Shown here: in pieces, positions 1 through 54,417 of the stretch
Position numbering within the stretch: position 1 is the stretch's first letter
Layout of the letters: each line of letters begins with the position of its first letter
DNA from: Serratia phage KpYy 1 41
Sequence record: NC_052991.1
Direction: 5' to 3' (one strand)
Length of the DNA: 54,417 nt
The notes under the pieces: generated by a model
Databases searched by the model: none
Told to the model about the DNA's origin: nothing
Seen by the model: only the letters and a program-made list of their open reading frames with translations
Program-made: the position numbers and the translations under genes

Positions 1-244
1 AAAGGTATAAAGTGAAATAGTACGCATGATTAAGCCCCTTGTAACAGAAGAGTGAAAAAATTATTTGAACAGCCGATCAAACGGCCCGTTTTACGCTCGC
101 GTAAATAAAACGTTTTACGCCCGAAAGAATAACGGCGCTCAACCTTACAGCGACGCCACACCGCCCGCGCGTCGTGATATATAACAGCCGCAATTATTGA
201 ATAACCGATCAAGATAATAGCCATTAACATGACGCGCCCCCGGA

Positions 245-784
245 TTAATTAGCTTTCAGTGTGAACAGGCGATCGCCGTCGTACAGTTGCACATAGTCCG
301 CGATTTTCCAGCCTAAGAGATCGCCACCTTCGCGGCATATTTCATTAATACGGTCTAACATGATGCCCGCCGCATAACGTGCGTTTGCCTGAATATCTGA
401 CCCGTCGGCGACGCGCGGAGAATAATTAACCTTGATCCCGCGCGGCACTAACCACGAATAAGCGCGCATGTATGCCGGGCCTTTGTTTGTTGCCGGGCAA
501 AACTTAACAGTGATTGACATATGAGCGGGCGCGACTTCTGGCACATAACCAATAATAAACGTCCAGCCGTTATCTTTACCACGCACGCCCGGCACGGATG
601 GCGCACTATTCACGATCCCCCATTCCATCGAGCGGCCTTTATTCAGTTTAATGATTAGCTTTTCAGCGGCGGCGCGGTGATTTTGCTCACTGGATAACGC
701 CGCGTCATATTCTGAACGCGTCCAGCCATTCCACGACGTCGCAACGATTTTCCCGTTATGGTATTTGGTGTTAATGGTTTGCAT
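245..784 (-). CDS. hypothetical protein (179 aa)
   Basis: Long ORF with no antisense competitor. It lies downstream of a minus-strand promoter of the conserved phage family. No recognisable motif. Confidence 0.5.
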   Translation of the reverse strand: MQTINTKYHNGKIVATSWNGWTRSEYDAALSSEQNHRAAAEKLIIKLNKGRSMEWGIVNSAPSVPGVRGKDNGWTFIIGYVPEVAPAHMSITVKFCPATNKGPAYMRAYSWLVPRGIKVNYSPRVADGSDIQANARYAAGIMLDRINEICREGGDLLGWKIADYVQLYDGDRLFTLKAN

Positions 785-802
785 AGTGATCCCCTTATTA
801 AA

Positions 803-1060
803 TTAGATGTTACGTGTAAAATCAGCGGTGAAAATTTCGCGTCCATACTTCTGATAAATGACGCGTAATAAATCGGCATCATTCAAAATATCGGCGTCGG
901 TGAATTCCTTCCCCCATGAAAAAGAAAGCGTGCTCACCCGGTTAACGTGGATCGTGCTATGCAGTTCAACCGTTGCCGTGCCGCTTTCGTCGCGCTTAAT
1001 AACGATTGATAACCAATGTTGCAACGTCTGACCCTTGATCGCGTTGTATACCTTTTCCAT
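803..1060 (-). CDS. hypothetical protein (85 aa)
   Basis: First ORF downstream of the minus-strand promoter at about 1125-1157, with a UUCG-hairpin leader. Confidence 0.45.
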   Translation of the reverse strand: MEKVYNAIKGQTLQHWLSIVIKRDESGTATVELHSTIHVNRVSTLSFSWGKEFTDADILNDADLLRVIYQKYGREIFTADFTRNI

Positions 1061-1124
1061 CGTGACACCTCATAAAGTTGGTTTATCGCCGGGACTTTTT
1101 GCCCCGTCCCCCGAAGGGAATTTA

Positions 1125-1157
1125 AATGTAATTGATATACGCGGCGTGCGTCAAATC
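1125..1157 (-). promoter_or_regulatory. sigma70-like promoter, minus strand, member of the conserved phage promoter family
   Basis: The reverse complement reads TTGACG-cACGcCGCGTaTAtcAA-TTACAT. It has the same 17-nt spacer core (ACGyCGCGTrTA) as the four plus-strand promoters. Confidence 0.45.
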
Positions 1158-1461
1158 TTTTTTCATATTATTTGAGTAACCGCACATAAAAGCGCCACCG
1201 ATCGCCACGCCGGGCCGCATTGCACCGCCACGCCCCACGGCCCCCCGCCCCGGCACACCGCCAAACGGCACGCGGCGCCACGTCCTAAACCTTTGAATTC
1301 TATACGAAAAACCGACGCCAACCGGGCCAAAACAGGCCGATCGGCGCGTAGGTTAAACCATTGATTTATAACGATTTGTACGAAATTCCGCCAAAAACGA
1401 CAACCGCCCACAACGGCAGGCCGCGCCGGGCCTGACTTTCTCTATAAAAATTCCCGACGGG

Positions 1462-1702
1462 CTTACTTGAAAAAGTTACCCGGTTGAAAAATTTTGAACA
1501 ACGCGGCCCGTTCTTACTTCAAAAACCTGCCCGGCTGACGGTTTTGTCCACCAGCGCCGGGGCAATTTCACCCGGCCGCCGGGCTTACTTGAAAAACCTG
1601 TCCGGTTGTCGTTGCGACGTTCCGCGCTTACTTGAAAAAGCTACCCGGTTGAAGCCCTGCGGCCCGGCCACCCGCCTTACTTCAAAAAGTCATCCGGCTG
1701 AA
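1462..1702. repeat. array of five about 27-bp direct repeats (iterons)
   Basis: Consensus CTTACTT(G/C)AAAAA(G/C)yTryCCGGyTG. Copies start near 1462, 1513, 1584, 1627 and 1676, and the array sits in non-coding DNA just upstream of the first early promoter. Candidate origin of replication or regulator binding array. Confidence 0.6.
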
Positions 1703-1750
1703 ACTAAACTGGAGTGTCACCCGGTCATCATAATTACTGGATGAAATGAA

Positions 1751-1779
1751 TTGACATACGTCGCGTGTAGAACTATTGT
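1751..1779 (+). promoter_or_regulatory. early promoter P1 (TTGACA-N17-TATTGT) with conserved spacer
   Basis: The sequence reads TTGACAtACGTCGCGTGTAgAACtATTGT. Four near-identical copies occur in the window, each ahead of a plus-strand gene block. Confidence 0.6.
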
Positions 1780-1821
1780 TCTCCGAACGTAACATTTAAC
1801 GAACCAACTGGAGCCATCCCA

Positions 1822-2193
1822 ATGAGCAAAGAACTAAGCCCGGCCGAACTGACTGGCGCAATGATGACGACCGAGCCGGATGTTGAACTGCCGTCACGCG
1901 TGCGCGTGTACAGCGTCGTGGGGAACCTCATTGCGCTGGAAGTCGGTGGCGTGTACACCCTGTCCCAAGAACTCCCGCTTGACCGTACGCTTTCGCAGGT
2001 ACAGGACGAGGCCAATGCCCTCAAAGCGAAGATGCGGGCCAGCCTTAATTCTTCCATCCGGAACGCCATGAAACATCACGGACAACGGTTCAGCATGGAA
2101 TCCGCACTGGTGACTTACCCGTCTGGCCGCATGTTCATTCAGGCCGTCGTAACCTGTACGGCCACCGACGTTTCGGACGACGACGAAGTTTAA
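1822..2193 (+). CDS. hypothetical early protein ending in the acidic tail DDDEV
   Basis: A GGAG-type RBS precedes the ATG. It is the first gene after P1. Its C-terminus ...SDDDEV matches the tail shared by seven other proteins in the window. Confidence 0.6.
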   Translation: MSKELSPAELTGAMMTTEPDVELPSRVRVYSVVGNLIALEVGGVYTLSQELPLDRTLSQVQDEANALKAKMRASLNSSIRNAMKHHGQRFSMESALVTYPSGRMFIQAVVTCTATDVSDDDEV

Positions 2194-2264
2194 AAACGTA
2201 GGACGGCACGCCTGAAAAATGGCGTACCACCCTTTTGACCTGACACCCTATAGGACGCACACCG

Positions 2265-2705
2265 ATGAAAACAACGCACCACCCTATTGAACTGAGTCCG
2301 GTACGCGACATTGCCCGTACGGCCTTTATCTATAAGAAGCCCGGCCAAAAAGAGGGCGAGATCTACATCGAGAAGGACAACGGTGACACCGAGATCGCCA
2401 CCCCCCTGACCCGCGCGGACGCCATCGCATTGATCGCCGGACTGCGTGCCGCCTTCGACCTTCCGGACGAGAACGCCGAGAAGGTAGAACTGCTACAGCG
2501 CCGCCTCGACCAGACCCAAGACCATATCGAAAGCATTTCGCTGGTCACTGCGGCCAACATCATGTTCGAGAATGGCCTGCGCACCGCCGTGCTGACGCCG
2601 TCCCGTCTGATCACCGGGCAGATGCCTGAACTGGAAATCGACGCGACTCGCCCGGACACCATCACCTACCGTCTGAAAGAGGAACCGCTCAATGCAGCCG
2701 ACTAA
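2265..2705 (+). CDS. hypothetical protein (146 aa)
   Basis: ORF in the early operon. Confidence 0.5.
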   Translation: MKTTHHPIELSPVRDIARTAFIYKKPGQKEGEIYIEKDNGDTEIATPLTRADAIALIAGLRAAFDLPDENAEKVELLQRRLDQTQDHIESISLVTAANIMFENGLRTAVLTPSRLITGQMPELEIDATRPDTITYRLKEEPLNAAD

Positions 2706-3027
2706 TACCGCGTTGATGGTGAACAACGCCATGCACCCGAAAGGCCGCATCGACGTCGTCCCGGCGTTCCGCGCTATCGAACGGATCTACAGCGTGACCA
2801 TCCATGCCACGCACACCGGGATCAAGGTGTCGTCGGCCACGAATCACCGCGTGACCTTCTATCAGTCTGGCGACCCGGCCATCGCGAAGCACGGCAAGGC
2901 ACGCGGCGCGGACGAATGTGCGGCCATGCGCATGTACATCGTGAAGTTTCTGGATTGGGCCATGACGAATATGCCATGCCCGGAAGTGCAGAATGTCGTC
3001 GTGGAGGTGGCTGGTGGAAGGCATTGA
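2692..3027 (+). CDS. hypothetical protein (111 aa)
   Basis: ORF overlapping the previous stop, typical of tight operon packing. Confidence 0.45.
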   Translation: MQPTNTALMVNNAMHPKGRIDVVPAFRAIERIYSVTIHATHTGIKVSSATNHRVTFYQSGDPAIAKHGKARGADECAAMRMYIVKFLDWAMTNMPCPEVQNVVVEVAGGRH

Positions 3028-3355
3028 ATTCGTTCGCGTGCAGTACCAAGAACTGCGCAAAGTCCGGTTAGACCAAATCACCTGCAAACTGTCTGCCCTT
3101 GAGACGTTTTTCAAGGACATGGAAGACGAGGTGCAGGCCCATAGTACCAAAATGCTCGACCTCGCCACGCTGGACAACGACGAGGCGGCGTATAACACGG
3201 TCAGCGACCAGTACGCTGAATCAATGGCGGGCCTTCGGGCGGCCAAAGAAGCACTACGCGCCGCGATGTTCCATGCAGCGCAATCCATGTACCACGGAGC
3301 ACCAGCCAATTTAATTAACGTAGGAGCCATAGAGCATGAAAATCAAGGGTTATGA
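2993..3355 (+). CDS. hypothetical protein (120 aa), start uncertain
   Basis: Continuous coding, but the 5' end overlaps the previous gene by about 35 nt. Confidence 0.35.
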   Translation: MSSWRWLVEGIEFVRVQYQELRKVRLDQITCKLSALETFFKDMEDEVQAHSTKMLDLATLDNDEAAYNTVSDQYAESMAGLRAAKEALRAAMFHAAQSMYHGAPANLINVGAIEHENQGL

Positions 3356-4409
3356 GAAAGCCATTATCTTGCACCTCGGCGCGCTGTACGACGCGGCCAA
3401 CGACGGTAACGAGAAGGTCAAGCCGCTGCACCGCCTGATCCTGAACCTGCCGAACGTTGACGAAGAGGCGGTGACGTCTTTCGCTAAAGGAGCGTTAAGC
3501 GATGCACTCGAAAAGCATGAAGTGTCAGATCCGCCGGAGGCGTCTTACAAGACAATGGGCTTTGCAGCGTACGGCGAAGAGGTTGACAGCAAATTCGCCC
3601 TCGCCATCCCCGGGACAAACGCCATCGTCTTCCAGATCGAGAAACGCGAACGTGTGTTGCCCGGCGTCAGCGTACGAAATGAAGTCGTGAAGCGCATGGC
3701 CGCGTTGCGGGAGAAAGAGATCGAGGGTTGGGAGCCGAACCGCAAGGATTGGGCGCAGATGAAGGACGACGTGGAAGCGGAAATGCTGAAATACGCGCCT
3801 ATCCGCCCGTCCCGCGTCAACGTCATCCTGTCCGCCCCGTTCGTGTACGTGTTCACGTCGAGCGCGAAGACGGCAGAAGAGTGCAGCGCGCTGATCCGTA
3901 CCGCGCTCGGCACATGGCCCGTCGAACACCTCCTGCCGAGCGAGTATGAGCTGCGCCAGTTAATGCAGCGCGCGGTTCTCGGCCAGCAGGACGGCATCAA
4001 GGGCGATGCGTTTATCCACCTGAAACACGACGACGGTGACGACGTCAAGATGAAGGACACGGACATCTTCAAAGACGAGTCGGTGGTTGACCTGCTGTCC
4101 CGTCACTGGACTGTCCGCGCGCTGGATCTCGAAGTCGATACGCAATGCCCGGGCATCGACACCGTGTACTTCCGCCTGTCCGACAAAGCCATCTTGTCCG
4201 GTATCCACATCGGCGAGGCCGACGTTGATGCGAACTACGACGCCACGCTCGAACGCTACGGCACCGACGGCGGCCAGTTCCTTACCATGATGGCTAACCT
4301 GTTCCAACTCGATAAGTCCCTGCGTGCGGTGATCAGCGTGCTGGACGAGGCCGGGCAGGTAGTCGAGTACACCGGAACGCTGAACGACGAAGACGACGAC
4401 GAGGTTTAA
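3336..4409 (+). CDS. RdgC-like recombination-associated protein with acidic DEV tail
   Basis: At 357 aa its length and several local patterns recall RdgC. Examples are ...RTALGTWPVEHLLP versus E. coli ...RKSLGSLPVVPL, and a C-terminal FLTMMANLFQ... block versus FILMTGELAALIQ. It ends NDEDDDEV. Confidence 0.45.
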   Translation: MKIKGYEKAIILHLGALYDAANDGNEKVKPLHRLILNLPNVDEEAVTSFAKGALSDALEKHEVSDPPEASYKTMGFAAYGEEVDSKFALAIPGTNAIVFQIEKRERVLPGVSVRNEVVKRMAALREKEIEGWEPNRKDWAQMKDDVEAEMLKYAPIRPSRVNVILSAPFVYVFTSSAKTAEECSALIRTALGTWPVEHLLPSEYELRQLMQRAVLGQQDGIKGDAFIHLKHDDGDDVKMKDTDIFKDESVVDLLSRHWTVRALDLEVDTQCPGIDTVYFRLSDKAILSGIHIGEADVDANYDATLERYGTDGGQFLTMMANLFQLDKSLRAVISVLDEAGQVVEYTGTLNDEDDDEV

Positions 4410-4411
4410 CA

Positions 4412-4645
4412 ATGGCCGCGACTACCGACAAAAGCGTGCGTGAAACTCACGAAAAACTTCTGCTTGGTATGAAGGACGGTGATTCGTTCTTTATCGAAGG
4501 CGTGAAGCCGCAGGATCTTGGCTATCTGCGTCGAATGGGCTATCGGCTTAACATCCGCCTGTCCATCCGGTTCACGTTGCAAGACCAGATCTACGGGAAG
4601 ATGGGTACCCGCGTTTACCGGGATAGAGCGGACAAAAAGGAGTAA
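4412..4645 (+). CDS. hypothetical protein (77 aa)
   Basis: ORF immediately after the previous stop. Confidence 0.45.
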   Translation: MAATTDKSVRETHEKLLLGMKDGDSFFIEGVKPQDLGYLRRMGYRLNIRLSIRFTLQDQIYGKMGTRVYRDRADKKE

Positions 4646-4649
4646 CGAA

Positions 4650-4925
4650 ATGGGAGCCTATGCCACGCCCCAAGTAGACCAATACTGGCAGGTCAAAACG
4701 ACAGGCCAGATCATGCTGATACGCCAGCCGGAGGATCATGTGTTCAGTCCGGAATGGCACCTGAACTACCGCCGGGTACGCCTGCTGCATCACCCGGAAT
4801 CCACCTGCGTCTTTGTCGAGGACTACGGCACCTGCCTGAGCGCGCTGGATGACCCATGCGTCATCGAACTGGACTTGAAGGAGTACAAATACTGGAATCT
4901 TATTTACAGTAACCCCGACATATGA
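4650..4925 (+). CDS. hypothetical protein (91 aa)
   Basis: The internal ATG is preceded by AGGAG. The longer ORF from 4518 overlaps the upstream gene and is probably not used. Confidence 0.45.
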   Translation: MGAYATPQVDQYWQVKTTGQIMLIRQPEDHVFSPEWHLNYRRVRLLHHPESTCVFVEDYGTCLSALDDPCVIELDLKEYKYWNLIYSNPDI

Positions 4926-5012
4926 TTAACTGCGGACTCGGCATAGTGCTTCCTTATCGGCTCCTGCGTTGTCCGCTTTAAGCCAGTGGTAATCTTCGGA
5001 TGCCACCTTCCA

Positions 5013-5048
5013 AAAGCCCGCAATCCCTTTACGCGGGCTTTCTTTTGC
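5013..5048 (+). terminator. rho-independent terminator
   Basis: GC stem AGCCCGC...GCGGGCT followed by TTCTTTTG, ending the first early operon. Confidence 0.55.
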
Positions 5049-5062
5049 CCCGAATAAAGTTA

Positions 5063-5091
5063 TTGACGTACGTCGCGTGTACGACTAATAT
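5063..5091 (+). promoter_or_regulatory. early promoter P2 (TTGACG-N17-TAATAT), conserved spacer
   Basis: The sequence reads TTGACGtACGTCGCGTGTAcgACTAATAT. Confidence 0.6.
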
Positions 5092-5120
5092 TCCCGTACC
5101 ATAACAAAGGAGTCATGCCG

Positions 5121-5861
5121 ATGAAGACCCACGTAATGAAATTCGTACCTTTCAACCAAGCGTTGATCGGGAAAGAAGTGCTGTACGTGTTCCCCCTGCC
5201 GTACGGGCCACGCTGCCTTGTCCGCACCAACGGAACCGACCTTGAAGTCGTTAACGCCGACACCACCGAAAACCTGACGGGCTTCGTCCCGGATCTCGAA
5301 GACCACATCCGCCGCCTGTACTCGGCCATGTTCAGCGAGCCTAACCCGAAATACACGCGGAACGGCGAACAGGTCGTGTTCCCGTTCATGGTGTTCGACG
5401 TCATCCTGCACGACCGTTCATCCACCAGCAACGACGACGGCAGCGCTGACGGCGTCATGGCGGCGCTGGAAGATTGGGACGACATTGGCGTACCCATGAA
5501 CGCAGAAAAGGCCGCCATGACGATCCTGTGCGCGATGCTGGACGAAGAATTCATCGCCGGGAAGACGGTTCACGATTTATGGTGGCAACGTGCATGGATT
5601 AAACGCGGGCTGGTGGCCTGCGGTCTGGCGAATCCGTACACCTACCCCCGTCCTCCGCTGAAATGGCTGACGCAGTCGCCTCGCGATTGGGCGTGGGAGA
5701 GCGGCGGCATCGCGTCAGACCTGCCGTCCGAGAATTGGGACATGATTTATAACGTGTTTCGCCGGAAGTACCGGGCGGCGCTTCTGGCCGACGTATGGCA
5801 GGGCTGGAAAGTCGGCGGCGGCGCGTTTCGTATTTTAACCGAAGGGGAAGTCGAGATATGA
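5121..5861 (+). CDS. hypothetical protein (about 246 aa)
   Basis: AAGGAG RBS. The second ATG was chosen because the first lies too close to the RBS. Confidence 0.5.
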   Translation: MKTHVMKFVPFNQALIGKEVLYVFPLPYGPRCLVRTNGTDLEVVNADTTENLTGFVPDLEDHIRRLYSAMFSEPNPKYTRNGEQVVFPFMVFDVILHDRSSTSNDDGSADGVMAALEDWDDIGVPMNAEKAAMTILCAMLDEEFIAGKTVHDLWWQRAWIKRGLVACGLANPYTYPRPPLKWLTQSPRDWAWESGGIASDLPSENWDMIYNVFRRKYRAALLADVWQGWKVGGGAFRILTEGEVEI

Positions 5862-6463
5862 GAATCGAAGCCACTGGCGGAAGCCATTTATCAGTCGTGC
5901 AGCATAGTGACCAATTCTATTGCCGGGACTGTCAGAAGACATGGGATGCGAATGACATCGACCCACCCCCATGCACCGCGCCGGAGTCCGACGCGCCGAA
6001 AGCAATGGCGACGACCACGCCTACCGGACGTCGCGTGTCGTCCAGCCCGGCTTTCGCCTATCCGTACGGCAGCCCGGCTACCGGGGAACGTCTGGCCGTG
6101 CCGCCAGTGCCGCCAGAATGGATCGAGCAGTACATGAGCGGCGTCGATAAGGTTGTGCCGTCCGTCGGCGCGTACGTGCTGTACACGGACAACGCGTCCA
6201 CGTTGGTCTATGCGCTCGACGCATTGCAGGCGATGGAATTTTTCATCAATACGATGGGTAACTGGATGACGGCCAGCCAGATGTACAGCATCAGCGTTGA
6301 CCGCATGAGCAGCATGGATCAATACGGTACCGGGCGCACGCCGCGCGTTGAAATGAATCCTCGCGTGATGGAGTCGGCCAGCCTCGCCAGATCGAACAGC
6401 GGCCGCCAGCACAAAATCGTCAACATCGTTGAATTCTCTAACATCTTAAAGGTATCCAAATGA
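5858..6463 (+). CDS. hypothetical protein (about 201 aa)
   Basis: Internal ATG forming an ATGA overlap with the upstream stop. The longer ORF from 5795 is probably not used. Confidence 0.45.
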   Translation: MRIEATGGSHLSVVQHSDQFYCRDCQKTWDANDIDPPPCTAPESDAPKAMATTTPTGRRVSSSPAFAYPYGSPATGERLAVPPVPPEWIEQYMSGVDKVVPSVGAYVLYTDNASTLVYALDALQAMEFFINTMGNWMTASQMYSISVDRMSSMDQYGTGRTPRVEMNPRVMESASLARSNSGRQHKIVNIVEFSNILKVSK

Positions 6464-7560
6464 GCGAACCAAAAGTCACTTACATCACCGACGACAAAAG
6501 CCTGAAAGACATCCTCGTCATGGCTATCGAGCAGGAAGGCGGCATATCCCCGAATCATATCCTGTGCGTGGCGCATAAATACCTTCTCGATAACTGCGGC
6601 GTTCCGGAAGGGAACATCCAGTCAGTCGATGAAGTCGAGGTGGACGGTGACGCGATGCCCCGGGAGATCCGCATTCACTGGACGCGGGTTAAACGTCCGT
6701 CCGCAGTTACGCCAACGGCCGCCGAAGTGACCGAGTGGGAGCGCGAGCAGTGCCAGCAGATCCTGAGCACCATCCTCGAAACGGTACGCGCCCGCGCTAA
6801 ATACGCGAAGATTGCAGGCACCACCAGCCTCGAACTGGCCGGGAGCCTCGCCATGCAGGACATCCAGCGCCTGACCGGACAGATGACCAGCGATGGCCTG
6901 CTGACGCTGAAAGACTTCGAACCGCTGCGCCTCGCCAACATCACGCCGGGCGAACTGGCCGCACTACGAGAAGCGCTGGATACCAAGACCCGCAGTCTCG
7001 ATACGGCTGAAAGTGCTGTCACCAGCCTGCAAATCCAGTTAGCTGAGGCCCACCGCCGACACGCTGACGATAACACCGAGCACGACAGGGAGATCACAAA
7101 GCTGCGCGCCACGGTTAAGTCACTACAAAATAACGTACGGTACACCCGACAGTCCGCCTCGGTTCGCGCGGCATGGGAAGAACTGGCGGCCATCGACCTT
7201 ACGGCCGCTCGCATGGTTGTCCTGTCCGCCTTCCACACATACCCGTTACAGGCGGCGGAATACCTCGAAATCCCGCACTATCGCATTGATGCAGATCTGG
7301 TAGTCGGGCTTCCGCCACAAGTAACGTCGTTCATCCATGCGATGTGCGATAACCTGCTGCTGTCACCGCCACCGAAGACGGTCACGCAGCAAATGGTCAA
7401 AGACATGACCAACCGCCTCCACTCCCTCGCGAGCACGTCCACGTTCAGCGGTCTGCGCCGCAAATATGCAGGCGGCCATTCGCTGACAATGATGTCGGAG
7501 GACAAATACGAAGCCTTCTACCGCGAGGCCGAAGACCTGCTTAACGGAGACACGTTTTAA
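6460..7560 (+). CDS. hypothetical protein with central coiled-coil-like segment (366 aa)
   Basis: ATGA overlap with the upstream gene and no antisense competitor. Confidence 0.5.
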   Translation: MSEPKVTYITDDKSLKDILVMAIEQEGGISPNHILCVAHKYLLDNCGVPEGNIQSVDEVEVDGDAMPREIRIHWTRVKRPSAVTPTAAEVTEWEREQCQQILSTILETVRARAKYAKIAGTTSLELAGSLAMQDIQRLTGQMTSDGLLTLKDFEPLRLANITPGELAALREALDTKTRSLDTAESAVTSLQIQLAEAHRRHADDNTEHDREITKLRATVKSLQNNVRYTRQSASVRAAWEELAAIDLTAARMVVLSAFHTYPLQAAEYLEIPHYRIDADLVVGLPPQVTSFIHAMCDNLLLSPPPKTVTQQMVKDMTNRLHSLASTSTFSGLRRKYAGGHSLTMMSEDKYEAFYREAEDLLNGDTF

Positions 7561-8246
7561 TGAGCCAGTATGTTGATGCACTCAACGCCATGAAAAACAT
7601 GGACGAGCATGAACCGAAGTGGATAGGCGACCAATGGCGTACGCCGGAATGGCTGTTCCAAGCGATTAACAAGCTGTACGGGCCAATCGTGCTCGACCTG
7701 TTCACCGACGGCCAGAACGCCAAATGCGAGCGATTCTTTACGGCGGAAGATAACGCGCTGCGGCAGGATTGGGCGAAGCGTCTGGCCGAGATCCACGCCA
7801 GCGACGAATTCGACGCCAAGACCCGAGTTTGGGCCTACGCTAACCCGCCGTACAGCCAGAAGCGCGCCGGGAAAGAACCGCTTACCGGGATGACCCACAT
7901 CATGCGCAAGGCCGATGAAGAACGGGCCAAAGGCGCTGGCACCATCTGGCTGACCAAGTCCGCGACATCGGAAAGCTGGTGGCCGGACGCTATCGCCACG
8001 CGCACCATCTTCATCAAAGGGCGCATCGGGTTCGAACCGCCAGTCTGGTTCCGGCCGAAGGAAGGCAGCAGCGAAATCACGTCGGCCGGGTTCGGCGCGG
8101 CCATCCATATCTTCGACCCGGAGAGTGACCGCATCTTCCCTAACGAGTACATCGATCGCGAAACACTACTGGAAATCGGCGCACCACTGGCTAACGTATC
8201 CGTCAAGATCCGGAACCGCTGGATCAAGATGTGGGACGAGATTTAA
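7560..8246 (+). CDS. DNA N6-adenine methyltransferase, phage Dam family
   Basis: N-terminal W..PEWLF..I.KLYGPIVLDLFTD and the catalytic motif AYANPPYS (NPPY) are typical of the phage N-6-adenine methyltransferase family. Confidence 0.7.
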   Translation: MSQYVDALNAMKNMDEHEPKWIGDQWRTPEWLFQAINKLYGPIVLDLFTDGQNAKCERFFTAEDNALRQDWAKRLAEIHASDEFDAKTRVWAYANPPYSQKRAGKEPLTGMTHIMRKADEERAKGAGTIWLTKSATSESWWPDAIATRTIFIKGRIGFEPPVWFRPKEGSSEITSAGFGAAIHIFDPESDRIFPNEYIDRETLLEIGAPLANVSVKIRNRWIKMWDEI

Positions 8247-8257
8247 AGAAAGCGTTT

Positions 8258-8286
8258 GACATACGCGACATGTGTAATTAATATTA
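8258..8286 (+). promoter_or_regulatory. early promoter P3 (TTGACA-N17-TAATAT), conserved spacer variant
   Basis: The sequence reads TTGACAtACGCGACATGTGTAaTTAATAT. It is followed by a leader hairpin CTCCCG...CGGGAG plus TTTTT. Confidence 0.55.
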
Positions 8287-8323
8287 CTCCCGACGGTAAA
8301 TCAACCAACGGGAGTTTTTCATT

Positions 8324-9298
8324 ATGGTAGACGTGAAGAAAGAGCGCGGTCTGAAAAAGACCAGCAGCGAGAAGTTTGAAGAAGCCATCCTCAACGCGCT
8401 GAACATGGACAGTTTTGACTACGAGGACGACGGCGATATGCGCGACCACGCAGTGAAGATTATCAATGACCTGCAATCCTCTCCGAAAAGCAAGGATCAG
8501 TACGACGCCGAGGATTTCCGCAAGGCCGTGCTGGCGCAGTTAGGGTTAGACCAAGCCGGATACGCCACGCCATTGATCATGAAGGAGCACGTTCTTGGCC
8601 TGATTCAGTCGCTGCTCGATACCGAACAGAAATACCTGAAACTGCCGAAAGGCAAGACAGACCCGACTGTCACGGTATTCCATCTGGAGCGGCCAGCGTT
8701 GAGCCAACCCACGGCGGAAATCTGCGAACAGGTCTTCGGATACATGCTGGATCGTCTGATTCAGTTCGAGCGCAAAAACCCGGGACTGGAATTGGGATGG
8801 ATGCAGCCGGACTGGCCGAAGCAATGTTCTGACGCCATCCGCCGCTGTCTTGAAGAGAATCAGTACATAGACGCGATGAATTACATCATGTTCGCCTTCG
8901 CGCAGGGATGGCCGCTTGATGAAGCCCTCGTCACGCCGAAAGCCGTTGCACCGTCGGCCGCCCGGTCATGGCAGTACGAATTCCGTAACGTCAAAGACAG
9001 CAACGATTATTCCGAATTAGTCAAAGTGCTGCATGATGCGCTGACGCAAGCCGCGTATGGTAAAGGGCGGGAACGCCACGCAAACGACCTGCCTTTCCAC
9101 CAGCAGCCGATGAACGCTATTTCCGACCTGATCGGTAGCCCGCTCGGCTTGGTATATCAGGTGTGCAAGAAGGTCGTAGAAGGCGTCAACCTGCCAACGC
9201 ATGACCAAAGGGTTAGGGAGTTGCTCGGCGTGATCAATTATACTGCCGGGATTGTCATCTGGCTAAATCGCCACCAATCAAATCCACCGAAGGAATAA
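8324..9298 (+). CDS. hypothetical protein (324 aa)
   Basis: ORF after P3. Confidence 0.5.
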   Translation: MVDVKKERGLKKTSSEKFEEAILNALNMDSFDYEDDGDMRDHAVKIINDLQSSPKSKDQYDAEDFRKAVLAQLGLDQAGYATPLIMKEHVLGLIQSLLDTEQKYLKLPKGKTDPTVTVFHLERPALSQPTAEICEQVFGYMLDRLIQFERKNPGLELGWMQPDWPKQCSDAIRRCLEENQYIDAMNYIMFAFAQGWPLDEALVTPKAVAPSAARSWQYEFRNVKDSNDYSELVKVLHDALTQAAYGKGRERHANDLPFHQQPMNAISDLIGSPLGLVYQVCKKVVEGVNLPTHDQRVRELLGVINYTAGIVIWLNRHQSNPPKE

Positions 9299-9308
9299 AG
9301 GGGCCACC

Positions 9309-9503
9309 ATGAAGAAGATCGCTGCGCTAACGCTGTTTGTATTGATTATCTGCGGTGTGCTGTTTGTTATTGGCCGTGTGGGCGCGGCGATCGGGTGTAA
9401 CGACGTCAGCGTCCAGACAGAACTACCAACCAAATACAGCCCTTTAAGCGGCTGCTACATCAAACGAGACGGCCAATGGGAGCCGTTAGACTGGAGACTA
9501 TGA
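9309..9503 (+). CDS. small membrane protein (64 aa)
   Basis: N-terminal hydrophobic helix LTLFVLIICGVLFVIG. Confidence 0.45.
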   Translation: MKKIAALTLFVLIICGVLFVIGRVGAAIGCNDVSVQTELPTKYSPLSGCYIKRDGQWEPLDWRL

Positions 9504-9505
9504 CC

Positions 9506-9721
9506 ATGAAAATTCCCGCAGGAGACGTTAAGCCGGGCGTACTCGCGACCATCTTTGGCGAGCAGTTCCGCCTTCGCTATATCACGTATCACAACGTCGG
9601 CAGCGTCACGCTGCGCTTCCAGCCGGGCGACGAACCGCTGTCACCGCTCACCGAGAATGACGTGCTGACCATGACCGTTCCGCGCACATTTGAAGTCGAG
9701 GTGGACAGCGATGGCCGATAA
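9506..9721 (+). CDS. hypothetical protein (about 72 aa)
   Basis: ATG with a GGAG 9 nt upstream. The longer ORF starts at 9476. Confidence 0.4.
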   Translation: MKIPAGDVKPGVLATIFGEQFRLRYITYHNVGSVTLRFQPGDEPLSPLTENDVLTMTVPRTFEVEVDSDGR

Positions 9722-10223
9722 AAAATTGAGATTCGGACACCTCGAAACTGGCGACATGACACTGGAGCGTAACAGCATCCGTATCGGGTACAGTCCGGAA
9801 GTAACCTTCGCCGTGAAACGACGCGTAGAGCGCACCACGCCGACGCAGGTCATCGTAGGGAATACGCGATACCGGAAGGACGATGGCCGCGCCATTGGCG
9901 AAGCCGGGTGCCTGTTTACCGAGGACGACATCGGTGAAGGGAAAACGGTCAATATCGAGATCGTAACCGAGGCTGAATTCCGGGAGATCCGAAGCCTGTT
10001 CTACGAATTCAAGGAAGGCGTGCTGGCCGCGTGCGCCGGGTACGAAATCACCGCGACGGACTTGGCCGTCCTGTTCCGTGACCGGGAAGTGCGCGAAGGG
10101 TTAGTGGCGCGCTGGCGGAAAACGAAGGAGACGATCGCCGACCTGCACAAACAGACCCGCGATTTCATGATCGAGAAAGGCCACGGTGATCGACTGGAGC
10201 ACGCCCGGAAAAGAAAGTCTTAG
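9711..10223 (+). CDS. hypothetical protein (about 170 aa)
   Basis: Internal ATG preceded by GAGGTGGA. The long ORF from 9690 overlaps the upstream gene. Confidence 0.45.
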   Translation: MADKKLRFGHLETGDMTLERNSIRIGYSPEVTFAVKRRVERTTPTQVIVGNTRYRKDDGRAIGEAGCLFTEDDIGEGKTVNIEIVTEAEFREIRSLFYEFKEGVLAACAGYEITATDLAVLFRDREVREGLVARWRKTKETIADLHKQTRDFMIEKGHGDRLEHARKRKS

Positions 10224-10230
10224 AAACTGT

Positions 10231-10259
10231 TTGACACACGTCGCGTGTATAACCTATAT
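10231..10259 (+). promoter_or_regulatory. early promoter P4 (TTGACA-N17-CTATAT), conserved spacer
   Basis: The sequence reads TTGACAcACGTCGCGTGTAtAACCTATATT. A leader hairpin TCCCCG...CGGGGA plus TTTT follows at about 10262-10288. Confidence 0.6.
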
Positions 10260-10303
10260 TATCCCCGAAGGCAACAACGGGGATTTTTACTTTAGGGGGC
10301 AAC

Positions 10304-10585
10304 ATGCTGACTATCACTGCCGATGAAATGTATAAAGCTGCTACCGATCACCACACCGCCGAAGCAATTGAAGTACGTGGCGAGGTAGAGCGTCTTATCC
10401 GCCGGGCCGCATCAGCCGGGCTGACCACCACTACGGTCGCGCTGTTACACAACGACCATCCGCTGTCCGATAAGTCCCGCGCCATGCTGATTGGCTGGAT
10501 CAAGGACGCCGGGTTCGAAATCTATTCCGACCCGGACGAGCCGCCTTGCACCCTACAAATCTTATGGGGGAGGGCCGCCGCATGA
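10304..10585 (+). CDS. hypothetical protein (93 aa)
   Basis: ORF after P4. Confidence 0.45.
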   Translation: MLTITADEMYKAATDHHTAEAIEVRGEVERLIRRAASAGLTTTTVALLHNDHPLSDKSRAMLIGWIKDAGFEIYSDPDEPPCTLQILWGRAAA

Positions 10586-10893
10586 ACTACATGCGCATGA
10601 AAGCCGACCGCACCCACGCCGTCATCGCAGATCTGGAAGCAAAAGGCTATCTGGTGGCCGTCAACGGTGTCCACGACGAGATCTGGTTTGACATCATCCA
10701 TCAGGTCGGGCCGCTGTCCGCAGCGGAACGCCAGTCCATTGAAGACCGACTTCTGGCCGCATACAGCGAAGACCTGAAAGAGTGGGCCGACCACCTGCTC
10801 GGTTCGTGGCGCGAGGCGCATCCGGGCATCGTACGCATTTGGGACGGCGTGCCTGTCCGTAATTTCAACGAAGAGGATAAATATAAAAAATGA
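10582..10893 (+). CDS. hypothetical protein (about 103 aa)
   Basis: ATGA overlap with the upstream stop, and a GGGGAGG RBS. Confidence 0.45.
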   Translation: MNYMRMKADRTHAVIADLEAKGYLVAVNGVHDEIWFDIIHQVGPLSAAERQSIEDRLLAAYSEDLKEWADHLLGSWREAHPGIVRIWDGVPVRNFNEEDKYKK

Positions 10894-11342
10894 AACGCGG
10901 ATCATTATTCCAGCAGGAGGCCCGCCGACAGGCTTCGGTCATCCGCCAACGCGCGAAGTGGGATCTGTACCCGTTCGTCCGGCACATCGTTAAGCGGCTC
11001 CTGCGCGGCGACGAAGAAGTCGTACGCTCGATGTACGGCAAAGGGCTGACCGACGTTATGGCATCGTTCTACGGTATTACCCGTTCGCCCGGGCCACGTC
11101 GTATCCACGCCCGGTCTGGCCGTCCGTACCCGCTGCCATTCATCGTGCGCGAAGGCTCGCCGATACACATGGCCCCGGTATACCGCCAGTTAACTATTGA
11201 TCCGTGGCTTCCGCCGAGGGATGCGCTGGCCGCGAAGGGCATCAAGATAGAAAACTCGGATGACATCATCCATCTGCTGTCCGTAAACGACTTTAAGTAC
11301 GGGCTGCGGTTTACCATTAACCCCGAACTGGCAGAGGGCTGA
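10890..11342 (+). CDS. hypothetical protein (150 aa)
   Basis: ATGA overlap with the upstream gene. Confidence 0.45.
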   Translation: MKRGSLFQQEARRQASVIRQRAKWDLYPFVRHIVKRLLRGDEEVVRSMYGKGLTDVMASFYGITRSPGPRRIHARSGRPYPLPFIVREGSPIHMAPVYRQLTIDPWLPPRDALAAKGIKIENSDDIIHLLSVNDFKYGLRFTINPELAEG

Positions 11343-11343
11343 C

Positions 11344-12057
11344 ATGGCTACGATGAAAGAACTTCACAAGATACCGCACTTCCAGTACAGCGGCGGGATC
11401 TGGTACTGCTACCGGGCGTTTGACGGCGGCGCGAAGTCATACCCGGAATACTCGCCCACCAGCCACGCCGAGCTATGGTACAGCGACAAGGCGATGGCCC
11501 GCATGGTGGAAGTGTACGGCTGGTGGAAAGCCAAAGATCCGAAGAATGCCCGCCTGACCGATGCCATGCTGCTGCGCTACGCCGGAGCCATTCGCTACGT
11601 GGAGGAAGGTAGCCGACGGAAATGGGGCATGGTCATCAAAGACCTGCGCATCTTCGCGGAGAACGTCGGTAGCCGCTTCTCGCGGGAGTATTTCGCCCGG
11701 GCAAGGAAAGAGGACGTCAAGCGCGCGAAAACGATGCGTGGCAAGGAACAGGCCCGGCTGGTGGAGACGCTAATAGCCTCGGGATACTGCCGGGTGTCGA
11801 ATAACCATCGCATCGTCAGCCGCATCGATCGGCCGGACTGGCGAGAAGTGCTGGCGCTGGAACTTTGCCCGCAAGATCCGTATGGTGCCGGGATTGACCG
11901 CACGTACGGCAGCGGCATGGCCGACTTCTATCGTCGCGGGAACAGCAAGGATAAACTGACCATTGAAGACGAAATGGTCTTCCGGCGCTTCCCGGGTTCC
12001 AGTGATGGCCCGAAGGACTTTGTACCATTATGCGAGGATTTAACCGATGCCAACTAA
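11344..12057 (+). CDS. hypothetical protein (237 aa)
   Basis: ORF in the early operon. Confidence 0.45.
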   Translation: MATMKELHKIPHFQYSGGIWYCYRAFDGGAKSYPEYSPTSHAELWYSDKAMARMVEVYGWWKAKDPKNARLTDAMLLRYAGAIRYVEEGSRRKWGMVIKDLRIFAENVGSRFSREYFARARKEDVKRAKTMRGKEQARLVETLIASGYCRVSNNHRIVSRIDRPDWREVLALELCPQDPYGAGIDRTYGSGMADFYRRGNSKDKLTIEDEMVFRRFPGSSDGPKDFVPLCEDLTDAN

Positions 12058-12946
12058 CAAAGAGCCGCTTGTCGTCAGCTTTTCCGGCGGCCAGTCGTCC
12101 GGCTTTCTTTGTGCATACCTGATCGAGAATTACGGCCACAAATATGACCTGCGTTTCGTGTTCGCCAATACAGGCCGGGAGCACGAAGAAACGCTGACCT
12201 TCGCCGACAAGGTGGATAAACACTTCGGCCTGAATCTGGTGTGGCTGGAAGGCTACGCCAGTCCGGAACACGGCGTCGGGATGCGCCACCGGGTTGTCAG
12301 TTTCGAGACGGCCGCGCGCAAGGGCGAACCGTTTGAAAGCCTGATCAGCGTCGAGGGCATCCCGAACATATCGCGCCAGAAGTGCAGCGACTACCTGAAA
12401 ACGCAGACGATTCGCCACTGGATGCGCAGCAACGGACTGGCGCGCCGTGGGTGGAGCGCGAAGACTGCCATAGGAATGCGGTCTGACGAGCCGGAACGGG
12501 CTGACCCGAACAAAGCGTCGGCCAAGAAATTCAATCTGGTGTACCCCCTTTGCCATTGGGGGAGTTTCGATAAGCAGGACGTGAACGATTATTGGGATGC
12601 CATGCCGTTCAAACTCAACATCCCGCCGCATTACGGGAACTGCCTGACCTGCTTCAAAAAGAGCAATGCAAAGCTGTACCTGATAGCCCACGAACACCCT
12701 GAATGGTTTACGTGGAACCGCGACATGGAAATCCAGTACGGCCACGTTAAAGCGGAAGACGGCCACACATGGTTCCGTGGCAAACGAAACACGGATCAGC
12801 TTATGGCCGACGCCGGACTGGAAGACCGCCAGCGCCTGCTGTACCTGACCCGCACTAACCCGGACGACGGTGATGGCTGCACATCATCATGTGAGCCGTT
12901 CCAGTCCGACCTTTTTGACGAAGACTTTGAGGAAGATGAAGTATGA
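12047..12946 (+). CDS. PAPS-reductase-like PP-loop protein with acidic DEV tail
   Basis: The N-terminal PP-loop VVSFSGGQSSG matches the SFSGGKDS-type motif of the PAPS reductase / DndC-like ATP pyrophosphatase family. It ends FDEDFEEDEV. Confidence 0.55.
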   Translation: MPTNKEPLVVSFSGGQSSGFLCAYLIENYGHKYDLRFVFANTGREHEETLTFADKVDKHFGLNLVWLEGYASPEHGVGMRHRVVSFETAARKGEPFESLISVEGIPNISRQKCSDYLKTQTIRHWMRSNGLARRGWSAKTAIGMRSDEPERADPNKASAKKFNLVYPLCHWGSFDKQDVNDYWDAMPFKLNIPPHYGNCLTCFKKSNAKLYLIAHEHPEWFTWNRDMEIQYGHVKAEDGHTWFRGKRNTDQLMADAGLEDRQRLLYLTRTNPDDGDGCTSSCEPFQSDLFDEDFEEDEV

Positions 12947-13404
12947 ACGTGAATATGTGTAACCCGGCGGCCAAGCCCGTCATGATCTATCTGGCTGGGC
13001 CGTACCGCCCGTACATCATCGGTTCGGGCTGCACCGTTCCGACGACGGTCAACATCCTGAAAGCCGAAGAGGCGGCCGTGTCGGTTGTCGATCAACTCTA
13101 CGTCCACAAGATGTTCCCGGTTACGCCGCACCTGAACACGGCCAACTTCGAGTACAAGACCGAAGGAGAAATCCCGGATGAATACTGGCTGGAATGCACG
13201 ATGGAATTGATGCGCCGCTGTGACGCGGTTCTGCTGATTGGTGAAGACGCGATGCGCAGTTCAGGTACCCGCGCGGAGATTGAAGAGGCGAAGCGGCTGA
13301 ATATCCCGGTCTTCAATAGCCTCGATCATCTGGTGTCCTCGCTGCGGTACCACCAGACAATCGAGGGTGAACGTACGGTGGTTATTACACACCCGACCAT
13401 TTAA
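12943..13404 (+). CDS. DUF4406 / nucleoside 2-deoxyribosyltransferase-like protein
   Basis: N-terminal MIYLAGPY and the block CDAVLLIGEDAMRSSGTRAEIEEAKRLNIPVF resemble the nucleoside 2-deoxyribosyltransferase-like family. Confidence 0.5.
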   Translation: MNVNMCNPAAKPVMIYLAGPYRPYIIGSGCTVPTTVNILKAEEAAVSVVDQLYVHKMFPVTPHLNTANFEYKTEGEIPDEYWLECTMELMRRCDAVLLIGEDAMRSSGTRAEIEEAKRLNIPVFNSLDHLVSSLRYHQTIEGERTVVITHPTI

Positions 13405-13608
13405 CTATTTCCAGCCGCATAGCCGTTCGCCGATTTCATCGTGGGTGGCGATCTGCCGTGCGGTTTCATCTGTCAGCACGTCTTCCTCGCCGATGTAGAT
13501 GGCGCGCGCGACAGAACAGAAAGACGGCGCAGGGTTAATCCTTTCGACGCATCCACTTACGGCGAAGCAGATCGTTAGCGCCACCATCAGGGAGTTTATT
13601 GATTTCAT
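13405..13608 (-). CDS. o-spanin (Rz1-like outer-membrane lipoprotein)
   Basis: A signal peptide is followed by the lipobox FAVSGC. It is a small Pro-containing protein whose start overlaps the 3' end of the i-spanin ORF in a different frame. Confidence 0.55.
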   Translation of the reverse strand: MKSINSLMVALTICFAVSGCVERINPAPSFCSVARAIYIGEEDVLTDETARQIATHDEIGERLCGWK

Positions 13609-13789
13609 TATGCACCTCGGCCACTTGTTTATCCGCGTTTGCCTGTTCCCGCAACGTGTCGTAGTTCTGGTTATTAATCTGATCCTGTTTGCCCTTCGCG
13701 CGTCCTGCCCGCCAGACGCCGAAGAGGGCTACAACGAAAACGAGCGCCGCAAGGACGCCCGTCTTGATCCGGGCGAATAGCCCTGTCAT
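13535..13789 (-). CDS. i-spanin (Rz-like)
   Basis: Uses the internal start MTGLFARIKTGVLAALVFVVALFGV. It has an N-terminal TM helix followed by a charged coiled-coil-like region. Its start overlaps the endolysin stop. Confidence 0.5.
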   Translation of the reverse strand: MTGLFARIKTGVLAALVFVVALFGVWRAGRAKGKQDQINNQNYDTLREQANADKQVAEVHNEINKLPDGGANDLLRRKWMRRKD

Positions 13790-14499
13790 GCAGCCGCCCC
13801 TGCCCGATGCTTCCGGTACGCGACCCACCCCATGTACAGGCCAATCGCGATTGTGGCCGCGCCGAATGCGATGCGTACCCAATCACCGGAAGAAATATCG
13901 CCGTGGGCGCTGTCCATCGCAGCCTTGACGGGCTGAACCATGTCCACCAGTTGAGCCGCACCGAGTCCGGCCACGCTCGTCGCGGCCACGGTGGTACGGT
14001 TAACAGGCTTGGCCGCCTTAACGATGCCCGCCCGGCGCAGACCTTCCTCGATCACTTCGTCCGAGTACCACGTATTCGCGTTGCTGTACGGCGTCAGGCC
14101 GAACGCTTCCGGGTTCCCGTTTTCGTGGCGGATGATGCCTTCCACCAGACCGCGCATGGTGTCGTAGTCGTGGAGATTCAGCGTTTCGCTATTCGGGTCA
14201 ACGGCCAGAACGGCGGCAACCTGTTTAGCGTAGGCCGATACGTTGTTCTCAACGGCGGGTGCCCACCGCTCGATAACTTCTCGCACCGAGTCGATTTTGC
14301 TGCCGTCGTTGGCCTTGCGCTTGTCGTAGTAAGTGGTCAGAGTGACGGCAATGGCGCGGATGCCGGATGCCGGGTCTTTGAACTGTGCGAAGCGGCTGTC
14401 CGTCGCTTCACTGCGCGGGATCAGCCCTTGCCACGGCGACCCCCACTCGATGTTGCCCGGGTTGTTATTGCGAATCCCGCGCGGCTTCTGTTTAGCCAT
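13786..14499 (-). CDS. putative endolysin / peptidoglycan hydrolase with C-terminal TM anchor
   Basis: It sits between a holin-like gene and the spanins. It carries the conserved GIRNNNPGNI motif, and its C-terminal 30 aa form a hydrophobic helix (IAFGAATIAIGLYMGWVAY). Confidence 0.5.
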   Translation of the reverse strand: MAKQKPRGIRNNNPGNIEWGSPWQGLIPRSEATDSRFAQFKDPASGIRAIAVTLTTYYDKRKANDGSKIDSVREVIERWAPAVENNVSAYAKQVAAVLAVDPNSETLNLHDYDTMRGLVEGIIRHENGNPEAFGLTPYSNANTWYSDEVIEEGLRRAGIVKAAKPVNRTTVAATSVAGLGAAQLVDMVQPVKAAMDSAHGDISSGDWVRIAFGAATIAIGLYMGWVAYRKHRAGAAA

Positions 14500-14502
14500 C
14501 GG

Positions 14503-14841
14503 TTATTTCCTCATCATTTGGGAAGATAGGGTATCCACGCTTTGTTTCAGGTCGCGCATGTCGGCGCGAAGGTCTGAACGAAGGGCGGAGTTTTGCGAGA
14601 CGGTTTCGGCCCGGAGAACCGTGAACGCCGCGTCAGTGGAGTCCTGACGTTTCTCGACGTTGGTAAGCCGGGTGTCCGTCTGCGTGTTCTGGTTTGATAG
14701 GTCGGCGAAGCGGTTGTTGACGTACAGTACCGCCGCCACCAGCATCGAAGCCATCGTCAGAATCGTGGGGAGATTGACAGACAAGTCTAACTTGATGCCG
14801 CCGGAGTTATCCCCCGGCCGTTCCCGTTCCATTTCGCTCAT
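14503..14841 (-). CDS. holin-like protein (single TM plus coiled coil)
   Basis: Start MSEMERE preceded by GAGGAAG. It has one TM helix (PTILTMASMLVAAVLYV) and is the first gene of the lysis cassette. The ORF track start at 14856 uses GTG. Confidence 0.4.
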   Translation of the reverse strand: MSEMERERPGDNSGGIKLDLSVNLPTILTMASMLVAAVLYVNNRFADLSNQNTQTDTRLTNVEKRQDSTDAAFTVLRAETVSQNSALRSDLRADMRDLKQSVDTLSSQMMRK

Positions 14842-14854
14842 TGGGTGCTTCCTC

Positions 14855-14884
14855 ACAAAAAATTAGCGGGACAAGCCCGCTAAG
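14855..14884 (-). terminator. rho-independent terminator (minus strand)
   Basis: The minus strand reads TTAGCGGGCTTGTCCCGCTAA followed by TTTTTT, between the fibre gene and the lysis genes. Confidence 0.55.
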
Positions 14885-14903
14885 AATATTAACCCGTCAA
14901 TTG

Positions 14904-17033
14904 TCAGTACACAAAGCGGCAAGTGATTTGCACCCGATGTTTCCGTGGTGGCTGCGGCATTTCGTACATCGACTTGTCGCGCATCATTACCTGCTCAAGT
15001 ACCTGACGGACTCGTAGCGTGGATTGGGGAGCATCTTTGTCTGGGTAATTAGCTTTATCGGCATAGTGCTGCAAAACTTGAGACACTTTTGCAAATGATT
15101 GCGGGACGTCCTTGTCAGGGTATTCCGCCGTCATTGATACATGCTGAATTACCTGCTGAACCGCAAGCGGTTTATGCAGTGTGCTCCAATCCGGGTAAGA
15201 CGCATCCTGTGCCGCCTGCTGAATGATCTGGCTGACAATAAGCGGCCGGAACATGGTACCGGGATCAGGGAAATCGTCAATCTGCGCAACGTGTTCCAAT
15301 ACCTGATTTACAATCGCGTCCGACGTCGGCAGGTGGACGTCCGGATAGTCGGCCGGGATCGCGATGTGCTCCAGCACCTGATTGACCGTCAGGTAGGACA
15401 CCGGGACAGTCGGGTCAGGGTACGTCGCGCGGAACGCCACTGGCTGCATCACCTGACGAACATGGATACCGGACTCGGCGACTTCGCCCGGGGGCGGCAT
15501 GTACTGGTACCGCGTCACCAGTTCAACAAATTGCGCCAGCGGAGCGTACGAGATCGGGAGCCGCAGCGGTTGGGCTTTCACCACCTTCTCTAAGAACTGC
15601 GGCACGATCTGAACCTTGCTCGCTTCCCACATGTCGTTCGGGTCTTCGTAGTCCAGCGCTTTCATGACGTGGTACGCCGTGGCCGCACTAACGATGGCCG
15701 ACGTTGTAGGGATGCCCGGGTCAGGGTAGTCCGTTACCTGCTGCACCACCGACATGCGAACAGCGTCAGCGCGCGACCACACCAGCAGGTTAATCGGAGG
15801 CGTGTACGCTTCCGCCCGCACCGCATAGCCGCGTACCTGTTTAACGCGCGTCCGAGACAGCACCGGGAGCAAGTCAGACTTGACCAAGAACTGTGACGAA
15901 ACGTGTTTGGTGCGCATCGTGGACAGCGGGATGGCTCGTTGGTTATCGCTAAATTGCAGCACCAGCGGCGTCAGGGACTTCGCACGCGTGTAACTGATAG
16001 GAAGCGACACCTGATACTCGCAAACAGCGTACGACGTCACTGCGGCCGCGTGCTCGACGCCGACAGTCGGGTCAACGAAGTCCGCCGGGATGACAGCCTG
16101 TGACAGCGCCTGCGCGGCAAATACGTTTGACCGGGGCATCGGGATCGGCAGCGCGGTAACGGCCTGCGACAACTCCTGCGCCACGCGGGTCATTGAGCGC
16201 GGCAGACGTTCAACCGGGCGCTTCTGCGCGGCCAGAACCACGTTCGACTTCACGGACGCAGGCGTCGTGTACATCGGCAGCGGATGGGCCTGAACCACCA
16301 GCGTCGATTCATGGCGAACGAACACACCAGACGTCGGGACGTACGGGATGTCGATCGACTGCAATACCAGATTCCAGACCTGCTTCGTCCGGGTCTTCGA
16401 CCACATTTCATCTGGCAGCGGGAAGTCACCGAGCGTCGCGGCCACCACGGCAAACGACCACGCCGATTTCACCTTGTCGTACGAAATGGTCACGATAGGC
16501 GACGCCAGAACGGACAGCGTCACCGCCTGCTTCACGATGTTGTAGGAAATCGGGTCGTCGATGTGCTGCTGGACGATGGCGTAATTCCACAACGTGTACA
16601 GGCTTTCAGGCGAAATGACTTCTGACAAAGGCGGTACGACGTCGTGCTGCGTGACGTACTCATACACCGCATCTGCGTAAAGTGGTGGCCGTTCCGTGGC
16701 CGCCTGACCGAGTGCCTCGCAGATCATTTCGGCCGCCATAAATTGCGGCTCTTTGACCAGCGCTTCACAGACCATCGTTGACGCGCGGATCTCAACGACT
16801 TCGACGGCCAGCACTTCGCCTACCAGTTCAGCCGCGCGGAAGATGGGTGGTGATTTACCGTCCCACTGTAAAACCTCCCCAAAGTGTTTCGCCGCGTCGA
16901 TGTTTAACGCAGAAATGGCTAACGCTTCCCCTACACACCGGGACAGGTATGTGAGTTTGGGATTCTCGCCATTCCACTGTAAGGCTTCGCCGACCAACTT
17001 GGCCGCGCTGATACCCACGTCTTCATCAGCCAC
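14904..17033 (-). CDS. highly repetitive tail-fibre-like protein (709 aa)
   Basis: The N-terminus has about five copies of a roughly 20-aa unit (GEALQWNGENP, GEVLQWDGKSP and similar). The C-terminal half has at least eight degenerate 23-25-aa repeats (xYPDxxxPxSxxxVxQVLxH). It sits in the tail-fibre region. Confidence 0.45.
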   Translation of the reverse strand: MADEDVGISAAKLVGEALQWNGENPKLTYLSRCVGEALAISALNIDAAKHFGEVLQWDGKSPPIFRAAELVGEVLAVEVVEIRASTMVCEALVKEPQFMAAEMICEALGQAATERPPLYADAVYEYVTQHDVVPPLSEVISPESLYTLWNYAIVQQHIDDPISYNIVKQAVTLSVLASPIVTISYDKVKSAWSFAVVAATLGDFPLPDEMWSKTRTKQVWNLVLQSIDIPYVPTSGVFVRHESTLVVQAHPLPMYTTPASVKSNVVLAAQKRPVERLPRSMTRVAQELSQAVTALPIPMPRSNVFAAQALSQAVIPADFVDPTVGVEHAAAVTSYAVCEYQVSLPISYTRAKSLTPLVLQFSDNQRAIPLSTMRTKHVSSQFLVKSDLLPVLSRTRVKQVRGYAVRAEAYTPPINLLVWSRADAVRMSVVQQVTDYPDPGIPTTSAIVSAATAYHVMKALDYEDPNDMWEASKVQIVPQFLEKVVKAQPLRLPISYAPLAQFVELVTRYQYMPPPGEVAESGIHVRQVMQPVAFRATYPDPTVPVSYLTVNQVLEHIAIPADYPDVHLPTSDAIVNQVLEHVAQIDDFPDPGTMFRPLIVSQIIQQAAQDASYPDWSTLHKPLAVQQVIQHVSMTAEYPDKDVPQSFAKVSQVLQHYADKANYPDKDAPQSTLRVRQVLEQVMMRDKSMYEMPQPPRKHRVQITCRFVY

Positions 17034-17042
17034 ATGGCCCCC

Positions 17043-18272
17043 TTACGCGACGAATTTGGTACCGACTTTAAGCCCGGCCAGTTTTGTAAGATTCCAACGT
17101 GCGCCGTCCGCCGGGTCAGACACCATCTGCAACGTGTTGAAACGCCACTGGCCGCCTTGTTCGAGCGTCGAGGTGTTCTCGCTTTGGGTTTGAGTGGCCC
17201 CGGACTTCGCGATCGCGGCTGCTTGTCTGCTCCCAAGCAACGGGTTTCGGGCCATCGTCCGGACGTTAACCGCTTCGATCGACGCAAGGCGGGAACTGAC
17301 TTTGGAAATGTCGATGTTATACAGGTCTTGCAGCCCCACCACGTCCGCCCCCAAGATGGCCGCCGTAACAGACGGGATGGGGTTAACGCCACCGTTAGCG
17401 ATTGGCGTCACTGCGACGGCGGCGTTTGAAGAATATCCGTCTGGACGCGAGAACTGGACGACGTCATCGGTGACAGGATTAAACGCGTATACTTTCGTCG
17501 AAGACCCGAGGCGCTGATCTGCATCGGAGACGATTTTCTGGATGTACATGTCCCGCAGTTCAAAACCGAAGAACGGCGTGCTATTAGTATTACCGCCGAC
17601 GTAGTGTTCGCACATCAAAATAATGCCGTAAGACATATCATTGGCGGTGTAGTTGGGACGGGTCGAGACTAGTTCATCGTCCTGATAGATATTGAGGGTC
17701 TTGGTATCGACGATCCATTCAATCTCCATGTATTTTTCAGCCTGCCCCGCTATAGCCTGAATACCATACAAGTTTTGCGCGTTCGCTTCGTTCATCGCTG
17801 CCGGACAGATATAAATGTTATATCCGATCTGATTGGTGGGATGCAATGCGCGGCCGATCCGGAAGCCCATACGCCACGACGTCGTCAGGCGTTCCGCCGA
17901 CGGCCAGCACAAATCAATACGGAACTGCCAACCACCCCACCAGTCCGATTGGTTTGCGGGTTGCGATAGTTCAGAGCTAAGACACGGCACGGAGTTATCA
18001 AAGAAAGACGGCTTAACGCGCCCGAAGACATAGGATGACCCATACGATCCGTTCGATACCCATTTGCGGCCGTAATAGTTGATCAAAGGGAGTAAGCCGC
18101 CGTTTTGGTTGCCGAGGCCCCCCCTGCCGAAAATATTGTTAATCAAGTTATCATTGGACAACGCATGTCCGACCGATGCAGTATCATTGTTGTTGATAAA
18201 CAGATTGGCTTGACCGATGTTCATCGTGTTATTGACGATGCCATTAAAACCGCAGTGCCAAACTACAGGCAT
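17043..18272 (-). CDS. tail fibre / receptor-binding protein candidate (409 aa)
   Basis: Asn/Gly-rich sequence positioned distal to the J-like gene. Confidence 0.4.
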   Translation of the reverse strand: MPVVWHCGFNGIVNNTMNIGQANLFINNNDTASVGHALSNDNLINNIFGRGGLGNQNGGLLPLINYYGRKWVSNGSYGSSYVFGRVKPSFFDNSVPCLSSELSQPANQSDWWGGWQFRIDLCWPSAERLTTSWRMGFRIGRALHPTNQIGYNIYICPAAMNEANAQNLYGIQAIAGQAEKYMEIEWIVDTKTLNIYQDDELVSTRPNYTANDMSYGIILMCEHYVGGNTNSTPFFGFELRDMYIQKIVSDADQRLGSSTKVYAFNPVTDDVVQFSRPDGYSSNAAVAVTPIANGGVNPIPSVTAAILGADVVGLQDLYNIDISKVSSRLASIEAVNVRTMARNPLLGSRQAAAIAKSGATQTQSENTSTLEQGGQWRFNTLQMVSDPADGARWNLTKLAGLKVGTKFVA

Positions 18273-18286
18273 AGTGTATCCCTCCC

Positions 18287-19306
18287 TTATCGAGTGATGA
18301 TGCCGAATTGCAAAGATTCGACGTTGTTCTGGTTCCAGTCACTTCCGCCCGGCGCTTGCTCGAACGACGCCTGATAATACTTGTACGACTCGGTGAGCGG
18401 CACCTGAATTTCAGTCGGCGTACCACCTTCCGTGTTGACCACCAGACCGAGTTTACGGTCATCAAGGTCGCCTTTACGGGCGTACGCGATGACGGACACG
18501 GCGAAGATCTGGTTATTGTTCGGCAGCGTCACGTTCGAGCGGTACATATCGGTGGCCCCTGCGGTGTTAGATTGCAGGTATGGCTTCGACTCGCCGCCCG
18601 GGGAAAGCTGTGACACGATCTGATAGTGCGGCGTGGAGGACGAAGCATTCACGACTTCCCACTGCGTAGACACGTCGGCCGTCGGCATACGGCTGGTCAC
18701 TTCGACAGGAGTCAGGCGCGCGTTGTTGCGGCTACCGGAGCCATCGATCACGTAGAAATCGTCCAGTGTCTGTTCGCCCGCATTCGGCGCGGTACCCGTC
18801 TGGCCCCAAACGATTGTGTACGTGGTGGTCGGCGCACTCGATGGCGCGACGGTTAACTGCAATTCGTTATTCGCGTAGATCTTGACGGTGTTGGCCGTCT
18901 TGTCGATCTCGATTTCGAAGTAGTACCATGCGTTCAGGATCAGCGGGTTCACGCCCAACTCTTCCCCTACGCGGATTTTCCCGGTCGTGGTATCCCACTC
19001 GATGTCCACGATGTTCTCGATACGCGCGATACGCATACGGGACAGTCCGGCCTTCATGGCGAAGCCGAAGACCACCAGCGTCGCCGTCGTGGTGAATCCC
19101 CATGACAGGGAGGCGTTGACGGACGAACTGGCGGCCACGGTGAATTTCAGCGCACGCGCACCTGTCCGGCGGCCCTCGACAACGGAAAAGGTGGTATCGC
19201 TGGCGTTACGCACCACGTACCCGGCGGCTTCCAGATAGCCTTGTAGGGCCGTACCCTTCACGCCGATTTCGGCATAGTGGTCGTACCCGTCACAGAATTT
19301 AAACAT
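18287..19306 (-). CDS. tail-associated protein, paralog 3 of a tandem triplet
   Basis: 339 aa, with the N-terminus MFKFCDGYDHY. It shares the blocks VVFGFAMKA, KIYANNELQ and DDFYVIDGSGS with the two upstream genes. Confidence 0.5.
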   Translation of the reverse strand: MFKFCDGYDHYAEIGVKGTALQGYLEAAGYVVRNASDTTFSVVEGRRTGARALKFTVAASSSVNASLSWGFTTTATLVVFGFAMKAGLSRMRIARIENIVDIEWDTTTGKIRVGEELGVNPLILNAWYYFEIEIDKTANTVKIYANNELQLTVAPSSAPTTTYTIVWGQTGTAPNAGEQTLDDFYVIDGSGSRNNARLTPVEVTSRMPTADVSTQWEVVNASSSTPHYQIVSQLSPGGESKPYLQSNTAGATDMYRSNVTLPNNNQIFAVSVIAYARKGDLDDRKLGLVVNTEGGTPTEIQVPLTESYKYYQASFEQAPGGSDWNQNNVESLQFGIITR

Positions 19307-19319
19307 TTCGGTATGCTCC

Positions 19320-20282
19320 TTATGGTCTTACGGCAACGCCGAACGGCGCTTCGCTGAGTCGTTCATCATTCCAGTCCAGTCCGGCCGGATTCGTCTCAAA
19401 CACAGCATAACTATACTTTTCAGTCGTGGATAGCGCCGCGTCGATAACTTCTTTTTGCGTGCTGCCTTTTTGCCCCATGACCATGCCTAACTGACGGTTG
19501 TCCACGTCAGACTTTTTGTTCAGTACGGTCATGCCGACGGCCAGAATGTTTTGCGTGTCAGGGATGACGGTGTTTGATAAAAACGTGTCCATCGCGCCGG
19601 ACGTGTTCGACTGGATGTACGACCCTTCGACTGGCGGCTGGTTATAGACGAGCGGGTAGTGGTCAGTGCCGGACGACGGCGACCACTCTTTGTCAACGTC
19701 CACCATCGGCAGGCGGCTGGTGATCTGGATAGGCCCGATGCGCCCGGTATACTTGCCCGGCTGATTGTCGATGAACTGGAAGTCGTCGAGAAGGTATTGC
19801 GCCGTGGAAACGCCCGCCCATGTGACTTCGTAGTTAGTGACCGGGTTCGCACTCGATGGCGACGGCGCAGTGATGTCCAGCCCGTTGTTCACGTACACCT
19901 CGATCGTGCTGGTGGTCTTGTCCAGTACCACTTCGATGTAGTACCACAAGTCCAGCAGCAGCACCGCCGTTCCGGTACCGCCCGCTGCCGAGATTTTCCC
20001 GTCAGTCTCGTTCCACGTAACCGTCGCCACGTCCTTGATGGTGACGAGCGTGTGACGTTTCCCGATCGCGCGGAAGGCAAAGCCAAACACGACCTTCGTG
20101 GCCCCGGAGGTGAACACGCGTTTCAGGCTGGCCGTGTCCGGCAGCGATACCGCCATCTGCGTAGCCACGCGCCCTTCCTCCAGCGTGGGCGTACCCGTCA
20201 CGGTATACCCGCACTTGGTCAGCCCGTCTGTAACGTCAGACCAGCCGCGTAGCTGGTCAAATCCGTCCATAAATTTCAGCAT
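19320..20282 (-). CDS. tail-associated protein, paralog 2
   Basis: 320 aa, with the N-terminus MLKFMDGFDQL and the blocks VVFGFAFRA, EVYVNNGLD, DDFQFIDNQPG and IQITSRLP. Confidence 0.5.
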   Translation of the reverse strand: MLKFMDGFDQLRGWSDVTDGLTKCGYTVTGTPTLEEGRVATQMAVSLPDTASLKRVFTSGATKVVFGFAFRAIGKRHTLVTIKDVATVTWNETDGKISAAGGTGTAVLLLDLWYYIEVVLDKTTSTIEVYVNNGLDITAPSPSSANPVTNYEVTWAGVSTAQYLLDDFQFIDNQPGKYTGRIGPIQITSRLPMVDVDKEWSPSSGTDHYPLVYNQPPVEGSYIQSNTSGAMDTFLSNTVIPDTQNILAVGMTVLNKKSDVDNRQLGMVMGQKGSTQKEVIDAALSTTEKYSYAVFETNPAGLDWNDERLSEAPFGVAVRP

Positions 20283-20292
20283 AGTAACCCCT

Positions 20293-21300
20293 TTAAATTA
20301 CTGAACGCACACCGAATTCGGCGGCTTCAATGGCGGCCTGATCATAACCGCTTGTGGTGAATTGCGCGTAACGATATTCCCAATTACGGCCAATATTCGA
20401 CAGGGTAACAGTGTGGCTGTCAATGTTCGCGATAATCGACACCGGGTCGGCCGTGGCCTTCCGGACTAAGGCGATAAGTCCCTGCGCCAGAATGGCCCCG
20501 TTATCCGGCAGTTTGGCCGTCGAGATAAACGAGTCGTGGCGGTCATTCGTGCCAGTATAGATAAACTTGTTTGCCAAGTCCGGCGGCAGTCGGCCGACCA
20601 TCTGGTTATGCGCGGCCGTCGGGTTAGGCCCGGCCACACCCCATTCGGTGTCGCGGTCGCCGTCCGGCAGTCGGCCGCTGATCTGGATGGCACCCATGCG
20701 GCCGCCGTCCTGCGCGTACATGTCGTCGAATACTTTCGTGTCTTCCGTGTACCCGGCGTCTGGCGGGAAGGAGGGCAGCATGTCGAACGGGTTGAACACC
20801 ATGCGCACGACGGCCGACGCGGCGATAACGTCCGGCAGGGTGAAGGCCACGTCGGATTTCCCGTTAACGAACACCTCGATAACCTTCGTTGCGCGGTTCA
20901 TCACGACTTCGTAGTAATACCAGCGCGTCGGGATCGGCGTGACATACCCGACTTCCAGTTGGTCTTCGCCCGTCTGGATGGTGATTAACGCCGACACCGG
21001 GTCGGTGTACACCACGACATGCGGAACATCGCGGCCAGTGGCGTCGCCGATCTTTAGCCCAAATAACGCGCCACGCGCCTGCTGCTTGCACGCAAAGCCT
21101 ACGGTAAGGGTATCACCACCCCACGTCCAGTCGCGCTCGTAGGCGCTGTTCAGCGTGTACATTCCGATGCTCGACGCCAGACGTCCGGCCCCGGCAGACA
21201 GTGAGCCGCGCACTTTGTACCCGGCCAGTTGCATGAACATCCCCGGGTTCGATGTGTCCGAAGACCGGAACTGCTCATATCCATCAAAATAACTTGCCAT
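20293..21300 (-). CDS. tail-associated protein, paralog 1
   Basis: 335 aa, with the N-terminus MASYFDGYEQF and the blocks TVGFACK, EVFVNGKSD, DDMYAQDGG and IQISGRLP. Confidence 0.5.
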   Translation of the reverse strand: MASYFDGYEQFRSSDTSNPGMFMQLAGYKVRGSLSAGAGRLASSIGMYTLNSAYERDWTWGGDTLTVGFACKQQARGALFGLKIGDATGRDVPHVVVYTDPVSALITIQTGEDQLEVGYVTPIPTRWYYYEVVMNRATKVIEVFVNGKSDVAFTLPDVIAASAVVRMVFNPFDMLPSFPPDAGYTEDTKVFDDMYAQDGGRMGAIQISGRLPDGDRDTEWGVAGPNPTAAHNQMVGRLPPDLANKFIYTGTNDRHDSFISTAKLPDNGAILAQGLIALVRKATADPVSIIANIDSHTVTLSNIGRNWEYRYAQFTTSGYDQAAIEAAEFGVRSVI

Positions 21301-21309
21301 GTGATCCCC

Positions 21310-22050
21310 TTAGACCAGTCCCATGCGAATTACGAAGCCAAAGTTTTTCATCCCCGCGACGGCTTCCTGCTGCGCGCGAACCGTCAGGCGATCCCCGGCT
21401 GCGAATGATACCGGGTTGCCCCCGGTCGTGGAAAACGATGCGTTGAAGTTACCGATTTCCACGGTCATCGTTGCGACGTTCTGGCCGTTACGCTGCACGC
21501 GGAACTGGTAATAGGCCGGGCTTGCGCCGTCGGCCATGTCGAACTGTGAGCCAACCATATTGGCAGGCAGATACATCGGGTCAAGGATCGGCAGATGCAC
21601 GACGGGTTCATTCGCGTACATGCTGTCCGACACGGTCACGCCGATGTCGTACCATTTCGGCTTAACGCTTGGGTCAGGGTCGGGGTTGACCGGGTCATCC
21701 CCGGTCGCCTCGTCAAGCCACGTCGTGCCGTTAAACCATAAGAATTTCTCATACGAACGAACGCGAGCGCGCCACCCGTAGCGAGGCGTGTAAAACGTCC
21801 AGACCTTTTCCACGTACACGGCCACATCGCCTTCATGCCCGGCCCACGCCCCCGTCGGGTTAGCCGCGACGACGTAGGTGGCCCCGTCCACCGCGTTAGG
21901 CGGCGGAGCGGAGAAGGTCAGCGATTCCAGTGTCAGGAATAGCGTGGTGTCGAGGAAGATTTGCGAGTCGGACATCGGGCCACCCCAATAGTCTTCCCCG
22001 CGAATCCACCCGTAGGGTAGCCCCTGATTCGGGGCTGTCTTTTTCGGCAT
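21310..22050 (-). CDS. tail protein (246 aa)
   Basis: Immediately downstream of the J-like gene, with the stop and start adjacent. Confidence 0.4.
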   Translation of the reverse strand: MPKKTAPNQGLPYGWIRGEDYWGGPMSDSQIFLDTTLFLTLESLTFSAPPPNAVDGATYVVAANPTGAWAGHEGDVAVYVEKVWTFYTPRYGWRARVRSYEKFLWFNGTTWLDEATGDDPVNPDPDPSVKPKWYDIGVTVSDSMYANEPVVHLPILDPMYLPANMVGSQFDMADGASPAYYQFRVQRNGQNVATMTVEIGNFNASFSTTGGNPVSFAAGDRLTVRAQQEAVAGMKNFGFVIRMGLV

Positions 22051-25000
22051 TATTCAGGTTCCTCTTCTGCTGGTGGAACGTATCGGAAATCTGGCAGCGT
22101 CATCGCCCAACCGTGATCCCAACTCAACGACCAGCCCGGCACGTTGGTCGGGTCGATCGGCGGGTCTGGCGGAGTCGGCGGATCAGTATCCGGGTCTTCC
22201 GGGTCTACAGGCGGTTGCGGGTCTTCCGGTTCGTCCGGCTTGGTCGGCTCGGATGGGTCGGTTGTACCCGGCTCGCTCGGGTCTGGACGATCCGGCGGCT
22301 CCGTAGGTGGCGTGGTACCTCCTGTATTGCCTCCGCCCGGCGGGTTCCACGGCCCATCGCCACCGCCCGGTTTCTGACCCGGAGGAAGTGGGAAGGACGG
22401 CACGCGCACGGTCATCGTGTATCCCTGCCAGTTCAGCATTCCATCACGAATCGCGTTGACGGTCACGTTTAACGTGGAGTAGCCGCCAGCGTCTTGCGCA
22501 TATCCCGCCTGACGGCCCCAACGTTCAAGGTCGGCCGCACGCATGATGAAGCCCGCGTCTTCCGTGTCGAACTGAGACAGCAGCGAGAAGCCACTGCCGG
22601 ACTGTGACCAGTACGCATAGCCGATACGCACGCGGTACTTCACGCCCGGTTCCGGGTTGATACCGACGGCGAAATGGTCGCGCGCCGTGTTTGCCTGAGT
22701 TACGCGGTTGCGGTGGGCGTACGTGCAGGCCACGTCTTTTGCTTTCAGGTTGTTGTACGGGTTGAAATCGTCTGCCAGTCCGCTCGCGGTGTTGAAGAAC
22801 GGTTGGCCGCCAATCATCATCAGGCCCGGCGGGTATGGACGCTTCGGACGGTACTGCATCTGCAACTGGAGCGGGTACAGCTTGCTCAACGGGATGTCGG
22901 TGCCGTAGGTATCCGGGCGAACGATGACCATTGCTTTTTCGTTGTCGCCGAATGCCATGTCGGAGTAACCGAAGCCCACGGAGATCAGCCAGACCGGACG
23001 GCGGCTGTAGTGCTGCGCCGGAATGGTGTCAGCCACGCCACGCCCAATCTTGTACGTGCGGCCGTTGATGGCGGTGATGGACATCAATTCCTGATCGATA
23101 AGCAGAAGGTCGCCCACCTGCGCGCCCGCGATAGGAACGCCGTCTTTATCCGACGTCGGGTCAATCGTCACTTCGTCCGTGAAGAAGCCGAGGCCGACGG
23201 TTGTCATGCCCCACGGTGTCCACGGCTGAGTCCCGGCGGAAGCGTAATCCGCATCGGCTTCATGCTTGGTGAACAGGGTATACGAATCGACGGTGCGGTC
23301 GGACGAACGCGCCACGTACGCGCTGACTTTCGACGTGTTCAGGTCACGGCCGTCGCGGGATAACTGGATGTACGGTGTTTCGTACAGCAGCGTATCGAGC
23401 GGCGTAATGATGGACGACGTCTGCGTAACTTGGTGCGGCAGCAGCGCCACGTTCGGGCCACTCATGCTATCCGCTTCGCCGAAATCGCCACTGCCATCCG
23501 GTTGAACGGCCTGCTGCATCAGCGCGGACACGTACGGCCCGGACATGGACGGCGTAGGTGGTTCCGGATCGACTTCCGGGTTATACGGCTGCGCGGCGAA
23601 CTGCATCAGGCTGGCGTTATACACGAACTGCGGAGGCTTCTTATAAACGCTGACCTTCATTTCGTAGTATTCCCAACTTTCGCGGCCGCTGCGGACAGAC
23701 GTCAGGCGGAGGGTCGCGAGCACCGGGTCGAACAGGCTGGCTTCGACATTCATGTCAGCCGCTGCGGTTGCGTACGGCCAATTCCACGACGTGCCGTTGA
23801 TACCGGACTCGGTGCGAACCAACGTTCCTTCCTGATTGAAGACGCGAATGGTGTACGAGGTTCCCGGTTCAGGCCCGATATCGCCGTCGATGTGCGGGAC
23901 TGGCTTATCGCCTTGCAGGATGCGGTCGCGGTGCGCCCAAGTCAGGGTGTACGTGTCAGGCGTTTCCCCGGCGTTGGCCGTGTAGGTCAGCGCGGACGGC
24001 ACATACCAGCGTTGCAGCGTTGACGTCGAAGCGAGATAGTGCTGCACGTTGCCCGGCGGGTATGGGCGGATTTGGCGGAAGTCCATGTCCAGATGATCAA
24101 TCGGCGCATCTTCAATCGGGAAGCGGCCGCCGCCCAATGTCCACGGCAGGATTTTGATGTCGATGGACTCGTTGCCCGCGTATTTCTGCCAGTCGGTACC
24201 GCCGTCGTACGTCGTCACCCAAAGCATTTCGCTTTTCTGGTGGCGGAATGGGATGGTGTCGAGTACGCCGCGCGCCACGGTAATCACGTTGCCATTGATG
24301 GCGTCGATGCGGACAAACTCTTCGGCGATTTCCATCTGCGTGCGTTGGCCGTCAAGGACAGGCTTGGCGATGCGCGCCACAAATCCGGGCTGAACGTCGT
24401 CCCACATGTCGGTCATTTCTGACAGGATGATTTGCGTTGACAGGTAGTCAATGTCGGCGGCCAGCGATCCGAACGCACCGAAGTCACCGTTGCCACGGAT
24501 GTCGAAGCCCGATTCACCTTCGGCCATGATACCCATGTCATACGCGGCGGACATGTCAGTCGGCTTCTCGGCCTGCGAGTTGATGAACGCATCGTTCGGG
24601 CCTACGGCGTTCAGTTCGCCGTCCGGTAGCTGCTGTACCAGATCCACGTACGGCATTTCGTACACGATACGGCGGGCAATCGCAGGCGTCAGGTCAGGCT
24701 CGTATCCGGATGGCGGCTCGACTTGGTTGAACGTGTTTAACTGGAAGGCGAACTGGTCTTGCAGCGCGACAATCTTGATCTTGCCGTCCGGCAGCGTGCC
24801 GTCTTCAACGGTACCGACGCGGATAACAACTTCGGTCAGGCCGCGCTGTTTCGGGTCACGCACTTTCAGCACGTCGCCCGGCTGCACGTTCCATGCCCGG
24901 CGGTCACAGATCACGGTGAAACGGCGGACGTTGGTAGACGCGGCGCGCAAGTCACGCTGTGCCACCTGCATCGCCAGTTTCCCGGTAGGGATGCCGAGGT

Positions 25001-25940
25001 ATTCAATCGTGTTGCTGTTCAGACAGCCCTGATTCTGGATCTGCGCGAGGTTGTGGCTACGCACCTGCTGGTCTTCGTCCATAATCGGGTTGTGGTAAGT
25101 CACGACTACTTCGTTAACCAGATTGGCCGGAGACGCGTTGGTCGCTTCCTGAATGGACAGCAGCCCGGAATCCGTGTCGAAGATCGGCAGCGTATCGAAG
25201 TCGTAGTCCTTCCGGATCAACCGCAAGGACAGTTTGCCAGTCACTTTGCTGACGTACATCGCACCGCCAATGTGGTCGAGGATAAGCTGCATGAACGATT
25301 CGAGCGTGTCCTGACGGTTCCACCGGATGCAAAGGCCGAAGTTCTCGTTGAACAGGGTGTCGGCCGCGAGGCGGAACGTCGTATCGTCGATAAGGTCGCG
25401 CGACAGACCACGGCCCCACTCGTAGTTCGACTGGCATTCATACAGGATGTGCGCCGGGTTCATGGCATGGACTTCGTGCTGGTTGCCCTGCCCGTCGTAC
25501 CCCTGCATCTTGACCAGACATTTATCCGCATACCAGACGCCGCCAGTCCACCCGGCCGTAGAGCGGCGGGCCTTGAATTTCCATTGCTTCGGGTAGGGGT
25601 TCATGGCGCAGATCAGGCCGTCGAAATACGCGGTAACGACACCCCGGAATTCCGGCTGGCGGCCGCCGAGCATGTTCTTTAACTTCTGGCTGACGGTCTG
25701 CGTCGGCGCGCCCATATAAACTTCGAGCGGGCCATCAATGCCCCCTTCCGCCTTCGTGCCGCCGAACAAGTCTTCGCGGTTGATCTGGATGGTTGTGTTG
25801 CCAGTGATTGAGCCTGTCCACGCGGTACGGTCGCCCACGCGGATCTCGACAATCTCATTCACCGGGCCACGGAAAAGGCCCATAAACAGGCCCATGTAGT
25901 ATTTGTACCCAACCGTAATCTTCTTGGCTTTACTTCCCAT
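22050..25940 (-). CDS. central tail fibre / host specificity protein, lambda J-like (1296 aa)
   Basis: The N-terminus MGSKAKKITVGYKYYMGLFMGLFRGP and the overall size are typical of the lambda J family. The C-terminus is Pro/Gly-rich and of low complexity. Confidence 0.75.
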   Translation of the reverse strand: MGSKAKKITVGYKYYMGLFMGLFRGPVNEIVEIRVGDRTAWTGSITGNTTIQINREDLFGGTKAEGGIDGPLEVYMGAPTQTVSQKLKNMLGGRQPEFRGVVTAYFDGLICAMNPYPKQWKFKARRSTAGWTGGVWYADKCLVKMQGYDGQGNQHEVHAMNPAHILYECQSNYEWGRGLSRDLIDDTTFRLAADTLFNENFGLCIRWNRQDTLESFMQLILDHIGGAMYVSKVTGKLSLRLIRKDYDFDTLPIFDTDSGLLSIQEATNASPANLVNEVVVTYHNPIMDEDQQVRSHNLAQIQNQGCLNSNTIEYLGIPTGKLAMQVAQRDLRAASTNVRRFTVICDRRAWNVQPGDVLKVRDPKQRGLTEVVIRVGTVEDGTLPDGKIKIVALQDQFAFQLNTFNQVEPPSGYEPDLTPAIARRIVYEMPYVDLVQQLPDGELNAVGPNDAFINSQAEKPTDMSAAYDMGIMAEGESGFDIRGNGDFGAFGSLAADIDYLSTQIILSEMTDMWDDVQPGFVARIAKPVLDGQRTQMEIAEEFVRIDAINGNVITVARGVLDTIPFRHQKSEMLWVTTYDGGTDWQKYAGNESIDIKILPWTLGGGRFPIEDAPIDHLDMDFRQIRPYPPGNVQHYLASTSTLQRWYVPSALTYTANAGETPDTYTLTWAHRDRILQGDKPVPHIDGDIGPEPGTSYTIRVFNQEGTLVRTESGINGTSWNWPYATAAADMNVEASLFDPVLATLRLTSVRSGRESWEYYEMKVSVYKKPPQFVYNASLMQFAAQPYNPEVDPEPPTPSMSGPYVSALMQQAVQPDGSGDFGEADSMSGPNVALLPHQVTQTSSIITPLDTLLYETPYIQLSRDGRDLNTSKVSAYVARSSDRTVDSYTLFTKHEADADYASAGTQPWTPWGMTTVGLGFFTDEVTIDPTSDKDGVPIAGAQVGDLLLIDQELMSITAINGRTYKIGRGVADTIPAQHYSRRPVWLISVGFGYSDMAFGDNEKAMVIVRPDTYGTDIPLSKLYPLQLQMQYRPKRPYPPGLMMIGGQPFFNTASGLADDFNPYNNLKAKDVACTYAHRNRVTQANTARDHFAVGINPEPGVKYRVRIGYAYWSQSGSGFSLLSQFDTEDAGFIMRAADLERWGRQAGYAQDAGGYSTLNVTVNAIRDGMLNWQGYTMTVRVPSFPLPPGQKPGGGDGPWNPPGGGNTGGTTPPTEPPDRPDPSEPGTTDPSEPTKPDEPEDPQPPVDPEDPDTDPPTPPDPPIDPTNVPGWSLSWDHGWAMTLPDFRYVPPAEEEPE

Positions 25941-26169
25941 GTGCGTGCGCCTCGTCCCATTCTTGTTGGGCCACGGCTGCGGCTTTACGCAGCAGCGGGT
26001 TTGCGGACTTCATGGCTTCCGCTACCGGGTAGCCTTCCCGTAGGAATTGCTCGAAGGTGATACCGAAGCGCTCGGCCAAGCGCTCCGACCCGTTTTTGCA
26101 ATACCCGAGTTTCCGGGCATGGCGCATAAAGATGCGCGGCTGATCCTGCGGCTCGTCGTGTCTGCTCAT
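25930..26169 (-). CDS. small tail-module protein (79 aa)
   Basis: ORF between the L-like and J-like genes. Confidence 0.35.
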   Translation of the reverse strand: MSRHDEPQDQPRIFMRHARKLGYCKNGSERLAERFGITFEQFLREGYPVAEAMKSANPLLRKAAAVAQQEWDEAHAHGK

Positions 26170-26399
26170 TATTTTTTCGCCTGTTTCGCTTTAACTGCTT
26201 TGGTTCGGAAGTTGCCGAAGCCCAATACCTGCCAGTCGGCTGTCCACACCTCGCCGAATACCACCGACTGCGGCGTGCCTTCCTTCACCTGCGGGATGTC
26301 GAAATCTTGAATTGTTGCTGGTTTTGCCGATGCAGGCTTCGGCGCGAGGGCCGCGTTGATCAGCACCGAGGCCACCAGCATTGCTAACGCCCACCACAT
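26169..26399 (-). CDS. small tail-assembly protein with N-terminal hydrophobic segment (76 aa)
   Basis: Its position corresponds to the lambda I gene region, and it has the hydrophobic segment MWWALAMLVASVLINAALA. Confidence 0.35.
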   Translation of the reverse strand: MWWALAMLVASVLINAALAPKPASAKPATIQDFDIPQVKEGTPQSVVFGEVWTADWQVLGFGNFRTKAVKAKQAKK

Positions 26400-26410
26400 A
26401 GCGATTCTCC

Positions 26411-27229
26411 TTAAAAGATTGGGTTGCCGTCGAACGGGGAACGGTCTGGCAGCGACGGAACACCGCCGAAATTCGCCAGATTGTTGAAGATGGTATCACA
26501 GGCCGTACTGGTACGCGGGCATCCCGGGTAAGTCTTGAGGATGTAGCCCCCGGCCAAACCGTCTACGGTACCAAAGATGGTGATGGTGTTCCCGGTATGG
26601 GTTTCGATGCCGCGCCGCTCCACGCCGTACACCGGGTCGATCCACTCAATGAAGCCGCCCGCGAAGTACCCGTCTGGCCGGGTGGCGTATGCAGCGGCGG
26701 TAACGGTACCCGCGCCGACGGTGAGGATGGTGGCATCCACGCGGAAGGCTTCTTTGTTGACGCGGCATTGGCCGTCATACAGCGCGTGCGGACAACCACG
26801 GCTCCACGAAAGGCGCAGGCCATTTCTGTCCATTGTGGCTGACAGGGTGGAACAGGTGACAGTTGCTACGGTTGGGTTTTCGCCCTGATTGATGCTATCG
26901 ACGGTGCCGACATAACAGACCACCGGGTCGTTATCGTCAAGGTGCATCCGTCGGATAGTCAGGGTTACGGGGGAGCCGGGGGGAGTCCCGATGAAGAGGC
27001 CGACGACGGGATTCGAGTTTGGCAGCGTCAGATTTAGCGCATCCGTCTTAGCCTCGCCCGTTTGTTTAATCCCGTCGTCGGACACCCCCATCGGTTCCCA
27101 AATGCTCCCCAGCGCACTTACTTTAGCGTCTGCGGAGGTATAACGCCAGTATTTATCCAGCAGGCGAAACTCGTACATGAATACGGGCCTGCCGTTGTCG
27201 TTGGACGTCTCGATAATGTTGTAAGACAT
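26411..27229 (-). CDS. minor tail protein, lambda L-like
   Basis: Located two genes after the tape measure. The C-terminal region has four Cys (GCPHALYDGQC ... GCPRTSTACD), consistent with the Fe-S-binding C-terminus of gpL-like proteins. Confidence 0.5.
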   Translation of the reverse strand: MSYNIIETSNDNGRPVFMYEFRLLDKYWRYTSADAKVSALGSIWEPMGVSDDGIKQTGEAKTDALNLTLPNSNPVVGLFIGTPPGSPVTLTIRRMHLDDNDPVVCYVGTVDSINQGENPTVATVTCSTLSATMDRNGLRLSWSRGCPHALYDGQCRVNKEAFRVDATILTVGAGTVTAAAYATRPDGYFAGGFIEWIDPVYGVERRGIETHTGNTITIFGTVDGLAGGYILKTYPGCPRTSTACDTIFNNLANFGGVPSLPDRSPFDGNPIF

Positions 27230-27238
27230 AATGCCCTC

Positions 27239-28927
27239 TTATGATAATGGTAAGGGCGTTGCAATCCTCCGATCGTCGAAAAACTTGAAGGTCAGAGAAA
27301 CTTGACTTACGCCCGCCGAGTCAGTCAACCGTTTTATTTCGATTCCGTCAACATCTAATCGCGCTACGGGGATATATCCGATGCGCCGGACGTCGTTTCT
27401 GGATGTCGCCGGGATGGACTGTGACAGGAATAGCCACTCTTCTTCCCCAACGATACGGCTCGAAATGATGGTGGTCGGGATTCTGGTACCGTCGTACAGT
27501 TCGACCATGATGTCACGTTTCGTTTCCTGCGTCCCGCCGATGTACTGAGTATAACCGCAGCGCCGGACTACGAGCGCGCCGTCGGCCGGGTTGATGTCGC
27601 GGGACAGAATGAAGTCATTCGTATCGAGCGGCAGGTGGAAAGTCTTGGTGCGGCCACGCAGCGCGAACAGGATCTGCCGGAACTGACGGTCAGCGGTGCG
27701 GCCGTGGATGGTGTACGACTTTTTCACGGTGCCGTAGTTCTGGTTCCCCGGGTCAACAATGACCACCGGGCCGGACTGGTTGTCGAAATTGTAGGTCAGA
27801 CGGTCAGACGTAATTTCGTTGGACGACCCCCAATCTTCCGGCATGACAAAGATGTGCAGCCCGGTACGGGTGTAGACCGGGAAGTCTGACCACGACGGCG
27901 TCAGGTCATAGTTCTCGGTGCAGAAGAACCGGACTTGGGTCTGTGACACGCTGTCAGTCATCTGCTGGCCGTTCATCGCCTCCCTGATCTGCGCGACGCG
28001 AACCGGATACAGACGCGTGCCTCGCGGCGTGTCCGACTGGAGGCCAAACGTCAGCGTCATATGCCCGGCGTCGATGTCCAGTCCGGCAATGATGTTCGTC
28101 TCATAGTCCCACGTCGTGCCTCGGTTGAACATGACCACGTCACCCACGTTGAAGTCCTTAACCCGGAACTGGCCGTAAATGTCCACCGACCCGGCAGGCG
28201 CATCGTTTTCCGTGGCCGTCATGTCATGCCACAAAGGCAGGAGTAGCGGCGACTGGCCGACGCCCGCGATAGTCGTATCGAGCAGCGTACGCTTTTCTTC
28301 CCAACGCAGGAACGTCGCTTCAAACGAGCGACGCGGGTGCAGGCGGATCGGGCGACGCTGTTCTGCGCCGGACTCGGAGATCATGACGTCAGTTTGCCAC
28401 TCGATGCGCTCGGTGACGCCATCTTTCCAGTTCGGCAGCGGCAGGAACACCGGGTACGTCAGGCGCACGTCGTCGGAGTACGGCGGCTTCGGCCCCAATG
28501 CTTTGTCCGGGATTGGCACGATGTCGGCGATGAAATCGTTGGCCCGGCTAACCTCGACGGTCTGGCCGTCAAGGATTAACTGGTAGGCCATGTACGCCGG
28601 GGTGTCGGCCGGGACGTTGGAGTAAATGCAGTCGAAGCGGTACACGCCGTCGGCCGAGATAGTAAACTCGCCGCTGTTCGGGTTGGTGCCGATGGCCGCA
28701 GACGCGACGACGGCGTGATCGATAGACAGGGTTCCGGAGTCATCGACATACATGATGGCCGTATACGTCCCGGCTTTCAACTTCATCCACTTCGCCATGT
28801 AGTACGTCTGGTTGGCCGCAGCCTGACCGAAGACGTCCTGAACGTAGAGCTGGTACGCCCCGTTAAGGGCGTCGTAGATTGCTTGGTTAAACTGTTCGCG
28901 CGCGGGGCGCAGTCCGCTCAAAGCCAT
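27239..28927 (-). CDS. minor tail / distal tail protein (562 aa)
   Basis: First gene after the tape measure. Confidence 0.45.
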   Translation of the reverse strand: MALSGLRPAREQFNQAIYDALNGAYQLYVQDVFGQAAANQTYYMAKWMKLKAGTYTAIMYVDDSGTLSIDHAVVASAAIGTNPNSGEFTISADGVYRFDCIYSNVPADTPAYMAYQLILDGQTVEVSRANDFIADIVPIPDKALGPKPPYSDDVRLTYPVFLPLPNWKDGVTERIEWQTDVMISESGAEQRRPIRLHPRRSFEATFLRWEEKRTLLDTTIAGVGQSPLLLPLWHDMTATENDAPAGSVDIYGQFRVKDFNVGDVVMFNRGTTWDYETNIIAGLDIDAGHMTLTFGLQSDTPRGTRLYPVRVAQIREAMNGQQMTDSVSQTQVRFFCTENYDLTPSWSDFPVYTRTGLHIFVMPEDWGSSNEITSDRLTYNFDNQSGPVVIVDPGNQNYGTVKKSYTIHGRTADRQFRQILFALRGRTKTFHLPLDTNDFILSRDINPADGALVVRRCGYTQYIGGTQETKRDIMVELYDGTRIPTTIISSRIVGEEEWLFLSQSIPATSRNDVRRIGYIPVARLDVDGIEIKRLTDSAGVSQVSLTFKFFDDRRIATPLPLS

Positions 28928-28932
28928 TGTTA

Positions 28933-31900
28933 TTATCCCACTAAGTTTTTCAACGTCGGTACGTTGCGTTGAAGAATCTGCATCACCGCCTTTTCTCCTT
29001 CCGGCGTGTTCATGGCTTCCGGTACTTTCGACCTGTCATCCACCAGCACGAAGCGAAGACCTTGTGGCGTCTGTGCCGTCTGGCCGCCGCCGCGCGACTG
29101 GTTAAGCACGTTATTCGGGTCGTCCTTCGACAGCACCTGCTCGCCTTTTTGCAGAATGGTCGGAACCTCGTCAGAACGCAAGCCCGGCAGACCGCCATCG
29201 TGGAAGCGCGGAGCATTCGCAAACATGGCCGGGCTGATACCACCCTTCATCTGCGTGCCGCCCGTTGTCTTGCTGCCGACGGTGCCGCCATTGTGTTTCG
29301 CCACGGTGCCGCCTAATGCAACGGCCGCCGAACCGATGCCGCCCCCCATAGAGGCCAACGCGTTGAGCGCCATCTGCTGCAAGATTGCCATTGCGATCTT
29401 CTGCAAGAAGTCCGCGAAGAAACGCGCCACGGTAACGCCGAGGTTTGAGAACGCATCGCCAATGCTTTGCGACCCGGCCACGACCAACGCCATTTCGTCA
29501 ACGATGGATGACAGCGCCGTGCTCATTCCGTCCAGCACGCCCTGAACGACAGTCGTGTCCATCGTCGTGAAGGTGCCTGTGACGTCCACCAGCCCGGCTT
29601 TGACGGATGCAATCTGCGCCATGATGCGGCTGAATTCTTCCGGCGACATCGTGTCTTTAATCTTCTGCGCGAAGGCATCAAGCTGCTCGGCCGACGACGC
29701 GATGCCCGTATTCATGTTCTGATACAAGGCTACCGTCTGCGCGACGGCTTCATTTTCGGAGATAACCCCGGCCTGCCGTTTGGCATTGATTTCGTCCAGC
29801 AGGTTTTTCTTCGTCTCCTGCTGCGAGTTTAACTGATCCTCAATGCGTTTCAGTTCTTCGAGTTTGGCCTGCGTGGTCGCGTATTCCAGATTGCGTTTGC
29901 GCAGGTCTTCGAACTGCCCGGCCAGATTTTGCCCGCCAGTCCCGAGTTTCTTCGACTTGGCGATCAGCTGATCGTACTGCGTATTGACGGCGGCCAGTTT
30001 AGCGGCCAGACGGTCGTCAAACGTGGCATTCGGGTCAATCTTAACTTCCTTCACGCCGACGGCCGCATTCAACTCGTTGTACTTGTTGATCAGCGCCTGT
30101 AATGCGTTTTCCTGTTTCTTGATGCCACCCGTCGTACGCTGCTGCGAATTGAACAGCGTCGTTTCTGCCTTCTTGCGCGCGGCTACAACGGCGTCGAGAC
30201 GTTTGGTAAGGGCATCACCCTCCGAGCCGCCGATCGACTTAGCGCGGGCGTACTGCGGCGCGAATTCCTCGTCGATAATGGCAAGGCGGCCGGACAGGCT
30301 TTTCCGCTGTTCCGCTTTACGCGACGCAACGTCCGCCTTCTTGGCCGCCTCTTCCATCTTGTTCAGTTCTTTCGTCAGGCCCGCAATTTCACGGCTGCGC
30401 TTCGTGACGCCTGTTCCCGGGTCTTGGGTAAACTGGAAGCCCTCGCCCTTCGTGATAGCGGCCATGTCGGCGGCCAGTTGGTTGACCTGCCCGCGAATCT
30501 TGTCAGTCGCATCGGCGTTCTTCGCGACCATTTCGTCGTTCAGTTTCACCCACTGCTTATTGACGTTATCCCAAATACGGCCAGTTGATTCGAGGAAGCC
30601 GCGCTGCTCTTTCGTCAGGTCATCACCAATGGACATGGCCCATTCGGACAGCCCTTGACCAACGCCCGGGATCAGTTTCAGGACATCCGCGATCCACTTA
30701 ATAATCGCCTGCGTGGTGTCAGCGAACATCGTGGTAATAGGGCGCAGCACCGACACCGCCAGATCGTACAGCAGCGCCGGGATGGATTCGACGACGGCCG
30801 CCAGTTGATTCCCGAGGTTCTTGAAGTCCCGGATGACCGCGTTGACCGCCTCGCGGAATGTCTGCGACTGGTCATACATGATGGCACCGATGTCATAGGC
30901 CAGTAGCGCCCACCCGACAATCGGGATTAACCGGGTCAGACCTTTCAGCGCCACGCCGAGAAGACCGATAGCCCCCTGCGCCGTGATCATTCTGGCCGCT
31001 ACACCTTCCAGTACCGTGATGATACCCGCGCCGATTTTCGACAGCGTACTGAACAGCGGCAGCAAGTTTTTGAGGCCGGAGATCATGCCGCCGATGAACT
31101 GCACCACTTTCAGCCCGGCCAGTACGCTTAACGCAGTGATCAGCGTGTCCACGTTCTCGATACACCACGTCACTGCGTCGGCCAACATGCTAAACGCTTC
31201 GCCGAGTTTAACGGCGGCCGCCCGGCCATCCTCGCTGTTCAGGAAGTCGGTGATCTTGTTAAGCATCTGCACGTACGCTTCGATAAAACCTGCGTCGGCC
31301 AATGCCAGTTGAAACGCGTTCATGGCGTTACGGGCGCGCGCTTCCATCGCATCGACACCTTTCTGCGCCGTAGCGAGTTGCGCGTCGATTGCTTTGGCCT
31401 GCTCGCGGGCGAAGTTGATAACCGCCTCGCCAGTGATCTCCCCGTTTTCCATCGCCTTCATCAGTTCGGCGGTGGTCATGTCCATGCCTTTTGCGAACAG
31501 CGCGAAAGCCGCCGGGAGACGTTCACCCAATTGGCCGCGCAGTTCTTCCGCATACACCTGACCCTTCGACAGCATCTGTTCCAGCGCGCGGAATACGCCT
31601 TCCATGTCATCTTGTGACAGATGGAATACACGGCCTGCTTTCGCTACGCTTTCGAAGATGAACTTTGAGTCCTGCAATGACAGGCCGACCGCCTTCGCGG
31701 ATACGGCGAATTTCGTGTACGACTGCGACAGGGTGGTGATGTCGATCCCGAGCGTGTTCGCCAGACCGACCATGTATTCCCACTCTTTGTTGATGGCCGC
31801 TTGGCTGTTACCCACCACGTTCGCAATCTTGACCATCGCCTGCTGACGGTTCTTGTACGCGTCGATCGCTCCGCCCGCCAGATTGATAGCCCCCTGAAAA

Positions 31901-33228
31901 CCGACATACGTGGTCGTCAGCGCCAGCACTTCCCCGCGAATACGTTGCAGGAAGGACAGCGTGGTACGGCCCTCGTCGCGGAACAGTGACCACGCCTTCG
32001 CCCCGTCGCGCGCCGCTTGGCTGTTACGGTTGGTCGCGGTTGACAGCGTGTTAAGCGCTGCGGCCGATTGTTGGCTGGTGGTGATCAGCCGGGCTTCCGC
32101 ATCGGACAGGTTACGCGTGTCCACCTGCGCAGCACGTAATGCGGCTTGGGTAGACCGGGCGGCCGTAGCCGTGTTTCGCATGGCCGTCGCGGCTGCGGAT
32201 AGCCGTTGTTGGGCGGCCTGCATCTGAATACCTAAAGCGCCCGTATCAGTTGTCGCGGTGCGCATCTGCTGTGCTAACTTGATGACGTCTTGTCGCGCTT
32301 GTTGGTATTCAGTGCGGGCGTTCCGAAGGGTTGCCACCTGCTGACGGTACAGGTCGATTTGCTGCGCCAGCGCCGAGACGGTTTTATTCGCCTCGTTGAG
32401 CATTCTTACTTTCTGAGCGACGTTCTCCACTTCCTTGCTATTGCGAGCCAGTTCTGCGGTAACGCCGTGTACCTGATTCTCAAGGCCGGACAGCGTGCGG
32501 CGCGCCGCTTCTGCCGGACTTACGATGGTCTGGATCTGCGTGCCTAGCGGCCCGAGTTGCCCGGTTGCCTGCTGCACCACGCGGCCGAGGGTTTGGTACC
32601 CGCGCGCCGTCGCCATCGCCTGATCTGCCTGCTGCTGCAATCCACGAATTACCTTCGCTTGTGCGGCGGCTGCGGCAGACGTTGAAATGATTTCGTCCTG
32701 ACGTTCGAGGACACGGTTAACCTGCGCTACGCTGGTGACGATACCCGCTTGGGCCGCCCCAACTTTCGACGTCTCGATCCCGTATCGTTCGAGGTCGCGG
32801 GTAGCCCGGTTGACACGTTCGGCCTGAGTCGCTTCCGCGCGGGTTGCGGCTTCGACCTGACGCGTCACCCGGGCCAGCGCCCGTTCCTGTTTCTGCGTAA
32901 CCTTCTCGGTGGAGTCGTAGGCTTTCTGGAGATCGGCCTGTTTCTGGCGGAGTCCTTCGGTCTTGGCCGTCGCCTCCGTCATGGCCTGATTCTGCCGTTT
33001 GAACACCTCGATCAGCGAGTTGAGTTTAAGCAGTTGGTTCCCGGCACTTTCCAGCTTTTTGTATGCGGCTTCCAGTTCACGCGTCGAGATTTCACCGCGC
33101 TCGGCTGCTTTACGCTGTTCGTCCTGCGCCTTCGCCATCTGCTCGATAGCATTGGTCACAGCCTTTAGGGGCTTCTGACTGTAGTCCCTCGCCCGGATTC
33201 GTAGCTCGACGTCTTTACTGTTAGCCAT
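28933..33228 (-). CDS. tail tape measure protein (1431 aa)
   Basis: Very long, Ala/Gln-rich and predicted helical, positioned between the chaperone pair and the minor tail genes. Confidence 0.85.
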   Translation of the reverse strand: MANSKDVELRIRARDYSQKPLKAVTNAIEQMAKAQDEQRKAAERGEISTRELEAAYKKLESAGNQLLKLNSLIEVFKRQNQAMTEATAKTEGLRQKQADLQKAYDSTEKVTQKQERALARVTRQVEAATRAEATQAERVNRATRDLERYGIETSKVGAAQAGIVTSVAQVNRVLERQDEIISTSAAAAAQAKVIRGLQQQADQAMATARGYQTLGRVVQQATGQLGPLGTQIQTIVSPAEAARRTLSGLENQVHGVTAELARNSKEVENVAQKVRMLNEANKTVSALAQQIDLYRQQVATLRNARTEYQQARQDVIKLAQQMRTATTDTGALGIQMQAAQQRLSAAATAMRNTATAARSTQAALRAAQVDTRNLSDAEARLITTSQQSAAALNTLSTATNRNSQAARDGAKAWSLFRDEGRTTLSFLQRIRGEVLALTTTYVGFQGAINLAGGAIDAYKNRQQAMVKIANVVGNSQAAINKEWEYMVGLANTLGIDITTLSQSYTKFAVSAKAVGLSLQDSKFIFESVAKAGRVFHLSQDDMEGVFRALEQMLSKGQVYAEELRGQLGERLPAAFALFAKGMDMTTAELMKAMENGEITGEAVINFAREQAKAIDAQLATAQKGVDAMEARARNAMNAFQLALADAGFIEAYVQMLNKITDFLNSEDGRAAAVKLGEAFSMLADAVTWCIENVDTLITALSVLAGLKVVQFIGGMISGLKNLLPLFSTLSKIGAGIITVLEGVAARMITAQGAIGLLGVALKGLTRLIPIVGWALLAYDIGAIMYDQSQTFREAVNAVIRDFKNLGNQLAAVVESIPALLYDLAVSVLRPITTMFADTTQAIIKWIADVLKLIPGVGQGLSEWAMSIGDDLTKEQRGFLESTGRIWDNVNKQWVKLNDEMVAKNADATDKIRGQVNQLAADMAAITKGEGFQFTQDPGTGVTKRSREIAGLTKELNKMEEAAKKADVASRKAEQRKSLSGRLAIIDEEFAPQYARAKSIGGSEGDALTKRLDAVVAARKKAETTLFNSQQRTTGGIKKQENALQALINKYNELNAAVGVKEVKIDPNATFDDRLAAKLAAVNTQYDQLIAKSKKLGTGGQNLAGQFEDLRKRNLEYATTQAKLEELKRIEDQLNSQQETKKNLLDEINAKRQAGVISENEAVAQTVALYQNMNTGIASSAEQLDAFAQKIKDTMSPEEFSRIMAQIASVKAGLVDVTGTFTTMDTTVVQGVLDGMSTALSSIVDEMALVVAGSQSIGDAFSNLGVTVARFFADFLQKIAMAILQQMALNALASMGGGIGSAAVALGGTVAKHNGGTVGSKTTGGTQMKGGISPAMFANAPRFHDGGLPGLRSDEVPTILQKGEQVLSKDDPNNVLNQSRGGGQTAQTPQGLRFVLVDDRSKVPEAMNTPEGEKAVMQILQRNVPTLKNLVG

Positions 33229-33430
33229 CAGATAATTCCTTGATTAGTTTTTTATACTCTTTCCCGCCTTTCTTGCCGTTGAGTACAGCGCCGATACAGG
33301 ACTGCATCAGTAAACTTTGGGTGACATAACCCGCGTTTACCCGGCGCTTCGCGATTTTCGTTTCTGACCACAAATATCCTAACGGGTAATGCCGGGCGGC
33401 CGGGTGTCCCTCGGACATGAGGAAGGACAC
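33221..33430 (-). other. T-like -1 frame extension of the tail assembly chaperone (putative G/GT programmed frameshift)
   Basis: This ORF lies in the -1 frame relative to the upstream chaperone gene. The -1 frame is open across the last 20 or more codons of that gene. The arrangement is canonical for the tape-measure chaperone. Confidence 0.45.
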
Positions 33431-33462
33431 CGTGGCACGAAGGTTATTGTGGAAGTCGAGAA

Positions 33463-33924
33463 CTATTTCGCGCTTTGACCGGGTTTCGACCCCGCCTCTT
33501 CGCCCTTCATCTTGCCGATCTGCTCCATTACCTGAGCGAACATCTTTTTTACTTCTTCAACGTCCGAGAACGTCAGACCAGCAATCTTTTTCAAGGCGTC
33601 GAACTGCACCAGAAGCGGCAGCGTCTGTACCTTTTCCAGTTCGGCTTCTTCGTCGGCGGCCAGCGCGATGACATGTGCCACCAGCCCCGGCGCGTCCGAT
33701 ACCAGCGACACGGCGAAGCGCCCCGTAGCGATGGCCGTCAGGTCTTCCCCGGCAGTCTTCTGGTACAGGTCGAACAGGCCATCAAGGTCGTGATAGTGGA
33801 CGCGGATGATTTTGGAAATGTCGTGGAAGGAAAGCCCACGGACGTTAAACGAGCCAGCCTTTTTACCGTGTCTGGCCGGGATGGTGATTTCTTCGATTTC
33901 TGGTGCGTAATCTGCTAATGACAT
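33463..33924 (-). CDS. tail assembly chaperone (G-like)
   Basis: 153 aa, acidic, located between the major tail protein and tape measure genes. Confidence 0.6.
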   Translation of the reverse strand: MSLADYAPEIEEITIPARHGKKAGSFNVRGLSFHDISKIIRVHYHDLDGLFDLYQKTAGEDLTAIATGRFAVSLVSDAPGLVAHVIALAADEEAELEKVQTLPLLVQFDALKKIAGLTFSDVEEVKKMFAQVMEQIGKMKGEEAGSKPGQSAK

Positions 33925-33977
33925 TTGACGGATCTCCTTTGCGCTAATCCGTCGTTAATGTAGCACATACTTGCAGA

Positions 33978-34010
33978 TAAAAGAAAAGCGCCCGAAGGCG
34001 CTTTATCAGT
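33978..34010 (-). terminator. rho-independent terminator after the major tail protein gene
   Basis: Hairpin AAGCGCC-ttcg-GGCGCTT with T-runs on both sides. Confidence 0.5.
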
Positions 34011-34020
34011 TTGGCATGTA

Positions 34021-35160
34021 TTACGAGAAGGTAATGGTACCCGTCGTGGCCGCTTTGCCATTCGCCAGCGTGGCGGTGACAGTCGCGGTACCAGCGGCGG
34101 CACGGTTGACGGTGGTGGTCGCCGTCCCGGTAGCCCCGGTCGTCGCGCTGTTAGGCGTAACGGTCGCACCGGAAACGGTGGTAAACGTCACTGCATCACC
34201 CTGAACGGCTGTGCCAGTGCCGTCACGGACAGTCACCGTACAAACGACACCTGCGCCACCGGATGCGGCCGAGGTCGATGCAGGCGAGATCTCGATGGTG
34301 CGTTGCGAGGTCGGGTCAACCGCTGCGGCCGCTTCGACGATGTCGATGTAGACGCGCTGCGTGATGTTGTTAAGCTGCATGGCCTTGAAGGTGAAGGACA
34401 TGACCTGCCAGTCGTCGCCTTTCAGTGCATAATCGCCGTCCGGCGCGATGGACACTTTCGGGAAGTAGTAGTTCTTGTTCAGACCCACCGGGTTATCGGA
34501 GATCATGCGCAGCGCGCCATACACCATGTTGGACTTGCCGATGACCAGCGTACGTTTCTGCGCATCAACGTCGTACTGAACCGCGATCTGCACGTTGCCC
34601 GCGAGGTCGGCTGAATCCGGCTCGATGTAGATGCGGCCAGCTTCCAGATCGATTTCGTAGTTACCAGCCGGGTTAACGACCGTGGCCCCCACGATAGAAG
34701 TGATGTCGCCTGTACCAACGGAAATCGCGATGGACGCGTCAGCCTTGACCATCTGGAAGTTAGTCACGCTGCGAACACCCGTCGGGTTATCGTCAGTGGT
34801 GCCGAGTTGATAGTAACGGCCGCGCATAATCGGGTTGAACACTTCTTTCGCGTCAGTCTGCTGCGTCTGAGTGGTGTTCGATACTTCACCGAGGAACCAC
34901 AGCGCGAGGTTATCCGCGTTGATGTTGTCACAGGTGAAGGTGCCGCCCTGAGACGCTTCCAGCAGGACGGACGCATCCATCACGCGCATACCGTGATCAG
35001 AAGAGTAGTGATCCAGCGTTTCGGAATCGGTGTTGATGGTGAATTCCGGCGTGTTACCGAAATACATTTCACCTGTCTTACGGTTAGTGCCGTCTTGGAA
35101 TCGGTCAAAGAAGACCGTTCCGCGACCTACCACGTAGTTATTCTGGTAGTTATCGTTCAT
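34021..35160 (-). CDS. major tail protein with C-terminal Ig-like domain
   Basis: 379 aa. The C-terminal roughly 90 aa are Thr/Ala/Gly-rich with a Big_2-like pattern (VTVRDGTGTAVQGDAVTFTT). It is followed by a terminator. Confidence 0.65.
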   Translation of the reverse strand: MNDNYQNNYVVGRGTVFFDRFQDGTNRKTGEMYFGNTPEFTINTDSETLDHYSSDHGMRVMDASVLLEASQGGTFTCDNINADNLALWFLGEVSNTTQTQQTDAKEVFNPIMRGRYYQLGTTDDNPTGVRSVTNFQMVKADASIAISVGTGDITSIVGATVVNPAGNYEIDLEAGRIYIEPDSADLAGNVQIAVQYDVDAQKRTLVIGKSNMVYGALRMISDNPVGLNKNYYFPKVSIAPDGDYALKGDDWQVMSFTFKAMQLNNITQRVYIDIVEAAAAVDPTSQRTIEISPASTSAASGGAGVVCTVTVRDGTGTAVQGDAVTFTTVSGATVTPNSATTGATGTATTTVNRAAAGTATVTATLANGKAATTGTITFS

Positions 35161-35173
35161 TCTGTTTCTCCTG

Positions 35174-35677
35174 TTAAGGATTCCTAATGTCCACTTTGAG
35201 TCCTACCCTAACAGGTAGGAAGAAAAACGCCGTATCGGACAAGCCGTCTTCTGGTGGTCTGACAACGGGCTGCGCGAGTGTGAGTTTAGCAATCTTCCCA
35301 CCCAAGCGGTAGAGGGCTGGGTACATCGGTTGCCCCTGCTCGTCCTTCGCCACCAGCATAGCCAGTCTTTTTTCCACCTCGGCCAGCAGTTCGTACGCCG
35401 GGTCGGTCGGGTTTCGCGGGTCATCTTTGACCCACCCCTGTACCAGCAGCACCCAATCGTCCTTGCGTACGGTCTGTTCCTCGTTGGCAAAGCTACCGTA
35501 GTCGGTGGCCTTCGCTTCGAGGATCGACACGATAGGCAGGCGGGCCGTGAAGTCCGCCCCAAATCGGTCGCGCCCGCGATACACTTTACCTTTCAGGTCA
35601 TAAGCGTATCCGTTTGCAATGGTGATCTGTTCAAGGTGCGCTGTCAATGCTTTAAGAATGTCAAGCCTTTGACTCAT
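35174..35677 (-). CDS. tail terminator (U-like)
   Basis: Immediately upstream of the major tail protein gene, with a size typical for this role. Confidence 0.4.
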   Translation of the reverse strand: MSQRLDILKALTAHLEQITIANGYAYDLKGKVYRGRDRFGADFTARLPIVSILEAKATDYGSFANEEQTVRKDDWVLLVQGWVKDDPRNPTDPAYELLAEVEKRLAMLVAKDEQGQPMYPALYRLGGKIAKLTLAQPVVRPPEDGLSDTAFFFLPVRVGLKVDIRNP

Positions 35678-36300
35678 TTAGACAGCCTCGCGAAATTACG
35701 GTGGAATTCTGCCGCTACCATGTCACCTATCTTCGGCGCGACCGTCTCGGACACTTCCGCGAAGACCTGATCTACCGACGGCCCGTAAAGCAATGCGACG
35801 CGGCCCGGTACGAGCCATGACTTGTGCTGCGAGCGTTTGTTAGATAAGGATTCCCCGGCGGAAAGCCGTACGGCCAGACCGATGTTATAGTTGTCCTCGG
35901 TAAGACTGGCCCCTTTGTTCAGGCGCACCAGAAACGCGTTTTTCAGGTAGGTGGTCTTACCCTTCTTCACGCGAACTTGTACGCCGCCGCCCCGTTTGCT
36001 ATTAGCGACCATCGCCCCGCCAGTAACGAAACGGGCGAGGCTGGTGGCGCGTTTACGCCCGGTAATGACGGCTTCGAGGTTGGTCTGAGTGGCGCGCTTA
36101 GTTAGCTTTAGGCGGTCTGCGTTGAGATAGCCGGATGGAAAGGCGATCTCGTCGGTCATCGACTTCTTGATAAGGGTCATGCCCTTGCCAGCAGCCACGC
36201 TATTAATCGCCATGCGGATCGAGTTGTTAGCGATTTCTGGTACCTGTTCCAGATACTCCTTCAACTCGTTGGAGCCAATCGCTAACACGTTAACAGGCAT
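35674..36300 (-). CDS. tail completion / head-tail joining protein (Z / HK97 gp10-like)
   Basis: Identified by its position in the lambda-like order E-FI-FII-Z-U-V. Confidence 0.4.
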   Translation of the reverse strand: MPVNVLAIGSNELKEYLEQVPEIANNSIRMAINSVAAGKGMTLIKKSMTDEIAFPSGYLNADRLKLTKRATQTNLEAVITGRKRATSLARFVTGGAMVANSKRGGGVQVRVKKGKTTYLKNAFLVRLNKGASLTEDNYNIGLAVRLSAGESLSNKRSQHKSWLVPGRVALLYGPSVDQVFAEVSETVAPKIGDMVAAEFHRNFARLSK

Positions 36301-36665
36301 CAGTCGGCCCTCGCCACCTGCCAGACGACTTCCACTGGCCCGACGATGGGTTCTTGCGTTTTGAGAACCAGACGGGCGTTCTCGTAGCCCTCGGCCGCCA
36401 TTATGATGCTATCGCCTTCGGACAGCACCACGCCTTTGACGGCCAGTTCTTCACGCGTGAAAATGATTCGCTCGACGCCCTCAACGATGTTCGCGTATCC
36501 GCCGTTTTCAAGATCGCCCATGATAGCGATTTTGTTGTGCCAGCGGACGCTAAGACCTTCGACGATGACGTCCTGCGAATAATTCTCGTAGCGAGCAGGT
36601 ACTGACAGGGACGCGTGTACGTCCCTGCGAGCCTTCGCTTTAATTGCTGCGAAGTTAGAAGCCAT
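36300..36665 (-). CDS. head-tail joining protein (FII-like)
   Basis: Position and size match, and the ATGA overlap shows tight coupling. Confidence 0.4.
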   Translation of the reverse strand: MASNFAAIKAKARRDVHASLSVPARYENYSQDVIVEGLSVRWHNKIAIMGDLENGGYANIVEGVERIIFTREELAVKGVVLSEGDSIIMAAEGYENARLVLKTQEPIVGPVEVVWQVARAD

Positions 36666-36667
36666 AA

Positions 36668-36961
36668 TTAGACTTCGTCTTCCGCGCCAGACTTTTTATC
36701 GTCTTTGGCGTTTTTCTTAGCACCGTCAGCCTTCTCGTCTTTTTTGGACGTTTCAGCTTTCGCCTGCTGCGCTGCGGCTTCCTGCGCTGCCTGATTTTCC
36801 ACGTCAACTTCCATCACCGGGCGGCCGATGGCATCCGGGTTGATTTTGTTGATGCTGTCCAGTTCGGCTTGTTTGAAATCGAAGATCTCGCCGATGGACG
36901 GTTTGATACGCGCGCCGTCGCGGTAAACGATGACGGTCTGGAGAACTTTACGTTTTGGCAT
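36668..36961 (-). CDS. head-tail module protein with Lys/Ala-rich acidic C-terminus ending AEDEV (FI position)
   Basis: First gene after the major capsid gene. The C-terminus KKSGAEDEV carries the shared DEV end. Confidence 0.4.
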   Translation of the reverse strand: MPKRKVLQTVIVYRDGARIKPSIGEIFDFKQAELDSINKINPDAIGRPVMEVDVENQAAQEAAAQQAKAETSKKDEKADGAKKNAKDDKKSGAEDEV

Positions 36962-37022
36962 GGCTCTTTCCTCAAAGCGACCCGCCCGGTACAGGCGGAT
37001 CGTAGGTTTGAATTACGGGTTA

Positions 37023-38087
37023 TTAGGACATCACGGTCAGCAGGAACGACGCGTTCGGGTCTGCTGGAACCATCAGTGGTGCGCCCTGAGACATCAGGTA
37101 TTCCACGCTCGGGTCTTCCTGATCCCACATTTTCGGGAAGTATTCAAGCGCCTGATAGCCCGCGCCTTTATCCAGAATAGCACCGAAGCAACGTACGCCC
37201 TCGATCGCCGAGGAGATACCCATTACCGCTTTCTGCTTCATCAGGAACTGTTCTTGGTCGTTCTGGTCGCGGTATTTCTGAGTGTTCACCCAAATACGCA
37301 TACGGCCAGCACCGTTAGCCCCTACCAGTTCGCCCATGTACTGAACGCCTTCCACGTCATCCCACAGGCGGGTAACGTTGGTTTCAGAACCACGGATGGT
37401 CGAGTCCATCAGGCCATCTTTGCCCCACAGGTCTTTGCCGCCGACCTTGACGAACTGATCCCAAGCGTCTCCGCCGAAGACGTAGTCGCGGATCACGGTG
37501 CCGGACATAGACTTATCGGACACCAGACGTTGACCATCGCGCAGGTCAGCAATCATGTCCATCAGGGTGACGCCGCTGGCAGTCCAGTCGGTAGTCATGG
37601 TCAGCGCTGCATCACGGCCGAAGTCTACTCGCACCAGCGGGTAGTCCTGACCCTGAACGTCAACGTAACCATACTGCGCAGCCTGCGCCGCCATCCATTC
37701 CCACGTATTTTCGTGCATGGCGCGGTGTTTCATCAGCAGGTAAGCGATGACACGGTCGCGGCGCTGCGCGATAGACAGGGTGCCAGTACCCAACGCTTCA
37801 CCCGGCTGACGCGGGATGATCATGTTAGGGTCGATGACGTGTTTCGGCTTCACGTAGGCTGGTTTAAAAGTCTTCGTGTTATAGCCGCTTTCTTTGATCA
37901 CGCGGCCCTGTACGTTCGGTGCAACGAACGGAGCAACGCGGGTTACGTCCTGAATAACTTTATCGAAGGCAATCATGTCTTCCTGAAAGTTAATCTGGCG
38001 CGGGAACCATTGCAGGAAGAACGCAGGCAGCGTTTTCAGCTTGCGCTGTACTTCGAGCAGTTGGTAAGTAGTGTAAAGTCCAGCCAT
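37023..38087 (-). CDS. major capsid protein, lambda E family
   Basis: Several blocks are shared with lambda gpE: MAGLYTTYQLL vs MSMYTTAQLL, FKPAYVKPKHVIDPNM vs FTPGYVKPKHEVNPQM, and MSQGAPLMVPADPNASF vs IQSAPLMLLADPDEF. Confidence 0.85.
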   Translation of the reverse strand: MAGLYTTYQLLEVQRKLKTLPAFFLQWFPRQINFQEDMIAFDKVIQDVTRVAPFVAPNVQGRVIKESGYNTKTFKPAYVKPKHVIDPNMIIPRQPGEALGTGTLSIAQRRDRVIAYLLMKHRAMHENTWEWMAAQAAQYGYVDVQGQDYPLVRVDFGRDAALTMTTDWTASGVTLMDMIADLRDGQRLVSDKSMSGTVIRDYVFGGDAWDQFVKVGGKDLWGKDGLMDSTIRGSETNVTRLWDDVEGVQYMGELVGANGAGRMRIWVNTQKYRDQNDQEQFLMKQKAVMGISSAIEGVRCFGAILDKGAGYQALEYFPKMWDQEDPSVEYLMSQGAPLMVPADPNASFLLTVMS

Positions 38088-38099
38088 TTGCGCTGCTCC

Positions 38100-38519
38100 T
38101 TAGTACAGATTGCCGATGTGGATGTTAGTACGGTCGAAGACCGCCTGACGTTTTGCCAGCGTATCAAGCGACGCGTGCCAACCGAGGGCAGCGTGGTTGA
38201 ATACACCACCGATGTAGTACGGCACGTTCTGGCCGGACTTCGCGGGCTGCGCTGCGATACCGATAGCCACAGACTGCGGTGCTGGTACTTCGTCCGGAGA
38301 CGTGCCAGTGGTCGCGGTCGGGTCATGTGGCACCATAGCGCCAGCGGCGTTCTTCGCGATAACCTGATAGATCTCGATGTCAGCGCCAGCGGCACCGCCT
38401 TCGGTCACAATATCCGCTTCACCTGCGAAGATTTGGGTTGGCTCCCAAGAGCCGAGGTCGCCGTTTCCAGCCAGATAGTTAGGCAGGCTGGAGGCGGCCA
38501 TCATAGTCAAAAGATTCAT
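38100..38519 (-). CDS. head decoration protein (lambda D-like)
   Basis: 139 aa and Ala/Gly-rich, positioned between the protease and capsid genes. Confidence 0.55.
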   Translation of the reverse strand: MNLLTMMAASSLPNYLAGNGDLGSWEPTQIFAGEADIVTEGGAAGADIEIYQVIAKNAAGAMVPHDPTATTGTSPDEVPAPQSVAIGIAAQPAKSGQNVPYYIGGVFNHAALGWHASLDTLAKRQAVFDRTNIHIGNLY

Positions 38520-38533
38520 CCGAAGATCCCCTA

Positions 38534-39847
38534 TTACTTAGCCATGTTAGAGCCAGCTACAGCGGACATTGCCGCCATCAGGCCAGCCGTTTCTTTCGCG
38601 CCTTCCTGCTCGTTGCCAGCGTCGGCACCAGCGTTAGGATGGTCAGCATTCGCCATCACGGTATCGAACGGGCTGTCACCCTTCGCTTCGGTACCCGGTT
38701 TACCCGGCGCGGCAGCGTCAGGGGCCACGGTGGTGACTGCGGCTTTCGGTTCTTCGGCGGAATTGGTCAGCATCGCAGTAGCGTCTTCAACGGACATATT
38801 CGTGTTGAAGGCGATATGGTTTGCCAGTTTAGTGCGGTTAGCCGCTGCATCGCAGCCCATGATCCCGGCGATGCGGGTTCGTTCGTTGGTCGCCGCCTCT
38901 GCGCGGGCTGCGTCCATTTCTTCTTGCGTAAAGCTCATTGCGTTCGCTCCTGAGTGATCCGGGCTGTTATCGGACGGCCCGTTGAGGAATTCGGTAACAG
39001 CCTTCGAAGGCGTTGATACCGCGTCAATTAGACCGATTGACATCGCTTCACCAGCGTTATAGCACATCGCTTCGGTGTCGCGCACCACTTTCGGATCTAA
39101 ATCCCTGTTTTGAGCGACAAGATTGACGAAGTCGGTGCGCATTGAATCTACGCTCGCTTGCCAGTCTGCTCGTACTTCATCGCTCATTGGTTCGTACGGG
39201 TTGCCGTCGGCTTTGTGCTCCCCGGACTTGATGATATTCACGGTGATACCGATGTCCGCCAGCATCTTCGACATGTCGATGTGGAGGGCGATAACCCCGA
39301 TGCTTCCGGCACCGCCGGACGGCGTTACAACGATTTTATCCGCTGCGCTCGCCAACGCATATGCCGCAGAATAGCAGTTTGAATCGACAACCGCCAGCGA
39401 AGGTTTCTCGCCGCGTGTATCAAACATTTCCTGAGACAACTCGAAACAGCCCGCTGCTTCCCCGCCGTTCGAGTTGACGTCGTAGATAATCGCCTCTACA
39501 TCCGGGTCGGCCAGCGCTGCATTACGCTGACTGCGGATAAAATTGTAGCCCGTCACGTAGCCGTAGTAATACCCGCCATAGCGGTTAATCAGGGTGCCGT
39601 GAATCGGGATGATAGCGAGGCCGTTAGAGAAGGCGAAAGGTTTGTCCGCAGATGGTCGGCCAACGCCATACGCTGCACACAGGTTTTCGCGCATCTGCTG
39701 TTCAGCGCGTTCCTGAAAGTCTTCATCATCACAGGACATCATTTGCTGCATGTTGGTCAGCAGCGTCGGGTCATTCTCGCGAATGGCGATCGGCTGGCCG
39801 TTCATACGACTGAGCGCCATTGAGACGCTCGCTCTTACGTGGTTGCT
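38534..39847 (-). CDS. prohead protease, S49 (lambda C-like), probably with nested scaffold
   Basis: Start MSNHVRASV overlaps the portal stop by 1 nt, giving about 438 aa. The ORF track shows a 95-aa Arg-rich N-terminal extension that is an out-of-frame overlap with the portal gene. Confidence 0.65.
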   Translation of the reverse strand, partial: SNHVRASVSMALSRMNGQPIAIRENDPTLLTNMQQMMSCDDEDFQERAEQQMRENLCAAYGVGRPSADKPFAFSNGLAIIPIHGTLINRYGGYYYGYVTGYNFIRSQRNAALADPDVEAIIYDVNSNGGEAAGCFELSQEMFDTRGEKPSLAVVDSNCYSAAYALASAADKIVVTPSGGAGSIGVIALHIDMSKMLADIGITVNIIKSGEHKADGNPYEPMSDEVRADWQASVDSMRTDFVNLVAQNRDLDPKVVRDTEAMCYNAGEAMSIGLIDAVSTPSKAVTEFLNGPSDNSPDHSGANAMSFTQEEMDAARAEAATNERTRIAGIMGCDAAANRTKLANHIAFNTNMSVEDATAMLTNSAEEPKAAVTTVAPDAAAPGKPGTEAKGDSPFDTVMANADHPNAGADAGNEQEGAKETAGLMAAMSAVAGSNMAK

Positions 39848-41526
39848 CATTCCTTCGTTTCCTCTTCGTTGTTGTCCGAGCCAGTGCTGCCAGTTGAACT
39901 GCTTGCCTCCGCCCCTTCCGCCATCTTGCCGGAGAAATCGAGGCCCAAATCTTTGATGATGCCTTCTTCGCGGGCGCGCTGTTTGAATACTTCGCGGAAG
40001 TCGCCACCGAGGCGGGCGATTTCGGCTTCGTACGTTGACAGGCCATTCTTGATGCGAAGGATAGCGGCTTCGGTTTCTTTCTTCTCGTCGATCTGGCCGC
40101 GACTCGCGCCGATCCATTCTGCGTTGCAAAGTGCGTCACGTTTCATCGGGTCGTAGAAGTCGCGCCAAGTGAAGCCCGGCGGCAGTGGAACATTACCAGC
40201 GTTAACCTCTTCTTCCAACCACAACGTATAAATCATCGACGCGAAACGGTCGGCTACCAGCTTTTTACGGCTTTCCATGTACTTCCACGTTTCAGCCATC
40301 GAAGCGCGGGCAGAAGAGTAGTTCGTCTTCGTATAGTCGCGGCTGAACTGCTCGTACGAAAGGCCGAGTGATGCGGCGATGTTCCTGAGCAACGATTCTT
40401 CATAATCGGTTCCGACTCCGCCCGGCGTTCCTGCGGGCTGCATTTTCAGTTTCGTACCGGGGAACAGGTGCGGGATTTTCGCCCCGTCGATTGCGATGTT
40501 TTTCGATCCGGCAATGTACTCGGCCAGACTCCCCATGTAGGTTTTCAGGATGTCGCCGAAAGGCGTCTGTCCCATACCCATCTGATTGAAGACCACGTCC
40601 GACGGCAATTCGGATTCGATGGCAGCAGCGTAGGTCGCGTTGACGATGGCGTTTTGCAGCGTGACTTCCTGAAAGTTTCTGGTCATCTTCATCTGCTTCA
40701 ACGCCGCGACCATTTCACTAATACCGCGAGTCTGGCCCGGCAGCAGCGCTTCAATGATGTGGATCATCCGACGTCGGCCCCAATCGAAGCGTGCGGGCTG
40801 ATATTCCCATCGCCATTGTTCGAGGTCAGTCGGGTCGCCCGGGAACGCCTTACGCAGCCAGTAGCCGATCGGCGCACCCATTTCATCCAGTTTGACGCCG
40901 GAGCGCAGATACTTGTCGTCCATGATATTGTCCGGGTTGGACAGTCGGTATGGCGAAATCATCTGGATCGCGGTGCCGAACGGACGGCGCTGCATCCGGG
41001 TTCCCTTCGGCTTCATCCACTCGCATGACGCCAGAACTTCCCCGGTCATGATGAAGCCGCCAACGGCCAGACGGACAAGCCCGGTCAGCGTGTTCATCCG
41101 ACGGGCATCGAACCAGTTTTCAGGCGACTCGGCCACCATGTTGAAGCGAGCCTCGACTACCTCCTGAAATTCATCCGCCCAACCTTCAGGCGCGCCGAGA
41201 ACCAGCGAATTCGGTTTCGAGTTGAGTTTGTACTGCGAGCCGACCACGCTGTCACGGTGGATCGCCACCGCGCCGAACGCGTAGCCGTCGTTCTGTACGA
41301 TGTCCTGCGCACGCGAAAGCGCCAGCGTACCGTCTTGGGCGATCTGCTGGTCTGGTGAAATGACGGCAGGCGTCCAGCGGAACATTTCACGCGTGTTCCG
41401 TTCAGCCCCCTCTAAGCCGCCACCGAGTGCCGAAGGATTCTGCGGCGTGGCGTCCAACGTAGCGACGTCGGCGGTCTTTGCCGCTTTCTTCGCCCGTTGT
41501 GTAGTGCTTCTCTTTTTCTCGGTCAT
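39847..41526 (-). CDS. portal protein (lambda B family)
   Basis: About 559 aa, positioned between the W-like gene and the protease gene. The start ATGACC overlaps the W-like stop. Confidence 0.7.
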   Translation of the reverse strand: MTEKKRSTTQRAKKAAKTADVATLDATPQNPSALGGGLEGAERNTREMFRWTPAVISPDQQIAQDGTLALSRAQDIVQNDGYAFGAVAIHRDSVVGSQYKLNSKPNSLVLGAPEGWADEFQEVVEARFNMVAESPENWFDARRMNTLTGLVRLAVGGFIMTGEVLASCEWMKPKGTRMQRRPFGTAIQMISPYRLSNPDNIMDDKYLRSGVKLDEMGAPIGYWLRKAFPGDPTDLEQWRWEYQPARFDWGRRRMIHIIEALLPGQTRGISEMVAALKQMKMTRNFQEVTLQNAIVNATYAAAIESELPSDVVFNQMGMGQTPFGDILKTYMGSLAEYIAGSKNIAIDGAKIPHLFPGTKLKMQPAGTPGGVGTDYEESLLRNIAASLGLSYEQFSRDYTKTNYSSARASMAETWKYMESRKKLVADRFASMIYTLWLEEEVNAGNVPLPPGFTWRDFYDPMKRDALCNAEWIGASRGQIDEKKETEAAILRIKNGLSTYEAEIARLGGDFREVFKQRAREEGIIKDLGLDFSGKMAEGAEASSSTGSTGSDNNEEETKE

Positions 41527-41777
41527 GGGAATAAGAATCCTGCTGGTGAACTTGGTAGGCCCATGAAGGCCGCGCAAGGGTTGTCCGAATTAATCGCGTT
41601 TTGCAGTCGAACGATGTAGGCCCATAGGCTTTGTCGGTTCGCTGCGGTATATTCCACGCGTTCACTGTTCTGATCCACCACGACGCGTACCGAGCCGCCG
41701 AGGTTTAATTGGTGGTACGCATCCATCGCTTCTTTGAGCATGAGGCGATATTGCGCGCGGCATTCTTCTGGTGTCAT
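41523..41777 (-). CDS. head-tail joining protein (lambda W-like)
   Basis: 84 aa. The pattern RVEYTAANRQSLWAYIVRLQ resembles lambda gpW ([20 protein letters not shown]). Confidence 0.55.
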   Translation of the reverse strand: MTPEECRAQYRLMLKEAMDAYHQLNLGGSVRVVVDQNSERVEYTAANRQSLWAYIVRLQNAINSDNPCAAFMGLPSSPAGFLFP

Positions 41778-41787
41778 GGTGGTTCTC

Positions 41788-43863
41788 CTATGCTAACGCC
41801 ATTGCGAGTTTCTCGAAACTGTATTCGGTATCTTTCGGCGCATCAATAGGTTCATCGCTCGGCGGTAAAATAACCATGCTGTTATCATCCCACTCCGCCG
41901 CCCATGATGGCGGGTTGTCCCAATCTATTTGTTCAATCCCGAGCACCCGGCCGCTGACGCAAATACCCAATAAATAATACGCCAAGTCCCACGTTTCGTT
42001 TCGGGCGTGCGCCGGGTTGTGCCAGCCTTTCTCGTCACGCGTCTCCGTACACAGTTCGGCGAACACCGCGTCGCCCATCCAGTCCGGAATGTGGTACATG
42101 CCTTTGCCCGGCTCCACGACATCCAGTCGGCCGTTCAGGCTGTCTTTCATCACGTTAGAGTTAATCATCAGCACCGGAACGTCGCCGCGTGCAATGGCCT
42201 TCTTGTCTTTCTGGTTGGAGTCCGGGAGCGCCACGCGGGTACGCGGGTTGTTCGCTTTCGGGTCGCCCTTCACCAGACAGAAGCGCCCGGTTTTCCCTTC
42301 CTTCCGCAGTTTCCGGAAGAATTCGTACGCGTTGCCAGTTACCCCAGCTTCACCGCCGGAGTCGCACGCGGTCATCTTGATCGGAAGCGAACGGCCAGAA
42401 TTATCGGACAGCGGGTACGTCTTGTTCATCACTTCGGTTTCAATGAGATCCCAATCTTCGAGGTATGCGCCCGGGTGCAGGATTTTCGGGTCGCCATCGT
42501 CATCGAGGCGGCGCGATTTCGTGATATTGAAGCGGTCGATCAGGTAGGTGTCGAACGGGTAGCCGGGGGCGACGCCATGCACCGACACTTCAAAACTATG
42601 CTTCTGCACGTCCACCGTGGCCGCCAAGAAACGCACGTCCTTCGGCACCGTCTGTTCCGGCCACTTCTCGGCGCGGGCTTTCAGCGCTTCCGGAACGCGT
42701 ACCGTCTCGATAGCCTTCGGCACGTACGGTTCGCCCATATCGTTGTTCCAGAATTTCTTCAAGGACTCTTCGGACATCGTACGCTCGTAGTCATCCATCG
42801 CATCGAGGTAGTTCAGAACCAGTTTCTGCCATGTGATGAACGCGGCCGCCGTTCCGCGAAGCCAGAAGGACGCGAATGACGAGCGCATCGGCACCCCGGC
42901 CAGTTGGCCCAATTCGTTGACATGACATCCTTCCGGCACCCACATCCCCCACAGGTTCATTTCGTATTTGTCTACCGGATCGATTTCGCACCCACAATGC
43001 GGACAGACCATGCGCACCGTCTCGGACTTTTCGAGGTTGGTAAGCGGATTGCCGTCGGCGGCTTTCGTGCTCCACTTCAAAAGCTGGAAGGTGCCTTCAA
43101 AATACTGGTCGCAGTGCGGACACGGCCATTTCCAGCGTCGGCGGTCGCCACGGTTGTATAACCCGACAATACCGTCGCATGGCGGGGCTTCGTGTGGCGT
43201 ACGCTTAATCCAGTTCGGGTCTTTAATCGGACGTGATGGCGAGGACTCGGCCGCACACATGGCAAACGACCCGAAGGTCGTCGTACGTTTTGATGCGAGG
43301 TCGAAGGCGTTACCGTCGCCGCCGATGTCGTCGTCGATACGGTCGTAGTCGGTGATGATAATTCGGCCAACCGGACGGCCCGCCAGTTCGGTCACAGACG
43401 GGTAACTCAACGTCAGGATGATCCCGGTAACGTAGTGTTTGTCGAATTTGTTGTCGGCGTCTCGGTTCTTCATCAGCATTTCGCCCACCTTCGGGCTATG
43501 GCGGTGAAGACGGTCTACACGTCGCATTGAGAAGTCACGCGCTGCCGTTGACGTCGGGCAGTAGATCATCAGATCCATCGGGTCAACTTTCACCGAATAG
43601 ACAATGCTATTCAGGATCAGCGCATCAGTTTTACCGGACTGTGCCGGGCCGACAAAAGCCATCTTGTCGTACGCCCGGCTGTTCATCATGTTCATCGGCT
43701 CGACCATGTACGGCGTCGTCGAGTTAAGCCAATCCCCGACGTATGCGCCGGGTTGGTTGACGTAGCGATACTTGGCGGCCGCGTCGGCCACCGTCATGCG
43801 CATTGGCGGCCGTAACTGCTCGGCCACCGAACTGATAATCTGCCCGATGCTCTTAAACTTCAT
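41788..43863 (-). CDS. terminase large subunit (lambda gpA family)
   Basis: 691 aa with an ATPase Walker A FVGPAQSGKT. Its size and position after a Nu1-like gene fit the lambda gpA family. Confidence 0.85.
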   Translation of the reverse strand: MKFKSIGQIISSVAEQLRPPMRMTVADAAAKYRYVNQPGAYVGDWLNSTTPYMVEPMNMMNSRAYDKMAFVGPAQSGKTDALILNSIVYSVKVDPMDLMIYCPTSTAARDFSMRRVDRLHRHSPKVGEMLMKNRDADNKFDKHYVTGIILTLSYPSVTELAGRPVGRIIITDYDRIDDDIGGDGNAFDLASKRTTTFGSFAMCAAESSPSRPIKDPNWIKRTPHEAPPCDGIVGLYNRGDRRRWKWPCPHCDQYFEGTFQLLKWSTKAADGNPLTNLEKSETVRMVCPHCGCEIDPVDKYEMNLWGMWVPEGCHVNELGQLAGVPMRSSFASFWLRGTAAAFITWQKLVLNYLDAMDDYERTMSEESLKKFWNNDMGEPYVPKAIETVRVPEALKARAEKWPEQTVPKDVRFLAATVDVQKHSFEVSVHGVAPGYPFDTYLIDRFNITKSRRLDDDGDPKILHPGAYLEDWDLIETEVMNKTYPLSDNSGRSLPIKMTACDSGGEAGVTGNAYEFFRKLRKEGKTGRFCLVKGDPKANNPRTRVALPDSNQKDKKAIARGDVPVLMINSNVMKDSLNGRLDVVEPGKGMYHIPDWMGDAVFAELCTETRDEKGWHNPAHARNETWDLAYYLLGICVSGRVLGIEQIDWDNPPSWAAEWDDNSMVILPPSDEPIDAPKDTEYSFEKLAMALA

Positions 43864-44422
43864 CGTCGTCCACCTCGTCGCCGTTGAACTTATCGATCAG
43901 CGCGCTCGACAGGTCGTTCAGCATGGCGTCAATGGATGACGTGATGACCTGACGTTGCGGCTCGCTGAGTCCGGCCTGACGCGCCAGCGTGTCGGGAATG
44001 AGCAACATCGACATGCGGAGCACCTTCACTGCCTCGCCGAAGTGCTCGATCACCTTCTCGGTTTCCCACAGGTTGCCCGCTTTGATGTCGAAGTCCTGCT
44101 TTGCGCGCTGCCCGGCCCAAAACTCTTTCGACAACTCCTTCGGCAGATCCTTGAAATTCATGCGGCGCAGGTACGTCTCGACATCGTACAGCGGCTTAAC
44201 GAGGTACGGGGCCACTTCGTGAACCGCGTAGATCGGGTACCCACCGCGCTCGCCGACTGGCGGGACGTCCATGATTTTCGGCGTGATGTCCCGGCGCTCC
44301 ATGCGGAACAGCTTTGCCAGTTGCGTGATGTTGCAGCCCTGAAAAATCATCGCTTCGGTGTCGGCGTCCGGCGCATTAGAGCGGCGATTCCGGGTTGCCA
44401 GTGGCGCATTACTCTTCGTCAT
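43853..44422 (-). CDS. terminase small subunit (Nu1-like) with appended acidic DEV tail
   Basis: An N-terminal HTH-like segment NITQLAKLF...GGYPIYAVHEVAPYL parallels lambda Nu1 KKQLADIFG...GNEVLYDSAAVIKWY. The C-terminus is NGDEVDDDEV. Confidence 0.65.
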   Translation of the reverse strand: MTKSNAPLATRNRRSNAPDADTEAMIFQGCNITQLAKLFRMERRDITPKIMDVPPVGERGGYPIYAVHEVAPYLVKPLYDVETYLRRMNFKDLPKELSKEFWAGQRAKQDFDIKAGNLWETEKVIEHFGEAVKVLRMSMLLIPDTLARQAGLSEPQRQVITSSIDAMLNDLSSALIDKFNGDEVDDDEV

Positions 44423-45968
44423 CCCATACCCCTTTATTTTTCGATTTCTTGCGGCGTTTGATGCGCCCTTTGATGCGTTCGAGCAGTTCGAAGAACGCGT
44501 CCTGCACGTCCTCTTTGTCGTTCAGCGCCTGAATTACGACGTCGTCCGCTGTCTCGGCCAGAAGCCCGTTCGGTGTTCGCAGCATGGCTTTGAACTGGTA
44601 GATCGTAACCGGGTACTTCTGGCCCTGACGGTGAAGTCGGCCGTTGAATTGCAGGAAGCGTTCGAGTGACCACGGATTGTCGATGTAGACAATCACATGG
44701 CCGCCGTGCTGGAGGTTTAAACCGTGTCCCGCCGATTGAGGGTGCGCGGCCAGCAGGCGAATCTTTCCGGCGTTCCACTTCTTGATGCACTTGCCGTCAT
44801 CGTCCATGACCACCAGACCTTTAAACCGCTCTTTCAGTCGTTCGAGGGTCGGCTTGAAGTGATAGGCGATCAGCACGTTTTTATCTGCCAGCGTGGTTTC
44901 CAGCAATTCTTCCAGCGCATCGAATTTCAGGTCGTGCAGCCTGTACGTGTCCTTCTGCTTGATGACCTTGTCGTCTTCCGTGATGCCGACGATTTTCGTG
45001 TCGTAGATGAAGCCCGAGCACATCTGCAATAACTTCGACTGCAAGGATGCCGCCTGCTCCGCCTCGATCACAATTGGGTCATCCAGATGTTCGTCGAAAT
45101 CTTCCGGCATAATCTCGACAAGGCTTTCTTCCTCCATCATGCGGTACCGCTCCGCCGTCTCCCCGTCTAACTCGACCGGGACAGGAACGAAATTTGGTTC
45201 GTGCATGTCAAGGTAGTCTTCCGCTTTCATGACTAAACATATATCAGAAATCTTCCGAATAATCTCGTCTTCCGCGCCGGGGCGCAGTTTCCACTTGAAA
45301 TTGTATCGGTTCTGCGTGAAGTAGTTGTCCTGATAACCCCCGATGGTGGAGCCAAAGCGCTCGCCTTCGTCCAGCAGGTATATTTGCGAGAAGATACCCA
45401 TGTACCCCTCGGCCGCAGGCGTGGCCGTCAACTCGACAATGCGTTTGATATACTTGCGCACCCGGCGCAGCATTTTGAAGCGCTGCGAGGTGTGGGATTT
45501 GAACATGCTCGACTCGTCCAGCACCACGGCATCGAACGGCCATTTCGTTTTGAAATGCTCGCACAGCCACGCGATGTTATCGACGCTGACCGTGTAAAAA
45601 TGGCAGTCCTTGTTCGCGGCCGCCGCTCGCTCTTTGGCGTTCCCGGCGATAATCGACATCTTGTAGAAGCACAGGTGGCCCCACTCGTCGAATTCAGTCG
45701 GCCACCCGGTACGGGCCACTCGCTTCGGCGCGACGACGAGCACTTTGTTAATTTCGCCGTCCGCGATCAGGTCGAGCATGGCCGTACCTGTCATGACGGT
45801 TTTACCCAATCCGAGGTCTACGAACATGCCGCAGTACGGATGGTCTTTGATGAACTGGACGCCTTCGTCCTGATAGTCGTGCATGTCGCTGCGGTTCAGT
45901 TTAACCGTCCGCAGGCAGTACGCGAGCGCTCTACTCAAAGGCGATAATGTAGTTTTTAAAGTCTGCAA
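44409..45968 (-). CDS. SNF2-family DEAD-like helicase
   Basis: Helicase motif I GLGKT, motif II VVLDESSMFK, and a helicase-C region HPQSAGHGLNLQ. The true start may be an internal Met. Confidence 0.8.
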   Translation of the reverse strand: MQTLKTTLSPLSRALAYCLRTVKLNRSDMHDYQDEGVQFIKDHPYCGMFVDLGLGKTVMTGTAMLDLIADGEINKVLVVAPKRVARTGWPTEFDEWGHLCFYKMSIIAGNAKERAAAANKDCHFYTVSVDNIAWLCEHFKTKWPFDAVVLDESSMFKSHTSQRFKMLRRVRKYIKRIVELTATPAAEGYMGIFSQIYLLDEGERFGSTIGGYQDNYFTQNRYNFKWKLRPGAEDEIIRKISDICLVMKAEDYLDMHEPNFVPVPVELDGETAERYRMMEEESLVEIMPEDFDEHLDDPIVIEAEQAASLQSKLLQMCSGFIYDTKIVGITEDDKVIKQKDTYRLHDLKFDALEELLETTLADKNVLIAYHFKPTLERLKERFKGLVVMDDDGKCIKKWNAGKIRLLAAHPQSAGHGLNLQHGGHVIVYIDNPWSLERFLQFNGRLHRQGQKYPVTIYQFKAMLRTPNGLLAETADDVVIQALNDKEDVQDAFFELLERIKGRIKRRKKSKNKGVWDDEE

Positions 45969-46263
45969 AATTGTCCACCCATGTCACGTTTGCCCCGGCC
46001 TTACGCATTTCCTTATGGCGGTGATACTGCTGCGCCGTTGGTTCTTCGCCGGGGCGTTTGAATTCGATAAAAAGCACAATGCCGCCACGGATCAGCACGC
46101 GATCCGGGACGGCTTTTTTGCCGGGGGCGGTGAATTTCGACACCCACCACCCGCGCCCCTGCGCGTATTCGCAGCAGCGCTTTTCGACCTTCGATTCTCT
46201 GATTATCGGCTCGGCCATGTTAATCCTTACGGTAGAAATAGCCTTCCCACCCGGCAGCGCCAA
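45931..46263 (-). CDS. VRR-NUC domain nuclease
   Basis: 110 aa with an E...FIEFK core, in the usual position between the polymerase and the SNF2 helicase. Confidence 0.6.
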   Translation of the reverse strand: MALPGGKAISTVRINMAEPIIRESKVEKRCCEYAQGRGWWVSKFTAPGKKAVPDRVLIRGGIVLFIEFKRPGEEPTAQQYHRHKEMRKAGANVTWVDNFADFKNYIIAFE

Positions 46264-48292
46264 GCGGAAGCCCTTCGGCCCACGGCAGTTCGGCCGCCAT
46301 GCAGGAGATCAGGTCATCCACGGTCAGCGGGCTGTCTTCCGGCACTTCGGTTACGATTTCATCGTGGATGTGCATGACGATGCGGAAGCCCATGCGGTGC
46401 GCCTTTTTCAGACCTTCGGCGAGCACGTCGCGCGCCAGTGCCTGAACGATGTTTTCCACCAGCTTACCGCCGTGGCTGTAGATCTTGCCCCACTTGGTAC
46501 CGCTGCCTTCCACCTTGCCTTCGTACTGGAAGTTGGTCTTTGTGTACTTCTCACCTTTCTTCGGCCCCTTCTGAACCGTCATCTGGCGCTCGACCAGACG
46601 CGGGCGGAAGTAATACATTTTGCGGCCAGACGGCAGGCGGATGGTCAGGAATGGCTTCGTGTATTCGATGATCAGACAGCCCCATACGACGGCCTGACGG
46701 GTGCGGATAACCTTAAATACCGCGTTTTCGAGGTCATACCATGCGCGCACAATTTCCGGGCAAAGGTCGCGGAACGCCTGTACCGATTCTTCGGCTTCTT
46801 TCTGCGTCATGTGTACGCCCATGTTTTCGGCGTAGCCCCACAGTCCGGTCTTCTTGCCATTCTCGTCCATGTGGCCGCCGCCGAGGCGATAGCCCGCGCC
46901 GAGGGTAGCAGGTTTGGCTTTCGGGCGGTGCGGTTTCGTTTCTTCGTACGGCAGATTCAGCCAGTGCGCTGCAAAGGATCTGTACAGGTCATGCCCGATT
47001 GCCAGCGTGTCGAGGAACCAACGGCAGTCCGTCAGCCATCCGATAACCACGGATTCGATGGACGACAGGTCGGCAACGATGAACTTGTAGCCCGGCGTCG
47101 GGATGAAGGCGGAGCGGATGCAGCCCACCAGCGCGTCCATCGGCTCGCCAACGTACAGCGTCAGCGCATCAAGGTCGCGCTGGTGGATCATCTTGTTGAC
47201 GATGGACAGGTCGGTCACGTCCTCAATCAGCTTCGGCGTTCTCGGCAGGTTTTGGGTCTGGATACGACGGCCAGCCCAACGGTTCGTACGGCTCGCCCCG
47301 GCGAATTGCAGTGAGAAGCGGAAACGTCCATCCTCGCCAGCCGCGTCAATCATGGTCTGGTATTTGGACAGGGAGTTTTTCGCGCTGTTCAGTCGCATCC
47401 GCAGCACGCGGATCGCTTCCGGGTCAACGCCGTTTTCATCGGCTTCACGGATGACCTTGTTTACGGTGTCGCTGCGGAGGTCGCTGAACGGATAGCCGCG
47501 CTCTTTGAGCCACGGTGTTAACTGCGCCGGGGAGTTTGGGTTGTTCAGGCCAGTGATGTCGGCCATTTCTTCGATAATCTGCGGTTTGCGCGCTTCTGCG
47601 AGGGCCAGCGCCGAGTACGCGAATTCACGGTCAATCATCACGCCTGTGTCGTTGATAAACTGATCCAGCGCGTACATGTCCCACTCGGCGTCCAATACCG
47701 GGTACCGCATCAGGCGCGCTTTAATCGCCAGTTCGGTTTCAACGTCCCGGACGTTATATTTGCAGAAGTGCCACCAGTCTTCCGGGTCGGTCGCTTCGTT
47801 GCGCCACTCAAACGGGTTTTTCTTCGTGACGCGCTGCGGCTTGCTGAACAGGTCGATCAGGCGCTTGCCTTCCGGGTCTTTCAGTTTATCTTCCGGTAAG
47901 CCGATTTGCGTGCCGACGGCCAGAAGGTCGCCAGCGAAGCCGAGCATGTAGGCCAGCGCCATCGTACAGCGCCACGCTTTGTACGGTGTCTTGATGCCGA
48001 GAACGCGGCGGGTCATCACGCGTTCGAACTGCGCATTAAAGGCCCATTTCTCCACGTCCGGGTCTTCCAGCGCTTCACGCAGTTCGCCGGGCAACTTTTT
48101 GCCTCGGTGAAGGTCTACGTGCTGCACCGCTCCGCCGTTGATAGACCATGCACCCATCAGCACTTTCGTCGATTCGTCATTCGAATAGCGGTCGAATCCG
48201 CTCGTTTTAAGGTTCACCCGGCTTCGGGATTCATAGTCAAGATTAATGCAATCTGCCACGTCAACGCTCCTATATGAAAAAAGCCCGCACAC
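46220..48292 (-). CDS. DNA polymerase, family A
   Basis: Motif B-like RPKAKPATLGAGYRLG, motif C VMHIHDEIV, and motif A-like region ADLSSIE. 690 aa. Confidence 0.85.
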   Translation of the reverse strand: MCGLFSYRSVDVADCINLDYESRSRVNLKTSGFDRYSNDESTKVLMGAWSINGGAVQHVDLHRGKKLPGELREALEDPDVEKWAFNAQFERVMTRRVLGIKTPYKAWRCTMALAYMLGFAGDLLAVGTQIGLPEDKLKDPEGKRLIDLFSKPQRVTKKNPFEWRNEATDPEDWWHFCKYNVRDVETELAIKARLMRYPVLDAEWDMYALDQFINDTGVMIDREFAYSALALAEARKPQIIEEMADITGLNNPNSPAQLTPWLKERGYPFSDLRSDTVNKVIREADENGVDPEAIRVLRMRLNSAKNSLSKYQTMIDAAGEDGRFRFSLQFAGASRTNRWAGRRIQTQNLPRTPKLIEDVTDLSIVNKMIHQRDLDALTLYVGEPMDALVGCIRSAFIPTPGYKFIVADLSSIESVVIGWLTDCRWFLDTLAIGHDLYRSFAAHWLNLPYEETKPHRPKAKPATLGAGYRLGGGHMDENGKKTGLWGYAENMGVHMTQKEAEESVQAFRDLCPEIVRAWYDLENAVFKVIRTRQAVVWGCLIIEYTKPFLTIRLPSGRKMYYFRPRLVERQMTVQKGPKKGEKYTKTNFQYEGKVEGSGTKWGKIYSHGGKLVENIVQALARDVLAEGLKKAHRMGFRIVMHIHDEIVTEVPEDSPLTVDDLISCMAAELPWAEGLPLGAAGWEGYFYRKD

Positions 48293-48295
48293 GGC

Positions 48296-48322
48296 GGGCC
48301 TTGAATTACCGCCCGAGGGCGT
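48296..48322 (-). terminator. intrinsic terminator/attenuator between the SSB-like and polymerase genes
   Basis: On the minus strand GGCCCGCCGTGTGCGGGC is followed by TTTTTT. It lies immediately 5' of the polymerase start. Confidence 0.45.
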
Positions 48323-48325
48323 AAA

Positions 48326-48922
48326 TTAAACTTCGTCTTCCCAATCTTCGTCTTCATCCCACGCATCAGACGTGTCAACGCGACCTTCACCGAACGGTTC
48401 GTCGTCTTTGCGCTTGAGAACGGAAATCAGGTTGGCGTTGACGCGTTTGCCGAATTTGTTTTCCTGCGACCACGGACGGATGACGACAGACACCCAACAA
48501 CCACCGTAGATCTCTTCCAGAATTTCGGAAGAAGTAGTCAACTCTTCGCGCTCGATGTTATACACATCCGGGCGTTTGCTTTCGCGCGCTGAGATAACCC
48601 ACATCCCTTCGCATTCCGGTTTGTCCGGGAAATCGGTGTCGCCGTCTTTGATGAACAACATGGACGGGGCAACTTTCAGCGCGCCTGTCTTGTGGTTCTT
48701 CTTGGTGACTTCGATCTGCTCACGGATGATTTTCTCGATCTCGCCGTGGCTTTCTTTCGGCATCAAAAGCGTCAGCGAGTATTTCGGCTCGCCGCCGTCT
48801 TCGCCGCCGTACGGCTTATCGAGGTGCGGGTAAGAAGCACGTACGTTAGAAATCTTGATGTGACCAGATTTGTACAGCACGCCATTCTTGACTTTCTTCG
48901 CAGGGACTAATTTCTCGGCCAT
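48326..48922 (-). CDS. DUF2815 ssDNA-binding (T7 gp2.5-like) protein with acidic DEV tail
   Basis: 198 aa, with SYPHLDKPYGGEDGGEPKYSLTLLMPK near the N-terminus, typical of DUF2815. It is partnered with DUF2800 and PolA, and ends DEDEDWEDEV. Confidence 0.6.
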   Translation of the reverse strand: MAEKLVPAKKVKNGVLYKSGHIKISNVRASYPHLDKPYGGEDGGEPKYSLTLLMPKESHGEIEKIIREQIEVTKKNHKTGALKVAPSMLFIKDGDTDFPDKPECEGMWVISARESKRPDVYNIEREELTTSSEILEEIYGGCWVSVVIRPWSQENKFGKRVNANLISVLKRKDDEPFGEGRVDTSDAWDEDEDWEDEV

Positions 48923-48934
48923 CTTAATATCCTC

Positions 48935-48985
48935 GGTTTACTGTTTTACGGGTTTACTTTCTACGGTTTTACGGGTTTACACTTC
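48935..48985 (-). promoter_or_regulatory. repetitive A-rich leader (GTAAAC-like units) upstream of the SSB-like gene
   Basis: On the mRNA strand the leader reads GUAAACCCGUAAAACCGUAGAAAGUAAACCCGUAAAACAGUAAACCGAGGAU-AUG, a 16-nt unit repeated. Confidence 0.45.
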
Positions 48986-50314
48986 GTCATCATCTTCGTC
49001 GTCCCACGCCCCGGAATATTTGCCGTCCAGTGGTGGCCGCTTATCGGTCAGCGGTGCCAGTGTCGGCTTGCCTTCCGGCTTGTAGACTATCCCCGCGATG
49101 ATGTTCGGCGCGCCAGCCCGGGACACGCCCAATTCATCCCTAAGCACTTCTTCCATCTGCGCCGGAGTACGCAGTTTGCGCTCGATGTATTTGTCCTCTT
49201 CGATATCGAGGAACTTGAACAGCGCGATCGCATCTTTCTCGTTGGCGAATTTGCGGTTTGTCCGCGACTCCACCAGCTTTTGACCCGGTACCTTCTCGCC
49301 GTTCATTGCGCGGCGTTCCAGTTCGAAGTCAAGGCGCGAGAACCAGTTTTCGACCACCTTGCGGTATGGCAGGATCTTCGCCATCTGCTCGGTTGTCAGG
49401 TTCCCGAACTGCGCACGCCGGAATTTATACTCCTGCGCCAGCGCATCACGCAATACTGACATTTCTTCCTCCCCGAATTCGGATTCAAGGAATTCCACAT
49501 CCCCGCCCACCGCGCATTCCATCATGTACGCTATCGCTGCGCAGTTATGTGCTGCCCGGCAAAAGCGACACCCTTTCAGGGATGCGCGGCGCGGCGCGGT
49601 AAGGCTCCATGCCGCTGCAATCCGCTCCCGGGCGTACTCCGCAAACTCCAACAACTCGTCAATCGTGATTTCCCACGTATCGAAGTGGTCGAGTCGCGGC
49701 TGCGCAATCCGGATGATGATACGGTCAAACTCGTATTCATCCGCGAAAGCGCGGTACGCACCGTACGCGTAAAGTAGCGCCTGCGGGTTCCCTTCCGCGA
49801 AAACCTGAACGCCAGTACCGTATTTCAGGTCGGTCACGATCAGGGTGCGGTCACGGATGATGATGTTATCCGCCGTTCCGCCCTGTGCGACAAACTCTTC
49901 CGGTTCTTCGTCAGGTTCATCCGGGTTCGCTCGCGGCATCAGGTCGGTGAACCATACCCTGATTTCCGTGAACATTTCACCCTCTTCAAATCGGCACCAG
50001 TCCACATACTCCTGAACGTAGTCGATCATTGAACGCGTGATGGGGATGTCATGACTGACATCGCCTTCCGTGATCGTCTCGACGGTACCTATTAAATGGG
50101 TTGGCCGGACATCCGTTCGCAGCCATTGTTCGGCGATTCCGTGGGCCACCGTTCCTTCCGCCGCCTCGTAGATGGTTTCGTCATGCTCGAAAAGCCCTGC
50201 TATCAGGCTTCCGGAACATGCCATCCAACGCGCTGACGCCGAAGGCGCGAAGATTGAGTGACCGCCACCGCCGAATTCCCGCATGATGCGGACTAACAGC
50301 GACTTACTACTCAT
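48977..50314 (-). CDS. DUF2800 PD-(D/E)XK nuclease with acidic DEV tail
   Basis: The N-terminus HSIFAPSASARWMACSGS matches the DUF2800 hallmark (SxxxRWxxCPgS). It ends AWDDEDDDEV. Confidence 0.65.
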   Translation of the reverse strand: MSSKSLLVRIMREFGGGGHSIFAPSASARWMACSGSLIAGLFEHDETIYEAAEGTVAHGIAEQWLRTDVRPTHLIGTVETITEGDVSHDIPITRSMIDYVQEYVDWCRFEEGEMFTEIRVWFTDLMPRANPDEPDEEPEEFVAQGGTADNIIIRDRTLIVTDLKYGTGVQVFAEGNPQALLYAYGAYRAFADEYEFDRIIIRIAQPRLDHFDTWEITIDELLEFAEYARERIAAAWSLTAPRRASLKGCRFCRAAHNCAAIAYMMECAVGGDVEFLESEFGEEEMSVLRDALAQEYKFRRAQFGNLTTEQMAKILPYRKVVENWFSRLDFELERRAMNGEKVPGQKLVESRTNRKFANEKDAIALFKFLDIEEDKYIERKLRTPAQMEEVLRDELGVSRAGAPNIIAGIVYKPEGKPTLAPLTDKRPPLDGKYSGAWDDEDDDEV

Positions 50315-50636
50315 TCGGATACGCCTTTATCGCATTGAGGAATCGGTGTTGGCCGACTCGCTCAATCGTCGCTACTAATGCCCTAGCGCCTGCCCCGCTG
50401 TAATTATTGCGGCCTGCGTTAAAGCGAGTCTTCGCCACGTCGTCCCACCAGACGTCACATACTCGATAGCCAGATGCAGCATGGGTTACGAGCAGCGGCG
50501 CTTCGTGTTTCGAGACAGGGGAAGTAACTCTGAACAGCACATCGCGATCACCGATCTGGAAACGAAACTCCGCCCACGTACGCGCGAGAACTGCGCCGCC
50601 GGATGTTGCTACGTTGGTGAAAGTAATGCTGGTCAC
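50307..50636 (-). CDS. hypothetical protein (109 aa)
   Basis: ORF between a strong terminator and the nuclease gene. Confidence 0.45.
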   Translation of the reverse strand: MTSITFTNVATSGGAVLARTWAEFRFQIGDRDVLFRVTSPVSKHEAPLLVTHAASGYRVCDVWWDDVAKTRFNAGRNNYSGAGARALVATIERVGQHRFLNAIKAYPNE

Positions 50637-50654
50637 AATTGCCTCTCCGTTGGT

Positions 50655-50684
50655 TGTGAAAAACGGCCCCCCGAAGGGAGCCGA
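50655..50684 (-). terminator. strong intrinsic terminator with UUCG tetraloop
   Basis: On the minus strand CGGCUCCC-UUCG-GGGGGCCG is followed by UUUUU. Confidence 0.6.
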
Positions 50685-50698
50685 TGCGGGGCGAAAGA

Positions 50699-51103
50699 TT
50701 AAACGTCGTCTTCTTCGCCGTTACCGCCTTCATCTTTTTCAGCCAGTTTGGCTTCGCACATTTCGACGATCTCGTCGAAGTGTTCTTCCTTCGCTTCCGC
50801 GACTTTCGCGAGGCCGAAGTGAGCGGTGATTTTCTTGGCTTCCGGCGCGCCGAACGCGTCTTTAACCGCAACGACAGCCGCGACTACTTCGTCTTTGGTG
50901 TGTTTCGGCTTGACCGCTTTGGTTTCAGTTTTGGATTTAGCGCCGCCTTTAGCACCGCCTTTGGCGGTTGTTTTTTCGGTGGTTTCGCTGCCAGCGTCAG
51001 CAGAAGTGTTCACCGCGCCGCCTTTCAGTGCTGCCAGAACGCCTTCCAGCAGGGTGTTGGTTTTTTGTTGTTCAGCCAGCAGTTGTTCGAAGATACCAGA
51101 CAT
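50699..51103 (-). CDS. hypothetical Ala/Lys-rich protein ending EEDDV
   Basis: First gene of the minus-strand replication operon. It has a low-complexity KGGAKGGAK centre and an acidic C-terminus. Confidence 0.5.
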   Translation of the reverse strand: MSGIFEQLLAEQQKTNTLLEGVLAALKGGAVNTSADAGSETTEKTTAKGGAKGGAKSKTETKAVKPKHTKDEVVAAVVAVKDAFGAPEAKKITAHFGLAKVAEAKEEHFDEIVEMCEAKLAEKDEGGNGEEDDV

Positions 51104-51155
51104 AATTTTCTACTCCGTTAAGTGTTTAAAAGGTCGTGTCGTGTTGACGGGATGA

Positions 51156-51185
51156 AGTATGGCCCAAATGCCGAATCGCTGTCAA
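51156..51185 (-). promoter_or_regulatory. minus-strand promoter (TTGACA-N18-CATACT) of the replication operon
   Basis: Reverse complement of tgtcaa at about 51180-51185 and of agtatg at about 51156-51161. Confidence 0.4.
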
Positions 51186-51274
51186 ACACTTTTTTCAAAA
51201 TTTTTTATTCGGGTACCGCAAGCCCTTTGTTTTCCGGACATAAAGCGCCTTTGGTACCCGGATAAATGGCCAAC

Positions 51275-51303
51275 TTGACAGATGTCAAGCCCGGATATAA
51301 TAT
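51275..51303 (+). promoter_or_regulatory. plus-strand promoter (TTGACA ... TATAAT) with overlapping inverted repeat
   Basis: The sequence reads TTGACAgaTGTCAAgcccggaTATAATAT. The -35 element is part of the palindrome TTGACA-ga-TGTCAA. A second inverted repeat, CGGGTACC...GGTACCCG, lies 20-60 bp upstream. Confidence 0.5.
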
Positions 51304-51345
51304 CCGCAAATCTATAACACGCGCACATTACGCGAGGGCATCACT

Positions 51346-51627
51346 ATGCGATTTCCAGATTGGGCTTTAAACGACGACCGTATGCGGGTCAAATTTCTTA
51401 TGATGCAAGCGGCTTTGGAGGTAGACCCGAATGCCAGAATGGCCGAACTGGCGAAGGCAGCGAAGATCAGTTACCCGACATTGTTATGGGCTGTGCAGAA
51501 CAACGTAACGAGCAGCGTGGCCGAGAAAGTTTGCAAAGCCGTCCCTCACTGCGGCATCCGTCCGCATTGGCTGACTAACCCTTCATGGATCAAAACGGAC
51601 AGCGAAACAGGGGAAATCCTTGAATGA
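51346..51627 (+). CDS. small HTH DNA-binding protein (93 aa)
   Basis: The segment ELAKAAKISYPTLLWAVQN is helix-turn-helix-like. It is the first gene after the divergent promoter region. Confidence 0.45.
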   Translation: MRFPDWALNDDRMRVKFLMMQAALEVDPNARMAELAKAAKISYPTLLWAVQNNVTSSVAEKVCKAVPHCGIRPHWLTNPSWIKTDSETGEILE

Positions 51628-54209
51628 ACTACTGGCAAGAGTACGGCGAAACGCTTTGGGGGAATGGGTACACCATCGTACCTATCTACGCCCCGGACGC
51701 CGATAAGAAGGGCGCGGGCAAACGCCCCATCGGCGAAGATTGGGAAAGAACAATCAATGATAAGGAGCAGATCCAGCGTTGGGCGAAACGCTATACGAAT
51801 AACGGCATCGGGATTCTGACCAAATACACCCCGGCGGTTGACATCGACGTTTACGATGAAGACGCCGTGGCGCACATGGCTGACTGGATCGCCGAGAACG
51901 TCGGTGCAGCGCCATGTCGTATCGGCCGGGAGCCGAAGAAACTCTACCTGTACCGAACCGAAAACCCGTTCGCCAAAGTTAAGTCCGGAGTATGGGAAGA
52001 CGATTTCGGTCAGCGCCATGCCGTTGAAATCCTCGCCGACGGACAGCAGTTCGTTGCGTATGGTATTCACCCGGACACCAAGCGGGACTATTACTGGATT
52101 GACGGCGAAAACCCGCTGAACAATGCCGCCGACCTTGACCTCGAAGAGATCAGCCTCGATACCGCTCGCGAGATCGCCGCCGAATTCGACCGATACGCGA
52201 AGGACTTGGGCTGGACAATGGTCAAACGGCCAATGAACGGTTATGAGTCTATCGGTTCGGCCGACGATGACGATTGGGCCGCGCTGTCTGACGTCAAAAA
52301 GTGGGACGGCACGTACGATGAACTGCGCGACATCGTCCTGAAATACCCGAACCCGGAAGATTACGAGAACTACATCACCGTACTGGCCGCGCTGCAAATT
52401 TCCTGCCGCGATCAGGACGAGGCGAAGGCCATTGCCCGCGAATGGGCCATGCAGGCACACAACTTCGACGAAGGTGATTTCGAATACAAGTGGGATAAGG
52501 GCTTCGCGCACAACTCGACTCGACTGATCACGCTCGGCACCATCATCAAAGAAGTGCAGGACATCGAGAAAGCCGAGCAGGAAGAACGCGCCATCGAGTA
52601 CCGCGAGGCTTTCGCCGAGTGTACCGAGGCGAATGACTGGAATGCGTGGGCCGAATCATTCAAAAAAGCGCAGATTTTCGGGCTTACCCGCAAGGCAATC
52701 GTGCAGATTGCGGCAGAAGCATACCGCAGGATCAACAACTTCCGCCTCACTGCGGGCGATAAAAAGGAGCTTTTGGGCTTCGATTATGGGTCGAAAGAGA
52801 CACCGCAGTGGCTGAAAAACTTCGTTTTCTCGAAGGCAAATGACAGTTTTATCGAAAAATCGACTGGCGATTACATCACAAAAGGCGCTTTCGACGTCGC
52901 TTTCGCGAAAAAGTGCGTGTTTGAGGAAGAATCATTCAAGCCTGTCCACTATGCGTCGGTAGTCCGCCCGGTTCCTATCGTTTGGGACGCGATGTACTAC
53001 CCGGCGATGCACGGTGACATGCCGGAATCGGTGTGGAAGCCGAAAGAGGGAGTGATCGGGCCGGAATTCTTTATTGACGACCGTGGGCGTACGTGGCTGA
53101 ACTCTTTTGACCCTGAATCCATTCCGGAGGCCGCGACTGACCTTTCTCCGTACGACAAAAAGGCGCTGGAGATCATCAAAGACTTCTTCATCGTGCTTTT
53201 CCCGAACGAGAAGGAACGCCGCTATGTTCTGGACTGGATGGCGTGGGTTATTCAGCACCCAACGAAACGCATCAACTACTCGCTTCTGATCCGTGGTGCG
53301 CATGGTTCCGGTAAAACGACTCTCGGCATCATCATGTCGCGGATGCTCGGCGCGTCGAACGTGGGCTATGTGTCAAACACCGTGATGAATGGACGTTTCA
53401 GCGATTGGGCCGAAGGTCACATCCTGAAAATCGTGGAAGAGATCTACGACAAAGGCGATCGGTACAGTGCGGTGGAACGCCAGAAGGAATTCATTACAAA
53501 CGACCGCTTCCAGATTGAACCAAAGGGCCGCAAGCCGAAGGAAGTCGTGAACACCAGCAGCAAAATGATGTTCACCAACCACTTCAACGCATTGCCACTC
53601 GATGAAAACCAGCGTCGTTATCTGGTGGTGTCCACGCAGGCCGAAAATCATCTGGACATGGAGCGGGTTTACGGGTCGAAGACTGAACGCGCGCGCTTCT
53701 TCAAAAACGTGTACCGGGCAATCGAAAACCACGCACCTGCTATCAAAAAGTGGTTCCTCGATTGGGAGATCGGAAAGGATTTCGATGCCAAAGGACACGC
53801 ACCGCAGGACACCGAAGCATTCGCGGTCATGGCCGACGCGTCAGACGATGGCGTGGAAGGCGCAATCGCACAAATGCTTCGTGACGGAACGACGCCGGGC
53901 GTACACCGCGACGTCATCTTCGTGCCGTCCCTGAAAAACGCATTCCTCGAAATGACAGACGTGGAAATGCCGAAGACGAACCGCCTGAAAAACATGCTTA
54001 TGGAATTGGGATTCAAGCCGGGCGGCGTGGTCAAATTTGGTGGCGAATCTGGCCGCGTTTATGTCCGGAAGCGGGTCAAAGGGGCATTCGATGACGCGGG
54101 GAAACTTAACTCGTCATGGGTGCAGACTACGTTAAAACGTCATGACGCAGAAGTCGAAAAACTGGTCGGCAAAAAGCCAGACCCGTTTGACGATGAAGAC
54201 GAAGTTTAG
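51624..54209 (+). CDS. DNA primase-helicase (prim-pol / D5-like with P-loop NTPase), acidic DEV tail
   Basis: 861 aa. It has an N-terminal bifunctional primase-polymerase-like region, a Walker A IRGAHGSGKTTL, and a Walker B-like LVVS. It ends DPFDDEDEV. Confidence 0.75.
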   Translation: MNYWQEYGETLWGNGYTIVPIYAPDADKKGAGKRPIGEDWERTINDKEQIQRWAKRYTNNGIGILTKYTPAVDIDVYDEDAVAHMADWIAENVGAAPCRIGREPKKLYLYRTENPFAKVKSGVWEDDFGQRHAVEILADGQQFVAYGIHPDTKRDYYWIDGENPLNNAADLDLEEISLDTAREIAAEFDRYAKDLGWTMVKRPMNGYESIGSADDDDWAALSDVKKWDGTYDELRDIVLKYPNPEDYENYITVLAALQISCRDQDEAKAIAREWAMQAHNFDEGDFEYKWDKGFAHNSTRLITLGTIIKEVQDIEKAEQEERAIEYREAFAECTEANDWNAWAESFKKAQIFGLTRKAIVQIAAEAYRRINNFRLTAGDKKELLGFDYGSKETPQWLKNFVFSKANDSFIEKSTGDYITKGAFDVAFAKKCVFEEESFKPVHYASVVRPVPIVWDAMYYPAMHGDMPESVWKPKEGVIGPEFFIDDRGRTWLNSFDPESIPEAATDLSPYDKKALEIIKDFFIVLFPNEKERRYVLDWMAWVIQHPTKRINYSLLIRGAHGSGKTTLGIIMSRMLGASNVGYVSNTVMNGRFSDWAEGHILKIVEEIYDKGDRYSAVERQKEFITNDRFQIEPKGRKPKEVVNTSSKMMFTNHFNALPLDENQRRYLVVSTQAENHLDMERVYGSKTERARFFKNVYRAIENHAPAIKKWFLDWEIGKDFDAKGHAPQDTEAFAVMADASDDGVEGAIAQMLRDGTTPGVHRDVIFVPSLKNAFLEMTDVEMPKTNRLKNMLMELGFKPGGVVKFGGESGRVYVRKRVKGAFDDAGKLNSSWVQTTLKRHDAEVEKLVGKKPDPFDDEDEV

Positions 54210-54215
54210 TCGATA

Positions 54216-54246
54216 AAAAGGCCGGGAAATCCGGCCTTACTTTTTC
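54216..54246 (+). terminator. rho-independent terminator after the primase gene
   Basis: AAGGCCGG-gaaat-CCGGCCTT followed by TTTTT. Confidence 0.65.
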
Positions 54247-54417
54247 ACACTTCATCATTTTCGGCGTCTGAATAATTCAGCAATTTACACCAGTTTTCGT
54301 CATCACTATCCCCCACCCGGAACGTCACCGATTTACCTAAGCAAACGATCATGTGAAGTATTTTATCCGTGGAGATTGAGACGTCTTTTTTACGGTAAAA
54401 AGTGCTGATATAGGATT

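Follow-up and report, generated by a model that had tools for sequence, protein, structure and literature searches.

An acidic C-terminal tip shared by unrelated proteins of Serratia phage KpYy 1 41 and its Casjensviridae relatives: a candidate docking tag with lineage dialects

A recurrent C-terminal tip in a Chivirus genome

The question raised by the genome of Serratia phage KpYy 1 41 is why proteins devoted to replication, DNA modification and packaging should all end in nearly the same residues. The window analysed here, that is, the whole stretch of 54,417 nucleotides in record NC_052991.1 (about 5 kb of the genome lie outside it), is that of a Chivirus, a member of the Salmonella phage Chi group. 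The first-pass annotation had listed eight proteins ending in D-E-V-stop and a ninth ending in EEDDV, and the translations bear out all nine ends. Two carriers had been missed, namely an HTH gene truncated at the right end of the window (NDEV) and a Dam-family methyltransferase (WDEI). D-E-V-COOH is found on nine proteins, encoded by eight complete ORFs and the edge-cut gene, and two further ends, DDV and DEI, are of the same type (Table 1).

Among the 432 six-frame ORFs of at least 40 residues in the window, DEV is the most frequent C-terminal tripeptide (n = 8) and no spurious ORF ends in it, all eight being real genes. Only 0.018 such ends would be expected among 63 genes from the bulk amino-acid composition, or 0.047 from that of the last ten residues (Poisson P for at least eight, 3e-19 to 5e-16), and internal DEV tripeptides number only nine in 17,700 residues. 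The consensus in this phage can be written as [DE]2-6-D-E-V-COOH. The last 12 residues include two to eight acidic ones (four to eight on every tagged protein except for the variant Dam tail), and the tails lie outside the folded domains, past the ends of the Pfam domains.

The carriers had been described as unrelated in fold, which holds at the family level, given their distinct Pfam matches (DUF7609, RdgC, PAPS_reduct, DUF7443, DUF1441, Enc34_ssDNA-bd, DUF2800/PD-(D/E)XK and Prim-Pol+PriCT_2+DUF5906). Two of the earlier assignments call for a small correction: the supposed head-tail protein is a DUF7443 protein, whose gene comes directly after that of the major capsid protein within a lambda-like gpA/gpW head module, corresponding to the position of lambda gpFI, and the terminase small subunit (TerS) belongs to DUF1441. 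The Dam-family methyltransferase, for its part, carries the label 'PAPS reductase' in public annotations.

Table 1. Proteins of the window with tag-type or related C-terminal tails, and the ends of their orthologues
Protein	Position	Strand	Tail (position)	Basis	Ends of orthologues or homologues
DUF7609 early protein	1822-2193	+	SDDDEV (codons 2173-2190, stop 2191-2193)	translation, Pfam DUF7609	DDDEV in Siskin, DDDEV in Enc34, EDDEV in Salado; without tag in E21, JC01, AVP3 and BUCT551
RdgC-family protein	3336-4409	+	DEDDDEV (4386-4406)	translation, Pfam	DEV in four genomes, DDM in E21, DDI in JC01, EEL in AVP3, GEI in BUCT551
Dam-family N6-adenine methyltransferase	7560-8246	+	WDEI, variant (8235-8243)	Pfam PF05869	track the genome's dialect: DEI, DEI, DEV, DDL, EDL, EEL, EEI
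PAPS_reduct-domain protein, accessory cassette	12047-12946	+	EEDEV (12929-12943)	translation, Pfam	
DUF7443 protein	36668-36961	-	AEDEV (DEV, 36671-36679)	translation, Pfam	DEV, DEV, EEV, DDL, DDI, EDL, DEI; SGL in BcepNazgul
TerS (DUF1441)	43853-44422	-	GDEVDDDEV (DEV, 43856-43864)	translation, Pfam	acidic-acidic-V/I/L in 101/107 homologues; DDDPAAGL in BcepNazgul
SNF2-type helicase	44409-45968	-	GVWDDEE, acidic, without terminal aliphatic residue in the Serratia phage KpYy 1 41 lineage		full tag in L/I/GL genomes (DEL, DML, DEI, DDI, EEL, AGL)
gp2.5-type SSB (Enc34_ssDNA-bd / DUF2815)	48326-48922	-	AWDEDEDWEDEV (DEV, 48329-48337)	translation, Pfam	terminal L, I, V or M in 120/120 homologues
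DUF2800 PD-(D/E)XK nuclease	48977-50314	-	AWDDEDDDEV (DEV, 48980-48988)	translation, Pfam	by genome dialect: DEV, DDL, DEI, DGL
gp04-type protein (PHROG 7721)	50699-51103	-	EEDDV (50702-50710)	translation; no Pfam match	tagged in 7/7 tag-bearing genomes: DDV, EEV, DDV, DDM, DDF, EDL, DDI
Prim-Pol / D5-type primase-helicase	51624-54209	+	PFDDEDEV (DEV, 54198-54206)	translation, Pfam	by lineage: DEV, EEL, EEI, DDL, CGL
gp01-type HTH protein, C-terminal part, cut by window edge	54245-54417	-	SDAENDEV (DEV, 54248-54256; stop 54245-54247)		full-length orthologue: Siskin gp01

Selection on the peptide and lineage dialects

The tag is carried by the same set of orthologues across the Casjensviridae genera sampled, and the tip is kept in Enc34 and in Klebsiella phage Salado with different upstream linkers. 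Its codons vary (GAA or GAG; GTT, GTG, GTC or GTA), as do the stop codons that follow (TAA, TGA or TAG), and a tagged gene may overlap the one that comes after it, be separated from it by a gap or be followed by a terminator. The persistence of the tip next to diverged linkers, together with this synonymous variation, indicates that selection acts on the protein and not on the DNA; at the level of sequence comparison, it demonstrates purifying selection on the tag as a peptide.

These data bear on the notion that GAC-GAA-GTT-TAA is a DNA or RNA motif, or a segment homogenised by recombination or alike by chance, the tail of the protein arising only as a consequence. In its favor, Val is encoded by GTT in five of the eight DEV tails and in the DDV tail, compared with 19% genome-wide, and one cassette junction falls exactly within a tail-coding segment; the PAPS_reduct cassette is missing in Siskin, where its tail-coding end persists, fused to gp43. 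However, the peptide stays constant across genes and relatives that differ in codons, stops and downstream contexts, and genomes of the L, I and GL dialects described below specify a single residue by up to six codons each. Gene conversion is likewise not the source, because the terminal residue shared within one genome is written with different codons in different genes. The codon data largely refute an explanation at the nucleic-acid level, which can be considered extremely improbable.

The last residue of the tag differs between lineages. The phages Chi and Enc34 and the Klebsiella phages use [DE][DE]V, while [DE][DE]L is found on 10 of the 75 proteins of Aeromonas phage AVP3, [DE][DE]I on 10 of the 74 of Aeromonas phage BUCT551, and -GL on 11 of the 71 of BcepNazgul, four of them reading DPAAGL. 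Between AVP3 and BUCT551, most of whose orthologues are 50-68% identical, all ten tagged pairs (27-62% identity) differ as L versus I. When the ends of the primase, gp04, nuclease, SSB, helicase and TerS were compared in 80 viral contigs, entire sets agreed within single genomes: six of six ended in L in L032 and in L033, six of six in I in L038, and five of five in -GL in L059. Moreover, proteins outside the replication module matched the dialect of their genome in AVP3, BUCT551 and BcepNazgul, as the dialect idea predicts.

Across 56 dereplicated genomes, unrelated proteins of the same genome agreed in their last residue with a frequency of 0.60, whereas orthologues from different genomes agreed in just 0.14-0.28. 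Column shuffling gave 0.198 +/- 0.02, and none of 5000 shuffles matched the observed value, a test in which phylogenetic non-independence remains. What carries the argument is how often tag class has switched independently, at least four or five times on a simple NJ tree of the nuclease. The constraint is not uniform, as evidenced by the mixed endings of E21 (I/L/M) and JC01 (F/I/L/W) and by the near-absence of tags in Salvo. The tag motif, the orthologue set bearing it across the family and its concerted change within genomes are, nevertheless, a matter of observation. Close relatives do not lack the tail, which is present on the same orthologues, and the earlier proposal of a portable, lineage-specific docking tag gains support from these alignments: orthologues keep the tail, linkers and codons drift, and the last residue switches in concert among V, L, I and GL. 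Such switching of the same residue on a whole set of proteins, lineage by lineage, points to one shared, co-evolving docking site, which must be regarded as putative.

The C-terminal sequence of a protein is a classic determinant of its proteolysis in bacteria, and ClpXP fails to recognise ssrA-type tags when the C-terminus is acidic. The position of the motif, exactly C-terminal on a defined cohort of proteins, would be that of a degron or anti-degron addressed to a protease or adaptor of the host or the phage, setting the lifetime of the cohort. Protection, however, would require acidity alone and not a conserved, co-varying aliphatic end, the cohort combines early genes with two genes of late modules (TerS and gp19), and lineage dialects are not expected from host proteases. 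A stability signal is, consequently, very unlikely.

Acidic tails of T7, Enc34 and bacterial SSB

The closest parallel is found in phage T7, where gp2.5 (the SSB) and gp4 (the primase-helicase) use acidic C-terminal tails to bind basic patches of the DNA polymerase; that of gp2.5 anchors to the front basic patch, and its C-terminal Phe is essential (PMC12339929). Tails of this docking type are restricted in T7 to gp2.5 and gp4 (2 of 56 proteins), with the tips ...EDGDF and ...NDTDF. In both systems, the C-terminal segment is flexible and acidic, its last residue is hydrophobic and bears the free carboxylate, and at least two unrelated proteins share one tip; the pairing of the SSB with the primase-helicase is also common to both (here WEDEV and DEDEV), and it recurs in the L, I and GL dialects. 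In contrast, there are 10-11 carriers here among some 73 proteins, including TerS, a head-module protein, RdgC, a methyltransferase and an HTH regulator, and where T7 has Phe, they end in an aliphatic residue (V, I, L or GL). Lineage dialects with concerted switching are not described for T7 and, also unlike the T7 case, the polymerase can here be replaced by an unrelated protein with no change in the tags (L039 versus L044). Although the principle of the docking tag is known from T7, the shared site presumed here is not known to have been described.

Enc34 ORF6 is the direct orthologue of the SSB of the window, with 88% identity, and its crystal shows disorder over the final 11 residues (PMC5686142). 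In agreement, residues 181-198 of the SSB have an AF2 pLDDT of 56-63, compared with about 95 for the core, so that the tail is predicted to be flexible; the AF2 model of the SSB gives no docking signal.

Acidic tails that fold back have been described for T7 gp2.5, T4 gp32 and Hfq, and the tails considered here could similarly be autoinhibitory DNA mimics, each lying against the surface with which its own protein binds DNA and tuning affinity or specificity without any common receptor. That nearly all carriers bind or process DNA, as judged from Pfam, is in keeping with this possibility. So are the passages on the tail in the Enc34 ORF6 study, where the protein without its 21 C-terminal residues binds dsDNA in addition to ssDNA, and where the tail occupies the groove of a neighbouring molecule in the crystal (PMC5686142). 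In those passages the acidic tail is noted, as here, on the SSB, and is seen to tune DNA specificity, but it is handled as a property of that protein and the tips of others are not mentioned. Mimicry would account for the acidity, although not for an identical last residue on about ten unrelated folds per genome, as unrelated DNA-binding surfaces need no common terminal residue, and it leaves the joint switching of that residue between lineages unexplained. As the sole explanation it appears rather unlikely, while intramolecular mimicry may coexist with docking.

Bacterial SSBs carry a C-terminal consensus, D-D-D-I-P-F (SSB-Ct), which serves to recruit proteins in DNA metabolism, many partners having pockets that recognise the one SSB tail. 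Both SSB-Ct and the phage tag place acidic residues before a C-terminal hydrophobic residue on a disordered tail. The topology, however, is inverted, since here the tail sits on many proteins, implying that it has a single reader or very few, and the Chi clade ends in D-E-V with no Pro-Phe. Tips resembling SSB-Ct occur only in the distant outgroup contigs L082-L085, where the primase ends in DDFPF or DSMPF and the SSB in DDDMAF, close to the bacterial consensus. These tips, together with the overall form of the motif, suit a host receptor, in that the tails could imitate a host ligand such as the SSB-Ct tip and recruit or titrate SSB-interacting proteins, a chaperone or another hub. Dialect and host, nonetheless, do not go together: Aeromonas is infected by AVP3 (L) as well as by BUCT551 (I), and phages of Enterobacterales have different ends (V in Chi, I/L/M in E21, F/I/L/W in JC01), while host hub proteins are strongly conserved within the hosts concerned. 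TerS and the head-module protein are, in addition, improbable clients of a host replication and repair interactome. We regard a host-factor receptor as decidedly unlikely.

A third precedent is that of the clamp ligands, such as the beta-clamp motif QL[SD]LF, the T4 gp45 ligands and the PIP box of PCNA partners (QxxΦxxFF). There, too, many DNA enzymes (polymerase, nuclease, ligase, methyltransferase, helicase) share one short terminal peptide directed to one hub, but the tails described here are strongly acidic and match neither QL[SD]LF nor QxxΦxxFF, and no clamp-family domain or homologue was detected among the 40 window proteins scanned.

Candidate receptors and a possible address code

On this analysis, the tails of about ten proteins probably constitute a docking motif like that of T7 gp2.5 and gp4, an address code for a single shared receptor site that is most likely encoded by the phage. 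Both the binding by the tails and the uniqueness of the receptor are what we infer from the pattern. The motif would consist of a flexible acidic run and one aliphatic residue with its free alpha-carboxylate, and the same site would read all carriers. In this way the tags would gather the primase-helicase, the SSB, the recombination nuclease, RdgC and the helicase at one place on the replicating phage DNA, together with the DNA methyltransferase or other modification enzymes, a regulator, TerS and the packaging-module protein. The T7 principle, by which an acidic tail lands on a basic patch and cannot do without its C-terminal hydrophobic residue, would thereby apply to about ten proteins instead of two and would reach beyond replication to packaging and modification, and the three processes could be functionally coupled through the tails.

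As for the receptor, its co-evolution with the tags makes a phage protein the most likely candidate. The first-pass annotation had named the polymerase, the SSB-like protein and a host factor as possible hubs; the last is disfavoured by the two Aeromonas phages with different dialects, and the SSB-like protein is kept. The case for the polymerase, which in the window is a divergent family-A enzyme without a close solved structure, is weakened: L039 and L044 are near-identical phages that differ by the polymerase swap mentioned above, and the constancy of their tags argues against a receptor specific to PolA, even if such a site could still be accommodated because relatives of the donor polymerase are also of the L class. 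D-E-V-COOH formally fits the class III PDZ form, [DE]-x-Φ-COOH, the TPR-type ligand considered beside it being EEVD-COOH; the Pfam scan of 40 window proteins gave no PDZ, TPR or clamp-like domain, with many phage proteins having no family match and about 5 kb falling outside the window. A scan for columns of Pol, SSB, TerL, helicase, nuclease, primase or TerS associated with tag class yielded hits at noise level only. In rough order, the replicative polymerase would come first among the candidates, followed by the gp2.5-type SSB with its OB groove, then by TerL or VRR-NUC, and lastly by a protein as yet uncharacterised.

A broader proposal, which we advance tentatively and hold to be somewhat doubtful, is that the Casjensviridae possess an address code in which one phage-encoded receptor, by reading the acidic-aliphatic tip, assembles the proteins of replication, recombination, DNA modification and packaging in a single DNA factory, and that co-evolving dialects (DEV, D[DE]L, D[DE]I and DPAAGL) limit gene exchange. 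If so, dialects would render imported genes or co-infecting relatives functionally incompatible, and this incompatibility would block or filter mosaic exchange. New cassettes would, in that event, pick up the tag of their new genome where recombination joins them to it, the junction between gp43 and the PAPS-like gene being an example.

Carriers of the acidic C-terminal tag

Chi-like Salmonella siphoviruses such as ST-W23 and Siskin (Casjensviridae, genus Chivirus) are 98-99% identical to the window, and the gene set was obtained by carrying over the Siskin annotation by BLASTP, which gave 63 genes for the window; the full reference genome has 73. Translation bore out exactly the D-E-V-stop ends that the first-pass annotation had ascribed to eight ORFs, as well as the EEDDV end of a ninth protein. 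All members of that list were real, but two had been missed: an HTH gene truncated at the right window boundary and a Dam-family methyltransferase with a variant tag. With these two added, the complete genome contains nine DEV ends plus the DDV and DEI variants, that is, 11 of 73 proteins. When all 432 six-frame ORFs of at least 40 aa were surveyed blind, the most frequent C-terminal tripeptide was DEV (8 cases), and it was confined to real genes. Bulk composition predicts 0.018 such ends, and the residue usage in the last ten positions predicts 0.047 (Poisson P 3e-19 to 5e-16). The shared tail is therefore confirmed and extended.

Ten of the 11 tagged proteins are non-structural, and just one falls within the run of 28 genes for virion structure and lysis that starts with TerL and ends with the spanins (Fisher P = 0.04). 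Pfam identified the carriers as a Prim-Pol/PriCT_2/DUF5906 primase-helicase, a DUF2800 PD-(D/E)XK nuclease, an Enc34-type (gp2.5-like) SSB, RdgC, a PAPS_reduct-domain protein, a Dam methyltransferase, a DUF1441 small terminase (TerS), DUF7609 and DUF7443, while gp04 had no family match in Pfam. The tails fall outside, and C-terminal to, the Pfam domain boundaries. The DUF7443 gene is the immediate 3' neighbour of the major capsid gene. The head module is lambda-like, with gpW and a TerL of the gpA type; in lambda, the corresponding slot is occupied by gpFI.

Window features discussed in the text, with their C-terminal ends or tail elements
Feature	Position	Strand	End or element
hyp57, immediately 3' of RdgC	4412-4645	+	untagged
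Conserved protein	4650-4925	+	...NPDI
Conserved protein	5115-5861	+	...GEVEI
Dam-family methyltransferase	7560-8246	+	WDEI (variant tag)
gp43/PAPS_reduct junction region	12020-12946		...CEDLTDAN (gp43)
PAPS_reduct-domain gene	12047-12946		...DFEEDEV
TerS	43853-44422	-	
TerS C-terminus	43853-43882	-	...NGDEVDDDEV
Helicase	44409-45968	-	GVWDDEE-stop
SSB	48326-48922	-	DAWDED...
Nuclease	48977-50314	-	GAWDDE...
gp04	50699-51103		EEDDV
Primase	51624-54209		
HTH gene (stop codon)	54245-54247	-	...AENDEV
GTT codons for terminal Val	2188-2190, 4404-4406, 43856-43858, 48329-48331, 50702-50704, 54204-54206		

Several details of these genes deserve mention. The Dam-family gene belongs to the N6-adenine methyltransferase family PF05869 (E = 5e-30), its orthologues bear the public annotation 'phosphoadenosine phosphosulfate reductase', and the true PAPS_reduct-domain gene of the window is the one so named in the table. 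TerS has an extra internal DEV five residues ahead of the terminal one, its relatives reading KEADDDEV or AEEEDDEV at the tail, which might point to a minor duplication or a lengthening of the tail. The nuclease, SSB and helicase tails include a second, aromatic element, [GA][AV]-W-D-[DE]-E, right after which the nucleases of phages E21 and JC01 stop (VWDD, AWDDE); it may represent an older or separate motif. Finally, the conserved proteins at 5115-5861 (orthologues EDVEI, EDIEV, DEESI) and 4650-4925 (orthologues NPDI, NPDV) have tag-like ends that are weaker but retained across genera, and could belong to the tag set in degenerate form.

Lineage dialects among relatives

Orthologues were tabulated across complete genomes of stepwise lower relatedness. 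In Enc34 (genus Enchivirus) and Klebsiella phage Salado, [DE][DE]V is found on the same orthologues, with the adjacent upstream residues diverged and the codons synonymously changed. In E. coli phage E21, whose SSB is 48% identical, the SSB, gp04, RdgC, Dam and post-capsid proteins end in DD[I/L/M], the same set in Cronobacter phage JC01 ends in DDF, DDI, DEI or EDL, and Xylella phage Salvo has tag remnants only. T7, analysed identically, carries such tails only on gp2.5 (...EDGDF) and gp4 (...NDTDF), 2 of 56 proteins.

The replication module with 10-kb flanks was then fetched via an SSB alignment from 80 viral contigs, and the C-termini of the primase, gp04, nuclease, SSB, helicase and TerS were read. 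A homologue search with TerS reached Casjensviridae-like sequences only. Contigs of the Chi, Enc34 and Klebsiella clade end in V, two contigs (L032, L033) in L on 6/6 proteins, Aeromonas phage BUCT551 (L038) in I on 6/6, another contig (L045) in I on 5/5 detected, and Burkholderia phage BcepNazgul (L059) in -GL on 5/5 detected. By contrast with these tagged proteins, the family-A polymerase (...FYRKD) and TerL (...LAxxLA) were never tagged in the 80 contigs, and their C-termini behave like those of ordinary orthologues.

In a neighbour-joining tree of the nuclease, the I groups are nested within L groups; at least four or five independent dialect switches are implied. After dereplication at 85% nuclease identity (56 genomes), the last residue matched in 60% of the pairs of unrelated proteins from the same genome, against 19.8 +/- 2% upon column shuffling (0/5000 shuffles reached the observed value), and orthologues across genomes agreed in just 14-28% of pairs. 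Since the shuffle leaves shared ancestry in, the weight of the argument rests on the repeated, parallel switches.

Common tips also occur in distant DUF2815-SSB modules outside Casjensviridae (IMG/VR contigs L082-L085, L074-L076, L079, L086 and L089), where the SSB shares its tip with the primase (-PF/-AF in L082-L085, -LLD/-MLD in L074-L076) or the nuclease (-PLA in L086), examples being DDFPF/DDDMAF, NLLD/SMLD, NPLA/DPLA and NLDEF/NVDDY. Modules of this kind may in general have a tip shared among their replication proteins.

A protein-level signal beyond the replication module

If the tails have a common reader, tagged proteins beyond the fetched module should match the dialect of their genome, and this is what was found in three phages. 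In Aeromonas phage AVP3, 10 of 75 proteins end in [DE][DE]L (primase, the protein at the gp04 position, nuclease, SSB, helicase, TerS, post-capsid protein, N6-adenine methyltransferase, exoribonuclease and RdgC), and in BUCT551 a corresponding set (10/74) ends in [DE][DE]I, its RdgC in ...GEI. Most orthologues of these two phages are 50-68% identical and the tagged pairs 27-62%, and in each of the ten tagged pairs AVP3 has L where BUCT551 has I, an HNH endonuclease pair among them (WDGL vs WDGI). BcepNazgul has -GL on 11 of 71 proteins, for about 0.6 expected from a rough estimate based on G and L frequencies (P ~5e-11). Four of these tails (gp19, RusA resolvase, gp35 and TerS) have DPAAGL in common, the remaining seven belonging to a ParB-like protein, gp31, the post-capsid protein, helicase, SSB, nuclease and primase.

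A nucleic-acid motif, such as the ribosome-binding site of the following gene, was considered as the source of the conservation and rejected in view of codon, stop and context variation. Specifically, a Shine-Dalgarno sequence embedded in the coding region (GAG-GT) does not fit, because GAA predominates in the tails, with GAG in fewer, and the downstream contexts differ (overlapping start, 3-nt gap, long gap or terminator); the stop codons vary as well (TAA, TGA, TAG). Gene conversion is ruled out by the different codons used within one genome for the same last residue: TTA, CTG, CTA, CTT, CTC or TTG in L-dialect genomes and ATA, ATC or ATT in I-dialect genomes, while the four DPAAGL tails are unlike at 5/6 codons. 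The concordance within a genome thus reflects convergence on an amino acid and not copied DNA. GTT encodes the terminal Val of 5/8 DEV tails, and that of the DDV tail as well, for a genome-wide share of 19% of Val codons, an excess that could reflect a last-codon or termination-context preference, or common ancestry of orthologous tails.

The gp43 region differs between the window and Siskin. In the window, gp43 is followed by an overlapping 299-aa PAPS_reduct gene; Siskin (L001, NC_048727, 42560-42660) lacks it and has an unrelated 94-aa gene instead, its gp43 running on in frame into a remnant, ...FEGDEV-stop, that shares 84% identity with the last part of the PAPS-like gene of the window. 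This corresponds to a cassette exchange with the junction inside the tail-coding segment, so that, judging from the two arrangements, recombination can pass the tag to another protein.

The concerted dialects and the prediction test support the core of the docking-tag proposal made in the first-pass annotation. We favour, with some reserve, a short linear motif for docking, in which an acidic run is closed by an aliphatic residue at the C-terminus and which is recognised by one shared, probably phage-encoded and co-evolving reader site; the tails would bring phage DNA-transaction proteins to a common location. The tails may in addition act intramolecularly as DNA mimics, a role that cannot account for concerted switching. 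The sequence-level features defining the gp2.5 and gp4 tails of T7 are present here, with an aliphatic residue replacing Phe. The differences from T7 lie in scale (about ten carriers versus two), in scope, which extends to TerS, a packaging-module protein, a methyltransferase, RdgC, a resolvase and ParB-like proteins, and in the existence of lineage dialects. In the searchable literature, whose coverage is incomplete, no earlier account of a tag shared by several proteins of Chi-like phages was found; it may have been noticed elsewhere.

Candidate readers of the tag

If one receptor reads every tail, a peptide of 3-6 residues would organise the greater part of the DNA transactions in a family with numerous phages of Salmonella, Klebsiella, Aeromonas, Burkholderia and Xylella. 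The tag would offer a direct experimental handle on the physical coupling of replication, recombination, methylation and packaging, and on the co-evolution of viral short linear motifs with their readers, with four natural dialects for finding the hub. The dialects also suggest a hitherto unrecognised constraint on phage mosaicism, in that an imported gene may require the local tag to work. As a simple annotation rule, the tag singles out proteins such as gp04, DUF7609 and DUF7443 as belonging to the network of DNA transactions.

A host factor, one of the hubs initially suggested, is disfavoured, as AVP3 (L) and BUCT551 (I) share the host genus Aeromonas; the endings of enterobacterial phages are V, I/L/M or F/I/L. 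The SSB groove is the sole surface in the family for which tail contact has experimental evidence, in the crystal packing of Enc34 ORF6, whose DNA specificity also changes upon tail deletion (PMC5686142). Cis docking of the tip was sought with AF2 on the full-length SSB (63-sequence alignment), and the tail was flexible (pLDDT 56-63).

An association scan for columns separating I-class from L-class genomes over three independent I groups gave 1-11 scattered columns each for the polymerase, SSB, TerL, helicase, nuclease, primase and TerS, none of them enriched, and among 40 window proteins scanned with Pfam and PHROG, none had a PDZ, TPR, clamp-like or other known peptide-reader domain. hyp57, a basic, untagged 77-aa protein (pI 9.7, PHROG 7200, no Pfam match), is kept in seven tag-bearing genomes; it was dropped as a universal hub because it is absent from BcepNazgul (and from Salvo) and only three homologues could be retrieved for modelling.

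The precedent of the T7 tails makes the polymerase a candidate receptor (PMC12339929). Sequence matches of the window polymerase in the PDB were short stretches of Pol theta only, and the basic patches of T7 could not be mapped. Two IMG/VR contigs, L039 and L044, are almost one phage (primase 99.9%, nuclease 99.1%, SSB 97.1% and helicase 99.0% identical), yet the polymerase slot holds a family-A polymerase in L044 (10700-12760) and an unrelated protein of ~675 aa in L039 (10675-12702). As this swap left the tags identical, a PolA-specific site is weakened, but the receptor may still be a polymerase. The proteins most closely related to the incoming one belong to other L-class phages. Its family, with no match in Pfam or the PDB, fills the polymerase slot in about 20 other DUF2800-DUF2815 modules and is possibly an unrecognised family of replicative polymerases.

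Follow-up and report, generated by a model that had tools for sequence, protein, structure and literature searches.

[quoted passage not shown] Such an arrangement raises the question of whether these repeats act in the mRNA and, if so, whether they serve to bind the SSB itself, to admit ribosomes, or to some other end.

The SSB leader and its surroundings

Over bases 46000-51000, sequence identity is 99.5% with Salmonella phage SAL_R1 and ~98% with phage Chi, which makes the window a Chivirus genome, family Casjensviridae. The leader lies between genes encoding an exonuclease and the SSB, with a DNA polymerase gene further downstream (Table 1). The SSB matches PF10991 (Enc34_ssDNA-bd) with E=8e-31 and 107.5 bits, against a gathering cut-off of 26, and has 87-88% identity to the crystallised ORF6 protein of phage Enc34 (PDB 5ODJ, 5ODK and 5ODL; E=5e-117, 4.8e-117 for 5ODJ). 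Its C-terminal tail is acidic (...DEDEDWEDEV), and the exonuclease has a similar acidic tail, ...WDDEDDDEV* (48977-49003, minus), that resembles the ...DEDEDWEDEV* of the SSB (48326-48360, minus). A terminal EV followed directly by the stop codon is common to Chi, Enc34, N137, SAP012 and Redjac. By analogy with the gp2.5 tail in T7, the two tails may share a docking partner in the replisome. Elsewhere in the module, a divergent pair of sigma-70-like promoters at 51156-51303 (TTGACA-18-CATACT on the minus strand, TTGACA-17-TAATAT on the plus strand) separates the minus-strand replication operon from plus-strand regulator and primase genes, and a strong terminator-like hairpin is present at 50664-50683 (minus), after the first minus-strand gene.

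Table 1. Positions in the window of the SSB leader, its repeat units and the flanking genes and signals
Feature	Position	Strand	Details
DUF2800 / PD-(D/E)XK exonuclease gene	48977..50314	minus	445 aa; ORF list; PF10926, E=2e-71
Six-unit phased array, GUAAA(A)CC type	48935..48980	minus	sequence; Tandem Repeats Finder
Unit 1, GUAAACCC	48980-48973	minus	includes exonuclease stop UAA, 48979-48977
Unit 2, GUAAAACC	48972-48965	minus	
Unit 3, GUAGAAA	48964-48958	minus	
Unit 4, GUAAACCC	48957-48950	minus	
Unit 5, GUAAAACA	48949-48942	minus	
Unit 6, GUAAACC(G)	48941-48934	minus	runs into the Shine-Dalgarno sequence
Intercistronic SSB leader, complete, 54 nt	48923..48976	minus	between exonuclease and SSB genes
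Shine-Dalgarno sequence GAGGA	48930..48934	minus	fused to last unit; 7 nt 5' of AUG 48922-48920
SSB gene, Enc34-type / gp2.5-like (PF10991, formerly DUF2815)	48326..48922	minus	198 aa
Intrinsic terminator in the 66-nt SSB-polymerase spacer	48274..48302	minus	stem 48280-48302, T-run 48274-48279; terminator scan
Family A DNA polymerase gene	46220..48259	minus	GTG start 48259; Shine-Dalgarno GGAG 48266-48269; Pfam-confirmed

Written as mRNA, the spacer reads gug-UAA-ACCCGUAAAACCGUAGAAAGUAAACCCGUAAAACAGUAAACCGAGGAUAUUAAG-AUG, and the 54 nt of the leader are rich in A (25 A, 11 C, 10 G, 8 U). That tandem units occupy the spacer between two coding genes and adjoin the RBS had been proposed by a sequence-only reading of this DNA, and they do. 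The unit was then taken to be a GUAAAC hexamer, whereas it is in fact an octamer, GUAAA(A)CC, with lengths of 8, 8, 7, 8, 8 and 8 nt in order and a total content of five GUAAA and one GUAGAAA. The 5' end of the array also falls within the exonuclease stop codon, correcting the extent first noted, as the 3' end of the exonuclease gene (..GAA GUG UAA) makes up the first repeat unit. In phage Siskin, an RBS is annotated at the place equivalent to the GAGGA sequence (locus 3932-3935). The terminator predicted between the SSB and polymerase genes likewise exists, and is also annotated in Siskin, but with its 9 bp stem (AAGGCCCGC..GCGGGCTTT) at the position in Table 1 rather than at 48296-48322; the latter interval takes in part of the terminator together with a second small hairpin, CGCCC-GA-GGGCG, at 48310-48321.

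Several measures agree that the array is not a chance product of base composition. Tandem Repeats Finder reports it with a period of 8 and 5.9 copies. The 15-mer GTAAACCCGTAAAAC is present in two exact copies and, when up to 3 mismatches are permitted, has 9 matches where 1.1 are expected, a number reached in none of 100 shuffles. With 5 GTAAA in 60 nt the minus strand here attains the window maximum for either strand; counts of 3 to 5 are confined to ~56 overlapping start positions, and the GTAAA positions listed form no second cluster. Lag-8 self-similarity is 0.59, compared with a mean of 0.252 (sd 0.064), making this the top site among all 54,417 bases. Elsewhere in the genome, A-rich windows are explained by lysine-rich coding sequence or by short leaders of the ordinary kind, and two copies of GCGTAAAACG (GTAAAAC) located 24 nt apart at 88-118 (minus) are coding, within a 66-aa ORF at 30-230 (minus), and were discarded as coincidental. 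Separately, a G-rich low-complexity stretch at ~1190-1290 (minus), containing ..GGGGCGGGGGGCCGTGGGGCGTGGCGG.., has high self-similarity at lags 5, 7, 8 and 10.

The leader was also described at the outset as unstructured, and the folding calculations bear this out. Its minimum free energy is -0.6 kcal/mol per 60 nt, compared with -14.8 +/- 4.6 for all minus-strand 60-mers, and ranks third of 18,119; of the two 60-mers with less structure, one is, from the ORF map, antisense to plus-strand genes and the other is within coding sequence. When 118 nt around the leader are folded, z = +0.5. There is no match to an Rfam family anywhere in the window. A promoter within the spacer was considered as an explanation and set aside, since the promoter scan identified no sigma-70-like sequence between the exonuclease and SSB genes.

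SSB leaders of related phages and similar arrays elsewhere

Exonuclease-SSB spacers were taken from other Casjensviridae genera, in which the coding DNA is ~72-75% identical or only partly alignable. Nearly all of the genera sampled have an array of the same type, with unit sequences and copy numbers (3-9) that vary and a period that stays at ~8. The arrays include GUAAAMCC x6 in Chi, GUAAAACM x9 in the 79-nt leader of SAP012, GUAAAACC-type units x4-5 in Redjac and Stilesk, 4-5 units in KPN N137, a degenerate array in Enc34, CUCCGUAA x5 in JC01, where all copies are perfect, CGAAA(A)CC x8 in MA11, and 3-5 units in each of Smarc1, BUCT551, Kokobel1, ASh-2020a, SS2019XI and phiAxp-2. Phages with Xylella, Stenotrophomonas and Clavibacter hosts (Salvo, Suzuki and Clavibacter phage 33), with SSB identities of 30-35%, have CGAAnnn or CGACAnn x5-7. 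Some relatives are near-leaderless, with spacers of 1-16 nt (1 in R16L, 15 in SNUABM08 and 5 in BPP-1; also L055 and L072), and Vibrio phage 1.094.O has a promoter-like SSB leader rather than an array. UAA stops in each of the three frames were considered as the selected trait; the CGAAA and CGACA units of MA11, Smarc1, Salvo, Suzuki and the Clavibacter phage lack UAA, and this was rejected.

A scan of IMG/VR with an alignment of 12 SSB sequences added 79 loci, and many of these metagenomic relatives also have phased repeats in the SSB leader, at SSB identities down to ~30%; the core CG(U)AAA is kept over the same range. A lack of repeats in the leaders of homologous genes would have counted against the operator idea, which survives this comparison: most Casjensviridae genera and many metagenomic relatives have repeats of ~8 nt. 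For a quantitative test, 49 distinct leaders of at least 30 nt were compared with composition-preserving shuffles. Periodicity was detected in 23 of the 49 at p<0.05 and in 17 at p<0.01, with a best lag among the periodic leaders of 8 in 17, 9 in 4 and 6 in 2. Control segments of the same length from the same loci, taken just past the SSB stop codon, within the SSB gene and within the upstream gene, gave 0/47, 0/47 and 0/46, respectively, at p<0.01, with scattered lags. Measured from unit to unit in 23 leaders, the spacing is 8 in 55/93 cases, 9 in 20/93 and 7 in 9/93, and in 72% of cases the leader has less structure than at least 90% of the same-length windows from its own locus. Throughout, the array is on the sense strand, extends from stop codon to Shine-Dalgarno sequence at any length from 27 to 80 nt, and is poor in RNA pairing. 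The architecture, namely position, period, lack of structure and fusion to the Shine-Dalgarno sequence, is conserved while the sequence itself turns over, in what looks like slippage and concerted evolution.

Within the window, SAP012 and JC01, the array is confined to the SSB leader of the sequence scanned; the lag-8 scores in SAP012 and JC01 are 0.89 and 0.87 compared with 0.52-0.54 for the runner-up sites. A regulon of similar arrays dispersed in the genome was accordingly rejected for these three phages. Folding of ~85 nt upstream together with the leader from 8 genera with RNAalifold, a method blind to pseudoknots, gave 0 consensus pairs and, with no stems from RNAalifold and no Rfam match, a conserved hairpin or pseudoknot 5' of the array was also abandoned as a candidate.

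Arrays of this general type do occur at other genes. In an IMG/VR phage with no tblastx similarity to the window (L114, IMGVR_UViG_3300049427_000022; minus), an array of GUAAAGAA x5, or (GTAAAGAA)x5-6, starting ~130 nt into the reverse-complemented locus occupies the leader of a 138-aa gene (phrog_11771, of unknown function), next to which, on its downstream side, is a major head protein gene (phrog_29). When IMG/VR was searched for four GTAAA at 8-nt spacing, the matches listed were mostly AT-rich giant-virus contigs and an element of gut phages, and among these matches (GGUAAAAA)4 elements are present at many intergenic gut-phage sites. Together, the array at the head gene and the gut-phage elements indicate that an A-rich array of 8-nt units has no intrinsic tie to SSB genes. 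Human-gut phage contigs among the matches listed (GC 0.43-0.59) each contain several copies of TTTAAAG-(GTAAAAAG/GTAAAAGG)x4-AGAGCCTTCTTGC, an intergenic and conserved element that is often located shortly 5' of an ATG, with no link to SSB genes, and is possibly a promoter or leader. The IMG/VR loci with this element (L104, L109, L110, L115, L117-L120, L122, L124, L127, L128, L130, L133, L135-L139, L145, L147, L151, L157-L159, L169-L171, L173-L175, L178-L180 and L183) are mostly from sample 3300045988. A further contig of 34.9 kb (L116, IMGVR_UViG_2795385501_000001) has non-coding (GGTAAATA)x8 at 1287-1347, and ~200 nt past these repeats a sequence that, judged by eye, is a candidate tRNA-like sequence.

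Proposed autogenous operator, possible enhancer and less probable roles

The array is placed at the RNA level because it is restricted to the sense strand, extends from stop codon to Shine-Dalgarno sequence, is poor in pairing, and has an 8-bp period that would put successive sites off one face of the DNA. Our tentative preference, held with confidence just short of even, is that this cis element forms the SSB translation-initiation region and is an autogenous operator, with feedback by the SSB predicted. The operator interpretation with which the analysis began is in this sense plausible and partly supported, and remains putative. The lattice would consist of single-stranded 8-nt units, poor in G and U, that begin at the upstream stop codon and lead into the Shine-Dalgarno sequence. 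As a phased repeat the leader is conserved in the family, it has no counterpart in the rest of the genome, and it is unstructured; when free, it would present an open landing site for ribosomes and would permit stoichiometric SSB output from an operon whose exonuclease and polymerase are presumably needed only catalytically, with the terminator 3' of the SSB gene expected to lower polymerase further relative to SSB. Once ssDNA is saturated, surplus SSB would coat the lattice cooperatively, with one monomer per ~8-nt unit, and the slots in register as numbers 7 and 8 would then be AGGAUAUU, with the Shine-Dalgarno sequence, and AAGAUG.., with the start codon, blocking initiation.

What is known of these proteins is consistent with such a lattice. 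Each Enc34 ORF6 monomer binds 8 modelled nt and a ninth phosphate and makes base-specific hydrogen bonds, at three positions in all; the protein has been modelled as a contiguous filament that the authors likened to gp32 (PMC5686142). For T7 gp2.5, the site size is 7-8 nt and the cooperativity ~110 (PMC10359462). The ~8-nt period matches both the 7-9 nt footprint of the Enc34 SSB and the gp2.5 site size and, by analogy, fits a gp32-like operator. A more specific form of the model is conceivable, in which the units are a ruler phased at the ~8-nt monomer footprint along which a weakly cooperative SSB spreads over the Shine-Dalgarno sequence and AUG, and to this we give somewhat less than even confidence. 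Repeat phasing would then substitute for the gp32 pseudoknot as the device that confers specificity. That the period equals the footprint is something we infer rather than a known rule, and the T4 period (5 nt) differs from the gp32 site size, so that the argument from period has no precedent. Any such control must also be dispensable, given the near-leaderless relatives (R16L, SNUABM08, BPP-1, L055 and L072). The operator model is further weakened by the absence of a structured nucleation element 5' of the array, by the aperiodic gene 2.5 leaders of T7-like phages and by the array at a head gene described above.

The main alternative is that the leader is a putative unstructured A/C-rich standby site or S1-dependent enhancer and insulator, with no feedback from the SSB, and that the repeats are a by-product of spacer growth by slippage of an A-rich unit. 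We consider this possible, if on balance doubtful. Almost devoid of structure, the leader lies directly 5' of the Shine-Dalgarno sequence, where single-stranded CA- or AU-repeat tails strongly boost initiation (PMC5934652), and it precedes the one gene whose product is needed stoichiometrically, as the flanking exonuclease and polymerase are not, with a terminator following the SSB gene. Recent slippage is suggested by the perfect copies in JC01 and by a super-period of 16 nt in SAP012, an unrelated phage has the similar 8-nt GUAAAGAA array in front of a head-module gene, and the gene 2.5 leaders of T7-like phages are likewise A/C-rich, yet aperiodic. Enhancement by standby tails, however, saturates at 16-18 nt (PMC5934652), whereas the SSB arrays are 30-80 nt long, which suggests a function beyond ribosome landing. 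Lack of structure alone also requires no period, and the period remains ~8 nt across genera despite changes in the unit, with the core CG(U)AAA retained to ~30% SSB identity; nor is there such an array in the leaders of the capsid, decoration and tail genes of the window, SAP012 and JC01. The operator and enhancer readings are compatible, as in T4.

It is improbable that another factor that binds single strands or RNA, such as a RegA-like repressor, Hfq, CsrA, Rho or a nuclease, controls SSB synthesis or mRNA stability through the array. The conserved core and phased repetition would suit a multimeric or cooperative binder, and these phages encode many proteins of unknown function, but the search turned up no candidate phage RNA-binding protein, and differences in the unit between phages of the same host (Chi and SAP012, Redjac and Kokobel1) argue against a conserved host factor. 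For three of the host factors, composition and period speak against a role: an 8-nt period is a poor match for the (ARN)n triplets of Hfq, the only GGA available to CsrA is the Shine-Dalgarno sequence itself, and a rut site for Rho, which is C-rich, G-poor and ~70-80 nt long, does not resemble a leader with nearly as much G as C (11 C and 10 G) across only 54 nt.

A functionless, slippage-prone microsatellite in a dispensable spacer is very improbable. Copy number and unit sequence do turn over rapidly, and some relatives have no spacer, but the array is at the same gene in >20 lineages with SSB identities down to ~30%, is unique in three genomes, is consistent throughout in period, lack of structure and Shine-Dalgarno fusion, and has no counterpart in the control segments of the same loci. 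Least probable of all is a DNA-level element, in the form of origin iterons, sites for a primase-helicase or regulator, or recognition sites for primase on the complementary strand: the tandem octamers are inside the replication module, ~2.6 kb from the primase gene (51624-54209) and in the same module as the divergent promoter region, but they have neither the helical phasing nor the independence from strand and translation signals of iterons, as the 8-bp period puts sites off one face of B-DNA, the array is on the sense strand only and fits exactly between stop codon and Shine-Dalgarno sequence of the same gene at every length, RNA structure is always depleted, and the array is missing where the SSB gene is translationally coupled.

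T4 gp32 is essentially the only case in which it is understood how a phage matches SSB dosage to its ssDNA and replisome enzymes, and the array is a conserved, easily manipulated candidate for such control in another family of SSBs. Variants from nature are at hand, with 3-9 units, differing unit sequences and leaderless relatives, as is a solved protein-ssDNA structure for an 88%-identical SSB (Enc34), and together these make self-recognition by phasing at the footprint directly testable. If the ruler form of the operator model is correct, this would be a second, independently evolved system of SSB autoregulation after T4 gp32, based on phasing instead of a pseudoknot, and one widespread among Casjensviridae and their uncultured relatives. 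Should the array be an enhancer and nothing more, it would be a compact, structure-free natural leader for high output, with possible use in expression design, and even then it could help to annotate SSB genes and operons, both in Casjensviridae and in phages from metagenomes.

Comparison with known leaders

In models of the von Hippel type, gp32 reportedly recognises its own mRNA by the lack of structure. The gene 32 operator of T4 and RB69 consists of a pseudoknot followed by an unstructured tract of >40 nt that includes UUAAA/UAAA repeats and the RBS, and gp32 coats this tract cooperatively (PMC535899). The sequence of a T4-type gene 32 leader was confirmed as UUAAUUAAAUUAAAUUAAAAAGGAAAUAAA-AUG, with a repeat period of 5 nt. 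As in T4 and RB69, the array described here is in the leader of the SSB gene's own mRNA and contiguous with the RBS, is long (>40 nt), A-rich and unstructured, and has short repeats that contain UAAA; the proposed mode of binding would also be similar, with the leader coated cooperatively by an OB-fold SSB that is monomeric, forms filaments and has an acidic tail at its C terminus. The two differ in that the SSB is of the Enc34/gp2.5 type (PF10991) and not gp32, the Chivirus leader has no 5' pseudoknot or conserved structure, the UAAA repeat takes the variant form of an 8-nt unit, GUAAAMCC, rather than one of 5 nt, and the Chivirus array is intercistronic, starting in the upstream stop codon. 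Repression at the Chivirus array is predicted by analogy.

The array also resembles standby sites and S1-dependent enhancers, as at the MS2 coat gene, in being a repetitive single-stranded stretch, with few bases able to pair, directly 5' of the RBS of a gene that needs high output. Unlike the standby tails, it is natural, conserved in a family, phased at 8 nt and built on the core CG(U)AAA and, at 48 nt here, it is among SSB arrays that are three to five times the 16-18 nt at which those tails saturate.

With T7 gene 2.5, the homology is in the fold and role of the SSB. The T7 leader (L103, NC_001604, 308-358), transcribed from phi2.5, has a 5' hairpin and then GAGAAACCAAACGAAACCUAAAGGAG, with 2-3 units of the AAACC type. 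In contrast to the array, the T7-like gene 2.5 leaders are short and A/C-rich, start at a phage promoter and have the hairpin first, and none of those compared (L228-L307, ~45 distinct) is phased at p<0.01; extension of the array rule to these leaders was rejected, as there is no significant periodicity. Autoregulation of gp2.5 did not come up in the papers searched, RNA binding is not on record for SSBs of the Enc34 type, the Enc34 SSB paper (PMC5686142) nowhere mentions RNA, and the full-text literature, which leaves most subscription journals outside it, gave no account of these repeats or of autoregulation by an SSB of the gp2.5/DUF2815 type.

The gene V protein of filamentous phages, which binds ssDNA, represses translation of gene II by means of an unstructured leader. 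That operator is in the mRNA of another gene and is a single site of ~16 nt with no repeat array. The unstructured repeat leader of an SSB gene is of a kind already known, with a clear precedent in T4; what is new is that the array is family-wide, has an 8-nt phase and no pseudoknot, and belongs to the gene of a different SSB family.
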